Shown: one piece after another, positions 1 to 64,000 of the stretch
Layout of the letters: each line of letters starts with the position of its first letter
How positions within the stretch are numbered: the stretch's first letter is position 1
Assembly: GCA_038870975.1 (NCBI GenBank)
Contig: JAVZJD010000002.1
Coordinates: forward strand, 384,001 to 448,000
Source: Candidatus Bathyarchaeia archaeon
GTDB lineage: Archaea; Thermoproteota; CALKCG01; B24
Length of the DNA stretch: 64,000 bases
Direction of reading: 5' to 3'
Translations under genes and position numbers: made by a program
Notes under the pieces: model-generated
Told to the model about the DNA's origin: nothing
What the model saw: the letters and a program-made list of their open reading frames with translations, nothing else
The model's database searches: none

Positions 1-285
1 TCAATACCGCTATGCGACTCTCTAAGGATAAAAATTGCAGATGTTAAGATTGGTGTTTCCAAGGCTTGGGAGGAGTATTTAGCAAGCCCACTGGTGAGAG
101 AAGTGTTTACAACCGTGCCTGAAGCATGTAGAGGATGTAACTACAGTAGACTATGTAGGGGAGGTTGTAAAGCTAGAGCCTACGCAGTGGCAAATTCGTT
201 CAGTAGTCCAGACCCACTTTGCCCACTAATTCAGCCGAGCGTTCAAAGGATAACTGGCACCTCTTGGAGGCTAGAAAGACTCTAG
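1..285 (+). CDS. Radical SAM/SPASM-domain protein, C-terminal part (gene starts before window)
   Basis: Frame 1 open from base 1; SPASM-type Cys motif CRGCNYSRLCRGGCKARAY...DPLCP. Confidence 0.8.
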   Translation, partial: SIPLCDSLRIKIADVKIGVSKAWEEYLASPLVREVFTTVPEACRGCNYSRLCRGGCKARAYAVANSFSSPDPLCPLIQPSVQRITGTSWRLERL

Positions 286-1157
286 TATATGTATTCAAAA
301 GCCTCAATACGTGCTCTTTCCACTGCTTCATCCTGTTCTTCGACTGTGAGCACTCTAAACCTTTCAACAGCATCCAAAACCTTAGGCCAAAGTCTAATAT
401 CGCACGGCAGCGAGTAAGTCGCAACACCTTCCTGTGAAAGTGTAAACCAAACAGCAAGGTCTATCATCTCCTGTTCTTCTAAAGGCTCGTACCAAGTCCC
501 ATACTTATGCTCACCCTTCCAAGGCCTCTTAGCTATCGCCTTAATAGCTATAACACCTATACCCCTATCCCTAGCAACTTTTAAGACTTGCCTAAAGTCG
601 CTTCTAGGCGTAGGATTCACAAGGCTGAACAAGCCTACCGGTATCATTACCGTGTCGAAGTCGAAAAGCTCGATTGCTTTAAGTGCAACTCTAACATCGT
701 GCGTAGTTAAACCTATAAACCTTATGAGACCAACGTCTCTAGCTTCTTTAAAAGCCTCTATAGCACCATCCCTATCTAAAGCCCTGTTTAAGTCTTCGAA
801 GTCCGCAACAGCGTGCATCTGATAAAGGTCGAAGCTTTCAACGCTAAGCCTACTCATGCTGGCTTTAAGCTCATCCCAAGCCTCACGCCTACCCCGCTTC
901 TGAGTCTTCTCAGCTAAGAATAGCCTAGTCCTAAACTTTACAACCCAACTCCTAAGCCTAACCTCAGCTTCACCATAGGTAGGAGCAACATCCACAACGT
1001 TAACGCCACGGTTCAGAATGTACTCAACAGCCTTATCAGCAGTCCCCTGGTCAACCCAGCCAACACCACAACCACCAAGCGTTACCACGGAAGCCTTAAA
1101 ACCAGTCCCACCGAGAAACCTAAACTCCAAAACAAAACCTCCATGCAAACTATACAC
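282..1157 (-). CDS. Aldo/keto reductase family oxidoreductase
   Basis: LGGTG..S.VTLGG, DVAPTYGEAE, DLYQMH, IRFIGLTTH motifs; true start probably a few codons in (MEFRFLG). Confidence 0.9.
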   Translation of the reverse strand: MYSLHGGFVLEFRFLGGTGFKASVVTLGGCGVGWVDQGTADKAVEYILNRGVNVVDVAPTYGEAEVRLRSWVVKFRTRLFLAEKTQKRGRREAWDELKASMSRLSVESFDLYQMHAVADFEDLNRALDRDGAIEAFKEARDVGLIRFIGLTTHDVRVALKAIELFDFDTVMIPVGLFSLVNPTPRSDFRQVLKVARDRGIGVIAIKAIAKRPWKGEHKYGTWYEPLEEQEMIDLAVWFTLSQEGVATYSLPCDIRLWPKVLDAVERFRVLTVEEQDEAVERARIEAFEYIY

Positions 1158-1174
1158 TACATAAGTACATCATA

Positions 1175-2089
1175 TTAAAGGTTTTCTTGAAAGTCCATAT
1201 GTAGATGTCCATCTGTTGAGGGTTGGCTGAATAGACTCTTTCTCTCATTAATAATCTTTTTTCCTTCTACATATCCTTTCCATTTCATTATTCTTATAAG
1301 TGGGTAGTATACTAAAAGCGTGGGTTCCTTTTTCCAGAGCGTTAGACCTAAACCTATTGCTGGGCTAAACATTAACTTCACTGCTTGAAAAAACGGTTTA
1401 AGTTTTCTAATTTCATCTTCAACTAGGATTCCATCTTCGAGCAGTGTAGGAATTTCCTTGGAAAATTCATAGTAATGCCTTTTAGCATATTCAAAAATCG
1501 TCATAGGTTTTAAATGTTCTGAGATTACACTTGTGTCCGTTATCCATTTTAATCCAGCTTTTAAAATCCTAGATTTTAAAACGGCATCAACATGATACCG
1601 AACATTTCTAGGGAAGCCGCCAAGCCTCCTTATAATTTCAGTCCGATAGATATTATTATCTAAGCTATAAAGTTTCTCGCCGCCAAACCATTCTAAACCA
1701 AACTCCTCGAATTTTCTAAGTGTGGGATGGGTTGATAGCCTCCAACCCTGGGCAATGGCAACATTGGGTTGCTCAAGATATTTGAAAATTTTCTCAAACC
1801 AACAATCAGTGAGTAGTAAATCCTGTTCAAAAGAACAAAAAAACTCAGTTTTAACTTTACTAAAAGCAAGATTGGCTCCCTCGCCAATTCCACCTTTTTC
1901 GTTAATAAAAACCTTCCAACCAAAATCTTTAGCGATTTCTACCGAGTTATCAACTGAATGGTCATCGACAAAAATTTTATCACCAATAACTTCATGTGGG
2001 ATAACAGCATCAATCCTTTTCAGAGTTAAAGGTAAGTATTTTGCACCATTCTTGGCCCACATAACTAAGTCAAGTTTCATAAAAATCAA
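1175..2089 (-). CDS. Glycosyltransferase family 2
   Basis: FVDDHSVDNSVEIAK and GIGEGANLA GT-A motifs; EQD in the DxD position. Confidence 0.85.
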   Translation of the reverse strand: MIFMKLDLVMWAKNGAKYLPLTLKRIDAVIPHEVIGDKIFVDDHSVDNSVEIAKDFGWKVFINEKGGIGEGANLAFSKVKTEFFCSFEQDLLLTDCWFEKIFKYLEQPNVAIAQGWRLSTHPTLRKFEEFGLEWFGGEKLYSLDNNIYRTEIIRRLGGFPRNVRYHVDAVLKSRILKAGLKWITDTSVISEHLKPMTIFEYAKRHYYEFSKEIPTLLEDGILVEDEIRKLKPFFQAVKLMFSPAIGLGLTLWKKEPTLLVYYPLIRIMKWKGYVEGKKIINERKSLFSQPSTDGHLHMDFQENL

Positions 2090-2645
2090 CCCTATGAATA
2101 TTCACAAGTAGTATGATAACTATTAAAGATTTTTTGGCTCTTCTTAAGAAGATAGTGCTTTTTATATCTATCGACTGATCATTGGTTTCCGATTCGAATA
2201 TACTTTAGTTATGTGCTTGCTAATGCCGTTAAATTTAAGCCTTGCATCCATAGAAAGAACCGTTCGACTAACCTTACCTTTCTAGACGTATTCATAAGTC
2301 TGTTTTGTCAACTCATCTGCTTTGAAAAACTCTATAAATTTAACTATTAACTAGTCGAAAACCTAAAAGAAAAGTGCTAACGTCTTAATAAGAGCGAATT
2401 TCTAGTCTTCTACTTTATTGAAGAGCCTTGGGTATATCACTATGTATGCAAGACGCTGACGGCGCATTTCTAGTCACCGACCTCTTACATTTTATGGTTG
2501 GTCTTCCAAGCTTTTGCTTAAGCCTGTTACTGAGAGTAGATAATACATTAAGCATCCTTATACCCGGTAGACAGTAACACATATAATTATGATTTTCATT
2601 GTATTCTCAAAGAGTATTGGTCAATAAAAGTGAGGATTAAAAATT

Positions 2646-3590
2646 ATGTGTGAAAGTCATTCTAGACACATTTGTGCTATTATATGGACTTTTAACCCAG
2701 ATATTAAGCAGTTTACAAAGGTTTTAGAATCCGTCTGTAATCAGGTCGATCAAGTTATCGTAGTGGATAATAGATCGGACAATATCTTTGAGGTTCAAAG
2801 CACTTGTACTGCCTTTAACAAGGTAGTATTAATTAAGATTGGATTCAACTCAGGGGTTCATGCGCTAAATGTCGGTATGAAATATGCCGTCGAGACATTT
2901 AAGCCGAGTTTCATTTTACTACTCGATGATGATACCATAATATATCCTAATGCCATATTAACTGTGTTAAGTAAAGTGTTGGAGAAAAATAATCTATGCA
3001 AAGCTATTGGTATCATACAAATAACTTCTCAACATGTTCCACTTAATTGGAGAGGAAAGTGTATTATGTTTTGGAGTCGAGGTATATTCTCAGGTTCTCT
3101 GATAAGAGTAGAACTTATTAAAAGGGGATTGAAAGTGAGAGAAGAGTTCTTTTTAGACCAAGCTGATTATGATTTCTACAATCAAATAAGAAGGCTTGGC
3201 TTCATAACTGTGATGTATGGGGAGAAGCTTATGGACCATAAGATAGGTATGAAGGTAATGCTTCCATCTTTACGCAGACCATATAAACGCAGGATATGGA
3301 TATATGAGCCACCTTGGAGATATTACTATGTGGTTAGAAACTCGACAGTACTGCTCATGGAAGGGGGGCTCGATATAAAATCCTACGTAGAACAATTAAT
3401 CGCTTATATGGTACCATTGTTTTTTATGGATGGCATCTTAGGAACCCTTAAGGTGTTAGTACTAGGCATAGTTCATGGTCTACTTAGAAAACTGGGTATT
3501 CTTGATCTCAAGAATATAGGATTTTTACCGAACACTCATACCAATAGATTAAATCGACGGGCGCTTTTGAATATGGTCTATAACCTATGA
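2646..3590 (+). CDS. Glycosyltransferase family 2, rhamnosyltransferase-like
   Basis: TFNPD, VVDNRS, NSGVHALNVG, LLDDD, FFLDQADYD, RYYYVVRN; adjacent to dTDP-sugar genes. Confidence 0.85.
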   Translation: MCESHSRHICAIIWTFNPDIKQFTKVLESVCNQVDQVIVVDNRSDNIFEVQSTCTAFNKVVLIKIGFNSGVHALNVGMKYAVETFKPSFILLLDDDTIIYPNAILTVLSKVLEKNNLCKAIGIIQITSQHVPLNWRGKCIMFWSRGIFSGSLIRVELIKRGLKVREEFFLDQADYDFYNQIRRLGFITVMYGEKLMDHKIGMKVMLPSLRRPYKRRIWIYEPPWRYYYVVRNSTVLLMEGGLDIKSYVEQLIAYMVPLFFMDGILGTLKVLVLGIVHGLLRKLGILDLKNIGFLPNTHTNRLNRRALLNMVYNL

Positions 3591-3716
3591 GAGACTTTAC
3601 GAGAAGTTTTTACTATACGTCCTCTAAATGATTAGTAAATTCCTGTTACAGAGCAGATTTCTCCATAGCAATATGGTAAAAGGCAGTTAAATTCGTATTC
3701 AAGAAGCCTTATCTAG

Positions 3717-4706
3717 TTAAACTACTTCCTTGGCCTTTAGAGTTTTCCACCATGAGATTACTCTGGTTTCAGGTGCATCAGATATCACACCTTCTTCGAG
3801 AGCCTTGTATACTTCTCTGGATCCTTGAATTGGCGTATAGGATGCTATGAAATTAAGTCTTTTCCTTATCTTTGTGAAGTCTACATTGTAAGACCTTGTA
3901 TCTGGCTCTCCATACCACTCTATACCATAGGGTTTACCCACGCTATCCCCAACAAGCTTAGCTAAATCGTATATTCGATAGTTTTGATCATTTGAGCCTA
4001 CGTTAAAGACCTCTCCGTTCACCTCACTTTCATCGGCTTCTATTACGCTTATTATCGCCTTTGCTACATCTGCTACGTGAACTACAGGTCTTATCTGAGT
4101 CCCTGGATGCATTACCTTAATCACGCCAGTCTTATAGAGTGAAAGCGTCATTCCGTTTACGACTAAATCGAACCTCATCTTTTTGGATAGTCCGTAGACA
4201 GTAGCCAACCTTAGAATCGTCACGCAGAATTCTTTAGACGATAGGGGTTTTACTTCCTCCTCAACCATTAGCTTTGTTTTAGCGTAATTCTCTAAAGGAT
4301 TTGGCTGGGATTTTTCTGAGATTAAGCCCTCTTGGAAACCGTAAACGCTACAGGTCGATGTGAATATGTATTTTTTCACACCATGTTTCATGCTCAGGTT
4401 TGCTACTCTCACGGGGCCTTTATAGTTCATCTCATGGAAAAGTCGTTCCTCCAAGTAGCCTGAGGGGTCTGGCTGCGATATGGCCGCTAAGTCCACGACG
4501 GCATTTACGCCGTTGAGAATTTCTGAGTTGAAGGTTCTAGTGTCGTCTACGACTAGCTTAAAATTGCTCATGCCTATGTACGGTTTGATGCCAGCATCTC
4601 CGAATATGAGCCTGTCTAGGCATATTACGCTATATCCTTCATCTAGCAAACTTCCTATGAGGACGCTACCTATGTATCCAGCTCCACCAGTAACTAAGAC
4701 CTTCAA
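3717..4706 (-). CDS. NAD-dependent epimerase/dehydratase (extended SDR)
   Basis: TGGAGYIGS, TSTCSVYG, YAKTK, LRLATVYG, RFDLVVN. Confidence 0.9.
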   Translation of the reverse strand: MKVLVTGGAGYIGSVLIGSLLDEGYSVICLDRLIFGDAGIKPYIGMSNFKLVVDDTRTFNSEILNGVNAVVDLAAISQPDPSGYLEERLFHEMNYKGPVRVANLSMKHGVKKYIFTSTCSVYGFQEGLISEKSQPNPLENYAKTKLMVEEEVKPLSSKEFCVTILRLATVYGLSKKMRFDLVVNGMTLSLYKTGVIKVMHPGTQIRPVVHVADVAKAIISVIEADESEVNGEVFNVGSNDQNYRIYDLAKLVGDSVGKPYGIEWYGEPDTRSYNVDFTKIRKRLNFIASYTPIQGSREVYKALEEGVISDAPETRVISWWKTLKAKEVV

Positions 4707-5602
4707 GACTTCTTCGCCTCCAAGTATTCTCTCCTCAAAACGTTTAAAGCGTTATCAGTACTGTAGAAGTCTGTTTTTAGAATGCTCTTCGTGTATTCTG
4801 AGTTTAGGCTTGAGTCTCTAGGCCTCTTGGCAGTCCACTTCATGTCTTTCATTTCAGCTTTTTTGACTAGTTTTTCGTCTAATCCGAGCGTTCTAGCTAC
4901 TTTCAAGGCGAACTCATACCTGCTCATCCTCTCACCGGCTACGTGGAAAACGCCAGTCAGCTTTCTCTCAATAATTTCAGCTATAGCTTCTCCGAGCAAC
5001 CGTGCCTGTGTAGGCGTCGTATACTGGTCTATTAGGGCTTTGACTTCTTCACCCTTCTCAAGCCTTTCCACTAGAAACTTGGCGAAGTTCTTCCTCCCAG
5101 GACCAAAACCATAGATAGAGCTCGCTCTCACTATTGCGCAATCCACGTTAGAAGACCTGAAGGCTACTTCGCCCGCAAACTTCACTAAGCCATAGTAGTT
5201 GACCGGATTTGGAGGATCATATTCACAGTAACCACCCCTTTCACCGTCGAAGACATAGTCCGTAGATAAATATATTAGAAAGGACTGTATTTCAAAGGAC
5301 CATTTAGCCAACGCTATACTGGGCTCAACCGTGGTGCTCCAGGCCAAGCTTCTATCCCTTTCACATAAGTCTACGTCTCCAAGTGCAGCCATGTGAACTA
5401 CAACATCAAACTTCCCATTAAAAACAATCCTCTTGAAGCTCTCAAGATCACGTACGTCTAATCTTATCTTCTTAAGATTACCATGTTCGACTTGTATGGG
5501 GGTTTCATGGTAAACGGCTGAAACATCGTAACCCTTCTCTAAACACTTCTTAACGGTTCTAAACCCTGGAAGACTGCTAGCCCCTGTAATCAATATTTTC
5601 AA
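4703..5602 (-). CDS. rfbD: dTDP-4-dehydrorhamnose reductase (RmlD/RfbD family)
   Basis: STDYVFDG, PVNYYGLVK, DQYTTPT, AKRPRDSSL. Confidence 0.9.
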   Translation of the reverse strand: MKILITGASSLPGFRTVKKCLEKGYDVSAVYHETPIQVEHGNLKKIRLDVRDLESFKRIVFNGKFDVVVHMAALGDVDLCERDRSLAWSTTVEPSIALAKWSFEIQSFLIYLSTDYVFDGERGGYCEYDPPNPVNYYGLVKFAGEVAFRSSNVDCAIVRASSIYGFGPGRKNFAKFLVERLEKGEEVKALIDQYTTPTQARLLGEAIAEIIERKLTGVFHVAGERMSRYEFALKVARTLGLDEKLVKKAEMKDMKWTAKRPRDSSLNSEYTKSILKTDFYSTDNALNVLRREYLEAKKS

Positions 5603-5609
5603 GGCGGAA

Positions 5610-6158
5610 TCACCTGTGTGGAGGATAAAACCAGTCCCAAGGCTTATTACACCTCGGGTCGTCTCTCCTACCGTTTATTACGGATGGGACTATTGTCTGG
5701 TCGTTCCAGGGCCTTCTCTCTTCATCGGGATTCGCATAATCGTAAAGCCTGTTTACGAAGTATAAAAGCCATGCTGGCTCTGGACTTACGACTTTGAAGC
5801 CGTGCCAGTATTTCCCCGGGACTCTAAGTATTTGCATTCTATCATCGCTTAAAACGACCTCTACTAGGTGACTCTTTGTAAGCGAATCTTCTTCATCGCT
5901 GTACACGCATACTTTGATCGAGCCTTTCAAGACTAAGAAGTAATCTGTTTGACCTTTTACATGTCTATGCCAAGCTCTAACGACGCCTGGATAAGTTATC
6001 GAAAGGTTTGATTGGACTATTGAGTCTTCCCCTAGAAGGTCTTTCCAATCCATACGCATGACCTCAGTAAATACTCCACGCTCGTCTGGAAGCCTAGCTA
6101 GATCAGCTATTTTCACGCCTGGGAGGTGCAGCTCTTTAACAGATGTTAATAGAGGCAT
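5610..6158 (-). CDS. rfbC: dTDP-4-dehydrorhamnose 3,5-epimerase (RmlC/RfbC family)
   Basis: DERGVFTE, PGVVRAWHRH, VPGKYWHGF cupin motifs. Confidence 0.9.
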   Translation of the reverse strand: MPLLTSVKELHLPGVKIADLARLPDERGVFTEVMRMDWKDLLGEDSIVQSNLSITYPGVVRAWHRHVKGQTDYFLVLKGSIKVCVYSDEEDSLTKSHLVEVVLSDDRMQILRVPGKYWHGFKVVSPEPAWLLYFVNRLYDYANPDEERRPWNDQTIVPSVINGRRDDPRCNKPWDWFYPPHR

Positions 6159-6193
6159 ACTCTACTACCATATCAACTTACCTATGGGCTTAC

Positions 6194-7255
6194 TTATATT
6201 TCTACTTCAGAGTAGTCTCCTACGTTGAGTCTTACGATGCCGTGTCTCTTATTCTTCACGATTTTAGCATTTCTGCCTATTAGGCTCTCCTCAAGCTTAT
6301 CCACGTTTTCTATTAATGAATTCTCCAATATTACGGAGTGTTCTATAGAGCTACCCAGTATTTTTGAGCGGTTTCCTATGCTCGTATATGGTCCTATGAA
6401 AGAATCTTTGATTAGGCATCCATTACCGATTACAACTGGTCCTCTAATCGTGCTGTTCATGACTTTACTCTCTTCCCCTATTACTACTCTGCCGTCTACT
6501 CTGGAGTCTATAAGCTCTCCTCTAATATTCCTCTCAATACGCTCGTCCAGGATCAGCATGTTCGCGTAAAGTATATCGTCTTTCTTACCGGTATCTATCC
6601 ACCATCCATCTACAAAGCTATAGCCGATATTATAGCCTTTGTCGAGCATGGTCTGTAAAGCGTCCGTTATCTCGAGTTCACCTCTCCAGCTTGGCTTTAA
6701 ATCTTTAATGATATTGAACACTACGGGTTTAAACATGTAGACGCCTACTAATGCATATTTACTGGGTGGGATCTTGGGCTTTTCAATAAATCCTATGAGT
6801 TGTTTATGCTCATTGAACTTCGCAACACCGAACCTAGATGGGTCTTCGACTTCCTTAAAAAGGACATATGCATCATAATTCTCCCTGAGAAACTCCTCAA
6901 CATACTTTCTAATGCCATACTGTAGCAAGTTATCGCCTAAGTATACGACAAACGAATCGCTACACGTGAAATCTCTACATAAACCGACTGCGTGAGCTAT
7001 ACCGAGAGGCTTACCCTGATAAATGTAAGCGATCTTCACACCAAACCTAGAGCCATCGCCATAATATTCTTTAACGATCTCAGGACAAGTTTCACCTAGC
7101 ACTATCGCTATATCTTTAATACCTGAATCTCTGAGATCTTCTAAAACATACTGACTGATAGGCTTATTAGCAACAGGAATAAGCTGTTTAGGACCACTGA
7201 ACGTCAGAGGCCTAAGCCTTGTTCCAGCACCGCCGTGAAGGATAATGCCTTTCAC
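6194..7255 (-). CDS. rfbA: Glucose-1-phosphate thymidylyltransferase, long form
   Basis: GGAGTRLRPLT..PKQL, LGDN, KPSWRGELEITDA, C-terminal hexapeptide repeats. Confidence 0.93.
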   Translation of the reverse strand: MKGIILHGGAGTRLRPLTFSGPKQLIPVANKPISQYVLEDLRDSGIKDIAIVLGETCPEIVKEYYGDGSRFGVKIAYIYQGKPLGIAHAVGLCRDFTCSDSFVVYLGDNLLQYGIRKYVEEFLRENYDAYVLFKEVEDPSRFGVAKFNEHKQLIGFIEKPKIPPSKYALVGVYMFKPVVFNIIKDLKPSWRGELEITDALQTMLDKGYNIGYSFVDGWWIDTGKKDDILYANMLILDERIERNIRGELIDSRVDGRVVIGEESKVMNSTIRGPVVIGNGCLIKDSFIGPYTSIGNRSKILGSSIEHSVILENSLIENVDKLEESLIGRNAKIVKNKRHGIVRLNVGDYSEVEI

Positions 7256-7357
7256 AAGAACTATTGCTCACTTAACAATATTTAAGCCTGAAGAATATAG
7301 GTTTAAAGAACTGCCCACTCTATCTATAATTTCACATTTAGAACTAATAGTTGCAGC

Positions 7358-8125
7358 TTAGATTTTCGCCAGCCCGATGTCTTGTACGTATTTTTCTGCT
7401 TCTATTCTTGTTTCTGGTCTTCCTATGTCTCTCCAGAATATGGATTTGGGTATTCTGTATGCGAGTATGTTTAATCCGTCGTTTATCATGAGTTTTATGG
7501 TGTCTGTCACCCAGTATTCTCCTGCTGGAGATATGGGCGTCTTTTTTAGGTATTTGAATACTTCTGGGTTGAATATTAAGGGTCCTGAGTTTACAAGGTA
7601 TACGTCTCCTAGTTTGGCTTCTCTAGCCTCTGCTTCAGAGGGTTTCTCGAGTATATTTAAAACCCTAGCATCTTCATCTACTTTGACTATTCCGTATTCC
7701 CTGTAGGAGGTCATGGGGTATACGCCTACCGTGGCATGAGCTTTTACGCTTTCATGGAATTCAACCATGCTTTTGAAGAACTCCATGGGGTGGAAGAATG
7801 TGTCTCCGTATACAACCATGAAGTCTTCTGAGACCCAGTCTTCAGCCGTCTCCACGGCTTTAGCTGTTCCAGCCCCTCGGCTCATATCCTGGTATAGGTA
7901 GGCTATTTTCACACCTAGCCATCCTCCGTCGCGTAGATACTCCATTATCTGGCTTTTACGCTCACCTAGGACCACGTAGATCTTCTTTATGCCTGCTGAT
8001 GCTAACCCTCTAACCGCGTACTCTATGACGGGGTAGTATCCTATGAGGCACATTTCCTTATTGACGGCGTTAGAGTAGGGCTTCATACGTGTTCCTCTAC
8101 CAGCGGCGAGAATAACGGCTTCCAT
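7358..8125 (-). CDS. Sugar-phosphate nucleotidyltransferase
   Basis: LAAGRGTRMKP, YGD, EKP, WRDIG. Confidence 0.88.
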   Translation of the reverse strand: MEAVILAAGRGTRMKPYSNAVNKEMCLIGYYPVIEYAVRGLASAGIKKIYVVLGERKSQIMEYLRDGGWLGVKIAYLYQDMSRGAGTAKAVETAEDWVSEDFMVVYGDTFFHPMEFFKSMVEFHESVKAHATVGVYPMTSYREYGIVKVDEDARVLNILEKPSEAEAREAKLGDVYLVNSGPLIFNPEVFKYLKKTPISPAGEYWVTDTIKLMINDGLNILAYRIPKSIFWRDIGRPETRIEAEKYVQDIGLAKI

Positions 8126-8255
8126 CGAGTATCAATAGAAATTGATTGCAATTTCCTTAAAAATATTAATAGTTTTATAACTCGTAAATTGTCTATAGCA
8201 ATTTAACTTAAGCATATTTATAAGTGGATGTTGGAGTAGAAGCATTTAGGTTTAT

Positions 8256-8779
8256 ATGGGTTTAACATTTGAAATCCCTAAAAGTCTTCTAGAGGCGCTT
8301 CGTAAGCGTGGTCTCGACCCATCTAATACTGTAGTCGATGCGTTATTTAAAATGCTGAACTTAGACCCCGTAGAAGAAGTAGGGATACACGTAGAATTGG
8401 CTGAGAAGCTCCTTGAGGAGGGTAGAAGACTCGTAGAGGAAGACCCTATTCAAGCGTTTGAAAGACTTATAAGGCTGCTGAAGAAGCCGTTAAAACAGTA
8501 GCCATAGTGTTCAACTTCCATATGATTCTGGAGAGGATGAAGGCTAGGGATAGGTGGACTTTATCAGACTTAGATGAAGCCGCGAAACAAGCATCTAAAA
8601 GTATTGGTAAAGAATTCTACGTTGGCTGGGATAGAGCATACTACTTACACGTAGCTGGATTCCATGAGGCAAAATTGAACAGTGAAGCTGTTAAAGAGAG
8701 ACTGCCGGATATAGATAACATGGTTAGAGTAGTAGAGAAGCTTCTGGAAAAGTTTAGACAGAGCGGAGAAAGCTTATAG
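8256..8779 (+). pseudogene. PaREP1-family (HEPN-like) gene split by a -1 frameshift at ~8468
   Basis: ORF 8256-8501 reads DPIQAFERL; shifting one base gives YKAAEEAVK, in frame with ORF 8507-8779 (RWT...WDRAYYLHVAGFHE), restoring the PaREP1 signature. Confidence 0.85.
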
Positions 8780-8802
8780 TTGATAAACACTCTTAAATAG
8801 TA

Positions 8803-9348
8803 TTGATGAGCGAATTAAACTTTTTTGAAATAGTTAAAAGGCGTAGATCTATTAGAAGCTTCCAATCTAAGCCTGTTGAAGATGAAAAACTATTTAAGAT
8901 CCTTGAAACGGTTGATTTAGCTCCTTCAGCTGGAAACCTGCAGGCTTATGAAATAGTTATGGTTAGAGATGAAAACCGTAAGAGGGCGTTGGCTGAAGCC
9001 GCTTGGGGGCAGTGGTTTATAGCAGAGGCACCTGTTGTCTTCGTCGTATGTGCTAACAGACGTAGATCCGCCACCAGATACGGCTCTAGAGGTGAAAACC
9101 TATACTCGATAAACGATGCCAGTATAGCTGCAGCTTATCTTGAGCTTGCAGCTGCGGCTTTAGGTTTAGGGTCATGCTGGGTGGGGGCGTTTAGAGACGA
9201 CATGGTTTCAAAGGTTATAGAGGCGCCAAGCCATATAAGACCCATAGCGATAATACCGGTAGGCTATCCAGCTGAAGCGCCAAGCCGCCCGTACAGGAGG
9301 GGTTTTAAAGACTTTCTACACTTTGATAAGATTAGAGCTGGCGTTTAA
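8803..9348 (+). CDS. Nitroreductase family protein
   Basis: RRRSIRSF, APSAGNLQ, LGLGSCWVGAF, IPVGYP. Confidence 0.93.
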   Translation: MMSELNFFEIVKRRRSIRSFQSKPVEDEKLFKILETVDLAPSAGNLQAYEIVMVRDENRKRALAEAAWGQWFIAEAPVVFVVCANRRRSATRYGSRGENLYSINDASIAAAYLELAAAALGLGSCWVGAFRDDMVSKVIEAPSHIRPIAIIPVGYPAEAPSRPYRRGFKDFLHFDKIRAGV

Positions 9349-9350
9349 AG

Positions 9351-10232
9351 GTGGTCATCTTGACTTTCAAACTATCTGTTATATCGGATGAAGTCTCTCA
9401 AGATTTAAACGATTTAATTGTGTTCGCTAGAGAGTTTTCACTAGATGGATTGGAAATAAGGACTCTATTTAACAGGAAGCCTCAAGAGCTTGTAGATTTA
9501 GCGGGTTCTATTAGAACAAGTCTAAGGAGGGAGGGTTTAGAGGTTTCAGCCATAGCCTCACCGGTTTTCAAATCAAGCATAGATGATGAGGCGGAGTATA
9601 AGCAACATTTAAAGATTTTCGAGCGATGTGTAGAGCTTGCTAAAACCCTCGACACGAACATTATACGGGTTTTCACCTTCTGGAAAAGGGATAGCATTGA
9701 ACAGGTTGTAGATAGAATCGTTGAACTCTACCAGCCGCTTATAGACGCTGCTAAAAGCGAAGGAGTCATACTTGGAGTTGAAAACGAGCCCTCCACGTAT
9801 GCGAGTAATGGTTTAAGAGTTTCCAAGTTCCTCGGAAAAATCGGCTCAAAAACGGTTAAAGTCGTCTGGGATCCTGGGAACGATATATGGGATCCCGAGG
9901 GGGAGACTCCATACCCTGATGGGTATAACTACGTTAGAAATAGCGTAGTACATGTACACGTTAAAGACGGAGTTCGAAAGGGACCGGGTGGAAGCCACGA
10001 GTTCACTCCAGTGGGCGAGGGGGAGGTAAACTACAGGGAGCAGTTGAAGGCTTTAGCTTTCGACAAGTATAAGGGATACTTATCGCTTGAAACCCACTGG
10101 AGGCCTAAGGCTAAGCTAAGCGAGGCGAAGGTTTTAATGCCTGGGGGAGCTGAATATTCAAGATTAGGGTTTGAAGCTTCGAGAATATGTATGAGAAACC
10201 TTGTGAACATGCTTAGAGAGCTAGGGTTATGA
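9351..10232 (+). CDS. Sugar phosphate isomerase/epimerase (xylose-isomerase-like TIM barrel)
   Basis: ISDEVSQD, VENE, WDPGN, HVHVKD, LSLETH. Confidence 0.88.
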   Translation: MVILTFKLSVISDEVSQDLNDLIVFAREFSLDGLEIRTLFNRKPQELVDLAGSIRTSLRREGLEVSAIASPVFKSSIDDEAEYKQHLKIFERCVELAKTLDTNIIRVFTFWKRDSIEQVVDRIVELYQPLIDAAKSEGVILGVENEPSTYASNGLRVSKFLGKIGSKTVKVVWDPGNDIWDPEGETPYPDGYNYVRNSVVHVHVKDGVRKGPGGSHEFTPVGEGEVNYREQLKALAFDKYKGYLSLETHWRPKAKLSEAKVLMPGGAEYSRLGFEASRICMRNLVNMLRELGL

Positions 10233-10270
10233 CCTTCCCATCAGCTGTATGAAGCTAGCGTTAACTTTCA

Positions 10271-10600
10271 CTATTTAGGTTGATGGTCGACTTGGGGAAT
10301 ATAGGGAACAATATGAATAGGTCTTCCTTCATAGAGCGCTTGAGCAGCTTTACGTCTAGCTCTTTGAACAAGCCTCCATACGGTTCCTCTTGAAACCCCC
10401 ATCCTCTGTCCAGCTTCTTCTTGCGATAAACCCTCCAAGTCGACAAGCCGGAAGGCCTCAAGCTCTGCGAATTCTAAGAATACGGGCTCTAAGCTTCTCG
10501 GCTGGTTTGGTATAAAATTGTTTACGGATGGCGCTACTTCTAATGCTACGGGTTTTGGAAGCCTCCCCCTTCTACCGTATCTAAACCTATGTCGCCACAT
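10271..10600 (-). CDS. DUF134 family HTH DNA-binding protein
   Basis: ELEAFRLVDLEGLSQEEAGQRMGVSRGTVWRLVQRARRKAAQAL. Confidence 0.9.
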   Translation of the reverse strand: MWRHRFRYGRRGRLPKPVALEVAPSVNNFIPNQPRSLEPVFLEFAELEAFRLVDLEGLSQEEAGQRMGVSRGTVWRLVQRARRKAAQALYEGRPIHIVPYIPQVDHQPK

Positions 10601-10698
10601 GAGCCATCACAGGCCAATTGCCTTCAGGTTATGCTCGTTACTATTCTGTAGATAGAATAGTAATATTTATATATTTCTGTGAATTATCACATAATTGT

Positions 10699-10718
10699 TT
10701 GTGTGCATAAGCACAAAA
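10699..10718. promoter_or_regulatory. Imperfect palindrome TTGTGTGC-ATAA-GCACAAAA, putative operator in divergent promoter
   Basis: TGTGC/GCACA inverted arms between the DUF134 regulator and the divergent operon. Confidence 0.45.
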
Positions 10719-10738
10719 TAGGTTTAGAGGTGAAAAAT

Positions 10739-11080
10739 ATGGCATGGGGTTGGAGAGGTAGAAAAGGTAGTTGGATTGGACCATGGCCTGGAAGAGGACC
10801 ATTCAGCTACTTACCGCCATGGCAAAGACCGGGATGGACGTTCGGAAGGGGATGGTGCTGGTACTACTTGTACAGCCCATGGGTTGTTAGAAGGCTTCTA
10901 AGGGCTTGGCGGGTTTATCCGCCGTTTACACCACCACAATCTCCAGAAGGAGAATTAGCTACTTTAGAAGATTACAAGAAGGAGCTTGAAGAAGAGAAAG
11001 CAAGCATAGAGCAGGAGATAAGAGACGTAGAAGCAAGAATAAGAGAGTTAAAAGGCTTAGCCAAGGAAGGTGGAAGTTAA
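10739..11080 (+). CDS. DUF5320-like Gly/Trp/Pro-rich protein with C-terminal coiled coil
   Basis: GPWPGRGPFSYLPPWQRPGW motif; GAGGTGA RBS before ATG 10739. Confidence 0.75.
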   Translation: MAWGWRGRKGSWIGPWPGRGPFSYLPPWQRPGWTFGRGWCWYYLYSPWVVRRLLRAWRVYPPFTPPQSPEGELATLEDYKKELEEEKASIEQEIRDVEARIRELKGLAKEGGS

Positions 11081-11088
11081 CCTAGGCT

Positions 11089-11283
11089 GTGAAAATCTTG
11101 ACTCTACCTGTTAAACGTTTCCAATGTTTTAACTGCGGTCAGGTGATAGAAGTCCCTCAGGGAGTTTATAAGCCGCTTAATTGCCCGAAATGTGGAACAG
11201 CAGCGATGATGATTCATAGGTTGAATAGGGGTCCGCCTGGAGGAAGAAGAGGAAGAGGAGGAGCATGGCAAAGTGGTCAATAG
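11089..11283 (+). CDS. Small Zn-ribbon protein
   Basis: CFNC...CPKC and Gly/Arg tail; operonic with neighbours. Confidence 0.65.
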   Translation: MKILTLPVKRFQCFNCGQVIEVPQGVYKPLNCPKCGTAAMMIHRLNRGPPGGRRGRGGAWQSGQ

Positions 11284-11331
11284 TAACATTCTCTATTTTT
11301 AATCTAACTTTGAATGTGGGGTTGTTAAGCT

Positions 11332-11685
11332 ATGAGGAGGCTGAAAATAGCCATCCCAACAAAAAACCACATGGGTCTAGAGGATTTTGTTTCAGATGTT
11401 TTCGGTAAAGCTAAAACCTTCACAATAGTAGAATGTGAAGACGGTAAAATTGTAAATGTGCAAATAGTCGATAACACCGCTGCGTCTTACGATTATGGTT
11501 CAGGACCTATTGTCGTAAAGATGTTGGCGGACTTGAAAGTAGACCTTGTATTGGCGGTAGAGATTGGGCCAGGTGTTTCAAAGTTGCTTAAACATAACAG
11601 TATTCGGAAGATCTTAGTAGAATCGGGTAGGAGAGTTAAGGATATACTGGAAGAAGGTTTAACGGGTCAGGACTATAGGAGATAA
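11332..11685 (+). CDS. NifB/NifX family iron-molybdenum cofactor-binding protein
   Basis: KIAIPT...VSDVFGKAKTF, EIGPG. Confidence 0.88.
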   Translation: MRRLKIAIPTKNHMGLEDFVSDVFGKAKTFTIVECEDGKIVNVQIVDNTAASYDYGSGPIVVKMLADLKVDLVLAVEIGPGVSKLLKHNSIRKILVESGRRVKDILEEGLTGQDYRR

Positions 11686-12017
11686 TGCATAGTTAAAAAG
11701 AGTTTATTAAAGTTGTTAAAATAGCAGTTCAACCATGAGGGTTTTAGACCTTAAGACAATCTGAGGGGTAAAGCATTCCACTTTTTACAAATAATTTTTC
11801 TCTATGATATTAAAAGAAAATTTAAATAAATTTTCTCTAAACTATATTATGTTCTTGGGAATCTACCAAGGACCTCATCGACTTCGAAAGATACTTGATA
11901 TGGTCCAACAATATACCATCTTAATTTGTTAAATAATGCAAGAAATCATTTGTATTTTAATGTAATCGTTGTCAACACGTTTTTATGTTGACCTTGTCTC
12001 TTAACAATAGTTGAATC

Positions 12018-12769
12018 ATGTCATTATTCAGAAGGAAGACTTGGATTGAGGGTTTGGATGAGATTCTCAGAGGCGGTTTTTAGAAGGCTCAAGTATCATA
12101 CTCTTAGGGCCTGTTGTAACTCTTAAGTCTCACTTAGCCTTTCAAATCATATATGGAGGATTGAAGAGCGGTGAAAAATGTCTCCTCATGAGTACCAATT
12201 TGACTTTTAATACTTTAAGAACCCATTTGAAAATTAGCTATGACTGGGATTTAAAGCCCTATTTAGATGCTGGAAAGCTAGATTTCATATACTATCCCTC
12301 TCATATCACTGAGAGCGCGAGTAGGTCTAGCAGTATTGAAGGACTTAGAGAAATAACCTTCCGAACAGGAGAAGGCGTTACAAGAGTGGTTATACACAGT
12401 TTCTCTCAGCTCTACTCTATTGTAAATGATGAGAGTTTAATTATGAGTATGATCTATAGGCTTAAAGAGAAGATCGAGAGGAACCGAGGAGTTGTTCTAT
12501 ATCTTCTGGATAACGGTGTTCAAAGCCGCCAAGTTGAAGAAAATCTAAAATCGATTTGCGATTACGTTTTAGAGATAAGAGATGTTGAAGACTCCGTAGA
12601 GATAAGAGTCTCTAAGGCACCGACGCCTCACAGTTTAGAGTGGCATAAACTACTTTTCTCACCCGATGGCGTACGTGTTGGAGCCCCTTCGGTTAAACCC
12701 GGTAAAACCGATAGGAAAAGTCTTCAAGCAAAATCTACTCTGCCGAGCCTTAAGGCGTTCATAGAGTGA
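12018..12769 (+). pseudogene. KaiC/RAD55-like RecA-superfamily ATPase, frameshifted in a T run at ~12077-12081
   Basis: ATG 12018 gives KTWIEGLDEILRGGF then TAG; one extra T continues LEGSSIILLGPVVTLKS...GLKSGEKC into ORF 12161-12769 (RVVIHS, SICDYVLE). Confidence 0.8.
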
Positions 12770-12887
12770 GCTTATTTTTTAAACCGTTAAGATAGAAAAC
12801 TATAGCTTATCCACATCATACGTGGAGTATTACAGAAAGTTTTATGTGAAGATAGGCGTCTAATGTTGATTTTGGAAGGGTGTTAAA

Positions 12888-14246
12888 TTGAACGTTAAAG
12901 TTGGGTTTATAGTTTGTGGTGTACACTCTGAAGTGAAAGATGCTCTAGGTAGACCTATGATCGATGTTAAACTCGTAGAAGACTCTTTAAATTCTCTTAG
13001 AAAAGCTGGGCTGGACGTCTACAGGGTTTATGGTGTGCTTTCAAAAAGCTGGGAGATCGAGAAGGCGGTAGAGGAATGTGAAAAACAGGGCGTTGACTGT
13101 ATTGTTTTCTACGTTGCTACGTGGCTTTGGGCTTCGGAAATATGGAGAGCTGCCTATCATCTTTCAGTACCTGTACTAATATGGTGTACGCCGACTTCTA
13201 TTGGCTGGGCTACTGGCGGAGCATTAGTTCTACACGGTGCTTTAGATGAAGTTGGAGTTAAACATAAAATCGTTTACGGATATCCAAGTGAAGAGGAGGC
13301 TTTGAAGAGTATAGTGGCTTTCGCTAGAGCTGCAAATGCCGCTAATAGACTTAAGAAGACGACTCTGGGTCTAATAGGAGGCTATAGTATGGGTGCTGTT
13401 ACCGGTTCTGTGGATATTGCCCAAGTGCTGTCAAAATTTGGAGTTAAAGTTGAACACGTAGACCAGTATATGCTTGTTAATTTGGCTAAGGCCATTTCAA
13501 AAGAAGATGTAGAGAAGGTCTATAGGGAGTTGAAGGCGAAGTATGATAATCTGCCTGAGCTCGACGAAGTTATGGATAGGTCTATTAGACTGTATATTGC
13601 GTTGAAGAGACTTGCTTCAGAGAAGAAGTACGATGTTGTAGCGGTCAAATGCTTTCCAGAGCTTGGAGACAACTACGCTACAGCCTGTTTAGCGCAAAGC
13701 CTTCTACCAGACGAGGGTGTTGTTACTTCCTGCATAGGAGACGTTAACACGGCGCTTTCAGCGTACATATTATACTTGTTAAGTGGAAAGCCTACGTTTA
13801 ACCCAGATGTACAACAGGTTAGAAAGTGGGAGAATGTTGTTAAACTCGCCTCTGATGGAGCCGCTCCAATATCGCTAGCTGAAGATGTAAGAAGAATTGT
13901 TTTAAAACGTAGAGGACTGCCGACTGAAGGGGCTGCCGACGGTATTTGCGTGGGATTCGTATGTAAACCTGGACCGGTGACGCTAATACGGTTGTGTAGG
14001 ATTAAAGGGGAGTACCATATGCATGTAGTTACTGGAGAGGCATTCATTCCAAAGGATGTAGATGTAGCTCTTTTAGAGTGCGGCTTCCCCCATTGGCCTC
14101 ACGCATTCATACGAATACACGGAGAAGTGGAGAAATTCATTCAGAACCAGAGGAGTGAGTACATATCCATGTGCTACGGTGACTATGAGAAGGAGCTAAT
14201 AGACCTATGCTACCTGCTGGATGTAAAGCCGCTGTTAGACAAGTAG
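12888..14246 (+). CDS. L-fucose/L-arabinose isomerase family protein
   Basis: LGLIGG.SMG, AVKCFPEL, CLA, GDVNTA, KPGPVTLIRL, WPHAF. Confidence 0.85.
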   Translation: MNVKVGFIVCGVHSEVKDALGRPMIDVKLVEDSLNSLRKAGLDVYRVYGVLSKSWEIEKAVEECEKQGVDCIVFYVATWLWASEIWRAAYHLSVPVLIWCTPTSIGWATGGALVLHGALDEVGVKHKIVYGYPSEEEALKSIVAFARAANAANRLKKTTLGLIGGYSMGAVTGSVDIAQVLSKFGVKVEHVDQYMLVNLAKAISKEDVEKVYRELKAKYDNLPELDEVMDRSIRLYIALKRLASEKKYDVVAVKCFPELGDNYATACLAQSLLPDEGVVTSCIGDVNTALSAYILYLLSGKPTFNPDVQQVRKWENVVKLASDGAAPISLAEDVRRIVLKRRGLPTEGAADGICVGFVCKPGPVTLIRLCRIKGEYHMHVVTGEAFIPKDVDVALLECGFPHWPHAFIRIHGEVEKFIQNQRSEYISMCYGDYEKELIDLCYLLDVKPLLDK

Positions 14247-14464
14247 ACTTTAAGAACCTTCTCAATATTCTGCCCTCAGCTTAGTTCTCTTAACGACGTG
14301 CGTCAACGGATTGTTCATATTACAACTTTGAAAGGTTGTTTAAAAACCTGGACGTAGATTTAGCTAGGACTCTACTTGGGGAAGGGGAAATTTACTACAT
14401 GGTATCTGTAGGCTCAGAGCTGCAAAGCCTGGAGGGGGCTCATATTCTTCAGACTTAGAGGGAT

Positions 14465-16387
14465 TTAAGCGTCAACAGACTCCCATGGGAATCTACATTG
14501 AGTTAAATCGCTTATCCCACTGTGCCATTCAGTATCGGCTACTGTGAAGTGTACTCTCACGGGTTCATCATAGCGTATTACTTTTATCATCACATGATTC
14601 CATCCTTTTCGGAGAATCGTATTAACATAGTTTGAACCGTCACCGCTGTAGTTCGGCCTTAGTGGAACCCTTTGACGGGTTTCATGTATAATCTTGCCGT
14701 TTAACCATAGACGCATTCTACTATTATTCGGTACTCCTAAAACGACACTACGCTCTTCAAAAGAATACATATAGTGTCGCAGGTAGATGACCCCGGGCTT
14801 GTTTGCAAAAAACGGCTCTATTTCTAGGGCGTTTTCAGGCCAAGACACAGCCTTCCATTTTTCACCAGCTTCCATAAGCGTGGCGTCCTTCTCGGGTGGA
14901 AAGGCGAAATCTAGAAAAACTGGTTCTCTGAAGACTTCTGAAACCAGCCAACGGAAGCCTCCTACGAAGTTTAACGGGATACATAGGAGGCTGGGCCTCC
15001 CATCTATTGAAACTTCTACCATCCCCCTGTTGACTGTGTTTATATCGTATACTTGCGCAACAATTGAAAAATCAAATTCGGCATTCTCTCTCGGCTCTAA
15101 ATTGAAGTGGTAAGTCGAGTAGGGGTTTAAACTCCAACCTCCTGGGATGTGTATGGTGAGTCTTCCAGAAATACGTGTTGGTCTGGCGTTTTCTAAGATG
15201 ACTTTAAACTTGTTTGGAGTGTTCGGGAGTACGGCTGGACCATCTACATATACTACTGATGCTTTCACAGTGGTTAGGTCGAAATCCACCTGGTTTGGTG
15301 GAATTCTCCAAAGCCTACCTACATCTTTTAGAGAATCTAGTATAGCATCTTCAGCCCTAGAGAAGTCGTCTTCATCACACAGTCTTACAGGTGAATTTAA
15401 AGACTTTAGAACTCGTTCGCCTATTACGCATACCTCCTCTGTAAGCTCTTGCAAGTTCTTAGGCACGTGGATGTTCACTATTCCACGGCTTACGAGGACT
15501 TGGTCACCTAAAGGCTTAACCCATTCCTCTGGAAGTCTACTCCTACCGTCGATTATACCCCATATCGCTCCCACCGTTGCACCAGTACAATCAGTATCCC
15601 ATCCGCAGTTTACGGCTTTACACATAGCATCCCCAAAATCTTCCCCGTATAACAGCCCAATGGTTTGAAAGCCTAAGTTTATCGGAGAATACTGAGCTAT
15701 CGGACTGTAAGCCACTTCCTTAACCTTTTCACGCGCCTCTCGCCAATTCAATCCGTTAAGGTAAGAGTTTAAAGCTGTACGGATGGACTTTGCCGTCATA
15801 CTGTCCTCCGGGATTGCTGAGAGACCTATCTCCACTAGTTTAACTCTATCGCTTATTAGGAAGGCTGAGGACTCTACAACGGCGTTGAAGACTTCACCGT
15901 AGACTGATTCTCCCCCTGCATGGTCGCATATGGCATCCTGATAGGCATACCATGCCGCTATATGCGGAGAGCCGGGTGCTATGCAAGCCCATATTTCTGA
16001 GCGTATGGGGCTACCCATACAGTCTTTAAACCAGTTGTTATACCATCCTGAAATAGGTGGATGTAAACCCTTCTTTAGATTTGTCTTATGCAATCCGTAT
16101 TCATCGTAGTTGTAGAGGATGCAGTCGAGCCAGTATTCGGCTAAATCTCTCGCAGCAATATAGATGCCACGGTCTTTAATAGCTTGAAGCCAAACAAGTT
16201 GAATCTCAAGGTCATCGTTTGGAATACCACCCTCCACAAGCTTGGGATACCACCAGACGTTGAACATTTCTTCTTGACCGAATATTCGCTCTAGGGGCCC
16301 GCCTAATGTTCCCCCGGCGTTTTTACCCATCCAACATCCGTAGACTTTATCGTAGTATGTCTCCCTAGAGAGCTTAACCTTAGACAT
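14465..16387 (-). CDS. ADP-ribosylglycohydrolase family protein with C-terminal beta-rich extension
   Basis: YGCWMGKNAGGTLG, NDDL, MGSPIRSE, AVNCGWDTDCTGAT; ~300 aa C-terminal extension. Confidence 0.88.
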   Translation of the reverse strand: MSKVKLSRETYYDKVYGCWMGKNAGGTLGGPLERIFGQEEMFNVWWYPKLVEGGIPNDDLEIQLVWLQAIKDRGIYIAARDLAEYWLDCILYNYDEYGLHKTNLKKGLHPPISGWYNNWFKDCMGSPIRSEIWACIAPGSPHIAAWYAYQDAICDHAGGESVYGEVFNAVVESSAFLISDRVKLVEIGLSAIPEDSMTAKSIRTALNSYLNGLNWREAREKVKEVAYSPIAQYSPINLGFQTIGLLYGEDFGDAMCKAVNCGWDTDCTGATVGAIWGIIDGRSRLPEEWVKPLGDQVLVSRGIVNIHVPKNLQELTEEVCVIGERVLKSLNSPVRLCDEDDFSRAEDAILDSLKDVGRLWRIPPNQVDFDLTTVKASVVYVDGPAVLPNTPNKFKVILENARPTRISGRLTIHIPGGWSLNPYSTYHFNLEPRENAEFDFSIVAQVYDINTVNRGMVEVSIDGRPSLLCIPLNFVGGFRWLVSEVFREPVFLDFAFPPEKDATLMEAGEKWKAVSWPENALEIEPFFANKPGVIYLRHYMYSFEERSVVLGVPNNSRMRLWLNGKIIHETRQRVPLRPNYSGDGSNYVNTILRKGWNHVMIKVIRYDEPVRVHFTVADTEWHSGISDLTQCRFPWESVDA

Positions 16388-16456
16388 TAAATCAACCTAC
16401 GGCCGAAGCTCAATATATGTTTATACGTAGCTTCATTAACTTAAGAAGTTTTAAGA

Positions 16457-17581
16457 ATGAATGCGCGAGAAAGGTTTCTAGCCACTGTAGGCTTTCAGAA
16501 GGCCGATAGATATCCATACTGGGAGCTTGGGATATGGAGTCAGACATATGATAGGTGGCTTCGCGAGGGCTTAGACGAAGAAGAGCTTAAGGGGGATTGG
16601 TTTAGAGGGGAGCCTAAATTCGCCAATCTTGATAGGAGAGACTTCATCCCTTTAAACCTAGGACCGATTCCAGGGTTTGAAGTGAAGACTATTAGTGAAG
16701 ATTGTAGGTACGTCGTCTTCAGGGATGAGTGGGGACGTATTAGAAGGGCTTTGAAAGAAGGTGAAGCTCACGGCACGAGAGCATCTATGGATACCTACGT
16801 AGAATTCTTCTTGAAAGACCGTGAAGACTTCCAAGAGCTTAAGAAGCACTTCGACCCTTACGATCCAAAAAGATATCCTAAGAACTGGGAGGAGTTGAAG
16901 AAGAAGTGGAAGGATAGAGACTATCCGTTATATTTAACGGAGAACTGCGGCTTTGGAGGTTTATACTGGAATCTGAGAAATATGATGGGTACTGTGAGAT
17001 TGTCTATAGCCTTCTACAAGAAGCCGAATCTAGTACATGAAATCCTGGATTTTATCGTTGAATTCTTCGTAAAAGCCACTAAAAAGGCTTTAAGCGAGGT
17101 TGAAGTCGATGCATTTATATTCAACGAAGACTTCGCCTGTAAAAGTGGACCGTTAATATCGCCTAGGATTTTCCGGGAATTCTTCCTTCCACGCTACGAG
17201 GAAATCATCAAGCACTTAAAAATGCATGGGGTTAAAGTCATCGAATTGGATAGCGATGGAAATACTGAACCCCTAATTCCGTTGATGATTGAAGCTGGGG
17301 TAAATGCCCACTGGCCTCTTGAAGCAGCTTCAGGTATGAATCCTGTGAACGTTAGGAGAAAGTATGGTGAAAAGTTGGCATTATACGGGGGGATAGATAA
17401 GAGGGCTCTTACAGGTGGTAAGAGAACGATCGAAAGAGAAGTGTATAGTAAAATAGTGCCTATGATTGAACTTGGAGGATATATTCCGACAGTTGACCAT
17501 ACGGTGCCTCCAGATGTTCCTCTTAAAAACTTTCTTTATTACTTAGAGTTGAAACGTAAAGTTGTTGAAGATGTAAGTTGA
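16457..17581 (+). CDS. Uroporphyrinogen decarboxylase (URO-D/MtaA) family protein
   Basis: MNARERFL, EDFACKSGPLISP..FREF, DSDGN, GGIDK, GGYIPTVDHTVPPDVP. Confidence 0.88.
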   Translation: MNARERFLATVGFQKADRYPYWELGIWSQTYDRWLREGLDEEELKGDWFRGEPKFANLDRRDFIPLNLGPIPGFEVKTISEDCRYVVFRDEWGRIRRALKEGEAHGTRASMDTYVEFFLKDREDFQELKKHFDPYDPKRYPKNWEELKKKWKDRDYPLYLTENCGFGGLYWNLRNMMGTVRLSIAFYKKPNLVHEILDFIVEFFVKATKKALSEVEVDAFIFNEDFACKSGPLISPRIFREFFLPRYEEIIKHLKMHGVKVIELDSDGNTEPLIPLMIEAGVNAHWPLEAASGMNPVNVRRKYGEKLALYGGIDKRALTGGKRTIEREVYSKIVPMIELGGYIPTVDHTVPPDVPLKNFLYYLELKRKVVEDVS

Positions 17582-18104
17582 GAAAACTTTCTGGGTATGT
17601 TTAACGTTGAGATGTGAAAACTTCCATCTGAGAAATTTAAAGTCGTCTAATGCATTTAAACGCTTTAAATCTCATGAACTACATGGAAGTACGGCTGTAG
17701 TGTATTTTAGATAGACCGATGTAGATCATACTAGGAAGAGGATAACAGCCTCCTCTAAGGAAGGATTGGCATTTTACTTTAACCAATAGTGGTTTCTCGG
17801 TTATAGATGCTAAACGCCCATTAGATGTTGGAATTGAAAACGATTAAAGTAATTTTTACAGCGTTTGAACTTCCATGATATCCGTATTGTTCTGTGACAG
17901 ATACATACTACTGTATTCTCTAGAGCCTCAGCTAAAATAGATATTTTCGCAGACCTATTTGGAAAAATTCTAAAAATATTGCTTCAAATTAGAAAATAAT
18001 CTTATTTATTAGTTTATTTAACTATTCAACCTTTATTACACGCTTATAGAGTTTTTGGTAAATCCTTTAGCATTTCACATATTCTCTCCAGAGTAGAGAA
18101 AAAG

Positions 18105-18296
18105 ATGGTTAAAGCAAAGTGCCCAATGTGCAACGAGCAAGTCGATTTAGGCAATAAACCTGAATCTGAGGCAACTATAGACTGCCCCTACTGCGGTACT
18201 ACTCTTGTTGTAAGACGTACAGGGCGTAAGTGGATCCTCGAGGTCTTCGAGGAAGAAGAGAAGGAGGAATGGGAAGAAGAGGAAGACTTATTCTAA
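18105..18296 (+). CDS. LysW-like Zn-ribbon protein with acidic tail
   Basis: CPMC...CPYCGTTL and poly-Glu C-terminus; lacks terminal EDWGE. Confidence 0.7.
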   Translation: MVKAKCPMCNEQVDLGNKPESEATIDCPYCGTTLVVRRTGRKWILEVFEEEEKEEWEEEEDLF

Positions 18297-18312
18297 TTGG
18301 AGGTGTCTCCCC

Positions 18313-18372
18313 ATGAGCTGTACGGAGAAGAAGGAGGAGAAGAAAGAGGAGAAGAAGAAGAAAAAGAAGTAG
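18313..18372 (+). CDS. Putative 19-aa Lys/Glu-rich peptide MSCTEKKEEKKEEKKKKKK
   Basis: GGAGGTG RBS just upstream, follows the LysW-like gene, precedes hairpin and T-tract. Confidence 0.45.
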   Translation: MSCTEKKEEKKEEKKKKKK

Positions 18373-18421
18373 TGGGGTTGACCTCTGCCCCACTACACAA
18401 TCCCCCTAATTTTTCTTTTTT
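18369..18421 (+). terminator. 9-bp hairpin followed by T-tract
   Basis: GTAGTGGGG (18369-77) / CCCCACTAC (18388-96), then TTTTTCTTTTTT. Confidence 0.55.
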
Positions 18422-18467
18422 AGAGAAAAATTATTTATGTGGCTTCGCATCCTATTAAGGTGCTTAG

Positions 18468-19187
18468 ATGCCCTTCTACATAGTTTGGGGGAAGCCCCTA
18501 CGCTTGAGAGATGTTTCATATCTTCTTGAAAGAGGATTTATGAAGCTTCATAAAGGGCTATGGATAAGTCGGTCTAATAGTATAGAGTCGGATTTAAAAC
18601 CCATCTTAGACTACTACTTTGAGTCTATTACTATTCTTAAAACGTCTAGAAAGCTTCACAAGCCCCTCATAAGTTTTGAGGAAAACATCTACAATCTGGG
18701 AAGCTTGATACTTATTGCATACGACTTGCCGTATAGTACACGTGTAAGAAAGGCTATTAGCAGACTCTTGAGAAGGAGCCCATGTTTTAAACTCGCTCCT
18801 TCCATATACCTCTTTCCTCACGCAAGGTATGAGGTTTATGAAGGAACATCCATAGTTTCACCCAGCGGTCTAATTAAAAGGATAATCCTCTACGGTGGCA
18901 GAGTAACATGTGCTTCAAGGCTTATTCTATTAAGCGATTACTCGGCGAAACATATAGTAGAGAAGAATTTAAATTTCTTGGGTGAGAGGGTTGAAAACGT
19001 TTACGATTATTGCTTAACGTTAGAGAGCGGTGAAAAGCTTATAGATCCTAAGCTTTTAAGCGAATTAAAAATTGAAGTCGCAACTCTTAAAACTCTTTTA
19101 AAGTTTTACGAGAGTGAGGTCTCGCTCAGTTTGAAAGAAATGTATTCTAAGGTCTATAAAGCCTCAAAAATTCTATCAAACTTTTAA
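18468..19187 (+). CDS. Hypothetical protein with PaaX-central/Cas2-like domain
   Basis: LIAYDLP...RKAISRLL...FKLAPSIY resembles the Cas2/VapD/PaaX ferredoxin-like core. Confidence 0.5.
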   Translation: MPFYIVWGKPLRLRDVSYLLERGFMKLHKGLWISRSNSIESDLKPILDYYFESITILKTSRKLHKPLISFEENIYNLGSLILIAYDLPYSTRVRKAISRLLRRSPCFKLAPSIYLFPHARYEVYEGTSIVSPSGLIKRIILYGGRVTCASRLILLSDYSAKHIVEKNLNFLGERVENVYDYCLTLESGEKLIDPKLLSELKIEVATLKTLLKFYESEVSLSLKEMYSKVYKASKILSNF

Positions 19188-19320
19188 TGGGACTTAATAT
19201 CATACGTCTATCTCAACCTATCCATCTTATCTCGTAGGGAAAAACCTTATAGGATTGTATTGAGCTCAGTCGTTTGAATTCAAGCGTAATTAGAAGGGTG
19301 GCTTAGAGAGATGGGAGAAT

Positions 19321-22308
19321 ATGGGAAAGGATGTTCAAAGCAGAAAGATAGAGACGAAGGACGAAGCTGTAGGCTGGACTCTTCCAAGTCCAAGCGAAAT
19401 TCTAACCCTACCCATTAATGATCTTCTCCTACGGTTAAAGACTTCTCTATCTGGTCTTTCTTCCGATGAAGTAGAAGAGCGCTTAAAAATCTTCGGCTAT
19501 AATGAGCTTACTAGGAAGAAGAGGCGAACAGCTCTCGCTGAATTTCTATCCCATTTTCGAAGCCCTCTGCTGATTATACTTTTGATCGCCGGGTTGATCT
19601 CAAGCTTCTTTGGAGAGTATGTAAACGCCATCATAGTATTTTCAATTGTATTCGCCAGCGTTATCCTAGACTTTTACCAAGAGTCTAAGGCTGAGAAAGC
19701 AGCTGAGATGCTGAAGAAGAGGGTTGCAATTACGGCTACTGTGTTAAGAGATGGCGTTAAACGTGAAGTAAGATTGTCTGAAATAGTCCCCGGCGATATA
19801 GTATACCTTTCCGCGGGGGATATAGTGCCTGCAGACACCCGAGTGATAAATGCAAAAGACCTATTCGTAGATCAATCTGCACTGACTGGTGAGTCCTTTC
19901 CCGTGGAGAAAACGGCTGAGCCGTTGAAGTCCTTTGAACCTTCAATTACAGAGTGGCGCAATTACCTCTTCATGGGTACGTCTATCGTATCTGGAAATGC
20001 TACAGCAGTTGTAGTGAAAACTGGAAGTCTAACAGAATACGGGAAAATCGCCACAAGGCTAACGGCAAGAGAGCCAGAGACGGAATTTCAGAGGGGAATT
20101 AGAAGCTTCGGCTATATGATCATGCAGGTTACAATCTTCCTAGTCTTATTCGTCTTCCTCATAAATGCCCTCTATATGCGTAGTATCCTTGAATCGCTTC
20201 TCTTCGCTGTGGCTTTAGCCGTAGGTTTAACACCTGAGCTTCTACCCATGATTATTTCTGTAAACCTCTCCAAGGGTGCTATTGAGATGGCTAAGAAGGG
20301 CGTTATCGTGAAGCGTTTAGCCTCCATACAGAACTTCGGAAGCATGGATGTTTTATGTACGGATAAAACTGGAACTTTAACGGAGAATAGAATAAAGCTT
20401 GCACTCTATGTAGACATCAATGGGGAAGAGAATGAGAAGGTGCTGTTATACTCGTACCTAAATAGTTATTTTCAAACAGGGTTGAAGAGCCCTCTAGATG
20501 AGGCTGTGCTGAGATTTAGAGACATAGATGTGAAGGATTATATGAAGATCGACGAAGTTCCATTCGATTTTATACGTAAACGTCTATCCATTGTGGTAGA
20601 GCACCAAAACCAGCGTTTTATGGTTACTAAAGGAGCCCCTGAAGAAATCGTTAAAATCAGCTCATACTATGAGGTGGGAGACGCTATAGCCGATATGACA
20701 GATGATGTTATTCAGAAGATAAAGCAGAGGTACGTCGAATTGAGCGTAGAAGGCTTTAGAGTTTTAGGTGTAGCTTATAAACGCTTGAAGGAAGAGAAGT
20801 CTGTATACTCCGCCCACGATGAAAACGATATGATCTTCCTGGGTTTTATAGCCTTTCTAGACCCACCGAAAGAAACGGCGAAAGAGTCACTCCAGCTTCT
20901 GAAAAACGCTGGTATAGAGTTGAAAATACTCACGGGGGATAACGAATTGGTGACTAGGAAGATTTGCGAATACTTAGGCTTTGAAGTTAAAGGTGTAGTG
21001 ACGGGAGGGGAGATCGCTCAGATGCGTGACGATGCTCTTGCAAGAGTCGTTGAAGAGGCAAATGTATTTTGCAGAGTAACACCAGCACAGAAAGACCGTA
21101 TAATAAACGCTTTAAAGAACAATGGTCACGTCGTGGGGTTCTTAGGCGATGGGATAAATGATGCACCTTCGCTTAAGAGTGCTGACGTCGGCATATCTGT
21201 AGATAACGCTGTTGATGTCGCAAAGGAAGCAGCTGATATCATACTCCTTAAGACGGATTTAACCGTGCTTCACGACGGAGTTTTAGAGGGGAGGAGGACT
21301 TTTGGAAACAGTATGAAGTATATAATGATGGGTGTGAGTTCAAACTTTGGAAACATGTTCAGCGTAGCCGGTGCATCGTTATTCCTACCATTCCTACCGA
21401 TGCTTCCAATACAGATACTGCTCAACAACCTCCTATACGATATTTCGCAGTCAGCAATACCGATGGATGAGGTCGACCGAGAATACGTCGAGAGGCCGAA
21501 GAAGTGGGATATACAGTTTATACGGCGGTTTATGGTATGCCTAGGTCCTGTGAGTTCTCTCTTCGACTTCTTAACGTTCTTCGTAATGCTTTTCATATTC
21601 AATGCCTCTGAGCCGCTGTTCCAAACAGCATGGTTCATTGAGTCTCTATCTTCTCAAACACTCGTAATATTCGTCATCAGGACTAGAGTGGTACCGTTCT
21701 GGAAAAGCCGCCCGAGTAAGATACTGCTTATAAACAGCATGGCTATTATAGCTCTCGCACTCCTACTGCCTTATACGCCTGTGGGGGCGATTTTTAGACT
21801 CGTAGAGCCTCCTCCGGCATTCTTCATAGCCTTAGTGATCATTCTCAGCTCTTACTTGGCTTTAGCAGAACTTGTTAAAAACTGGTTTTACAAGAGATAT
21901 GGCTATCGCTTGGAGCAGGTTCTTGTCTTGCCAAGGGTGGTCGGTATCTACATAAGTAGAACTGCGAGGCTTATTCAAGATACAGTGGCTATTCTATGTT
22001 TAAGAACCGAGGATGAAATTTCAATAGAGTCTTTAATTGGAGATTTGAGGAGCAGCGTGGATTATTCCCTCAGCTTAGAGCAAATTTTCAACTGTCTACA
22101 TCATTTGCGCCGGGCTGGATTGATATCCATCGACTGGCGTAAGAGAACTATTAGACGTGAAAAGTCGCTTAAAGAGTATGTAGAAACGTACGTAGTAGAG
22201 GAGTTTCTACCTAAGATTTCTGAAGACTGGAGGAGGATAAGCGTATACATTAGAGGCAAATATGGTAAACTCAATACGGATTATGAGAAAATCTTGGCAT
22301 TAGTATAG
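19321..22308 (+). CDS. mgtA: Magnesium-translocating P-type ATPase with C-terminal extension
   Basis: TGES, AVGLTPELLP, DKTGTLT, GDGIND, SSNFGNMFS, LFQTAWF. Confidence 0.93.
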   Translation: MGKDVQSRKIETKDEAVGWTLPSPSEILTLPINDLLLRLKTSLSGLSSDEVEERLKIFGYNELTRKKRRTALAEFLSHFRSPLLIILLIAGLISSFFGEYVNAIIVFSIVFASVILDFYQESKAEKAAEMLKKRVAITATVLRDGVKREVRLSEIVPGDIVYLSAGDIVPADTRVINAKDLFVDQSALTGESFPVEKTAEPLKSFEPSITEWRNYLFMGTSIVSGNATAVVVKTGSLTEYGKIATRLTAREPETEFQRGIRSFGYMIMQVTIFLVLFVFLINALYMRSILESLLFAVALAVGLTPELLPMIISVNLSKGAIEMAKKGVIVKRLASIQNFGSMDVLCTDKTGTLTENRIKLALYVDINGEENEKVLLYSYLNSYFQTGLKSPLDEAVLRFRDIDVKDYMKIDEVPFDFIRKRLSIVVEHQNQRFMVTKGAPEEIVKISSYYEVGDAIADMTDDVIQKIKQRYVELSVEGFRVLGVAYKRLKEEKSVYSAHDENDMIFLGFIAFLDPPKETAKESLQLLKNAGIELKILTGDNELVTRKICEYLGFEVKGVVTGGEIAQMRDDALARVVEEANVFCRVTPAQKDRIINALKNNGHVVGFLGDGINDAPSLKSADVGISVDNAVDVAKEAADIILLKTDLTVLHDGVLEGRRTFGNSMKYIMMGVSSNFGNMFSVAGASLFLPFLPMLPIQILLNNLLYDISQSAIPMDEVDREYVERPKKWDIQFIRRFMVCLGPVSSLFDFLTFFVMLFIFNASEPLFQTAWFIESLSSQTLVIFVIRTRVVPFWKSRPSKILLINSMAIIALALLLPYTPVGAIFRLVEPPPAFFIALVIILSSYLALAELVKNWFYKRYGYRLEQVLVLPRVVGIYISRTARLIQDTVAILCLRTEDEISIESLIGDLRSSVDYSLSLEQIFNCLHHLRRAGLISIDWRKRTIRREKSLKEYVETYVVEEFLPKISEDWRRISVYIRGKYGKLNTDYEKILALV

Positions 22309-22321
22309 ACTTGAGTCGCCA

Positions 22322-22510
22322 TCATATCCTTACTTGTGTTTCAAAGCAGAATTTATCACCTGTGTTCGACGTGTCGGGTATGTAGATCCATTTGTCGCAT
22401 TTACTGCACCTGTACTCTCTATAGGGTTTATCTACAAAGATTATCGTTCTCCTAAACAGTAGCTCACCTTGGCATTTAGATAAAACCTCGGCTTCACAGT
22501 GCTTCATCAC
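22322..22510 (-). CDS. Small putative Zn-finger protein
   Basis: HC...C and CSKC motifs in 62 aa. Confidence 0.4.
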   Translation of the reverse strand: MMKHCEAEVLSKCQGELLFRRTIIFVDKPYREYRCSKCDKWIYIPDTSNTGDKFCFETQVRI

Positions 22511-22718
22511 TCTCTATTAGCCTTTCCTATGATAAAGAAGTTAGGGGATTCTAGTCTGTTTAAAAAGATTTTAATAGCACTTGTTTTTAACTCGATTCAA
22601 TCATTTGACGAGAAAGGTGTATACATTTACAGTGTAGAAATACACCAGTATTCTAGGAAAGTTTAAACCAGCTTCTAAATTCAAAGCTTTTAAAGGGGAT
22701 GTATAACTCTTAAGCCAC

Positions 22719-23918
22719 GTGACCTTGGCAGTAAAAGCTGGGAAAATCTACACTCCGAATAATGTAGTTAGGAATGGTATCGTGGTTCTAGAGAAAGGTG
22801 TGATAAGCTACGTGGGAAATGACTTTGAAAAAGTTAAGAATGTAACGATTCTAAACTTTGACGGTGGAATGTGTGTACCTGGTTTCATAGACCTCCATGT
22901 CCACGGAGGTGGAGGCTACGACTTCGCCGATGGAAATCTAGAGGCTTTCAATAGAGTTTGTAAATACCATGTACGTGGAGGGACTACTTCACTTTTAGCG
23001 ACTGTACTATCTTCACCTGTAGACTATACGCTTAAAATCTTGGAGACGTTTAGGAAGGCCTATAATACCACTGGAGATGGGGCTGAAATACTTGGGTTGC
23101 ATTTGGAGGGGCCGTTTTTAAACCCTGATATGCGTGGAGCACATCCAGTGGAACTTCTACAAACTCCCAGTAGAGAGCTTGTAGAGGCATTTTTAGATTA
23201 TGCAGACGTAATTAGGAGGGTTACGATAGCGCCGGAGTTGCCAGGTGGAATTGAAGCCATTAAAGCCTTCTACAGTAAGAATATTATGGTGAGTATAGGG
23301 CATTCAAATGCCCCATATGGAATCGTGGACGAAGCCTACAATGCAGGGCTGAGGCATGCGACACACTTATACAATGCTTTAGGTGTTTCATTCAAACAGG
23401 GACCCTACAGAATACCTGGGGCTTTAGAATCCGTTTTAGCGTTAGATGGTATAACGGCTGAGATAATAGCTGACGGTAGACATGTTCATCCAGCTCTCAT
23501 AAGTTTAGCTGTTAAAGCCAAGGGTTTTAGAAGGCTGTGTATTGTGACAGATGCTATGAGGGCTGCTGGTATGCCTGATGGAACTTATAAGCTAGGCTCA
23601 AATGCATATGGATCTAACACTGTAGTTAAAGAGGGTGTATCTTACACGGTGGATATGCATTCCTTCGCGAGTACGACCATATCTATGGTAGATGCCGTGA
23701 GGTTTATGAGGAGTATAGGCTATCCTATGAGGACAGCCCTCTCAATGGCTACTGCTATACCTGCTAAACTTTTAGGTGTTTCAAGTAGGAAGGGCCTCCT
23801 AGCTCCCGGCTTCGATGGAGACTTAGTAGTGCTAGATAGAAGGTTTAGAGTACTTTTAACTGTCGTTAGAGGACGAGTCGTATACGCGGAAGAAAAAGAT
23901 TATATTGGCTTATCGTAA
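22719..23918 (+). CDS. nagA: N-acetylglucosamine-6-phosphate deacetylase
   Basis: PGFIDLHVHG, HLEGPF, GAH, TIAPE, GHS, THLYNA, DGRHVHP, TDAM. Confidence 0.93.
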   Translation: MTLAVKAGKIYTPNNVVRNGIVVLEKGVISYVGNDFEKVKNVTILNFDGGMCVPGFIDLHVHGGGGYDFADGNLEAFNRVCKYHVRGGTTSLLATVLSSPVDYTLKILETFRKAYNTTGDGAEILGLHLEGPFLNPDMRGAHPVELLQTPSRELVEAFLDYADVIRRVTIAPELPGGIEAIKAFYSKNIMVSIGHSNAPYGIVDEAYNAGLRHATHLYNALGVSFKQGPYRIPGALESVLALDGITAEIIADGRHVHPALISLAVKAKGFRRLCIVTDAMRAAGMPDGTYKLGSNAYGSNTVVKEGVSYTVDMHSFASTTISMVDAVRFMRSIGYPMRTALSMATAIPAKLLGVSSRKGLLAPGFDGDLVVLDRRFRVLLTVVRGRVVYAEEKDYIGLS

Positions 23919-25166
23919 AATTGCTTTAGCTACTTTCTCAATACCCTCTATTATCGTAGCTTCATCTTCATCTGTGAGTAGAGGGCTCACATCTATGTTG
24001 ACGGCTCTACTTAGGATTTTCAAAGTCTTGGGGCACATCTCTCGACTGTATTCAATGCGTTTTCCGTAGAGTGGGCATACATAGGGGCAGCCTTTGGAAG
24101 CGAAGGATATCTTATCTAAGACGGTGTCCCAGTGGTAGTATACGTGGAGGTCTTTCCTATTGGGGTTGAAGAAGTGCCAAGCACCTATATTCTCAGCATT
24201 TAAAGCTCTAGCAAAGAGCTCGGCTTTCTCAAAGCTTTCAAGGAAGATAACAACGGCTACTGCTACATCGCCTTGAGGGTCTACAGGCTTATGGACTTCT
24301 ACCCCCTCTAGTTCCGATATTGCTTTAACTATGTTGGCTTTACGTCTCCTCATCTTAGTGATTATACCATCTATTTTACGTAGTTGCGCCAGCAGTATTG
24401 CTGAGGAAACCTCGTTAAGTCTGAAGTTGAGCCCTGGATTTGGTTCACCTTTAAACCTTAAGTAGAAGGGGGCGTCGTGGAAGACTGCGGCTCTAACATA
24501 CACATCATCGTCGTTTGTAGTTACAGCTCCTCCTTCACCAGCCGTTATAACCTTGTTTAGTTGAAAACTGAATGCGGCTACTTCGCCTATAGATCCGAGC
24601 TTCCTACCTTTGTAGGAGCCGCCGCACGCTTGAGCCACATCTTCTACTACTTTGATTCCGTGTTCTGAAGCTACTTTCTTTATACGGTCCATGTCGCATT
24701 GAAAGCCCCTCATGTGAACGGCTATAACTGCTTTCGTCTTATCGGATATCTTCTTCTCTAAGTCTTCAGTGTCTATGGATAGTGTTTCATCTATTTCGGC
24801 GATTACTGGTATCGCTCTTAGAAATAGTACCGCCATAGCGTCCATTATCCAAGAAAAGCCCGGTATTATAACTTCATCCCCTGGACCGATGCCTACAGCG
24901 GCTAGAGCTGTACATAGAGCGCCTGTGCCTGAACTAACGGCTAACGCGTGTTTAACACCTATGTAGTCTGCGAAGGCTTTTTCAAATTTTTCGGTTTTAC
25001 CTAGAAATTTAGGCCCATAGTATCTAAACAGGGATTGCGCTCTTAAAACCTCTAAGACTTCTTTCTCCTCTTCATCGTCTATAAACGTCGCTCCTGGAAA
25101 CATCGGAGGCAGAGGTTTACTTCGTACGGGCTTGCCCCCGTATAGGGCTAAATCCTCCTTACCCAT
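23910..25166 (-). CDS. DegT/DnrJ/EryC1/StrS family PLP aminotransferase
   Basis: SSGTGAL, EDVAQA, FSFQLNKVITAGEGG. Confidence 0.92.
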   Translation of the reverse strand: MGKEDLALYGGKPVRSKPLPPMFPGATFIDDEEEKEVLEVLRAQSLFRYYGPKFLGKTEKFEKAFADYIGVKHALAVSSGTGALCTALAAVGIGPGDEVIIPGFSWIMDAMAVLFLRAIPVIAEIDETLSIDTEDLEKKISDKTKAVIAVHMRGFQCDMDRIKKVASEHGIKVVEDVAQACGGSYKGRKLGSIGEVAAFSFQLNKVITAGEGGAVTTNDDDVYVRAAVFHDAPFYLRFKGEPNPGLNFRLNEVSSAILLAQLRKIDGIITKMRRRKANIVKAISELEGVEVHKPVDPQGDVAVAVVIFLESFEKAELFARALNAENIGAWHFFNPNRKDLHVYYHWDTVLDKISFASKGCPYVCPLYGKRIEYSREMCPKTLKILSRAVNIDVSPLLTDEDEATIIEGIEKVAKAILR

Positions 25167-25233
25167 TGCTAATCCACACCCTGCTACCTATTTTTAATCT
25201 ACTGTTTAAAAACTTATGCACCTGAGGCGGCGT

Positions 25234-26355
25234 TCAGCATCTGAATTTTCGATCTATAATCTCGGAAACCCTCTTTACCCTGTTTACGTCTGATGGAGGG
25301 GGGAGTTCATCTGAAATCCCCAGTACTAAGTTGTCTGGGAACATCGTTATAATCTTTTCAACGAATTTATCGAATTTCTCTAGGCTTATCGCCTCTGGGA
25401 TGAAGAATATGAATGGTATCCCATCGAGTAGAACCATTTCATCTCCTAAGGTATTTTTAATATCTTCAAGCGTTATGTCTCCCACTGGTTCAACTGTTAA
25501 AGCTTCTACACCGTCTAACCCAGTCTCTTTTAGAAGTGGTAGTATGGGTTTAGCCCATCCGTCCACGTGAATATGGACATATTTACCATGCTTATGTAGA
25601 TAGTCACTCCTCTCTTGGTAGTAGGGTACACAGTATTTTTCGAACAGCTTAGGCGAAGTTATGCGAGAATCTACATTCTCACCTAGATTTAGTATTTCAA
25701 CCGGAGATGGCGCTAAAACTCTGTAGAATTTATCGTTTGAGGCTTTGATATCGTCCATCAAATCCTCGGTTTCGCTCTTATACCGGAAGAGGAAGCGTAT
25801 AGTTCTCTCAACACCCATGTAGTTTATGAATAGAGCTTGTAGGGGTGAGCGGGGGAAGAAACACCATAACACGCCACGATCTCCAAGCTTAAGCTTCATC
25901 TTCTCATAAACTTCTCTATCGAATTCTACCCTGATGTTTTCAAGAAGATACCGTAAAGGCTTGAAGTCCTCTAGACTTTTAACTGGATATTCTACGAGTC
26001 TAGAAGACAGCCCAAGTTCTCCAAGCATAGAGACTTCTCTGAGGACGCCTTTAGGCGTTTTAATATCGGTTGTTATTAAATTGCCGTTACGATGTGTCTC
26101 AAATTCTACATCCCCCTCGTACCATACTTTTATAAAGCTTTCTACGAAGTATCCAGAGTAGCATCTCCAACTTGCACCCCATTCTTCGCATATTTCCGCT
26201 ATGTCCTTATTCGCGTAGTTAGCGGGGAGAATACCCTTGGCTTTATTGTACACGTACCAGAACTCCGGCCTTATATTCCAAGGTATTTTGTCCTTAGGCT
26301 TTCTTTCGAAGACCGCTAAAATTCTCTCGCGTGGATTCACTTTTAGACCCATCAT
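25234..26355 (-). CDS. URO-D/MtaA family protein
   Basis: NPRERIL, SPKLFEKYC.PYY, HVDG, LGISDELPP. Confidence 0.82.
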   Translation of the reverse strand: MMGLKVNPRERILAVFERKPKDKIPWNIRPEFWYVYNKAKGILPANYANKDIAEICEEWGASWRCYSGYFVESFIKVWYEGDVEFETHRNGNLITTDIKTPKGVLREVSMLGELGLSSRLVEYPVKSLEDFKPLRYLLENIRVEFDREVYEKMKLKLGDRGVLWCFFPRSPLQALFINYMGVERTIRFLFRYKSETEDLMDDIKASNDKFYRVLAPSPVEILNLGENVDSRITSPKLFEKYCVPYYQERSDYLHKHGKYVHIHVDGWAKPILPLLKETGLDGVEALTVEPVGDITLEDIKNTLGDEMVLLDGIPFIFFIPEAISLEKFDKFVEKIITMFPDNLVLGISDELPPPSDVNRVKRVSEIIDRKFRC

Positions 26356-26394
26356 TAGAACTCGCTTATATGCGTTAATAAGTCTAACTAGTTC

Positions 26395-27054
26395 TCATAG
26401 CTGTTCTAGTGCAATGGCTCTTATTGGAAAAGAATCCAACCCCACTATGTTCACCGGAAGACCTATGAATATGAATCTACTCTTCCTAAGACTATCTAAA
26501 TTGCATAATCTCTCTACGATTGGAATGTTGTTTGAAAGTAGGTAGTTGTGAGTCGCCATCAGCTCGAGGGAACCCGTGCTTCCAGGAGCTTCAACTTGAA
26601 CTGAGTCGTCTACGCCGACCATTTTAACCTTCTTCTCAGCAAGCCATTTAGCAGCCTCCGGTGATATATACGGGCTATTTTCTCCCTTAAAATGGCTATT
26701 ACCCATGATGACTATATCCCCCTCCTTTATACCAGCTTCTTCGAGGTCTTTAACCGTTATAGGCTCACTGGCGGATTTATGAGATAAATCTACTAGAACA
26801 GCTTCACCTAGGAATGTTTCAACCGGGATTTCGGAGAGGTCTGCACCATGGATGCCGTACCTGGCGTTTACATAGTGGGATGGACATTCGACGTGCGTCC
26901 CTATATGACTCATCGTGTCTATGTCGTACATGTATTCTCCAGCTACGTATGTAAACCTTCTAATCTCAAGCCTACGTTCTTCTCTACCTGGGTGTAGTTT
27001 AAGACTTAGGTCTACAACTCTACATTCCACGTTGAAAATCCTCATAACAATCAC
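26395..27054 (-). CDS. Cyclase/kynurenine formamidase family protein
   Basis: HIGTHVECPSH, PIVERLCNL, FPIRAIA. Confidence 0.88.
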   Translation of the reverse strand: MIVMRIFNVECRVVDLSLKLHPGREERRLEIRRFTYVAGEYMYDIDTMSHIGTHVECPSHYVNARYGIHGADLSEIPVETFLGEAVLVDLSHKSASEPITVKDLEEAGIKEGDIVIMGNSHFKGENSPYISPEAAKWLAEKKVKMVGVDDSVQVEAPGSTGSLELMATHNYLLSNNIPIVERLCNLDSLRKSRFIFIGLPVNIVGLDSFPIRAIALEQL

Positions 27055-27130
27055 AGTATCTACTTGTGTGTATCTATATTTTAAATAAGACTACAGAGTT
27101 TATTGTAGCTGATTTCAGGGGATTCATCGC

Positions 27131-28048
27131 TTGAGGATTATAGTTGTCGGGCATGTTTCAATGGATAAGGTTATTACGAGTAAAGGTGAGAATCGCCAGC
27201 CTGGTGGAGCAGCATTATACACGGCGGTAGCAGCTAAAACTCTCATTAGAAACGTGAACTTAGTGACCTGCGTAGGTAGAGATTACGCATACATGGATGT
27301 TCTACGCGATTTCGACCTTAAAGGGATAAAGATTTCATCTAGGCCTTCGACAAGCTTTACAATAAGGTACGATGAAGACTGGAAAGCTGAGTATTTGGAA
27401 GTTAAAATCGGGGCTGGAGTCTATATAAAACACTCTCAAATACCAGTAGATTGGCTTGGAGATGAAACTGTCCTCCACTTGGCACCCATGCCTCCTCAAA
27501 AAGTATTTAGAATGATAGATTTCATTAGGAAGTCAGGTCCTAAAACGCTAATATCGGTTAACACGTGGATTGGATACATACGTAAGAGCACTTTAAACAC
27601 TTTAAAGGAGATTGCTAGGAAGGCTGATTTCTTCGTATTGAATGAAGCTGAAGCACGTGCTTTAACAGGTTTAAAAAGCCTACCTAGAGCCGTTGCAAAG
27701 CTCGAAGCTAAAACGCTTGTAGTAACACTGGGTGAGCTTGGAGCCATAGTTAAGAGAGGCGATGATATAACGCTTGTACCGGCGTTGGCGAAACTACCAG
27801 GTGAAACAATCGACGTAACTGGCGCTGGAGACGTGTGGTGTGGGGGGTTTCTATCTGGGTATGTGCTCACTAAGGATTTAAATAAAGCCGTTGTATCGGG
27901 CTCTATACTCGCTGGTCTTAAATGTCAAGATTGGTATTTTAGGGCTCTTTTAAGGCTTAGATTCAACAGTGTTGAAAGCCTTATAAGACATATAATAAGC
28001 CTACGGGGAGATACGAGGCAACGTAAAATCACTAGCTATGTGAGTTGA
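27131..28048 (+). CDS. PfkB family carbohydrate/nucleoside kinase
   Basis: PGGAALY, NEAEA, TLGELG, DVTGAGD. Confidence 0.9.
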   Translation: MRIIVVGHVSMDKVITSKGENRQPGGAALYTAVAAKTLIRNVNLVTCVGRDYAYMDVLRDFDLKGIKISSRPSTSFTIRYDEDWKAEYLEVKIGAGVYIKHSQIPVDWLGDETVLHLAPMPPQKVFRMIDFIRKSGPKTLISVNTWIGYIRKSTLNTLKEIARKADFFVLNEAEARALTGLKSLPRAVAKLEAKTLVVTLGELGAIVKRGDDITLVPALAKLPGETIDVTGAGDVWCGGFLSGYVLTKDLNKAVVSGSILAGLKCQDWYFRALLRLRFNSVESLIRHIISLRGDTRQRKITSYVS

Positions 28049-28111
28049 CCATAGCCTTCTTACGATCTGACTTTTTGTATAACATATATTTATAGGTTGA
28101 CTTGCACTTAG

Positions 28112-29041
28112 ATGAATTATACGGTGGAATGGTTGAATTTTAGAAGGGCAGATATTGTAATAGTTGGATGCGGCCCAGCTGGAGTGCAGGCTGCGATAAC
28201 TGCCGCCAAACGTGGGATGAAAGTCCTCATACTTGGTAAGCCAAGGGGAAGCTCTTTAAACTACGCACGTATAGATGACTACTTCGGCGTACTAGGTCCG
28301 ATTGAAGGCGTTAAACTCCTTGAAGTAGGCTTAAAACAAGTCAAGTCTAGAAACGTGGAGATGGTTGAGGAAGACGTTGTAGAATTGAGTAGAGATGGCT
28401 CTATGTTTAAATTGAAGACAGAGAGTGGAGTTGAAATTGTAGCAGATGCCGTGATACTGGCTATGGGCGCTAGGAGGAATAGGTTAAACGTTAGAGGCGA
28501 AGAGAAGCTCATGGGGAAGGGTGTAAGCTACTGCGCTGAGTGTGATTGTGGGTTTTTCAGAGGATTAAACGTCGCCGTAGTCGGAGATGGAAGTGCCGCA
28601 GCCTATGCAGCGCTACTCATGACGAATTACGCTTCTAAGGTCTTTCTCATCGCGAAACGTGTAGATTTCTCCAGCCGACTGCTTGAAGAGCTTAAAAGTA
28701 AAAGTGTAACCGTGATCGAGGGCAGGAGGGTTGTTGAAATATTGGGTGAACATAGAGTGGAGGGGATTCTACTCGACGACGGGAGTAGATTGGATGTCCA
28801 TGGAGTGTTCGTAGAACTCGGCTCTAGAGGCGTTTTAGAGCTTACTTCTAGCTTAGGTTTGCTTCCAGATGCATCTGGCTATTTAAAAGTTGATAGACGT
28901 CAGGCGACGGATGTAGAGGGTATTTTCGCCTGCGGAGACTTATGTGGACCACCTTTAAGTCTAGCTAAATCTGTAGGTGAAGGCTATGTTGCAGCTGTCT
29001 CAGCGTTTGAGTACGTAAGGTCTAAGAGGGGTGGAAATTAG
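28112..29041 (+). CDS. trxB: Thioredoxin reductase-like FAD/NAD(P) oxidoreductase
   Basis: GCGPAG, GKGVSYCAECD, FACGD. Confidence 0.8.
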   Translation: MNYTVEWLNFRRADIVIVGCGPAGVQAAITAAKRGMKVLILGKPRGSSLNYARIDDYFGVLGPIEGVKLLEVGLKQVKSRNVEMVEEDVVELSRDGSMFKLKTESGVEIVADAVILAMGARRNRLNVRGEEKLMGKGVSYCAECDCGFFRGLNVAVVGDGSAAAYAALLMTNYASKVFLIAKRVDFSSRLLEELKSKSVTVIEGRRVVEILGEHRVEGILLDDGSRLDVHGVFVELGSRGVLELTSSLGLLPDASGYLKVDRRQATDVEGIFACGDLCGPPLSLAKSVGEGYVAAVSAFEYVRSKRGGN

Positions 29042-29874
29042 TGGTTACAGTTGTTAAAGCAGATGGCACTAGTGTGCTTTTCGATAGAGAAAAGGTTTTC
29101 AAAACCTGTTTAAAATTGTGTGGCTCAACAGAGCTCGCTGAGAAAGTCTCTAAGCGTGTTGAAGAGCAGGTTTACGATGGGATATCTACACGTGAAATAC
29201 TGAGCCTCGTCTTCAGAGTAATGTCTGAGTATAAGCCAGCCATGTCCTATAGGGTTGACCTTAGGACGAGTTTAAGCTTACTGAGGTCTAAACCCGATTT
29301 TGAGAATTTCATTTCTCAGATCTTCAGAAGCCTCGGCTATGAAGTAAAGCGGAATATCATAGTTCAGGGGTTCTGTATCGAACATGAAGTAGATGCGTTG
29401 GCATCTAAGGATGGCGAGGTTGTATACATCGAGGTTAAACACCATATGAATCCGCATAAGTACGTTGATTTAGACGTTGTTGAGAAAGTGTGGGCTACAA
29501 TACTGGATATTAGAGAGGGGTTTGACAATGGTTTGAATAGTATGAGCATATCCAAACCCCTCGTTGCGACAAACACTAAGTTTACAAACCATGCATATAA
29601 ATACGCTAAATGTAGAGGTATTAATCTACTCGGCTGGAGTGTTGCAGACGGTATGGATTTGGAAAAACTCATAACGGAGTTTAAATTATACCCGGTCACC
29701 ATCCTGAAGGGATTTGACTTAAATACCTTATACAAGGTTATCGACGTAGGTTGTGTGACTGTTAAACAGTTGGCTGATTCCAATGTTTCCAAGCTTTTAG
29801 AGGCTGGTCTAACAGAGGACGAGGCAAATCTTCTAATTGAAAGAGCTAGGGAAGTGCTTAAAATCCTTCCCTAA
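29041..29874 (+). CDS. ATP-cone + Mrr-like restriction endonuclease domain protein
   Basis: N-terminal VVKADG...FDREK ATP cone; PDFE, HEVD, IEVKHH, TNTKFT. Confidence 0.85.
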   Translation: MVTVVKADGTSVLFDREKVFKTCLKLCGSTELAEKVSKRVEEQVYDGISTREILSLVFRVMSEYKPAMSYRVDLRTSLSLLRSKPDFENFISQIFRSLGYEVKRNIIVQGFCIEHEVDALASKDGEVVYIEVKHHMNPHKYVDLDVVEKVWATILDIREGFDNGLNSMSISKPLVATNTKFTNHAYKYAKCRGINLLGWSVADGMDLEKLITEFKLYPVTILKGFDLNTLYKVIDVGCVTVKQLADSNVSKLLEAGLTEDEANLLIERAREVLKILP

Positions 29875-30652
29875 TTCTAAGAGATTTTAAGCCTTCAGCT
29901 ATATTCGCTATGTAATTCGGGTCTTTTATCGTAGGTTCAGCTATGCCGACCATATCAGCATCTGCGTTGAAAAGCATTATAGCGTCTTCAGCTGATCTAA
30001 CGTAGCCGCTCACCAATAGGAACAAACTACCATATCGGCTTTTAACTTCTCTAACGAATTCTACATTGGGGCGTTTAAACGCTTCATCCCTTACGTTGAA
30101 GTGCACTCCAAAAATATCCATCCCAACGATTCTATCGAGTACCGGAGTATAGTCCGGTATTACACCAGCTCTAAACTTTACAATCGTCGGAATATCTAGT
30201 TCTGAAAAGCCTTTAAGCCAGTTGAATAATTCACTTCTATTCTCAGGTAGAACCATGGCTCTGAGCTTACCTTGCTCCAGGTAACGTCTATAACCTCCGT
30301 GAACGTTAAGCTCTACTAGGTCCCCGCCGACTTCTCTGAAGCATTCGGCAGCTTCAAGCCCCCATTCGAGTTTTAAGGTTGCTAAGTTTAAGCAGACGAG
30401 TACATTGAGTTTTCTTTTGACTTTTTCAACTTCTTCGGCTAAAAACTCAACGCATTGTCTCTTATCGGGTGGGAGGATTAAACCGGGTTCTAAAACACCG
30501 TACATGGGTGGTTCAGCTAAGTATGCTCCGAGTTGAACCATAGCTCCGCCTGCTCCTCTCTCTGCGCAGAACTCTCCATTAGTAATTCCCATCATAGATG
30601 AGAGGAAGAGACAGCCTTTAAGTCTATTACGTAGACTTTCCAACGGCTTCAC
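29858..30652 (-). CDS. Dus-like FMN TIM-barrel protein
   Basis: LSSMMGITNG, ELNVH, VKFRAG, GYVRSAEDA..LF..ADMVGIA. Confidence 0.7.
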   Translation of the reverse strand: MKPLESLRNRLKGCLFLSSMMGITNGEFCAERGAGGAMVQLGAYLAEPPMYGVLEPGLILPPDKRQCVEFLAEEVEKVKRKLNVLVCLNLATLKLEWGLEAAECFREVGGDLVELNVHGGYRRYLEQGKLRAMVLPENRSELFNWLKGFSELDIPTIVKFRAGVIPDYTPVLDRIVGMDIFGVHFNVRDEAFKRPNVEFVREVKSRYGSLFLLVSGYVRSAEDAIMLFNADADMVGIAEPTIKDPNYIANIAEGLKSLRIREGF

Positions 30653-30689
30653 CGCTTAAAATTGGAGAATCCCAAAATATAACGTTATT

Positions 30690-31523
30690 CTAAGGCTTGA
30701 ACCTCCTACGTCTGATGTACTCCGCTGCTCCAATGGCTACGCAGTAGTCGTAGTTTTCCGGAACCATTACAGAGACTTTGAATAGCCTACATACCTCGCT
30801 AATGCGTTCAAATATCAGCTTACTTCCAGCAAGCCTACCTACGAGGACTACGTCTTTCTCTAGACCGTAGGCTTTAGCAGCTAGGCTTACAACGACGCCT
30901 ATGACTTCTCCAACGAGGTTAAAAATACCAGCTGCTAAATCCTTCTCCTCGGCTTCTTCACTTATATTTCCGAAGTTTGACGCAGTGGCTTCAGCTGGGA
31001 TTATTCCTACCGACCTACCGGCTATATCTCCAACTGTTAGATCTACTTTTCGAAGGTCGCCCTTGGAAGCTAATTCCTCTAAGACTTCGAAGTTTTGTCT
31101 TCTAATTATTAGTTGTGCTAAGCCTCTAATCGTCCCACCTCCTACGCCAGTTCCACCGATGTGTTGTATAGTGCTATTCCTATGTGCTACAACTAGAGCT
31201 GTACCTGTTCCTAGACTTGCTACTAAGGCTCTATCTCTACCTGAGAGCGTCAACCCGCCTATACCTATGGCTTCGATTTCATCTACTTCAGCCACTGGAA
31301 TATCCAGTACACTTTTTCCTAGGAATCTAGCACCTGCTCCTGAGACGGCTAAAACTTCGACTTCTCTAAGTGGTCTCTCTACTTGAGAGAGAAGTTTTCC
31401 CAGTGCTCCTGAGACGGCTGCAACCGGTTCTGTTGTTAAAACCGTACATAGACCGATTACATTAGATCCTTCTAGAGCTACAGCCTTAGTGAAGCTTCCA
31501 CCTACGTCAACACCTACTATCAA
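30690..31523 (-). CDS. Type II pantothenate kinase-like (Fumble/CoaW family)
   Basis: GVDVGGSFTK, EIEAIGIG, SLGTGT, GGTGVGGGT..GL, VDLTVGDI, TASNFG. Confidence 0.85.
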   Translation of the reverse strand: MIVGVDVGGSFTKAVALEGSNVIGLCTVLTTEPVAAVSGALGKLLSQVERPLREVEVLAVSGAGARFLGKSVLDIPVAEVDEIEAIGIGGLTLSGRDRALVASLGTGTALVVAHRNSTIQHIGGTGVGGGTIRGLAQLIIRRQNFEVLEELASKGDLRKVDLTVGDIAGRSVGIIPAEATASNFGNISEEAEEKDLAAGIFNLVGEVIGVVVSLAAKAYGLEKDVVLVGRLAGSKLIFERISEVCRLFKVSVMVPENYDYCVAIGAAEYIRRRRFKP

Positions 31524-31642
31524 AATACATCCTCCCTTCTAAGTTGTCTGCAATCCTCATAGATGATTACTTTAATATCTTTAGAGCCATTAAAGTTTTA
31601 TTGAAATACGTTTAACTACTTCTAAGTCTAACATAGGTCTTT

Positions 31643-32392
31643 GTGAAGCTTAGAGACCTTAGCGCTACAGTTGTAAACGCGGCTCTATACGCATCTCTAG
31701 GATATTTAACGTATTTAGGCGTCTTCACGCCTGTAATAGGCGTTGTAAGGTTTTGGCCTTCAGTCATAGTTCCAGGGTTTTTCTCCGTAGTTTATGGGCC
31801 CTTGGTGGGTGGGCTAGGTGCCGCCATAGGGATATTTATAAGCGATATGATGATACACGGCAATGCCCTTTTGAGTCTTTTAGTCGGCGTTCCTGCAAAC
31901 TTCCTCGGTTTCTACGTTATGGGTCTCTTGGCGAGGAGGAAAACTGGGAAAACTCACGTTTACTATTCAATTGCCTTTCTCATGTTGATAGTTGTTTTGA
32001 CCGTAATCCTATACGCTTTAAACGTAATATCCGATTCTATCACAGTCGTCGCATTCATATCGGCTTGTGTGGTGAGCATAGCGTCTATAGCTGCAATATA
32101 CAGGTTCTACCCAGAGTTTTCAAGCTACGGTATTGCTTCTGTGGTGGGCCTAGCCCTCGGTAGTGGAGTTATAGGTGTAGGAGTTTGGGGTTTCAGCCAG
32201 TTTCTAATCCTACCCTCGGGTGAAATGAATCTACCAGTTCAAGCCGCTTTAATATGGTTTGTTTGGACGTTTATCACGGAAATACCATTCCTAACGACAA
32301 TAGTTCCACCAGTTCTAAGAGTGTTCTTTAAAGCATATCCAAGTCTCAACCCCTCCAGAAAGAAGGAGAAGGAAGTCCTAGAAAAAGTATGA
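31643..32392 (+). CDS. ECF transporter S component
   Basis: Multi-TM; AALYA.L, VRFWP, YGPLVGGLGAAIG.FISD. Confidence 0.8.
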   Translation: MKLRDLSATVVNAALYASLGYLTYLGVFTPVIGVVRFWPSVIVPGFFSVVYGPLVGGLGAAIGIFISDMMIHGNALLSLLVGVPANFLGFYVMGLLARRKTGKTHVYYSIAFLMLIVVLTVILYALNVISDSITVVAFISACVVSIASIAAIYRFYPEFSSYGIASVVGLALGSGVIGVGVWGFSQFLILPSGEMNLPVQAALIWFVWTFITEIPFLTTIVPPVLRVFFKAYPSLNPSRKKEKEVLEKV

Positions 32393-32466
32393 TTTTCCCA
32401 ATGCTTATCTACTTTTGGAAAAAAGAAACAATTCCATTAGACTATACAACATACTCTGATGATTAA

Positions 32467-32910
32467 TCATTTTTCCAGGAGATTTAGAAAGTCTTTAAAG
32501 GAAATTCTTTTTATTCCGATTTTATCGTAAGCTTCATCGTTTGAAACCATTGATAACTTATTGTTTAATGCTACAGAAGCATGTAAAGCATCAAAGAATG
32601 TCAAGTTTATGTGTTGTGCTATTATTTCTTCGCATAGAGTTAGGTCGTCTGAAGATAGGCTTAACTCCCGGAGATTTGACGTAATTGCTTTCGCTTTTAT
32701 ATATATCAAGGCGTTTAGTCTTTCAACGGCGCTTTTCCCATGGCTCGCCATAACTTCACGGATCTCAATCAACGCTGAAACCGGATAGTAGACGGGGAAG
32801 GGTTTAGTCGCCATATAGGCCTTCAATATCTTGGAAACTATACCGTAATGTTTATCTTTAGGCTGGAAGCCAAAGAGGAACTCTGTCTCAACCATGAAAT
32901 GCTCGTTCAC
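32467..32910 (-). CDS. vapC: PIN-domain VapC toxin
   Basis: VETEFL, SALIE, LTFFDALHAS, SNDEAYD. Confidence 0.85.
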   Translation of the reverse strand: MNEHFMVETEFLFGFQPKDKHYGIVSKILKAYMATKPFPVYYPVSALIEIREVMASHGKSAVERLNALIYIKAKAITSNLRELSLSSDDLTLCEEIIAQHINLTFFDALHASVALNNKLSMVSNDEAYDKIGIKRISFKDFLNLLEK

Positions 32911-33147
32911 TTAAGAAACCTCTTTCAAAAGTTGTTTTTCAGCCTTTTCCCGCTCCTCTCTACTGTAGATTATGTCGCCGATAAGTTCGGAGAGAGCTTT
33001 ATCAACATCATCTGGAATTGGAATTAAAACAATGTATGGAGGCCTAGCCAACAAGTAAACCTTCTGCCCAACTCTCAAGGGAGTCTTCTTACGCACACTC
33101 TGAGTAATAGTTACACGGTACTTAGGACCAACTTCAACAACAGACAT
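32911..33147 (-). CDS. AbrB/SpoVT-like antitoxin
   Basis: VGPKYRVTITQSVRK...GQKV; abuts the PIN gene. Confidence 0.82.
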   Translation of the reverse strand: MSVVEVGPKYRVTITQSVRKKTPLRVGQKVYLLARPPYIVLIPIPDDVDKALSELIGDIIYSREEREKAEKQLLKEVS

Positions 33148-33442
33148 GGTATCACCCCATTTTATGGAGATACTATAGTATAAGTGTTACTTTTTAAAAA
33201 TAAGTGCTACAAATTTCTAAAATGTTACACCTTTAACTTGAGAATATCGATAGCGAAGTTGTTTGAAGATTGATTCTATTAAATGTTAACAGGTGGCTCA
33301 GGGGTACAGTAGATGCACCAGAAAAATTGCTGAAGAAGCTAAAGAAGTTGAAAGATTAGCTAAACAGCCAGCCATTAGGCTTAAACGCTTGAAGCCTATG
33401 GCCAGAACCGTAGGTAAATCGTCGAAGAATATTAGGGAAAGT

Positions 33443-34084
33443 CTAACGCCTTACCTGCTGAAATTTCCTAACCTTAACCCCTGACTTGGCTAGAAGCTTT
33501 TTAGACAATTCATCGCTATATTCATGCTCATAGACAACTTCAGCTATCTCAGCGTTGATGATCATCTTAGCACATATAGAGCATGGAAAATGCGTACAAT
33601 ACAGCACGGCACCTTTAGTACTAACGCCGAAAACAGCAGCCTGGATGATGCAATTTTCCTCAGCGTGAAGACCATTACAGATTTCATGTCTCTCGCCTTC
33701 TGGGACTTTGAGCTTCTCTCTTAGGCACTCTGTTTCACTACAGTGTGGTAGCCCTTTGGGAGCACCGTTGTAGCCTGTGCTGATAACTCGTCTATCTTTT
33801 ACTAGGACAGCTCCAACTTTCTTCCTGAGGCATGTAGACCTCTTGGCCACGAGTCTAGCCATCTCCATGAAGTACTCGTCCCAACTGGGTCTGGTGAGTT
33901 CAATCCTTCTACGCTTCATAATCCTGTAGACTGTGGGCTGGGACAATTTAATCCAACCGCGTTTAGAGGCCTCTTCACTATACCGTTTGACGACTTCAAA
34001 GCTACTACCACACTCTTCAATCAACTTATATAGGAAGCTTCTAGCGTCCTCTGGAAGCTTGTCGACGACCCTAGCCCTGCCCAT
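33443..34084 (-). CDS. dCMP deaminase family protein with N-terminal HTH-like domain
   Basis: [28 protein letters not shown]. Confidence 0.9.
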
Positions 34085-34384
34085 ACAAGTTAATTAGACC
34101 AATTCTAAATTTAAGTCTTTCCATTTCAATAAATGTTAAAGTTTACGGCCGCTAAATTATTATTAAGCATATTTTAGGCTAATTTTTGGACAAGTAGCTT
34201 AGGATTTGCAGGGTTGAGGCTTGGATATATTTTGAAAAGCGTATTTTGAGCCGATGGAATTATTGTTGTTAGGGAAGCTTGCCAAAGCAAAGATTAAAGT
34301 TGGAAGATTCAGTTTAGAATGTGAGATTTAACTGTAGAACCAGTTTATCTACAATGTTAAGTTTTATAAAACTCTTCAGAGTAT

Positions 34385-35569
34385 TTGCCCCCTATTGCTC
34401 CCAGTGTAGACGCAGGTGGAGTGTTGAAAGATAAGAGGTTTACTAGGATATTTACTGTACTTTTCTCAATATCTCTGATACTGGGTGTTGTTGGAGCAGC
34501 CAACTCCATCTTCCTACCGTTGTTGATGAAAGAAGAAGAGTTAAGCTATGGTTTGATTGGTGTTGTTGGAGCGTTAACCGGTCTTGGCGGTGGTCTAGCT
34601 CAACTTCTAGCTGGTGTTGTGAGCGATAGGGGGTTGAACAAGAGACTTCTTATACTATCTTCAACAGTCTTCTTGTCGCTGGCGTTTCTCGCGTCTTACA
34701 TTGCGAGTGGTCTTCCAACCTATGTGCTGGTGAGCCTCTCTGTGGGACTCAGCACCCCTATAATAGTTACAATGTCTCTAGCGATAATATCTGAAGCTAC
34801 TTCGAGTAGAGCCATGGGTAGGGTTATGGGTATGTATAGGATAAGTAGGTCCATCGGATGGACTGTTGGAAACCTCATGTTCGGAGTTTTAGCGGACATT
34901 TACGGCTCTAGGACGATACTACTATATTCCTTCGGCTTTTCTCTGGCGACTGTATTAGCGTCTTTCACCGTTTCAAACGGGGGTGGATTTCAACGGACTG
35001 TGAAGAGGAGAGGAGGAGCATCCTACGAGTTGGTTTTATTCTTGGTGTCGCTTGGAATAATGGATATGGTAGCTAGCGCAGATAATAGATTTATACCACT
35101 ACTGGCGGTCGATAAGAATCTCTCTAAGAGCGCAATAGGCTCTATAACTGCTTTAGGCTCTTTGGTTGAAATACCATTCATGCTTCTCTCAGGCTTTTTA
35201 ACAGATAGATTCGACGATAGGATAATTATGGCTATTGGAGCTGCAGGCTTTGCACTAGCCTACTTCCGGTTTACAACTGCTCAAGTTTTAACAGACTTCG
35301 CTGTCGCACAAGCTTTAAGGGGGATATCCTTTGCCCTTTACTTCGCAGCCAGTCTAGCTCTAATAGGTCGTTTGAGTAGAGGCTCTGCTACAGTCACGGG
35401 CTACTATGGATTTGCCCAGCAGGTTGGCGTAGTTGTAGGACCTATCGTAGCCGGTTTTATCGCTGGTTACATGGGTCTTGCGGAGACCTTTACAATGCTT
35501 TCACTATTCTCTTTAATCGGTATAATTCCATTGATACCTATACGTTTGAAAAAACATGGAGAAGAATGA
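34385..35569 (+). CDS. MFS transporter
   Basis: About 12 hydrophobic segments; GVVSDRG and GFLTDRF motif A. Confidence 0.88.
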   Translation: MPPIAPSVDAGGVLKDKRFTRIFTVLFSISLILGVVGAANSIFLPLLMKEEELSYGLIGVVGALTGLGGGLAQLLAGVVSDRGLNKRLLILSSTVFLSLAFLASYIASGLPTYVLVSLSVGLSTPIIVTMSLAIISEATSSRAMGRVMGMYRISRSIGWTVGNLMFGVLADIYGSRTILLYSFGFSLATVLASFTVSNGGGFQRTVKRRGGASYELVLFLVSLGIMDMVASADNRFIPLLAVDKNLSKSAIGSITALGSLVEIPFMLLSGFLTDRFDDRIIMAIGAAGFALAYFRFTTAQVLTDFAVAQALRGISFALYFAASLALIGRLSRGSATVTGYYGFAQQVGVVVGPIVAGFIAGYMGLAETFTMLSLFSLIGIIPLIPIRLKKHGEE

Positions 35570-35618
35570 GGAGGATTTATAAATTCTAAGGTTCCTTCTT
35601 CTTTTAGGAGTTGAGAAC

Positions 35619-36707
35619 ATGTTGGACGATTGGAGCTTAAACGTTTTGAAAGAGCTTTTCGAAGCCTTCGGACCCGCAGGCTTTGAAAGAGAAGCCGCTC
35701 AGAAGGTTAAACGGTATGTAGAGCCGTATGCTGATGAAATCCTCACGGATAAACTCGGCTCTGTTATATTTGTTAAAAAGGGCTCTTCTGAGAGGCCTAG
35801 AGTGCTTCTTGCTGGGCATATAGACGAGGTTGGCTTCGTAGTATCCGGTATAGATGACCCTGGCTATGTGGCTTTCAATCCGTTGGGAGGCTGGTTCGAC
35901 CAGGTTTTACTTTCCCAGAGAGTTGTTATAAGGACTAGCAAGGGGGATGTATACGGCGTTATTGCGGCAAAGCCTCCACACTTGCTTACACCTGAAGAAG
36001 CTAAGAAGGTTGTTGAAAAGACGAGTATGTTCATCGACGTTGGGGCTACAAGCCGTAAGGAGGCTGAGGATATGGGGATTAAAATAGGAGACCCAATAGT
36101 GCCTTATTCACCCTTCATGCTCATTAGGAATGGTAGAATTGCTACTGGCAAGGCGTTTGACGACCGGCTTGGGGCCTTCATAGCTATGGATGTTGTTAGA
36201 AGGCTTAAGATCGATGGGATTCAACATCCAAACACGGTTTTCGGTGCGGCTACAGTCCAAGAGGAGGTTGGACTTAGAGGCGCTGGAACAGTGGCTCACG
36301 TGGTTGACCCAGATGTAGCAGTTGTCTTAGAAGTTGATATTGCCGGTGATGTCCCCGGTATTAAGCCTACTGAGGCGCCGGCAAAAATGGGTAAAGGTCC
36401 TTCGATAGTAACTTACGATGCCACTATGATTCCAAACCAGCCTCTTAAAGAGTTTACGATAAAAGTGGCTGAAGAAGCTAAAATACCATATCAGCTAAGC
36501 CAAGTAGCTAGAGGGGGTACTGATGCTGGTAGAATACATATTTCAAGGGCTGGATGCCCGAGTATAGTGATAGGCGTACCTACGAGACACATACATACCC
36601 ACGTTGGAATGTTCTGCCTTGAAGACCTTGAGAATGCTGTGAAACTCGTTTTAGAGATGGTTAAGAGACTGGATTATAAGACTGTGGAGAGCTTTACAGC
36701 CTTATAA
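35619..36707 (+). CDS. M42 family aminopeptidase (TET/FrvX-like)
   Basis: GHIDEVG, KAFDDR, QEEVGLRGA, GGTDAG, RHIH. Confidence 0.93.
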   Translation: MLDDWSLNVLKELFEAFGPAGFEREAAQKVKRYVEPYADEILTDKLGSVIFVKKGSSERPRVLLAGHIDEVGFVVSGIDDPGYVAFNPLGGWFDQVLLSQRVVIRTSKGDVYGVIAAKPPHLLTPEEAKKVVEKTSMFIDVGATSRKEAEDMGIKIGDPIVPYSPFMLIRNGRIATGKAFDDRLGAFIAMDVVRRLKIDGIQHPNTVFGAATVQEEVGLRGAGTVAHVVDPDVAVVLEVDIAGDVPGIKPTEAPAKMGKGPSIVTYDATMIPNQPLKEFTIKVAEEAKIPYQLSQVARGGTDAGRIHISRAGCPSIVIGVPTRHIHTHVGMFCLEDLENAVKLVLEMVKRLDYKTVESFTAL

Positions 36708-36727
36708 AGGCTTAAGCCCCGCTATTT

Positions 36728-37633
36728 TTATTCTTCCACCCTGTATAGCTTGAGTTTTAAATCCTCCCTCGACTCTACGAGGAGGAAGTCTCTGTAAGAT
36801 CTATCGATTAGAATCGCTTTGTTTTCGCGGATGCTTTGAACTGTTTTAGCCATGCGTCTCCTGTAAGCATCTAAAGCTGGTTCTTCAATAGTGAGTAGAG
36901 CTACTCTAGCCTCTCTACCGTTTCTAGGGTTTTGTAGGAGCGCTATGCGGTTTTCTAGATATTTAGCATACAGTATTTCTGACACTACAGCCACGTGGGT
37001 TATTTGAGACTCTCTAGTCCATGTAGGCTGAGCTTGAGGAAGTTCGGCTGGAGCGGGGTAGACTGTTAAACTTTCAACCGTGAAGATTTCACGGAGTTTC
37101 TTAGGGCTGGCTTTTAAACCTTGGAAGTTCTCGGCTAGAGTGAAGAATCCATTCGTTTCTTCTGAAAGCCTTTTAAGTGTATTTGTGAAAGCGTCTTCAC
37201 CGACGGCCACCGTGTGGATTTTCACAGATTGTTCAGCTGCTTTACGTGCAATCGTCACAAGCTCTTGTTCGATTTCCACTTTGCCTTCAAAACTTACAGA
37301 TCTATCCAGGGTTAGATTGGCACGTCCATCTGAAAGTAGTAGGACTTCACCGCTTTCTCCGGTAAGCTGAATAGACTTCTCCACGCCTGCGGCTAGACGG
37401 CTTACACCTCTAGGTTTGAGTTTTTCCAGCAGCCCTCTAAGCTCTACTAATGTATAAAGTTTCGGCTCCAGTAGGACTTCAGGCTCAGAGTCGAATATTA
37501 CAAGCCCTATGGGTGTCTTGGCTTCTAACGGCCTGACTGCCTCAATGGCTATGTCTACGGCTTGTCTTAGCTTCTGTGGAGACCCATATCCCATGCTTTC
37601 GCTTACGTCTAAACAGACGACGAGCTTCCCCAA
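36728..37633 (-). CDS. vWA domain protein with C-terminal extra domain
   Basis: MIDAS DVSESM, LLSDGRAN, IHTVAVG. Confidence 0.85.
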   Translation of the reverse strand: MGKLVVCLDVSESMGYGSPQKLRQAVDIAIEAVRPLEAKTPIGLVIFDSEPEVLLEPKLYTLVELRGLLEKLKPRGVSRLAAGVEKSIQLTGESGEVLLLSDGRANLTLDRSVSFEGKVEIEQELVTIARKAAEQSVKIHTVAVGEDAFTNTLKRLSEETNGFFTLAENFQGLKASPKKLREIFTVESLTVYPAPAELPQAQPTWTRESQITHVAVVSEILYAKYLENRIALLQNPRNGREARVALLTIEEPALDAYRRRMAKTVQSIRENKAILIDRSYRDFLLVESREDLKLKLYRVEE

Positions 37634-37654
37634 GTCTTCACCATTGCTTACGGT

Positions 37655-38575
37655 TTAAAATTCGATGAGCTTGTACTGTGTGCTTCCGAGCCCTGCTTTC
37701 TCAGCTACTATGACTTGAGTATACGGGTCTACTCCGTGTATACGGAGAAACTTATTCTCTCCTGGTTTAAGCCCATAGGTGTCTGCGACCGAGCCTGGTA
37801 TTGGCGGAGCTTGATTTATCAAGTCTAAACCAGCTTTATCTATAGCTACTATGTCCTTGGAGGCGGCTATCCCTATGTCTGGCACTAGTGGTATCATGCC
37901 GAATGGTGCACAGTCGCAGTGTTCTACAACGTCCATTATCCAGAGTACATGTAACACTTTACCCTTCTTATTCGATAGGACTGCTTTAACTACATCAGCC
38001 ATTGCCTCGTGGAATGCTACTACACCACCCTCCCTCTCTTTAGAGTGTTCAGCCCCCCTCATCCTCCCCGTCACACCGCCTAGGGCTAGGTTTTTAATGG
38101 CTCCTCCATATCCCGCACCGCCATGACCCTTTGCGTGTGCAAAGTTTATCAGAGCATCTGCATCATATATGTTTCCTGCGACTTCAACCTCGCTTAGACG
38201 GTAGTACTTGTCTAGTTTAACCACTCTATAGTCGTTTTCTTTAATGCCGTTGGCTGGTAGTACTGGTGCTCCAACCGTTGCATGGCTTATACCATCGTAG
38301 TAAGCGTCGTTGAGATGGTTTAAACCCCAAGTGTCTGTTATGAAAGGCCTACCTCCAAGACTTTTAACTACATCTACAACTGCGCGGATAAACTGTGGAC
38401 GGATACTTCTATATCCTCCGATTACTCCGAAGTGGATTTTAATAGCAACTATATCTCCGTCTTTAACCACGGTTTTAATACCCGATTTCTCTAAAAGCTC
38501 GGGGATTTTAACTACGAGGCTTTCCGACCTATCATACCTGGGTCTAACTGCTTTAACCAAATACACTTCACTCAT
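37655..38575 (-). CDS. DUF362 family Fe-S protein
   Basis: AIKIHFG, HAKGH..AGYGGAIKNLA, CDC, DIGIAASKDIVAIDKA. Confidence 0.88.
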   Translation of the reverse strand: MSEVYLVKAVRPRYDRSESLVVKIPELLEKSGIKTVVKDGDIVAIKIHFGVIGGYRSIRPQFIRAVVDVVKSLGGRPFITDTWGLNHLNDAYYDGISHATVGAPVLPANGIKENDYRVVKLDKYYRLSEVEVAGNIYDADALINFAHAKGHGGAGYGGAIKNLALGGVTGRMRGAEHSKEREGGVVAFHEAMADVVKAVLSNKKGKVLHVLWIMDVVEHCDCAPFGMIPLVPDIGIAASKDIVAIDKAGLDLINQAPPIPGSVADTYGLKPGENKFLRIHGVDPYTQVIVAEKAGLGSTQYKLIEF

Positions 38576-38702
38576 CGGCTACCCTCCAAATTGGAAAGCA
38601 ACAGTAAACATTATACTTCTCCCATATTTGTGTTGCGGATAGACCTCTGTAGGAAGTGGATAGAACCCTTAAAATACGCGTGAAATTTACCCGCTAGATA
38701 TG

Positions 38703-39038
38703 TTACATGTCTTTCCGGTAGTATTTCCTCATGTAGTAGTCTGGCTCTTTGAAGGAGCCGAAGCTTCTAACGCCTTTCTCTTTAAGTTGCTTCCTAAGCG
38801 TATCCGCGTAGTCTTTAGTTATCTCTCCCTTACGTTCTAAGTAGTCTATCACCTCAAGCGCCTGCTCTTCTGTTTTACAGCGTCTAAGGTATGATACCGC
38901 ATCTGGCATTTTAAGCTCGTCGAAGTTCTCCGCATCGTATGTTCTAACCCCTTCGATATTAACCGTTTGAACTTTACCCCCTATTTCCCTTGCCAAGTTT
39001 GGAAACTTCTTCTTAAACTCCTCCCAGCTCATCTCCAT
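38703..39038 (-). CDS. DUF2095 family protein
   Basis: EEFKKKFPNLARE, YLRRC.T.EQALEVIDYLE, GVRSFG..K.P.YY. Confidence 0.88.
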   Translation of the reverse strand: MEMSWEEFKKKFPNLAREIGGKVQTVNIEGVRTYDAENFDELKMPDAVSYLRRCKTEEQALEVIDYLERKGEITKDYADTLRKQLKEKGVRSFGSFKEPDYYMRKYYRKDM

Positions 39039-39163
39039 ACTTCTCTACCTACTACTTCAGACTTCTAGGATTTAAGAGTTGCAGGTTGAAATCAGCTTAT
39101 TGAGAGGACTGGTAGAAGCAAATATAACCTAGAGGCTACATTATCATATTGGAGGACTGAATT

Positions 39164-40741
39164 TTGCCCAGGCTTTTAGAGCGCAATATGATTGTTAAAG
39201 ATTGGAGGAAGGTTTCAGTCAAAATCGCACTCGTCTACCCCGGGGGATATAGAGCCGGGATGACTGGTTTAACTGTTCAACTCCTATACCACTTATTCAA
39301 CCTTAGAAGTGACAGTTTATGTGAGAGGGTCTTCATAGATGGGTCTAAACCTCCACGTAGCGTTGAATCAGGAAGGACTCTTGAAAGCTTCGACATTATA
39401 GCGGCTACAATTCCATATGAGGAGGGTTATGTTGAGCTTCTCAAGGGGCTTTTAGACTCCGGGATACCTCTACACCGTTGTGATAGAGGCGATAAACATC
39501 CCATTGTGTTAGCCGGGGGGATTGTTCCAACATCAAATCCGACGGTTCTCGAAGATTTTGTAGATGCTTTCGTTATCGGTGACGCAGAGCCTATCGTAGA
39601 CGAGCTTATCGAAGCCCACTTAGAGCAACGTAGTAAGCAAGGTAGGCTCGAGGTTTTAAGCAGTATGAAAGGCTTTTATGTACCAGGTTATTCTGAGGGT
39701 TATGTTGATAGGGTTTATGCATTAAAACTCGATGATAGCCTCCATCCGACTGCTCAAGTAGTTCCCATAGTTGATGAGAAAGACCCGCTTTGTCCGGTTT
39801 TCGGTTTAACCTTAAACATAGAGGCGACTCGGGGGTGTTGGAGGTTATGCCGTTTTTGTTTGGCGAGTTGGGTGAATACACCTGTGAGGCATAGAGATTT
39901 CAAGAGTATGGTAGGTTTGATCGATGAAGGGTTGCGTAGGACTGGTGTTGGTAAGGTTTCACTCTTAGGCGCTGGGATATCGGATAATGAGTGGCTTAAG
40001 GATGTCTGTGCGTATTTAGTCTCTAAGGGTGTTGAGTTTTCAACGCCTTCGATTAGAATGGATTTAGTTGATGAAGAGCTTATGAAGCTTATAGTTGAAG
40101 GTGGACAGAGGACTCTAACATTGGCTCCCGAGTCTGCTTCAGAGTACGTTAGAAGACTCATAGGTAAGCCTATGGCTGAGGACCGTATTATGGAGGTTGC
40201 TGAAAACGCTTTTAAAAGCGGGTTTAAAAGACTTAAGCTCTACTTTATGCTCGGTCTGCCGGGTGAAGACTCTAATTGTTTAAAGGGTATTGGGAGGATG
40301 GCTGAAGCGTGTGCAAGGCTGGGGTTTGGCGAAATCCACATATCCATCAATCCTCTTATACCCAAGCCTCAGACACCTTTCCAGTGGCTACCCTTAGCCT
40401 CCAGAAGGTATTTGGAAGAGGCTTTTAAAATCGTCAAGTCTAGTATGCCTGAGGCTAAGATTCGAATTGAAATGCTAAACCCAGCTGAAGCTGAACTCCA
40501 GGCTTTATTCTCCCTTGGAGATAGGTCTGTCGGTAGAGTTGCCGAATACATGGCTCTACACGATAGGATGAGTGTGAGGGAAGCTTCTAGAGCGGTTGGA
40601 GTGGATTTTGAAAAAATCGTTTACACTGCTAAAGACTGCGATAGCCCTCTACCCTGGAGTATGGTACGCTCAACGGACCTTAAAGCTCTTAGAGAGCAGT
40701 ACTATGCGTTTGAGAGGGAGTTAGAGCATCAACTCCGATAG
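39164..40741 (+). CDS. Radical SAM protein with N-terminal B12-binding-like domain
   Basis: TRGCWRLCRFC, TLAPES, LKLYFMLGLPGE, PKPQTPFQW. Confidence 0.9.
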   Translation: MPRLLERNMIVKDWRKVSVKIALVYPGGYRAGMTGLTVQLLYHLFNLRSDSLCERVFIDGSKPPRSVESGRTLESFDIIAATIPYEEGYVELLKGLLDSGIPLHRCDRGDKHPIVLAGGIVPTSNPTVLEDFVDAFVIGDAEPIVDELIEAHLEQRSKQGRLEVLSSMKGFYVPGYSEGYVDRVYALKLDDSLHPTAQVVPIVDEKDPLCPVFGLTLNIEATRGCWRLCRFCLASWVNTPVRHRDFKSMVGLIDEGLRRTGVGKVSLLGAGISDNEWLKDVCAYLVSKGVEFSTPSIRMDLVDEELMKLIVEGGQRTLTLAPESASEYVRRLIGKPMAEDRIMEVAENAFKSGFKRLKLYFMLGLPGEDSNCLKGIGRMAEACARLGFGEIHISINPLIPKPQTPFQWLPLASRRYLEEAFKIVKSSMPEAKIRIEMLNPAEAELQALFSLGDRSVGRVAEYMALHDRMSVREASRAVGVDFEKIVYTAKDCDSPLPWSMVRSTDLKALREQYYAFERELEHQLR

Positions 40742-42664
40742 GTTTTTCACGCGTCTCACGGAGCCAGGAGGCCCAAGCCTTACGTAGAGCTCTTCAGCCC
40801 ATGTGTATGTTTCAGGTCTAGGTCCTAGGAATACTATGTGGGTTGGCCATAGTAGGCCTGCTACGTATGGTAGGTCTGTGTATCTTAGGCAGTTTAACAT
40901 TTCTATGACTGGTCCGGAGCCGTCCGGGTTTGAAGCTACGTTTTGAGACTGTGGAGGATTGTTCAACACCACTGTGTATACGTCTTTTGCGAGTAATGCT
41001 GCGTAGAGCGCGGGTACGGACATTTCACCACTACCCATAATCCCTATCCGTTTGGAGTCTATCCAGCTTATGGATTTTAGCGCTTCAATAGCTCTGAGTA
41101 CGTCGTAGACTCTCATGCTCGCTATCGTCCTCCCGGTTAATGGGGCTGCTCTACGTATAAGCCACTGCAGGTCTTGAGCCCAGGAGGTTTCACCTACTCC
41201 TCTTACTTCTAGGAATGCTCTAGCCCATGAAGTGCTAAGTCCACTAACCGATGGCTCTTCGACCCAGTGGAAGTTTAGGGTTTTAGCAGACCTATTCAAC
41301 ACTAATAGTATTGGCGTAGGCTCAGGGGCTTTTGAGTGTTTTATGATTTGCATATGTAATCTCCAGTCTTCTTCGGATGTGAAGCTTATTAGGTATCCGA
41401 GCCAATTTCCGTCCTCTTGTTTAAGGTCTATCTTAAAGTTTAAATTGCAGGGTTTACGTGGGAATGCTGAAAACGTCTTCTCCATAAGTATTTGAATGAG
41501 CCGTTCTCTATAATTCTCAAGTTCTCTGGCGTTATTAATCTCTGGTGGTTTAGCGGTTTTTATAAACCAGTTTTGAACAATCGTTACTTTCTCGTCTTCT
41601 GGTATTCTATTGAAAACTCTTAACGTTTCAATTGTCTCCTGAGATGTAGGAGATTCATCTATATCTCCGACTTCTAAAGGAGTTTCAACACCTTTTAGGT
41701 GTTTAAGGAACCATTGGAATACCGCCATCCTAGATTTTTCCGTATAACCATGTCCACCCGGCGTTTCAACGAGCGTTATGTTTTCTGGTTTCTGGAGAAT
41801 CTCATAGAGTTTTTTGAGTTTACGGTATACAAGCCTCACTGACTCTATATCGAAAATCCAGTCTCCTTCTGTCGAAGCTATGAGTAGTGGTCTTGGGGCT
41901 ATTAAAGCCCCAACGTCCGTTAAATCCCACATGTAGTTGTTTATCCAGAACATACAGTCGCAGTGCCCTTCTAACGTACGCTTACAGACGTGGGATTCTA
42001 TTGTTGCAGTTCCACATACTGGGGCTACTGCCTTAATCCTAGTGTCTACGGCTGCTGTAAACCAGCTCATAGCACCGCCGCCAGATATACCCGTGACGCC
42101 TATGTTATCTGGGTCTACTTCAGGTTTAGACTGTAGTATGTCTACCGCTTTCACAGCGTTCCAGACTTCTACACCTGCGGGCGTATAGCCTAAGCTGTAC
42201 CAGTTGAACCATCCGTAGTGGTATGTACCGTGGTGGTGACCACGTATCTCACCCTTCTGAATTGTTTCAATTATCATTGTTACGAAGCCTAATTGTACGA
42301 ATTTCCTCGCATGTGCTTGGTAGGCATGTTTCTGGTTGAAGGAATGCCCACATAAGTATAAGATTGCTGGTGCTGGCTTATCTAGGTCTTCAGGTATGTA
42401 TAGGTTTCCCGTGACGTAAAGCCCTGGGAGGCTTTGGTAGTAGAGCTTTTCAATCCTATACTCGTTCCTCTGGATTACGCCCGTTATAATGGGTGTGACT
42501 GGTTCATGCTTCCTATTGAAGTATTCTGATAAGCCTAGCATATCTATAAAGAGCCTACGCCTCTCAAATTCTGTTTCAAACCAGTATTCTCTACTTTTCA
42601 AATCGCTTAGAGAGCGTTCAGTTATCTTCCTAGCCTCTCTACACAAATACTCGAAAATATTCAT
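40721..42664 (-). CDS. Tandem alpha/beta hydrolase (acetyl xylan esterase-like)
   Basis: LYLCGH, GISGGG nucleophile elbow, HCDC, LIAPRPL, GGHGY; second degenerate hydrolase domain. Confidence 0.85.
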   Translation of the reverse strand: MNIFEYLCREARKITERSLSDLKSREYWFETEFERRRLFIDMLGLSEYFNRKHEPVTPIITGVIQRNEYRIEKLYYQSLPGLYVTGNLYIPEDLDKPAPAILYLCGHSFNQKHAYQAHARKFVQLGFVTMIIETIQKGEIRGHHHGTYHYGWFNWYSLGYTPAGVEVWNAVKAVDILQSKPEVDPDNIGVTGISGGGAMSWFTAAVDTRIKAVAPVCGTATIESHVCKRTLEGHCDCMFWINNYMWDLTDVGALIAPRPLLIASTEGDWIFDIESVRLVYRKLKKLYEILQKPENITLVETPGGHGYTEKSRMAVFQWFLKHLKGVETPLEVGDIDESPTSQETIETLRVFNRIPEDEKVTIVQNWFIKTAKPPEINNARELENYRERLIQILMEKTFSAFPRKPCNLNFKIDLKQEDGNWLGYLISFTSEEDWRLHMQIIKHSKAPEPTPILLVLNRSAKTLNFHWVEEPSVSGLSTSWARAFLEVRGVGETSWAQDLQWLIRRAAPLTGRTIASMRVYDVLRAIEALKSISWIDSKRIGIMGSGEMSVPALYAALLAKDVYTVVLNNPPQSQNVASNPDGSGPVIEMLNCLRYTDLPYVAGLLWPTHIVFLGPRPETYTWAEELYVRLGPPGSVRRVKNLSELML

Positions 42665-43209
42665 CTAAATTCCTACTACGAATTGTTTATTTAAGCTTTC
42701 TTCCAACAATCAATTCTAAGGTTGAAGCTTTATTAGATTCAACCTTTAAAAAACTATGGTTGTGATTCTGACTTCGATTTCAGCTCTACATGGCTTTCTC
42801 AGGACGACTATGTGTTTGGCAGGAGTACAAGTCTCGAATGCGATCCAAAATACTACTCTTGACGTGTTCTTCCAGTAAACGTTTCAGTAGCCTAGATATT
42901 GAACGGGTCGACGCTTAGAATTGGAGGGTCGAAAGCTTATGAGAACTATGGTGTTCCAGTAGCCTCTGGATTCTTCTTGGACTGTGTTTTAGTGATACTT
43001 ATGGCTGGTGTAATGTCGTTATAAGGTTCTTCACTCCGTTCTGAGTTTTTAACGCCCTTCTTTTTGTTTGACCTCTTACAGTTTTTTTTTTTAAAGTAGA
43101 TTCCGTGGAAAAGCTTAAACTGGGGCGTTTCAATACTTTTAATCGGTTGAAACGGTTTCCCCATACGTGTCCTATATAAGCTAGAAGATGTTAAATTAGA
43201 TTCAGAGAG

Positions 43210-44139
43210 GTGGTGTGTTTGAGGAAAGTTCAGGTTTTAGCACCTATATTGCTTACGTTAGCTTTAAGTATGCTACTGGTATCGCCTATCGTTATGGCGG
43301 ACAACGGAGACAGTGAGACGGAAGACGCGTTGAAGAATAAGGCTGAGGTAATGCTTAGACTCTTAGAGATTACAGAGAGGAGGGCTAATCAGACTTTAGA
43401 GTTGTTAAATGATACTCTAGGAGAGATTCCTGACGATATTAATGCTACGTATCAGGAGGCTTTAAGGCTATACAATCAGAGTGGTGAAGCATACGATGAG
43501 GGAAACTATAGTGGGTGTATAGAGCTTGGCCGTCGGGCGATGGCTAGGTTTGAGTATTGCTTGAAGAACGCCTGCAGGCTTCTCATTGGTGAGGTTGAGG
43601 AGTTTATGGCTTGGAGGGGTCTTACAGTTGCTTTGGAGAGGCTTAGAGAGTTTATAGATAGAGTTAAAGCCTTGCGAGACAAGGCATATGAGGAATTCCC
43701 AAGTTTACAGGAGAATATAACGGAACTCGTTGACCCGCTTATAAAAGAGGCTAACGATACAGCTAACGAGGCTGAAGAGCTTATAGAGAGTGGGAGATAT
43801 ATCGATGCTTCTAAAGCCATCGGCGAAGGCCATTCTAAGGCTGCTCATGCTTTAGCGGCTTTAAATAAGCTTTTAAAGGGCAGAGTCGCGGCGATTAAAA
43901 GGGCTAACCGCTATATCGAGAGACATTTCGAAAGGCTTAGGGAGCGTATTAGAGAGAGGACTAGGAATATGGAGAGGAATAGAGCTAGAGCCATCTTGAA
44001 TAAGCTTGATCAGATCGCCGATAAGCTTGAGAAGCTTAAGGAGTTCCGCGGTGATGAAGAGGTTAGAGAGAGGCTGAGAGAGAGGCTTACTGAGATACAG
44101 GGTATGTTGGAGGAGCTTTTAGAAGAGCTTGAACATTGA
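43210..44139 (+). CDS. Secreted all-helical hypothetical protein
   Basis: N-terminal signal peptide; E/R/A-rich helices; several N-x-S/T sequons. Confidence 0.7.
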   Translation: MVCLRKVQVLAPILLTLALSMLLVSPIVMADNGDSETEDALKNKAEVMLRLLEITERRANQTLELLNDTLGEIPDDINATYQEALRLYNQSGEAYDEGNYSGCIELGRRAMARFEYCLKNACRLLIGEVEEFMAWRGLTVALERLREFIDRVKALRDKAYEEFPSLQENITELVDPLIKEANDTANEAEELIESGRYIDASKAIGEGHSKAAHALAALNKLLKGRVAAIKRANRYIERHFERLRERIRERTRNMERNRARAILNKLDQIADKLEKLKEFRGDEEVRERLRERLTEIQGMLEELLEELEH

Positions 44140-44185
44140 CCGTTTGGAAAGCTTTAAATAATTTTTTCCTTAATTCTTTTAGAGT

Positions 44186-45244
44186 ATGGGTTTTCTGAGG
44201 TTTCTACCAGTTTTATCTATAGCTGTTGTTTTCGCTTTAGCTGTTTCATGCGTTTATTCTGAGGGTTATGTTTACCGTGTTGACTCTATGAATTTTACGG
44301 TTTACTTTGACGGTGTTGTCGATGTGAAGGTTAAGCTTAGCGTGAATGAAACTAGTCTGTTTTTCACAGTAGGTTTGCCAGGTTCTCCTTTTTCAAACAT
44401 GTTTGTTTACGACTCCTCTGGTGTTCCTTTGGATTTCGACGTTGAGGGTGGGAATGTTACGGTTTACAGTTTCGGTGAAAGCCTTGTATATGTTGAATAT
44501 GAGACGCTTAATTTGACTTATAAGGAGGGTGTTTTATGGACTTTTAAGGTTGAATCCCCGGTAGTCTTCTACGTTATCCTGCCTTATAATGCTTCTATAA
44601 CTGGTTTTTCAGATATTCCGCTTGAAGTTACACTGCTTAAAGATGGTAGGATTCTGCTTAAAATGCCTAAGGGCTTACAGTACGTAAGCTACGTCATACC
44701 TCCAGGTGTAGCTGAATTTAGGTTGAAGGCTTTAAACGCTATTTCCAAAGCCCGAATCGCTATTGCAGATGCTAAAGCCGAGGGTAGGACTGAGGGTTTA
44801 GCGGATGCTGAAAGACTACTGGCGGAGGCTGAGGGGCTTTTCAATGCAGGCGACTATCGTGGTGCTGAGGCTAGGGCTAATCAGGCTTACGAGTCGGCTT
44901 TGAATGCTAAGAAGCCGTTGATCGGTGTTATCTTAGACTATATGCCTTATATCGTGGTGGCTACAGTTTTAGCGGTTGCTGTTGCAACCGTGCTGTTTTT
45001 AAGGCTTAGACGTGGGGGTGTTGCTAGGCTTTTCCGTGAAAACCCCTGGCTTGACGAAGATGAGAAGAACGTTTTAAAAGTTATATGGATTAAAGGAGGC
45101 GGTGCTTTCGAATCGGATATTAGGGATGCTTTAGACCTTCCCAAGACAACGGTTTGGAGGATTATTAAAAAGCTTGAAGAAAATGGGCTTGTCAAAGTCG
45201 AGAAAATCCGTGGGGAAAACTACGTTAAACTGGTCAAGCGTTAA
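44186..45244 (+). CDS. Membrane-anchored protein with C-terminal winged HTH
   Basis: Signal peptide, beta domain, TM helix, then DEKNVL...ESDIRDALDLPKTTVWRIIKKLEENGLV. Confidence 0.8.
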   Translation: MGFLRFLPVLSIAVVFALAVSCVYSEGYVYRVDSMNFTVYFDGVVDVKVKLSVNETSLFFTVGLPGSPFSNMFVYDSSGVPLDFDVEGGNVTVYSFGESLVYVEYETLNLTYKEGVLWTFKVESPVVFYVILPYNASITGFSDIPLEVTLLKDGRILLKMPKGLQYVSYVIPPGVAEFRLKALNAISKARIAIADAKAEGRTEGLADAERLLAEAEGLFNAGDYRGAEARANQAYESALNAKKPLIGVILDYMPYIVVATVLAVAVATVLFLRLRRGGVARLFRENPWLDEDEKNVLKVIWIKGGGAFESDIRDALDLPKTTVWRIIKKLEENGLVKVEKIRGENYVKLVKR

Positions 45245-45439
45245 ACGGCTTAGATCGCATATGGTAGTTTTTCCAGTGGAATCCACACGATCCCTACTTA
45301 AGCTTATGGAAAATGTGAAATCCAACTTTTCGGTCTTCCTAGTCTTCACAAGTTAAAGTCTACCCACGGGTTTTCCATGAGGTTGTACAGCGCTCTTGTA
45401 AAAGCTTAATTAAACCGTTAAGGTTAAGATACAATAGTC

Positions 45440-46186
45440 TTGAGTGGTATGTTGACCGACGGCGGTGGTGATGTGGCTACTGAGTTGAAGACGCAACTTC
45501 TTAAATTGCTTAGAGAGGATGAAGAATTTAGGTATGCGGTGGCAGGTTTAATCGGTTTAGAGGATTTGAGGTCCTCTATGAAGTCTTTAACGGATGCCAT
45601 TGACAGATTGGCTGAACGGGTAGATAAGCTGGCTGAAGCCCAGAAGCTTACGGAAGATAGACTGAACAAGCTGACAGAACGAGTAGACAAGTTGACGGAA
45701 CAAGTAGATAAGCTGACAGAACGGGTAAATAGGTTGGCTGAGGCTCAATTGCGTACGGAGGAGCATGTAAAGCAATTGGCGGTTACGGTTTCAAACTTGG
45801 CTGGAGAGGTTGGTAGACTTTCTGATGTTATTGGATTCGGGCTGGAAGATGTTGCTAAGGTTGTCGTACCTGGTTGGTTGTATAGGCACGAGCGTATAGA
45901 AGTTGAGTTGGAGCGTAGGTTTGTATACGTTGACGGTGAATCGATTGAAGTGAACCTTTATGGTGATGGGAGGAGGAATGGTGAGGCTGTGATTGTCGTA
46001 GGTGAGTGTAAATCTAGGATTTACGAGAGAGAGGTTAGGGAGTTTGCTGAAAAACTGGAGAAGCTTGCTAAAGTCTTTCAAGGCAGGAGGATGTATACGT
46101 TTATGTTCGGTTTTCTGATACATCCTTCAGCTGAGGGGGAGGCGAGGGGGAGGGGGATAACGCTTATAGCCTCCTACATGCGTTGA
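45440..46186 (+). CDS. Coiled-coil heptad-repeat + PD-(D/E)XK-like protein (archaeal DUF3782-like)
   Basis: LREDEEFRYAVAGLIG N-terminus, LAERVDK/LTEQVDK heptads, G..LE, EVN, GECKS. Confidence 0.8.
   Translation: MSGMLTDGGGDVATELKTQLLKLLREDEEFRYAVAGLIGLEDLRSSMKSLTDAIDRLAERVDKLAEAQKLTEDRLNKLTERVDKLTEQVDKLTERVNRLAEAQLRTEEHVKQLAVTVSNLAGEVGRLSDVIGFGLEDVAKVVVPGWLYRHERIEVELERRFVYVDGESIEVNLYGDGRRNGEAVIVVGECKSRIYEREVREFAEKLEKLAKVFQGRRMYTFMFGFLIHPSAEGEARGRGITLIASYMR
45608..45770 (+). repeat. Degenerate 21-bp tandem coding repeats (heptads)
   Basis: ctgacagaacgagtagacaag / ttgacggaacaagtagataag / ctgacagaacgggtaaatagg. Confidence 0.7.
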
Positions 46187-46257
46187 CCATTTTCCTCCTC
46201 TGTAGGGATGTTCGGTATGTCTTATTATCTTTGAGCGTAGGTGTTCTTCGACTTCCT

Positions 46258-46665
46258 CTACTCGCTCTTCCTCAGCTTTTCCTTAGGCTCCCAGGTGAAC
46301 CTCCATAGACCTCTCCCAAACGATTCAACTGCGATTTCCAATTCATCTGCAAGCTTATCGTTGATTAGAGGTTCTGTGGGTAGTGGGGAGACCACGATAT
46401 CGGCTAGAGCCTCCTTCGATTTAACGTCCTCCGTTAAAACGCTTACCCTCGCCGACCTTGGGTAGAACCAAGCCCTCAGAGGTCCACCCGCGGTTTCCAG
46501 AACTACTTCTGATGCGGCTTGAGGCGGCCAGAGGCCGAGTTTAACGGCTAAATCTATTGGAATAAGTAGTTGAGGCGTTGGTGCTTCATAGCCGCTGTTG
46601 AGGAGGGATACTGCTTCAACAGATCTACAGTCGATAGTGATCTTAAGTTTTAGTCTCACAGCCAT
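46258..46665 (-). CDS. Clan AA aspartyl-protease-like protein with NSG in place of DTG
   Basis: LLNSGYE..PQLLIP, LETAGG, EPLIND. Confidence 0.7.
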   Translation of the reverse strand: MAVRLKLKITIDCRSVEAVSLLNSGYEAPTPQLLIPIDLAVKLGLWPPQAASEVVLETAGGPLRAWFYPRSARVSVLTEDVKSKEALADIVVSPLPTEPLINDKLADELEIAVESFGRGLWRFTWEPKEKLRKSE

Positions 46666-46816
46666 GGGAGAGCACCTTAATTCTGCCTACGCGTCCGAAG
46701 CTTTTGAACGTAATCCTCCCCACGAATACTCCTCCACATACCTTCGAGTGAGTATCCAAGGTCTGAGGCTTTATACAGCCTACGTAAACCTTCTTACGAG
46801 CAGTCGATTCCGACAT
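46643..46816 (-). CDS. Possible 57-aa ORF overlapping the start of the protease-like gene
   Basis: My translation: MSESTARKKVYVGCIKPQ...HGCETKT; below the ORF-track cutoff; may be a remnant. Confidence 0.3.
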   Translation of the reverse strand: MSESTARKKVYVGCIKPQTLDTHSKVCGGVFVGRITFKSFGRVGRIKVLSHGCETKT

Positions 46817-46898
46817 GCTTTTACGAAATAGAGCTTACCAAAGTCGAATAAATACTTTTTGAGGCTTTGCTAAAAGCATGTTTATCCATAAGTTTAAA

Positions 46899-46923
46899 CT
46901 TTCAATTCTCTCTATAAGATTCC
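46899..46923 (-). repeat. Solitary CRISPR-repeat-like unit
   Basis: CTTTCAATTCTCTCT matches the first 15 nt of the array repeat, then ATAAGATTCC; minus strand ends ATTGAAAG. Confidence 0.65.
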
Positions 46924-46981
46924 ATATAGACTCGACAGCAATCTATAGTCACATACTAAGCAAATGAATGGAGCAGTGGCA

Positions 46982-47032
46982 CATTAACCGAAGACATTTT
47001 ATGACTTTAAGTTTTCTAAACTCTAAATGTTT
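46982..47032. repeat. Copy 1 of a 51-bp direct repeat
   Basis: 42/51 ungapped identity to 48304-48354; contains minus-strand TTAGAAAACTTAAAG promoter-like motif. Confidence 0.75.
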
Positions 47033-47121
47033 TAGAGAGATGTTTAATTATAGGAGAATTGAAGGGGAAATTTTAAACAACGTATTATGCGTAGTATGAA
47101 AAGCTTTTTAAATTCGTTTTA

Positions 47122-47367
47122 ATGTTTCCTAAGATGGAAATGAAGGAAACGGTGGATTATCAAAGTATAGTGGAGGAAAATTTCAAATTGTTAAGTGTAC
47201 TCGATGAGCTTGAGAAGGTCAGGCGCATCGTAATGGTTCAACTGGGGATCGTTGAAGATGTTTCTAGGTTAAAAGCCGCGTCGATATTTCAGTGGCTTTT
47301 CCGCCTATATGCTCGGAAAGTGGGAGAAGCTTACACCATTAAATCGGTGAAAGAAGCGATGAAGTGA
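47122..47367 (+). CDS. Small hypothetical protein, probable partner of downstream nucleotidyltransferase
   Basis: 81-aa ORF 4 bp upstream of the NTase gene. Confidence 0.55.
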   Translation: MFPKMEMKETVDYQSIVEENFKLLSVLDELEKVRRIVMVQLGIVEDVSRLKAASIFQWLFRLYARKVGEAYTIKSVKEAMK

Positions 47368-47371
47368 TGAT

Positions 47372-47998
47372 ATGGGTCTAATCGCTTATACAGTTAAGGT
47401 TGCGAGAATTTTCAATAGGTTAAATTTGAAATACGCGCTCGTAGGAGGGCTTGTATGTATATTGATGGGCATTAGGAGAATTACGGAAGATGCAGACTTC
47501 ATAGTTGAAGTTAAGTCCTTCAGCGATTTAGAAAAATTATTTTTTGGATTGAAAGAAGAAGGCTTCGATGTGAGTTTAGAAGAAGTAAAAGATGCATATG
47601 CAAATAAGAGTCATTTTACAATTTTAGTCGACGGCTTTAGGCTTGACTTTAAATTTGCATCCTCAACCCTCGACTTTGAAACCCTGAAAAGAGCTGTTGA
47701 AGTCGAAATCGAAGGGGAGAAAGTGAAAATTGCAAGGCTTGAAGAAAACATAGCGGCGAAAATACTAGTCTTGTCTTCGTTAAAAGATGTCGAAGACGCC
47801 TTATGGCTAATGATCAATCACCATGATAAAATAGACTGGAGTCGGCTTCAACTCCTTCTCAACGGAGATCCGAAGAAGATGATAGAGAACATACTGCTGG
47901 AAATTGAGAGAGAGTTTCAGGACGATGTAGTAGTTTTAAAAAAGTTGTATGAACTTAAATCGCTGTTAAAGCCTCTTTCACCCTCTCCCAATCTTTAA
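47372..47998 (+). CDS. Nucleotidyltransferase (DUF6036/AbiEii-like)
   Basis: YALVGG...RITEDADF, E.NIAAK, KDVEDA. Confidence 0.78.
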   Translation: MGLIAYTVKVARIFNRLNLKYALVGGLVCILMGIRRITEDADFIVEVKSFSDLEKLFFGLKEEGFDVSLEEVKDAYANKSHFTILVDGFRLDFKFASSTLDFETLKRAVEVEIEGEKVKIARLEENIAAKILVLSSLKDVEDALWLMINHHDKIDWSRLQLLLNGDPKKMIENILLEIEREFQDDVVVLKKLYELKSLLKPLSPSPNL

Positions 47999-48146
47999 CC
48001 GTAATAGTCTTACTTCCAGCCACCTCGGTAAGCTTAAGTCTATACTTTAAAAGCCTCCTTATAACGTCTGAGAGGGATTCCCCAGGCCTCTTCATTCTAC
48101 TCAACTGTTCATATACGTCATCCGACAATATTACAACCTTCCCCAT
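47955..48146 (-). CDS. Orphan VapB-type antitoxin (DUF217-like), probably truncated
   Basis: KVVILSDDVYEQLSRMKRPGESLSDVIRRLL; its 3' end collides with the NTase gene and no toxin follows. Confidence 0.72.
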   Translation of the reverse strand: MGKVVILSDDVYEQLSRMKRPGESLSDVIRRLLKYRLKLTEVAGSKTITVKDWERVKEALTAI

Positions 48147-48303
48147 AATTCCCACCCGCCATCTATGCAGTCTTACAATAACTGTATATAATTTTATATT
48201 ATGAAAGTTTTCCGAAGCGTGAGCTGACATGTAACTCCTCGAGGTCTTCTCTTAATATTCAACCGTCACTAGAAGCTTTAGTTGAGAAGTACGTAGCCAA
48301 ATC

Positions 48304-48354
48304 CATTAACTGAGGACGCATTATGACTTTAAGCTTTCTAAAGTCCAAACGTTT
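48304..48354. repeat. Copy 2 of the 51-bp direct repeat
   Basis: 42/51 identity to 46982-47032. Confidence 0.75.
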
Positions 48355-48460
48355 GAATCTATGAGACACGTTAAAACTCCCCAACCTGTAGCCTCCTCAA
48401 TCTTCTTCTCACTTCTCCCTCAGACTTACAGACAATATTGGACACGTCAATACTTTCAAG

Positions 48461-48886
48461 CTAAAGAACTTCAACCGTGTATCCGTTAAGCTTTAAAGCA
48501 AGCTTGTTGAGGAGCTCCCTACCAGCTATGACTTCGTAGGGTAGGTCCTCAGGAAGCATGGGAACAAGCACGTTTAGCTCATCCAACTCTAATACAGGGG
48601 TTCCGGACTCTGAGACCACAAAGCCCTTGACTTTGAATACTTCACACTCGATTTCACGCCCTCCAATAGCGTAAAGCAACTCATATTCAGTCGGTTTAAT
48701 GCCTTCGAGAAGTAATGCAAGCTCGTCATTAGCGTAAAGTGCTCCGTCGAAGCCAGTGTCGATCAAGCATGGGCCACGAAGTCTACCGTTATCAGTCAAA
48801 AGCTCAAGCCAAAGCACGGGTATAGCTGGTAGCTTCTTACCTTTGGAGTCGTAACCATCTTCGACATAAGGATAGCTAACCCTCAA
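48461..48886 (-). CDS. Clan AA (retropepsin-like) aspartyl protease
   Basis: CLIDTGFDG catalytic motif and IAGRELLNKL. Confidence 0.8.
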   Translation of the reverse strand: MRVSYPYVEDGYDSKGKKLPAIPVLWLELLTDNGRLRGPCLIDTGFDGALYANDELALLLEGIKPTEYELLYAIGGREIECEVFKVKGFVVSESGTPVLELDELNVLVPMLPEDLPYEVIAGRELLNKLALKLNGYTVEVL

Positions 48887-49148
48887 CTCTAATCCACCTC
48901 GGAGTTTGTACTCTAGTCCTCCTAAGCGTTGGAGAAGGTGCCCGAGGCCCAGCGATCTTCAAAACGGCTACGACCGTCGGACCTTTAAATGGTCTCCTCC
49001 CGAGGAGGCTAGGATACTTTAAAGCTAAATATCTCATCAGAGCTTCTGACACAATCCTAGACTTCGGAGGCTTTAAGGGGTCTAACTTAGTAGCTTTATC
49101 TAAAGCCTCTGCAAGCTCATCTGGAATAGTTATGGATATTCTTTTCAT
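48876..49148 (-). CDS. Ribbon-helix-helix (CopG-like) protein
   Basis: MKRISITIPDELAEALD...KSRIVSEALMRYL; overlaps the protease start. Confidence 0.8.
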   Translation of the reverse strand: MKRISITIPDELAEALDKATKLDPLKPPKSRIVSEALMRYLALKYPSLLGRRPFKGPTVVAVLKIAGPRAPSPTLRRTRVQTPRWIRVEG

Positions 49149-49323
49149 CTAATATTATTTCGTAATATCAGTATTATTAAATCTTAACACATTCAACGGC
49201 ACATAGTCTTTTTCCCACAGCGCATCTCTCCATAGGGAGATATCCATGGCTTATGGAAGTTTCTACAAACCTTGAATGAATTCTGGAAGGCTTATATCTT
49301 GAGTTCACCACTACTTCGTTCTG

Positions 49324-49875
49324 ATGGGTTTAGAGTTCCCCATTCCAGAGGACTTGGTAGAGCTTATCTTGGAGGGTGAGCGTATAGTTTGGGTGGGTAG
49401 GTCTGCGTTTAAGCCCTTCATCCTCAAGAACCTCGCAGGTCTAATTATACCCGTAGTCTTCCTACTCATACCCATACCCCTTATAGGTGTGTTATACGGT
49501 CCTCCATATGTGAATCTGTTCATACTCCTATTCCTCCTACTATGGTACTGTGCCGTAGGCTTCTCACTATTCAACTTCTCAGTATATCCAATACTACTAT
49601 GGAGGAATCTATACTACGTTTTAACCGATAGGAGGATCATAATACGCAAAGGCGTCATAGGCATAGACTACGATATACTCGACTTAGAGTATGTGCAACA
49701 GGTCAACTTGGAGAGAGGCATATGGGATAGAGTTTACGGCACAGGCACTATAGTGGTTCAAGCCATAGGCGTTAAACCCATAGAGATGCATTCAATACCA
49801 GACCCGTTCAGGTCGATAGATGTACTGAAGAAGACCGTGGAGAGCGTGAGGTCGTTTAAAACCCCACGCATATAG
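49324..49875 (+). CDS. Membrane protein with bacterial PH (bPH_2) domain
   Basis: EGERIVWVGR, two TM helices, YVLTDRRIIIRKG, QQV...GIWDRVYGTGTI. Confidence 0.8.
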   Translation: MGLEFPIPEDLVELILEGERIVWVGRSAFKPFILKNLAGLIIPVVFLLIPIPLIGVLYGPPYVNLFILLFLLLWYCAVGFSLFNFSVYPILLWRNLYYVLTDRRIIIRKGVIGIDYDILDLEYVQQVNLERGIWDRVYGTGTIVVQAIGVKPIEMHSIPDPFRSIDVLKKTVESVRSFKTPRI

Positions 49876-50213
49876 CCTGACTAAGGACTTTACATGGAAT
49901 TACGTACGTTGACCTTGCAGAGGACTACCAATATAGTCACGAAGCTACGTGAAGATGAAGACCCATTCAACCTAAAGCTCCAATTCCCAGCTGTGTATCC
50001 TCTACTCTTAACCTTCAGAGAGCCCCTGATGGGGGCGTACAGCAATTAACGTACTTTAAATCCTCAACTCCTGCAAACCGCCACTAGCTACAAGTCCATA
50101 TTCTACAAAAGATTGTCTTCGCGTCTTACAATAGGAAACGGATTAAAATTGATAGTTGCGTCCATGATGACTTTTACCCTTAGAAAAATACCTGACACTA
50201 TCAAATTCTGAAG

Positions 50214-50228
50214 GAAAAATTATTAAAT
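50214..50228 (+). promoter_or_regulatory. BRE/TATA promoter of the cas operon
   Basis: GAAAAATTATTAAAT about 30 nt upstream of ATG 50259. Confidence 0.55.
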
Positions 50229-50258
50229 GTCACATCACACGTATTGTTCTTGATACTT

Positions 50259-50645
50259 ATGAAGAGGGCTTTCTCCTATAAAGATCTTCTCGACAATGCC
50301 ACTAGGATCGCCGTTCAAGCTAAGTTGGATGGTTTGACCAAGACTCAAATTGAGAACATCATCGGGTCTCTATATATGGTTGAGGACGCTAGGGATGCTT
50401 TGCTCATTACCCAATTGTTCGCTCATAGACAGGCTGAGAGATTGGGCAGAGGTCGTAAAACGATGTCTATGATTAGTAAGTTTTTAAACGAAATTTACGT
50501 TAAAAATGGGGATAGGTGTCTCGCAAGCGAATTCCTCGGTTTGATCAAATGGGTTTTTGAGTGCATTGAGGAGGTAAGGTTGCCGATGATCGATATCAAC
50601 ACTCTCACGTTCGACGCATTAATGAATATTCTGAGGGGAAGGTAA
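50259..50645 (+). CDS. cas11: Type III CRISPR small subunit (Cas11/Csm2-like)
   Basis: Small helical protein first in the RAMP operon; TKTQIENII, RQAERLG, FLGLIKWVFE. Confidence 0.7.
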   Translation: MKRAFSYKDLLDNATRIAVQAKLDGLTKTQIENIIGSLYMVEDARDALLITQLFAHRQAERLGRGRKTMSMISKFLNEIYVKNGDRCLASEFLGLIKWVFECIEEVRLPMIDINTLTFDALMNILRGR

Positions 50646-51347
50646 ATGCCTGATTACAGGGATTTTGATAGACTAAATACCATTATTCGCATTGAGGGGA
50701 TCCTAGTAAATGAAACTCCGTTAAGGATTGGTACTGGTAAGGAACCCCCTTTGGGCGCTCCAGTAGATGTAGCAGTTTACAGGGTTAATGGCATTCCATG
50801 TATACCCGGGTCTAGTTTGAAAGGTCTATTTAGAAACTACGTCGAAATGGCCTCAACTTCCAAGGGCGTTAAAGTGCACGAACCTTGGAACAAAGATGCC
50901 ATCGAAGATGAGGCCAAGCGCGGGGATTTCTGTCCAGTTTGTGGAATTTTCGGTAGTACGGAGTTGGCTAGCCATATCAGAGTTTACGATGCGTTCCCGA
51001 AGGATAATAGATTTTATAGTTTTCAGAAGACTGGCACAAGCATCGATAGAGAATTCGGGAGCGTGAGAGCAGGTTCGCTATTTACAGAGGAACTAATCAC
51101 GCCGATGACTGAGTGGACATTTAAAATGGATGTAATAAACATTGACCTATACTCTGAGCAGGAAGTTGAAGACAAACGAAAGGAATTACTTAAATCGCTG
51201 TTGACAACGCTTACTACAATTGGTTTAAGTATTGGCTCTAGGAAGTCCGTCGGCTACGGTCTCATTAAGTTGAAAGAAGCTAAGTGGCGTAAGTACAAAT
51301 TCGTTGAGGGCGAACTCAAATTAGTCGATAAAGGTGATGCGATTTGA
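50646..51347 (+). CDS. cas7: Cas7-group RAMP (Csm3/Csx7-like)
   Basis: TPLRIGTG, VD (catalytic Asp position), IPGSSLKG, CPVCGIFGS, IGSRKSVGYG. Confidence 0.92.
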   Translation: MPDYRDFDRLNTIIRIEGILVNETPLRIGTGKEPPLGAPVDVAVYRVNGIPCIPGSSLKGLFRNYVEMASTSKGVKVHEPWNKDAIEDEAKRGDFCPVCGIFGSTELASHIRVYDAFPKDNRFYSFQKTGTSIDREFGSVRAGSLFTEELITPMTEWTFKMDVINIDLYSEQEVEDKRKELLKSLLTTLTTIGLSIGSRKSVGYGLIKLKEAKWRKYKFVEGELKLVDKGDAI

Positions 51348-52297
51348 AAGTTCCTCTATGGACTTCGTCCCTGATAAATCTAAGGGAGTCCATATTCAGA
51401 GGTTACATCGAGAATATTAGTCCATTGAGAATTGGCGCTGGTAAGGAGCCTCCCTTGAGTTCTCTTGTTGACTTAGCGATTATAAAAATTAGGTATGGTG
51501 GCTATGAAATCCCGTACATACCTGGGTCTAGTTTGAAGGGTTTGTTCAGGAGTCAAGCCGGAAAGATGGCTACGTCCCTGGGTTTGAGTGTATGTAATGG
51601 GCTCGCCAAGGACAACTGCGTGGACGTCAAAAGAGTCACCATCAGAGGTAGAGAGTACGTTTTGAGGGATTTAATCGATGAGTGTATGCGAGATAGACGT
51701 TCTTCAGAAGCCATGGAGTATTTCTTTAATAACGCATGCATTATCTGTAGGATATTTGGCTCGATTATGTATAGGAGCAAAGTTATTTTCTCAGACGCAT
51801 ATCCCATCGATGAAGACGGCAATTTACTTCCATTTAAATTAGGCTCTAGAACTGGAATCGCAATAGATAGGAGGACCGGGGCTGTGGTTAGGGGGGCATT
51901 ATACGAAGTAGAGTACATTGAGCCCGGATGCAGGTTTAAGTTTGAGGTCAGATGCCACAATTTACCGAATTACGCCCTCGGGTTGTTATCGTCTATAATT
52001 AGAATGATAGATAGTGGTGAAATCAAAATTGGGGGATTTACGTCTAGAGGCTATGGCTCTGTGAAAATCAAAAAATTAGAGGCGTTCGTGAAGAGTTTTG
52101 GCCCAGGTAAGGAGAATAAAGTTTTATCATCCCTCGAACAAAACATCGACGAAGGGGTCGACGTATCGGATATCTCCGAATTTAAAGATGGATTGTTGTA
52201 CTTCTCAGAAAATAACGTTTGGAAATTGATCGATAGGTTAGAGGGGGTTTGGTATGGTGCGACGAGTAGAATTAAGAGTCGTGAGAGAAAAGCCTAG
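51344..52297 (+). CDS. cas7: Cas7-group RAMP (Csx7/SSO1426-like) with Cys-rich insert
   Basis: SPLRIGAG, IPGSSLKGLFRS, CIICRIFGS, RTGIAIDR, IGGFTSRGYG. Confidence 0.92.
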   Translation: MKVPLWTSSLINLRESIFRGYIENISPLRIGAGKEPPLSSLVDLAIIKIRYGGYEIPYIPGSSLKGLFRSQAGKMATSLGLSVCNGLAKDNCVDVKRVTIRGREYVLRDLIDECMRDRRSSEAMEYFFNNACIICRIFGSIMYRSKVIFSDAYPIDEDGNLLPFKLGSRTGIAIDRRTGAVVRGALYEVEYIEPGCRFKFEVRCHNLPNYALGLLSSIIRMIDSGEIKIGGFTSRGYGSVKIKKLEAFVKSFGPGKENKVLSSLEQNIDEGVDVSDISEFKDGLLYFSENNVWKLIDRLEGVWYGATSRIKSRERKA

Positions 52298-53219
52298 AGA
52301 CAGAAGCTCGTTCAGAGATTTATGCGGGTTTCTCGATGTTAGTATAGTTGTCGACGATGGTTCGTATTTACACGTCGGTGCTGGTAGGGAGGTGTTTGAA
52401 GCAGACGTTGAAAAACTTAAGGAGTTATACGTAAAAAGGGGAATTATCGATATAAGCCTCCTGAGGGGCACGGAGTATCAAGATTTTGCATCTACATCGA
52501 GAGGTGTCGTCATACCTGGGTCATCGGTCAAGGGCAACGTCAGAGCTAAATTGGAGTTAAGCTTTCACAATTTCCAAGGTAGTGTTAGGTCTTGCTTCAT
52601 TAAAGCTGGCATCATAAGGGGAATCTCCATCGGTACTAGCGGATGGAGGCATCAGAGGGTTTGGAGTGAAACGGTATTCGAGGACAGAGGTTTTCCATGC
52701 GACTTCACGAGGATCGGCAGCGTTTGCCTTTTGTGCGACTTATTTGGAACATCTGGATTAAAGGGTTTAATCGATTTCAGCGACTTCGTATGCCCCGACG
52801 TCAAACTAGAGGCCCTCAATCTGCCCTATGGAATTAAAGTCCGCGCGGCTCCCCCGGGGACTACTTTCAACGGAAGGATAGATTTCACGAATTTGAAGGA
52901 TTACGAATTGGGTTTACTCCTCCTCGGCATGGGAATCATGAATAGTAGGATTGGTAGGAGCGTTATTCTGGGTAGATTTAAGTATAGGAGTTTAATTGGA
53001 GGAAAAAGGTTTGGCAGAGTCAGGTACAGGATTAATGGACTCATGTTAAACAGATTTTCAACTGAGCTTTCAGTAGGGTCCTTGCACATAAGGCCTGAAA
53101 CGACAATTTTGGATGAAGGGATCGACGAACTCTGCAAGCTCCTAGTCGACTCCTCATCGGAGCATTTTAAAAATGAAATCAAAATAGTAGACGAGGTTGG
53201 AATTCTTGATGGACTTTAA
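52254..53219 (+). CDS. cas7: Cas7-group RAMP
   Basis: YLHVGAG, IPGSSVKG, CLLCDLFG, ELGLLL, LGRFKY...FGRV. Confidence 0.85.
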   Translation: MVRRVELRVVREKPRDRSSFRDLCGFLDVSIVVDDGSYLHVGAGREVFEADVEKLKELYVKRGIIDISLLRGTEYQDFASTSRGVVIPGSSVKGNVRAKLELSFHNFQGSVRSCFIKAGIIRGISIGTSGWRHQRVWSETVFEDRGFPCDFTRIGSVCLLCDLFGTSGLKGLIDFSDFVCPDVKLEALNLPYGIKVRAAPPGTTFNGRIDFTNLKDYELGLLLLGMGIMNSRIGRSVILGRFKYRSLIGGKRFGRVRYRINGLMLNRFSTELSVGSLHIRPETTILDEGIDELCKLLVDSSSEHFKNEIKIVDEVGILDGL

Positions 53220-56022
53220 AGGATTTAAGTTCGAAGAACCATATCCTATATTCAAAGCTTACGTCATCCCTTACAGAGACGAAAAAACTATAATTGAGTA
53301 CTGTAGGAGGGTAAAGGCCGAAGACGTAGAGTTATTCAAAGAGGTCCTCGAGGGTTTAAAGAGGTTCTTATCGAAAATGCTTAATTTGAACAACGTTAAG
53401 TCGTTTGATGAAGTCAGAAGGCTTGAGTTGATCGCAGACTTAATACCACTGTACTTTAGAATTCCACTGCTGAGAGAAGTATTACCATCAACTATGCCGA
53501 GCCCATTGAAGACATATTTATTGTACAGGACTCACTATGTCCAATCATCCCACGAAAAAGCAGTGGTGTTTGATGTTGATCCAGTTGACTTCATCGAGTG
53601 GGTCTACGAGAAAAAAGAACGTTTAAATTTCGTTGAAGAGATATCCAGCGTTTTAAGCGATCCAAGTCTATCTAATAAAATTGAGAAGTCGTGGTTCATT
53701 TTTCCATCTGATACTAGACCGGGCTTTAATACGTCAGGTTTAATAACGCATTTGCTTGTTACTTCAGCCATAGCTTGGAGTCTAGGCGTGAATAAGGAGT
53801 TAAATAGGCGCGATATCGCAATACTTAGGTTGGCCGCGCTTTTGCACGACGTTGGAAAACCATTCAACTACAGGATGCACGTTGAACTTTCAAAAAGCGT
53901 TGCTGAAGTCCTATTGAAGGGCTTTATCTCGAGCGAAATATTGGACGATGTAGTTAGCATTATAAGCAATCATCATAAACCTGAGTCTGTGGATATATGT
54001 CCTAAACTTAGGAAAATTTTAGAAATTTTAAATGTGGCAGATCAAAGGGCTTCGACCATCGATAGGATAAGACACGTTGTTGAAAGTTACATTAAAAGCG
54101 ACATATTGGATATCTCTGAAAAGTTGGGCTTAAACTACGACCACGCTTTCGAAGTTGGAGCCAAGGGCTGGGACTTTTGGTTCAAGGCTTCTGAGAAGAT
54201 TGAGGAGTTGAATGTAAAGTTTCTTGACCGCTTGCGTAGTGCCACCGATGGTTTTAAATCTCAGTTAAAGCCCATTGGAGAATTTAAAGCAGTAGATTAT
54301 AGGGATACCTCTATTGGTGTAATCGACGTCGCAGGCATACAAAACTACATATCTAGGGCTCAAGAGGTTAAGGTCGTAAGCGCCGCGAGCTTGTTAATAG
54401 ATGGAGTTGTAACGTCGTATATTCCATTGTACATGCAACTGATGGTCGAGCGATCTAATGTCTGGGTTCCGTATGAAGCATTCTTGTACACCGCTGGCGG
54501 AGTCGTCGAATTAATCTTCCCATCGTTATTGAGCTCTAAGTTCGAGGAGCTTATTGGGAAATCGTTAAACGAGGTTCTCTCAAAGTGTAAATTACGCGTC
54601 AATTTTGCACACGTGTATGTAAGTAACGACGTTTACTCCATGGTGAAGAATTTGGCGAACGAACTTCACTTGAGGAAAAACACGGTTTCTGAGGATGTTG
54701 TGACCATCGATAGGATTAGTGGCGTTGTAGGCTATGATAATTTGTGTGAGTTATGTTACATCGATGAATATGTTGAATCGTTGCGTACAGCTGAAGGCGT
54801 AAAGAGGCTCTGCAAAACGTGTAAGTCATTGTACGAGTTGGGCGAGAGAATAAGCTTTAGAAAGAGGTTTGAAGAGGCCAACTTTACGGTTTTGGGCGAT
54901 ACTTTCAATATTAAGGAAGTGTTTGGAGTAAATTGGGACTTCGTGAGCAAGTACGTCGTTGAATTGATCTCTGGTCACGACGGGGGCGAACTCAGGGAAT
55001 TAGAAGAGGGGCGCGTCAAGAGGAGGAATGTCGCTGTGGTCAAAGTTGATGGTAACCTCATGGGACCTTTTATGGCAACGTCGATTTCACTGACGGACAT
55101 GTACGAAAGGAGCGCGAGAATAGATATTGCTTTGAAGGATGCCTTTAGCAAAGCTCTGTCGGTAATATATGAAGGTGTAAATAAAACTACAGGGGATAAA
55201 GGGGAGGCCGCCAAGTATTGCGCATCGGTGCTACTGGGAACTCTGTACATTGGTGGGGATGACTGCCTGGTCGTAATGCCTTCATGGGCTTCGCCGATTT
55301 TCGCGTGGATCATCGGCAATGAATTTAGATTGAACATGGGTAATGCCAGAGGTTTGGGCATAGGCGTTGCGGTGGGTTCGGCAAAAGCCAATCTGTGGAG
55401 CTTAATCTCCGCCGCGGACAAACTGATGAATGGGGCCAAGGGGTTCACCAGGGATAGACCCGAGTATAGTGCACTGATGTACGACGTTTCTGAGAATGTA
55501 TCGTTAAACGGGTTAATCGTCGAAGAGAGGTTGAGGTATCTTGAGGGTGAGGGTGTTACAGTTCAACCATTCATATTGGCATCAGATGGAGATGCATTTA
55601 TGGATTACGTTAAGTCGATCTTCGACGCATCAAATTACCATGAGTTTGCGGAGAAGTGCTATCTCGCGTCAAGGTTCTCCGAACGTTTAGATGGAGGATT
55701 AAAGACGAGGGCACGCGAGGTTCAAGAGTGGATGAAGAAAATCAGGGCCAACATCATGGAGTGTATTAATAGAGTGAATAGTTTATTCATAATTAGCGAG
55801 GGGCCGCCGATATTGAAGTGGTTCCTAGTCAAATTCTACGCTCAAAGGCAACTTAGTAGATTGAACGACCCGAAGAACAAGAAGGCGTATGGCGTCGTTT
55901 TTGAGCTAGGTCCAAAGAAGAGCTTGGCAGACTTTCTAAAGGGCGACGTAAGACGTATAGACAATTCATCTTATTCTGACGCCGACAGAATGATTAAAAT
56001 TGTCGGGGGTGGCGTCATTTGA
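53197..56022 (+). CDS. cas10: Cas10 large subunit with HD nuclease and Palm/cyclase domains
   Basis: PSDTRPG, LLHDVGK, NHH, DVAGIQNYI, CELC/CKTC Zn finger, VDGNLMG, YIGGDD. Confidence 0.95.
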   Translation: MEFLMDFKGFKFEEPYPIFKAYVIPYRDEKTIIEYCRRVKAEDVELFKEVLEGLKRFLSKMLNLNNVKSFDEVRRLELIADLIPLYFRIPLLREVLPSTMPSPLKTYLLYRTHYVQSSHEKAVVFDVDPVDFIEWVYEKKERLNFVEEISSVLSDPSLSNKIEKSWFIFPSDTRPGFNTSGLITHLLVTSAIAWSLGVNKELNRRDIAILRLAALLHDVGKPFNYRMHVELSKSVAEVLLKGFISSEILDDVVSIISNHHKPESVDICPKLRKILEILNVADQRASTIDRIRHVVESYIKSDILDISEKLGLNYDHAFEVGAKGWDFWFKASEKIEELNVKFLDRLRSATDGFKSQLKPIGEFKAVDYRDTSIGVIDVAGIQNYISRAQEVKVVSAASLLIDGVVTSYIPLYMQLMVERSNVWVPYEAFLYTAGGVVELIFPSLLSSKFEELIGKSLNEVLSKCKLRVNFAHVYVSNDVYSMVKNLANELHLRKNTVSEDVVTIDRISGVVGYDNLCELCYIDEYVESLRTAEGVKRLCKTCKSLYELGERISFRKRFEEANFTVLGDTFNIKEVFGVNWDFVSKYVVELISGHDGGELRELEEGRVKRRNVAVVKVDGNLMGPFMATSISLTDMYERSARIDIALKDAFSKALSVIYEGVNKTTGDKGEAAKYCASVLLGTLYIGGDDCLVVMPSWASPIFAWIIGNEFRLNMGNARGLGIGVAVGSAKANLWSLISAADKLMNGAKGFTRDRPEYSALMYDVSENVSLNGLIVEERLRYLEGEGVTVQPFILASDGDAFMDYVKSIFDASNYHEFAEKCYLASRFSERLDGGLKTRAREVQEWMKKIRANIMECINRVNSLFIISEGPPILKWFLVKFYAQRQLSRLNDPKNKKAYGVVFELGPKKSLADFLKGDVRRIDNSSYSDADRMIKIVGGGVI

Positions 56023-56696
56023 GTAGAGTTAAGTTTAAAGTCAGAGTAAAGCCCGTAGGCTTATTGTCCATTGGCTCCATATACTCATCGTTCGCGAGCT
56101 CTGATGTAGCATTTGCTAGAAAACCCTCCATGGAGGGTGGCAAGAGTGTGTACAAGCATTATATCCCGGGGTCCAGCTTTAAGGGGGCTTTGAGGTCCTC
56201 TACCTGTAGGATCGCTGAAGTCTTTGGGTTTAAGAGTTGTAGTGAGGTTGATGTCGGGATGATCGAAAAAGCTCACAGTAGAAATGGCATATGCGATGTA
56301 TGTAGACTCTTCGGTTACCCAAAGTCTAACACTCCAAGTGTACTGAGCGTTTCAGACTTCGAACTTCAAGGCTACGCTAAGCCCTACGTAATTACCGGGA
56401 TAAGAATTGAAGACGAGAGCGGTAAAGTCGCTGAAGGCGCTCTATTTAGCACGGAAAAGTTATACGGATCCGAGTTCCTAGGTGAAATATCGTTGACCAC
56501 CGACGACGTAAATTTAATTGGGCTTACGTTGCTTTCGCTCTCTGAATTGAGGTTGGATTGTTTTGGTAGGCGTTCGCAAATCGACTTGAAGATAGAGGAT
56601 ACTGAAGGACTTGAACGGCTTTTGAAGGGTTCGAAGTGGATCTCATTGTTGGATGAATTGAAGGAGTGGTTGTACGATGAGATTTTGCAAGATTGA
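56019..56696 (+). CDS. cas7: Cas7-group RAMP
   Basis: IPGSSFKGALRS, CDVCRLFG, GIRI...EGALF..E. Confidence 0.88.
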   Translation: MSRVKFKVRVKPVGLLSIGSIYSSFASSDVAFARKPSMEGGKSVYKHYIPGSSFKGALRSSTCRIAEVFGFKSCSEVDVGMIEKAHSRNGICDVCRLFGYPKSNTPSVLSVSDFELQGYAKPYVITGIRIEDESGKVAEGALFSTEKLYGSEFLGEISLTTDDVNLIGLTLLSLSELRLDCFGRRSQIDLKIEDTEGLERLLKGSKWISLLDELKEWLYDEILQD

Positions 56697-57813
56697 AATT
56701 AAATTAAATTCCCCGACGATTCTTCCAAAGAAGAGGGTTGAGAGGGGCTACAAGGGTTGCTTAGATTACATTCCCTCAACTACGTTAAGGGGCTCGCTTT
56801 TAACATCCCTATACTTGAATGGATACGTGAAACTCGATAAAGTCAAGGAGTTAGCTAGGAGTTTTGGAGTCTTTGCTTCAAACGCTTATCCAGTTATAGA
56901 GAATAAAGAGTCCCAACCATCACATCCATTCATGTATGAGTGCAAAGTCCCGCACGGGAAAAAGTACGAAAGGGTGAACTTCATAAATGAAGTTGTTGAT
57001 AAGCTTAGATCCCATGAGAAAACCCTATTCAAATTCGAGTGTAGTAAGGGTCATTCGGCATTAAGTTACGTGCATCCAAAACCGGTGATATTGCTAAATT
57101 ACGAAGGAGAAATGTTTAAAGTAGCGTCAGTAAGGGCTCAGTCTACGATATCCACTGCCATAAGTAAGCGTAGAGCTTCAAGCCAGAGTGGAATGTTATA
57201 CGAATACGACTTCATGATAGAGGGACAGAGGTTTTGGAGTTACATCGGCATTTCCGACGAATTGAGTAAATACGTTGAGAAGGGGTTGGAACTTAAGATT
57301 GGAAGGGGCGTATCCAGAGGATTTGGGAGTTCGCGCATAGAGAATGTTGAGGAGATATCGTTAAGTGAGCGTAGAGAGAGGATCGAATCAGAGGTCGATT
57401 TGCGTGGCAAAACTGTCTTATTTTACGCGCAATCACCGTTATTGGGTTTCGACGGTTTCGTAAATTACACTCCGTATCCAAAGAACATAGAGTTGAACAG
57501 CGTACTAAAAGTATGTGGGTTCAACGTCTATAATGCCGGGAGTATAACCGTAAGTGAAGTTTACGCTAAAACTAGAGCTCTACACGGTGGTTGGGATATG
57601 GATATGAACGTTAGAAGACCAGTCTTTACGGGCGTAGCTTCCGAAGGAGCTATTGCAGTTGGGCGTGTAAACGTTAAACAAGACACCGTCACGGCATTGG
57701 CTCTACTATCCATAGTCGGTTACCCAATTAAGGTAGATGGATATGTCTTCACGGGCTTAAACATTCTAACGCCGTTGCAAATCCAACCAATAAGTGGGGG
57801 TGGAAGAAATTGA
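56677..57813 (+). CDS. cas5: Cas5-group RAMP (Csx10/Csm4-like)
   Basis: DYIPSTTLRGSL, SNAYP, IGRGVSRGFG, GWD. Confidence 0.8.
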   Translation: MRFCKIEIKLNSPTILPKKRVERGYKGCLDYIPSTTLRGSLLTSLYLNGYVKLDKVKELARSFGVFASNAYPVIENKESQPSHPFMYECKVPHGKKYERVNFINEVVDKLRSHEKTLFKFECSKGHSALSYVHPKPVILLNYEGEMFKVASVRAQSTISTAISKRRASSQSGMLYEYDFMIEGQRFWSYIGISDELSKYVEKGLELKIGRGVSRGFGSSRIENVEEISLSERRERIESEVDLRGKTVLFYAQSPLLGFDGFVNYTPYPKNIELNSVLKVCGFNVYNAGSITVSEVYAKTRALHGGWDMDMNVRRPVFTGVASEGAIAVGRVNVKQDTVTALALLSIVGYPIKVDGYVFTGLNILTPLQIQPISGGGRN

Positions 57814-58736
57814 TTTTGCAACTCGACTCGGTGTGCAACAAAATAGTCGGGCTATTGACTTTTGGCGTCGAAACACCGATACACGTAGGTGCGGGTGGCG
57901 TTGAAGTAAGGAGGAGCTTCTTAAAGGTTGAAGACCGCTTAGTGATACCTTCATCGACTTGGAAGGGCGCTTTTAGATCAATGTCAGAGAGGATAGCGAA
58001 GAACATGAAGTTCAACGGAGTATCATCACTATCGGTTAAATTCTACCGCGAGACTACAAGGGGGATAAGTTATTCACCCGCAAACTATAAAGATGCCGAA
58101 TTCGTAAACCTAAGGAACGAATTGATTAGCGTACACAAAGGTTTAAAACCAGAAGCGTTGGGGATCAGTAGAGGAGACGTAGACATAGCGATACGTGAAT
58201 TAGGGTTTTCCGAAGAAGTAGAGAAGTTGAACGGTTACGACGAAACCACGTGGAACTGGTTTACGGAGGCACTCTTAGCAGTAAACTGCCCAATAGGGAG
58301 ACTGTATGGTAATAACTACGTGGCGGCAAAAGTCAGGTTCGTGGATACGGTCATCAAAGGAAGGACTAGTGAGAGGGCTGGAATTGGAATAAATAGGAGG
58401 GCGTTGAAAGTAGAAGAAGAGTTCCTCTACTTTATGGAAGCCCTAAGCGAAAGCGACGTAAAACTGATGTTCATAGCGTGCAATCTGAAACCCGGAGAAG
58501 GGGATTCAAAATTATTTGCATCGACATTACAGTACGTGAGAGAGATGGGGATGTCGATCGGAGGGTCGAAAAGCAGGGGATTGGGACATCTAACGATAAA
58601 AGGAGCAAAGATATTCATAATTGACTTAACTACAGGAAGCCTAGATGATAAAATGCTAAGGATAGTAAATCCATTTAAACACGTACCGCCGACTGACCTT
58701 GAGGGGCTGATAAAGTGGCTACGAGGTTGGAACTAA
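57810..58736 (+). CDS. cas7: Cas7-group RAMP
   Basis: TPIHVGAG, IPSSTWKGAFRS, CPIGRLYG, IGGSKSRGLG. Confidence 0.88.
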   Translation: MILQLDSVCNKIVGLLTFGVETPIHVGAGGVEVRRSFLKVEDRLVIPSSTWKGAFRSMSERIAKNMKFNGVSSLSVKFYRETTRGISYSPANYKDAEFVNLRNELISVHKGLKPEALGISRGDVDIAIRELGFSEEVEKLNGYDETTWNWFTEALLAVNCPIGRLYGNNYVAAKVRFVDTVIKGRTSERAGIGINRRALKVEEEFLYFMEALSESDVKLMFIACNLKPGEGDSKLFASTLQYVREMGMSIGGSKSRGLGHLTIKGAKIFIIDLTTGSLDDKMLRIVNPFKHVPPTDLEGLIKWLRGWN

Positions 58737-60043
58737 ATCCTTACGTACTCTTCATAGATACGTTTTTGGACTGCATATACATAGAAGCTGGTATATGCGA
58801 CGAAGTGAATAAAAGAGTTGCACGTCACATATTAGGTGACTATTTAGCCAGTATTTACGAAGAAGTTAGCAAAGGTATAACTCCTGAAGAGTTTAAGATA
58901 ATCAAAAATATAGGATTTGACGAAAAACGTGTAATATATTACGATTTGCTCGATGGAATAGTCAAAGATCTTTCGACTCGCCTTGTCAATCTGATAGAAG
59001 AATTAAGAGCGTTCGAGAAAATTGAAATTGAAAGAACAACTCTTAAGGAATTATCTCACATATTAGAAAACTCTTTCAAAAATAAAATTAAAGAAATATT
59101 TAAGAAACTGGCCAAGTTTGAGGAAGAATCTAATGAAGTTATGAAAAAATCAAAAGCGAATTTTTCAGCCGTCCAGATTCTAAAGTTCTTGTTTAATGAA
59201 GCTTATATTTATTCTCGTCAGTATGATGTAGTATTATGCGCAAGCAAAGATAATATTGGAGGAAGACCGTTATATACTTTCTACTTGGCATTTTCAAATG
59301 AAATCTTACATCAAAATATTGATGAAAGGAGTATCATTGAACCTCTATTAAAAGTGAATTTATCTGATATAAAATATAAAGAATATAAAGAAGATGAATA
59401 TTATGCTAAAGATTTTTTAAAGGCCGCAAAGTTACTTTTAAGCAAGGATAAAGAAAAAATTAAGGATATGACTAATCTAATAATGAAATCTATCTCAAAA
59501 GATGGTAAAGTTGTAGAGGCTATTGAGAAAGTAATTAGTGTTGTGAAACAAGTAGTTAGTAAAATGGATAGTAATGAAAAAATGTTAGATTTAATTTTCT
59601 TAGATTTTTTAATAAATTACCTATTTAAAGGGCATCTTATTTTTGAAGTACTAATATACACCAGGCTCATTAAAAATGGAATTTTGGCTTTACCCAAAGT
59701 TGAAATATATGAAATTTCGGAGGAAGATAGGAAAGATTTAAAAGGAAATGTGCAAAGAGCGGAGCAGATTTGTGAGTGTGACGCCGTGGCTTTATTTGGT
59801 CCTGAAGATAACATGAAGTTGATGTTGATTGAGGTCACTACTAGAGATTTCCTGGACAATAAGGTAGGAAAAATAAAAGAATCTATTGATGTGCTTAAAA
59901 GTTGTGTAGGTGATAGACTGGATGTTTATGGGCTGATTATAGCTGATAAGCGATGCGACGTAACACCACCTCTTTACTTGATGACATTTGAAGAATTTTT
60001 AAAGGCGTCTAGTCACGACCTTTTAAATTTAAGAGGATCTTAA
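58715..60043 (+). CDS. Uncharacterised type III accessory protein: helical N-terminus + C-terminal PD-(D/E)XK-like domain
   Basis: Overlaps the last cas7; GHLIFE...ECDAV...LIEVTT; markedly AT-rich. Confidence 0.6.
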   Translation: MATRLELNPYVLFIDTFLDCIYIEAGICDEVNKRVARHILGDYLASIYEEVSKGITPEEFKIIKNIGFDEKRVIYYDLLDGIVKDLSTRLVNLIEELRAFEKIEIERTTLKELSHILENSFKNKIKEIFKKLAKFEEESNEVMKKSKANFSAVQILKFLFNEAYIYSRQYDVVLCASKDNIGGRPLYTFYLAFSNEILHQNIDERSIIEPLLKVNLSDIKYKEYKEDEYYAKDFLKAAKLLLSKDKEKIKDMTNLIMKSISKDGKVVEAIEKVISVVKQVVSKMDSNEKMLDLIFLDFLINYLFKGHLIFEVLIYTRLIKNGILALPKVEIYEISEEDRKDLKGNVQRAEQICECDAVALFGPEDNMKLMLIEVTTRDFLDNKVGKIKESIDVLKSCVGDRLDVYGLIIADKRCDVTPPLYLMTFEEFLKASSHDLLNLRGS

Positions 60044-60754
60044 GAAGAATTTTTAGCGCCGAATAAAGTTTAGCTTTTTAGAGGATTCTACGCGAAGTCA
60101 TTTTAGGATTTTTAACATAACTTGGGGATGGAAGTTCATAATCGTCCTGCTTTCTATTACGGATAGTGCAAGGCCACGGTTACGTAATACTTATTTATCG
60201 CGTCAAATACTGTCATGGCTTTTACTAGACGTGCAACTGCTTAAACGATCGAGCACCTCAATTGCTTCTATTGAAATATCTATACGCATTTTCGACTGCT
60301 TGGACGAATTCTCAGGTTTTATCGATTATGTCGATCTTAAATTAAGGGCTATTGCATTGCTTTTGAATATAAGTCGATCAAAACTTCCTTTTAATTTGAA
60401 TGCTCGATTTTTGTCCACACTGTTTTAATATATAAGATTTTATTCATCAATTTTTAATTCATAAGAAAATTCACTTAACTTGCACTGCTTCGTCCATATC
60501 TTTTTAAGAACATACAAGTATAAGTGGGTGAAGGCTGTGCTGTATGTTATTCACCAAGAATAGGGATGCAGAGTGGGATGGTTGTGAGTACAAGGTCATC
60601 TAGGATGCGATGGAGAGTTTGTCGAAGACTGCTTCACGTAAACAATGCCAAAAGTAAATCCTCCTCTTTCTCCTTACACTCCATCAACTCACATTATGTA
60701 GTAAGGGAGGAAAAGACTTAATTTGGCTCAATTATCAAGGAAGATCGCTCACAT

Positions 60755-61444
60755 CTATCTCTTTCCTTGGATCTTAGATAATTCTTCTGCTTCTCTGAGT
60801 ACGGCTAAGAGCCATTTGCGCGTCTTCGCGGACATTCTTTTAATTAGTTTATCGAGAGCATGGATATTTGACTCGCCCAATTCTAAAGCCTCGATCACCT
60901 GGTCTATGTGCCAGGGGATGGCGAATACGGGGAATTCTACGAGGCGACGCTTTTCAGCTGGCGGATGTAAAACGAGCTTTCTTCTATCCATAGGAAGTTC
61001 AAGTAGCTTAGTGACCTCTCCATCTCTTTCAAGTTCTGGGTCTGTGAGTATGTGTAGAATGCTCCTCACGCCGTAGAGTTGACCGAGTAAGGCCATAACG
61101 GCGGACATAGTCTTCCTGCCGCCAGCGAGACTGATGTATACGTCGTTTCCAGCGCGAACCTCCCTAGCTATAACGCAACCAACTTTTCTCGCGAATTCAG
61201 CGTTATCGTCCTCATCATATATGTCGCTACTCTTTATGTATATCTCCGCATCTCTCAACTCCACATCCGGATACCTTTCTCGAAAGTCTTCTCTTAGCAG
61301 AGGTATGCATTTCTCCCATATTATTGGGTCGCTCGTCGTAGCGAGGTAAACGCGACTCGATTTTCTACCAGTATCATTAAGTGCATCGATTGTGCTCGTG
61401 ACGACCCCGGGGGACCTCCCTAGAGATGCTATGAGGACCAACAT
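60755..61444 (-). CDS. Stand-alone CARF protein (NE0113/Csx14-like), probable cOA ring nuclease
   Basis: LIASLGRSPGVVT, DI, YISLAGGRKTMS, ILHI; no nuclease domain fused. Confidence 0.85.
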   Translation of the reverse strand: MLVLIASLGRSPGVVTSTIDALNDTGRKSSRVYLATTSDPIIWEKCIPLLREDFRERYPDVELRDAEIYIKSSDIYDEDDNAEFARKVGCVIAREVRAGNDVYISLAGGRKTMSAVMALLGQLYGVRSILHILTDPELERDGEVTKLLELPMDRRKLVLHPPAEKRRLVEFPVFAIPWHIDQVIEALELGESNIHALDKLIKRMSAKTRKWLLAVLREAEELSKIQGKR

Positions 61445-61469
61445 AGCACTTAAGTATGCTCAGTTGAAG

Positions 61470-61484
61470 GCTTTAAATTTTTCC
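61470..61484 (-). promoter_or_regulatory. BRE/TATA promoter of the CARF gene
   Basis: Minus-strand GAAAAATTTAAAG about 25-30 nt upstream of ATG 61444. Confidence 0.55.
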
Positions 61485-61543
61485 GTTGAGCTCGACGTTA
61501 TTTCAAACAGAAACAAGGTAGGGGAACGCTTTACCGAGGGTCG

Positions 61544-63998
61544 CTTTCAATTCTCTCTTTAGATGCAACTCAAGTTATATTGTACCGTACGTGCATAAAT
61601 GTTTTTCATTCTTTCAATTCTCTCTTTAGATGCAACTAGATATTCCCGCTGACGACCGTGACGCCGTTATACTTTCAATTCTCTCTTTAGATGCAACAGT
61701 AGTAATATGCGTCGCAATAGTAGCGATATACCACTACCTTTCAATTCTCTCTTTAGATGCAACGGACGTATATTCCCCGTCTTCTCCGATTCCTTGGCTT
61801 TTAATAGCTCTTTCAATTCTCTCTTTAGATGCAACATCGTCTAACAGTCCAACCTACCTCCACGCTGTTGATGTCTTTCAATTCTCTCTTTAGATGCAAC
61901 ATAGTTTGGCTTGTAGGAAGTATGAGGGGATAGTGTGCACTTTCAATTCTCTCTTTAGATGCAACATATTTCTCCGAAACCCCATAGCCGAACGGTCTGA
62001 CGAACTTTCAATTCTCTCTTTAGATGCAACAGAATTCAGCGTTCATGGAAGATATGACTTGAAGCTCTTTCAATTCTCTCTTTAGATGCAACAGCCTCAG
62101 CTCCAATAGTCGTAGCCTCGGCACTAGCATACGTGAGGACTTTCAATTCTCTCTTTAGATGCAACAATTGATACCTTCCACCCATTACCCATGGAATGCT
62201 TGGGTCTTTCAATTCTCTCTTTAGATGCAACGACTAAGAACGTGGATATACGCTTCTACCCAGACGACTTTCAATTCTCTCTTTAGATGCAACGGTAGGT
62301 CGGTGAGCCGCTGGAGTCCCTAGCCTCAACGTCTTTCAATTCTCTCTTTAGATGCAACACCTCCGCCTAGAGATGGCTATGGATAGGGTTGCAGATAGCT
62401 TTCAATTCTCTCTTTAGATGCAACAATTTACAAAAGAAGTACGCTGATAATTCCACGATTGTAAGCTTTCAATTCTCTCTTTAGATGCAACTGAGAAAGG
62501 TTGCGGAAAAGGCATGGAAAAACGGCGGTGTAACTTTCAATTCTCTCTTTAGATGCAACAGGCTATTGAAAAATTGAGTGATAAGATAGATAAGTTAGCC
62601 TTTCAATTCTCTCTTTAGATGCAACTGGAGTAGAAGTGAACAAGCTTGGCTTCGAAATCTACAACGCCTTTCAATTCTCTCTTTAGATGCAACATGGGCA
62701 AGACTGGTCTACCAGTGCTGGCGTTCATTAGAGCTTTCAATTCTCTCTTTAGATGCAACCTTGGAACACAATAAGGAAAATAGAATACGTTGGTAGCGCT
62801 TTCAATTCTCTCTTTAGATGCAACGGCGTCTGGTGCGTCATCTGAACCGTCTTGCCGTTCACATTCCTTTCAATTCTCTCTTTAGATGCAACGACATCGC
62901 AAATGACGAACGCTTGAAGGCTAAGACGCGTGTCTTTCAATTCTCTCTTTAGATGCAACGGCTTCACCGCCGTCGCGCTTCACCTTGAAGTGTATGTCTT
63001 TCAATTCTCTCTTTAGATGCAACTTATGAGCCTCAACTTCGTTGCGAACGCCCCCTCTATCTTTCAATTCTCTCTTTAGATGCAACTTGAAAAATATGGA
63101 AAATATGAAAAAGGTCTTCTCAGCTTCTTTCAATTCTCTCTTTAGATGCAACGGATCCAAATGCCGTAGGTTTCGAGCTGGGCGGTGAAATCATCTTTCA
63201 ATTCTCTCTTTAGATGCAACTTGATGTTCAGGGGGAGGCGGCATGTCGGAGTCTGAGACTTTCAATTCTCTCTTTAGATGCAACAGCAGAGCCCTGAGCC
63301 TCTCTCGACCCTCGCTCGGAGTCCCTTTCAATTCTCTCTTTAGATGCAACCGCGGACGTGGTTGATGCTTGGCAGTCGGTCAGGTGCTGCTTTCAATTCT
63401 CTCTTTAGATGCAACAACGGCGGACAAGACGGTGACCTACCACCTCTGGTGCACTTTCAATTCTCTCTTTAGATGCAACGACGTTGTAACACATGCTGTG
63501 AGGATGCTCCTAGAGATGCTTTCAATTCTCTCTTTAGATGCAACCTGGCTCAACCTAGACACGCTCAGCATATCGGGTCTTCCTTTCAATTCTCTCTTTA
63601 GATGCAACGAAGCCAGAGCCCTACGAGCCGAAGGGGTGGCTTGGAGTCTTTCAATTCTCTCTTTAGATGCAACTGCAAATCGATTGACGCACTGCTTTAT
63701 AATAAGCACCTTTCAATTCTCTCTTTAGATGCAACAACCAGGTCTGCGAGAGCATCCACGGTTCTGCCGGTTCTCACTTTCAATTCTCTCTTTAGATGCA
63801 ACAAACGGTATCCAGTACGTGAATATCTTGCTCTTACGCTCTTTCAATTCTCTCTTTAGATGCAACGAAGCAAACGAAGCTAACAAGCTCAACGCAAGGC
63901 TCTACATCTTTCAATTCTCTCTTTAGATGCAACTTAGATGAAGCAGGCGAGGAGGTTGTCTTCCAATGAGTGCTTTCAATTCTCTCTTTAGATGCAAC
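61544..63998 (-). CRISPR. CRISPR array, 38 repeats/37 complete spacers visible, continues past window end
   Basis: Identical 26-bp CTTTCAATTCTCTCTTTAGATGCAAC, spacers ~35-47 nt; the reverse complement ends in ATTGAAAG (8-nt handle), so minus-strand transcription and a leader beyond 64000 are inferred. Confidence 0.98.
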
Positions 63999-64000
63999 TT

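Follow-up and report, generated by a model that had tools for sequence, protein, structure and literature searches.

We found that a single 24-nt CRISPR repeat, here designated S1, stands alone between two small toxin-antitoxin-like operons in a Bathyarchaeia genome. With a probability of roughly 55%, we consider it to be the youngest in a series of progressively decayed orphan repeats that remained at the junctions of shuffled cassettes. We observed that S1 is a solitary copy of a CRISPR repeat, that it lies at a junction, that it is absent from the orthologous operons, and that it has no target in the searches described below. According to our explanation, S1 would be an orphan copy of the repeat of a distant CRISPR family (family 2), left where small toxin-antitoxin (TA) or defence cassettes were deleted, inserted, or swapped. 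The window, by which we mean the whole stretch of DNA analysed (64,000 nt), is C2:384001-448000 of a genome (G000) of 1.85 Mb in 2 contigs, C1 and C2 (41.5% GC). The features of the window are listed in Table 1.

Table 1. Positions of S1, its neighbours, and the nearby CRISPR-Cas features (numbering of the window)
Feature	Position	Strand	Remarks
S1, solitary 24-nt CRISPR repeat GAATCTTATAGAGAGAATTGAAAG	46899..46922	-	23/24 to family-2 repeat; handle ATTGAAAG intact at 46906..46899
S1', decayed orphan repeat	47041..47064	+	inverted relative to S1, 118 nt from it; edit distance 5; 14-nt deletion
Spacer-length stretch after S1 (40 nt)	46859..46898	-	starts TTTAAAC (TATA-like); ends where orthologous-operon homology starts
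Stretch upstream of S1 (59 nt)	46923..46981	-	without homologue in 40 relatives; unlike CRISPR leaders
Conserved proximal promoter-like block AAAAAGTATTTATTC	46848..46862	-	AAAGTATATATTC in G016/G015; from upstream-region alignment
57-aa ORF, first gene of the operon downstream of S1	46643..46816	-	no Pfam family
135-aa protein, predicted retropepsin fold	46258..46665	-	NSG replaces catalytic DTG; no Pfam family
Inverted-repeat arms (16 nt, 88%)	46813..46828 / 46866-46881		first arm covers the 57-aa ORF ATG; partner in the spacer-like stretch
51-nt element, copy 1 (TLTEDIL, then stop)	46982..47032	+	last ~8 codons of a vapC/PIN gene plus downstream DNA
51-nt element, copy 2 (PLTEDAL, then stop)	48304..48354	+	where G004 has an intact vapBC by an RHH + DTG-retropepsin operon
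Divergent operon, 81-aa ORF + DUF2204 nucleotidyltransferase	47122..47998	+	from ORF and family search
Type III-D effector operon (Csx7 paralogues, Cas10, Csx10)	50244..60043	+	followed by a Crn1/Csx14-like gene
Family-1 CRISPR array, repeat GTTGCATCTAAAGAGAGAATTGAAAG	61544..64000	-	trailer end at 61544; 72 repeats in the genome, 38 in the window

The preliminary description of this DNA had reported 15 contiguous nucleotides, including the whole ATTGAAAG handle, that match in the same orientation an array 14.6 kb away. That match is exact: the shared 15-mer CTTTCAATTCTCTCT (46899-46913, plus strand) is the first 15 nt of all 38 array repeats from 61544, and the two sites are co-oriented and 14,645 nt apart. 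The extent of the unit had, however, been under-described, as it covers 24 nt and belongs to the other repeat family. S1 and the family-2 repeat GAATCTCATAGAGAGAATTGAAAG are identical at 23 of 24 positions over the full length, the 8-nt 3' handle included, and the edit distance of S1 is 1 to family 2 versus 5 to the nearby family 1. Judged by its sequence, S1 is thus a full-length repeat of the distant family 2 and not a 15-nt piece of family 1; the two families have exactly the 15-nt 3' part in common.

A chance match was considered as the origin of S1 and was ruled out: with up to two mismatches allowed, the 15-mer has 39 matches in the window versus 0.48 expected, the genome composition predicts 0.006 copies of it per genome, and the identity extends to 23/24 positions. 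The Rfam model CRISPR-DR45 gave a sub-threshold match on exactly the 24 nt of S1, and nothing in the window reached the Rfam gathering threshold. A 19/26 match to the family-1 repeat was seen at 41625-41650 (minus strand), within the gene of a 647-aa esterase; as such matches occur at background frequency, we attribute it to chance.

S1 is indeed solitary, as had been described. No second unit within an edit distance of 5 was found on its strand between 46300 and 47500, and the search for periodic decayed repeats around it gave only matches at edit distance 8, at background frequency. Whereas a CRISPR array or mini-array has at least two direct repeats at spacer distance, the only partner of S1 is the decayed and inverted S1'. 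Over the 340-nt intergenic region that contains S1, three further assemblies from this species (Logan SRR27170999 and the NCBI MAGs GCA_038882875.1 and GCA_038881855.1) show 100% identity, by which an assembly artefact was ruled out. The assemblies carrying the locus are at least 99.9% identical overall over 6.4 kb; thus, S1 is real, but its identity among them is uninformative on selection.

Two repeat families are present in this genome. Family 1 has a 26-nt repeat and two divergent arrays on C2, one with 72 repeats, which is the array in the window, and the other with 71. Family 2, with a 24-nt repeat, forms an array of 22 repeats and an inverted mini-array of 2 repeats at about 907 kb on C1 (C1:906999-908600, L014:3999-5601); the array is on the plus strand, and the mini-array is on the minus strand, 122 nt away. 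The flanks of the family-2 array are without cas genes, with genes for a UDP-glucose dehydrogenase and a sugar nucleotidyltransferase on one side and for GH53 on the other. A single recognisable cas6 exists in the genome (C2:465098-465637), and the cas-less family-2 array must depend on this distant Cas6. Because all the positions common to both families and the 8-nt handle are intact in S1, RNA reading through S1 would probably be cut by the same Cas6. The product would carry the AUUGAAAG handle and then UUUAAACUUAUGG and, in our explanation, would be a non-targeting crRNA-like by-product. The type III-D locus that had been noticed beside S1 was confirmed by its Csx7 paralogues, Cas10, and Csx10; S1 lies 3.3 kb from this operon and outside it.

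Orphan repeats form a series within this one genome. S1 has 1 mismatch in 24 positions, S2 (C1:509203) has 2 in 24 (22/24; handle ATTAAAAG), S3 (C1:508574) has 5 in 24 (19/24; handle ATTGAAAC), and the family-1-like S4 (C2:650714) has 3 in 26 (23/26; handle ATTGAAGG); the handle is intact in S1 only. S3 and S2 are decayed family-2 orphans located 629 nt apart (C1:508574-509226, L012:3075-3727), and the interval between them holds the motif GGGGGAGGGG, which is also found upstream of the G016 orthologue of the operon that begins with the 57-aa ORF. S4 (C2:650714-650739, L013:3215-3240) adjoins the gene of a winged-helix regulator, and no conservation of this orphan was found in the relatives.

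The remaining unit, S1', was found by an edit-distance scan of the genome. As there are about 35 matches of like quality genome-wide, we estimate p at ~0.004-0.01 for one decayed match as close to S1 as S1' is. S1' aligns with S4, flanks included, minus 14 nt (z = 6.9, 0/300 shuffles), and on this alignment S1' is a copy of S4 with a 14-nt deletion and not a copy of S1. As both flanks accompany it, a repeat that was solitary already has thus been copied to another locus, some 220 kb distant. A decayed repeat beside copy 2 of the 51-nt element was not significant (z = 0.5).

Comparison with related genomes points to a local origin of such units. In the sister species of the genus, both the array repeat, GAATCTCATAAAGAGAATTGAAAG, and the orphan units have A at position 11, whereas S1 has G11, the form of its own species' arrays. 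As the orphans carry the position-11 base of their own host, orphan units appear to arise locally from host arrays, and for the same reason we infer a local origin of S1. The single change in S1, C7 to T, has exactly one occurrence elsewhere among 185,579 species genomes, namely in the Aigarchaeota MAG SKYB24, where a family-2 array finishes in decayed repeats on its trailer side and the variant is the last good repeat before them. It was not found as an array repeat in 16 relatives from the class, and the exact repeat-flank junction of S1 was not found in JGI metagenome contigs. The terminal repeat of the G005 array ends in GAAGG, as do S4, S1', and the orphans of G001, G002, and G003. In the C7-to-T change of S1 and in this ending of other orphans, the units resemble degenerate trailer-end repeats; unlike these, S1 has no array, leader, or trailer left at its site, and its flanks match none.

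S1 sits in a 123-nt junction (46859-46981) between the conserved block of the downstream operon and a vapC stump. The 40-nt gap after S1 equals the mean length of the 161 spacers in the genome (range 35-53), and S1 may have come as a repeat with about one spacer length of DNA, either from an array end or as filler copied in a rearrangement. The stretch downstream of S1 showed no homology to the mini-array trailer, the terminal spacer of SKYB24, or the 161 spacers; the best spacer match is a 12-nt identity, AAACTTATGGAT (46884-46895), to one family-1 spacer. This spacer lies near the leader end of array A1a (C2:450056), and the match is probably a chance event (p ~0.02-0.05 by our estimate). 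The upstream flank of S1 gave nothing beyond shuffles when compared with the family-1 and family-2 leaders of this genome and of G006 and G007. A leader relic was rejected as well: the 118-nt interval between S1 and S1' is close in length to the 122 nt that separate the two family-2 arrays, but the sequences of the two intervals are not similar.

The other side of the junction can be traced to a TA gene. The intact vapC of G004 ends in DPLTEDTLRL and a stop codon inside the 51-nt element (L007:622-680); thus, the element is a vapC stump, present twice, and nothing of the rest of vapC was found in this genome beyond the two 51-nt stumps. The stumps bracket a cassette of the 81-aa ORF, the DUF2204 nucleotidyltransferase, and a VapB-like gene, and look like duplicated insertion junctions. 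They belong to an island of shuffled small cassettes at about 42.9-50 kb, which has housekeeping genes to its left. We rejected a MITE or other multi-copy element with S1 and S1' as terminal inverted repeats, as the corresponding 211-nt element has no other copy and only its 51-nt core occurs twice. The neighbouring genes include one for a 248-aa protein (45440-46186, plus strand) with 21-nt (7-aa) tandem repeats at 45602-45742, a coiled coil (..KLTERVDKL..), and then a C-terminal domain; this gene adjoins that of a membrane and winged-helix protein at 44186-45244.

The sequences of two related species, G001 and G003, suggest that a cassette was recently exchanged along with its orphan repeat. 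They have an identical orphan repeat, GAATCTTATAAAGAGAATTGAAGG, 13 nt from tRNA-Thr. The repeat ends a tract of about 1.3 kb (G001:C41:9567-10868, L031/L036; G003:C22, L032/L037) that is almost entirely 100% identical between the two (one 200-nt window is 90% identical), against a syntenic background of 88-93%. The tract contains a PBECR2-like toxin-type pair, the solitary repeat, and the 3' part of tRNA-Thr(GGT). If the tract was recently exchanged, orphan repeats would move together with small cassettes. A more far-reaching proposal, which we regard as improbable, is that the orphan repeats of this lineage travel with cassettes and act as Cas6-cut sites coupling expression to CRISPR status, or as integron-like recombination anchors, with S1 as an active example.

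The same solitary repeat by tRNA-Thr, in a recently exchanged tract, would also fit an RNA anti-CRISPR-like decoy of the Racr type, carried on an integrated mobile element and titrating Cas6 or subunits of the effector. Racrs occur as solitary repeats and imitate the CRISPR repeats of the host (PMC10651486), and S1 is likewise a solitary repeat resembling a host CRISPR repeat. However, Racrs are encoded by viruses or plasmids, whereas S1 is chromosomal and lacks mobile-element hallmarks. Neither repeat form has a match in 2.9 million viral contigs; the island at 42.9-50 kb has no integrase, transposase, or att-like boundary, with housekeeping genes on its left; and the G001/G003 region is one of chromosomal synteny. 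Solitary repeat units of viral type reside on a virus, plasmid, or integrated element, and nothing of this kind was seen for S1. We consider a decoy very unlikely. The analogy with solitary-repeat anti-CRISPRs drawn in the preliminary description is not supported; no virus among these contigs carries the S1 unit.

S1 is co-oriented with the operon of the 57-aa and 135-aa genes and lies 83 nt upstream of the ATG of the 57-aa ORF. The operon had been called protease-like, in agreement with the predicted structure of the 135-aa product (AF2 pLDDT 77.6), which matches HIV-1 protease in Foldseek (E 2e-5, TM ~0.7 on the target); according to this model, the product has a retropepsin fold. All four compared orthologues have NSG instead of DTG. 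The family is widespread in thermophilic archaea: it has 263 homologues at E <= 1e-5, with identities of 65-88% for the best 120, and outside the species the nearest relative shows 88% identity. The window contains two stand-alone genes of retropepsin type, with a small ORF ahead of each (46258-46665 and 48461-48886, both on the minus strand); the second encodes 141 aa, follows an RHH gene, and keeps DTG.

No repeat was found within about 1.5 kb of flanks at the orthologous 57-aa/135-aa operons of G016, G015, G002, and G005, in which the S1 locus as a whole is not syntenic. Homology by blastn with the operons of G016 and G015 ends at 46858, 40 nt downstream of S1, and the corresponding upstream block of G016 does not occur as a repeat there. 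The conserved promoter-like block AAAGTAT(A/T)TATTCG...GGTAAGC is located downstream of S1, ahead of the ATG of the 57-aa ORF by about 40 nt; thus, the normal mRNA of the operon need not contain S1. Conservation in related genomes, raised as a question in the preliminary description, was seen only in assemblies that are at least 99.9% identical, and S1 is absent from the four orthologous operons.

These observations bear on the possibility that S1 is a functional solitary repeat, which we consider unlikely, though less so than the other alternatives. A transcript from an upstream promoter, for example one in the 51-nt element about 85 nt upstream, would be cut by Cas6 at S1, 8 nt before the 3' end of the repeat. 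The cut would either give a crRNA-like RNA loaded into III-D or type I complexes or sever a long 5' UTR; the inverted repeat in the 5' UTR would otherwise mask the start of the 57-aa ORF, and expression of the retropepsin-like operon would then be tied to CRISPR status. Such a role would be compatible with the intact handle and intact positions common to both families, with a single Cas6 that must serve both families, including the family-2 array without cas neighbours, and with the co-orientation of S1 and the operon at 83 nt from the ATG, which one arm of the inverted repeat covers. S1' and S2 are likewise upstream of and co-oriented with TA-like operons, S2 being 128 nt upstream of a HEPN and nucleotidyltransferase TA pair. 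Regulatory crRNA-like RNAs from solitary units have been documented (bioRxiv 10.1101/2024.12.27.630466; 10.1101/2023.03.03.530964), and the second of these studies reports that repeat-like sequences are over-represented beside type III operons.

However, no partial target of the 36-40 nt after S1 was found in the genome with or without seed rules. In the whole genome, the best match to the 36 nt after S1 has 11/36 mismatches, compared with 11-13 in the shuffled null, so that the search for partial targets put forward in the preliminary description gave nothing above that null. A seed search ignoring positions 6, 12, and 18 gave scattered matches, none of them near S1 or cas genes, and neither a PAM-flanked site nor a small RNA toxin gene was found at S1. 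The inverted repeat provides no more than 11 uninterrupted base pairs, located centrally in the would-be guide, and the fold of the RNA from S1 to the start of the 57-aa ORF is unremarkable (z = -0.82 versus shuffles). The conserved promoter of the operon is downstream of S1, the orthologues are repeat-free, the handles of the other orphan units are mutated, and conservation is confined to near-identical strains. The proposed coupling of the CreTA/CreR kind is therefore not upheld. CreTA has two degenerate repeats and a small RNA toxin inside a type I cas operon, whereas S1 is a single repeat with protein genes as neighbours; in addition, no target was found, the orthologous operons lack the repeat, and their conserved promoter lies downstream of the S1 position.

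S1 might also act at the DNA level, with the purine-rich GAAAG and TTTAAAC forming a BRE/TATA promoter or with S1 and S1' serving as operators at which a DNA-binding protein would control the two divergent operons. The conserved proximal promoter has the same grammar, AAAG and then a T/A-rich box (AAAG+TAT(A/T)TAT). In addition, S1 and S1' are inverted and 118 nt apart, TTTAAAC follows each, and each is 40-60 nt upstream of the promoter region of a divergent operon. A 23/24 match to a CRISPR repeat, however, far exceeds what a BRE needs, the orthologous operons work without S1, and the descent of S1' from S4 makes the symmetry of the pair look accidental. The promoter scan covered sigma-70-type promoters only and is uninformative on archaeal promoters. 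We regard such a cis element as quite doubtful. The evidence agrees better with the caveat of the preliminary description, according to which the unit could have remained from a lost array or could read as a BRE/TATA element, than with coupling of the CreTA kind.

A catalogue of standalone repeat-like sequences in and around CRISPR-cas loci reports that they are over-represented on either side of type III operons (Shmakov et al. 2023, bioRxiv 10.1101/2023.03.03.530964 / PMC10120712). S1 is like these units in being a single sequence of at least 16 matching nucleotides outside an array, in a long intergenic region, with TA cargo by a type III operon. The candidate regulators in that study, however, are conserved across related loci, are usually two-repeat mini-arrays, and carry a spacer with partial complementarity to the promoter of a cas or cargo gene, whereas S1 is single and occurs in near-identical strains only, and no target was detected for it. 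Some SRUs do consist of one repeat and yield a crlRNA whose 3' end is free (bioRxiv 10.1101/2024.12.27.630466), and S1, which keeps the 5' handle beside toxin and defence genes, is similar to the SRU crlRNA and to CreA of CreTA (bioRxiv 10.1101/2024.12.27.630466; PMC8501985). SRUs and CreA have an 11-16-bp PAM-flanked match to the regulated promoter, are inside type I cas operons, and act through Cascade; unlike these, S1 has no such match, PAM-flanked site, or small RNA toxin gene and is 3.3 kb outside a type III-D operon. S1 is thus without the features that mark the regulatory subset of standalone repeats (10.1101/2024.12.27.630466; PMC8501985).

We therefore favour an orphan relic, now situated between the conserved operon block and the vapC stump, with no dedicated regulatory target and presumably no function. 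Some observations point the other way. The 23/24 match with a perfect handle could reflect selection instead of youth, and the neutrality of S1 is not measurable, since the only carriers of the locus are at least 99.9% identical. The co-orientation of S1, S1', and S2 with TA-like operons and the inverted repeat at the ATG would suit a cis-regulatory role. In addition, the sequences on both sides of S1 are unlike all spacers, leaders, and trailers now present; thus, no donor array was found.

Our finding indicates that a repeat search with the neighbouring array alone can misassign units such as S1. Most regulatory repeat-like RNAs described to date come from type I systems. Should S1 be processed and have a function, it would represent a regulator with one repeat that is located outside a cas operon, next to a type III-D locus and upstream of an inactive-retropepsin operon, and would offer direct access to the way in which archaea couple TA-like cargo to CRISPR status. 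If it is no more than a relic, S1 would serve as a marker of array fragments scattered into cassette-shuffling islands beside cas genes in this poorly sampled lineage of hot-spring archaea.
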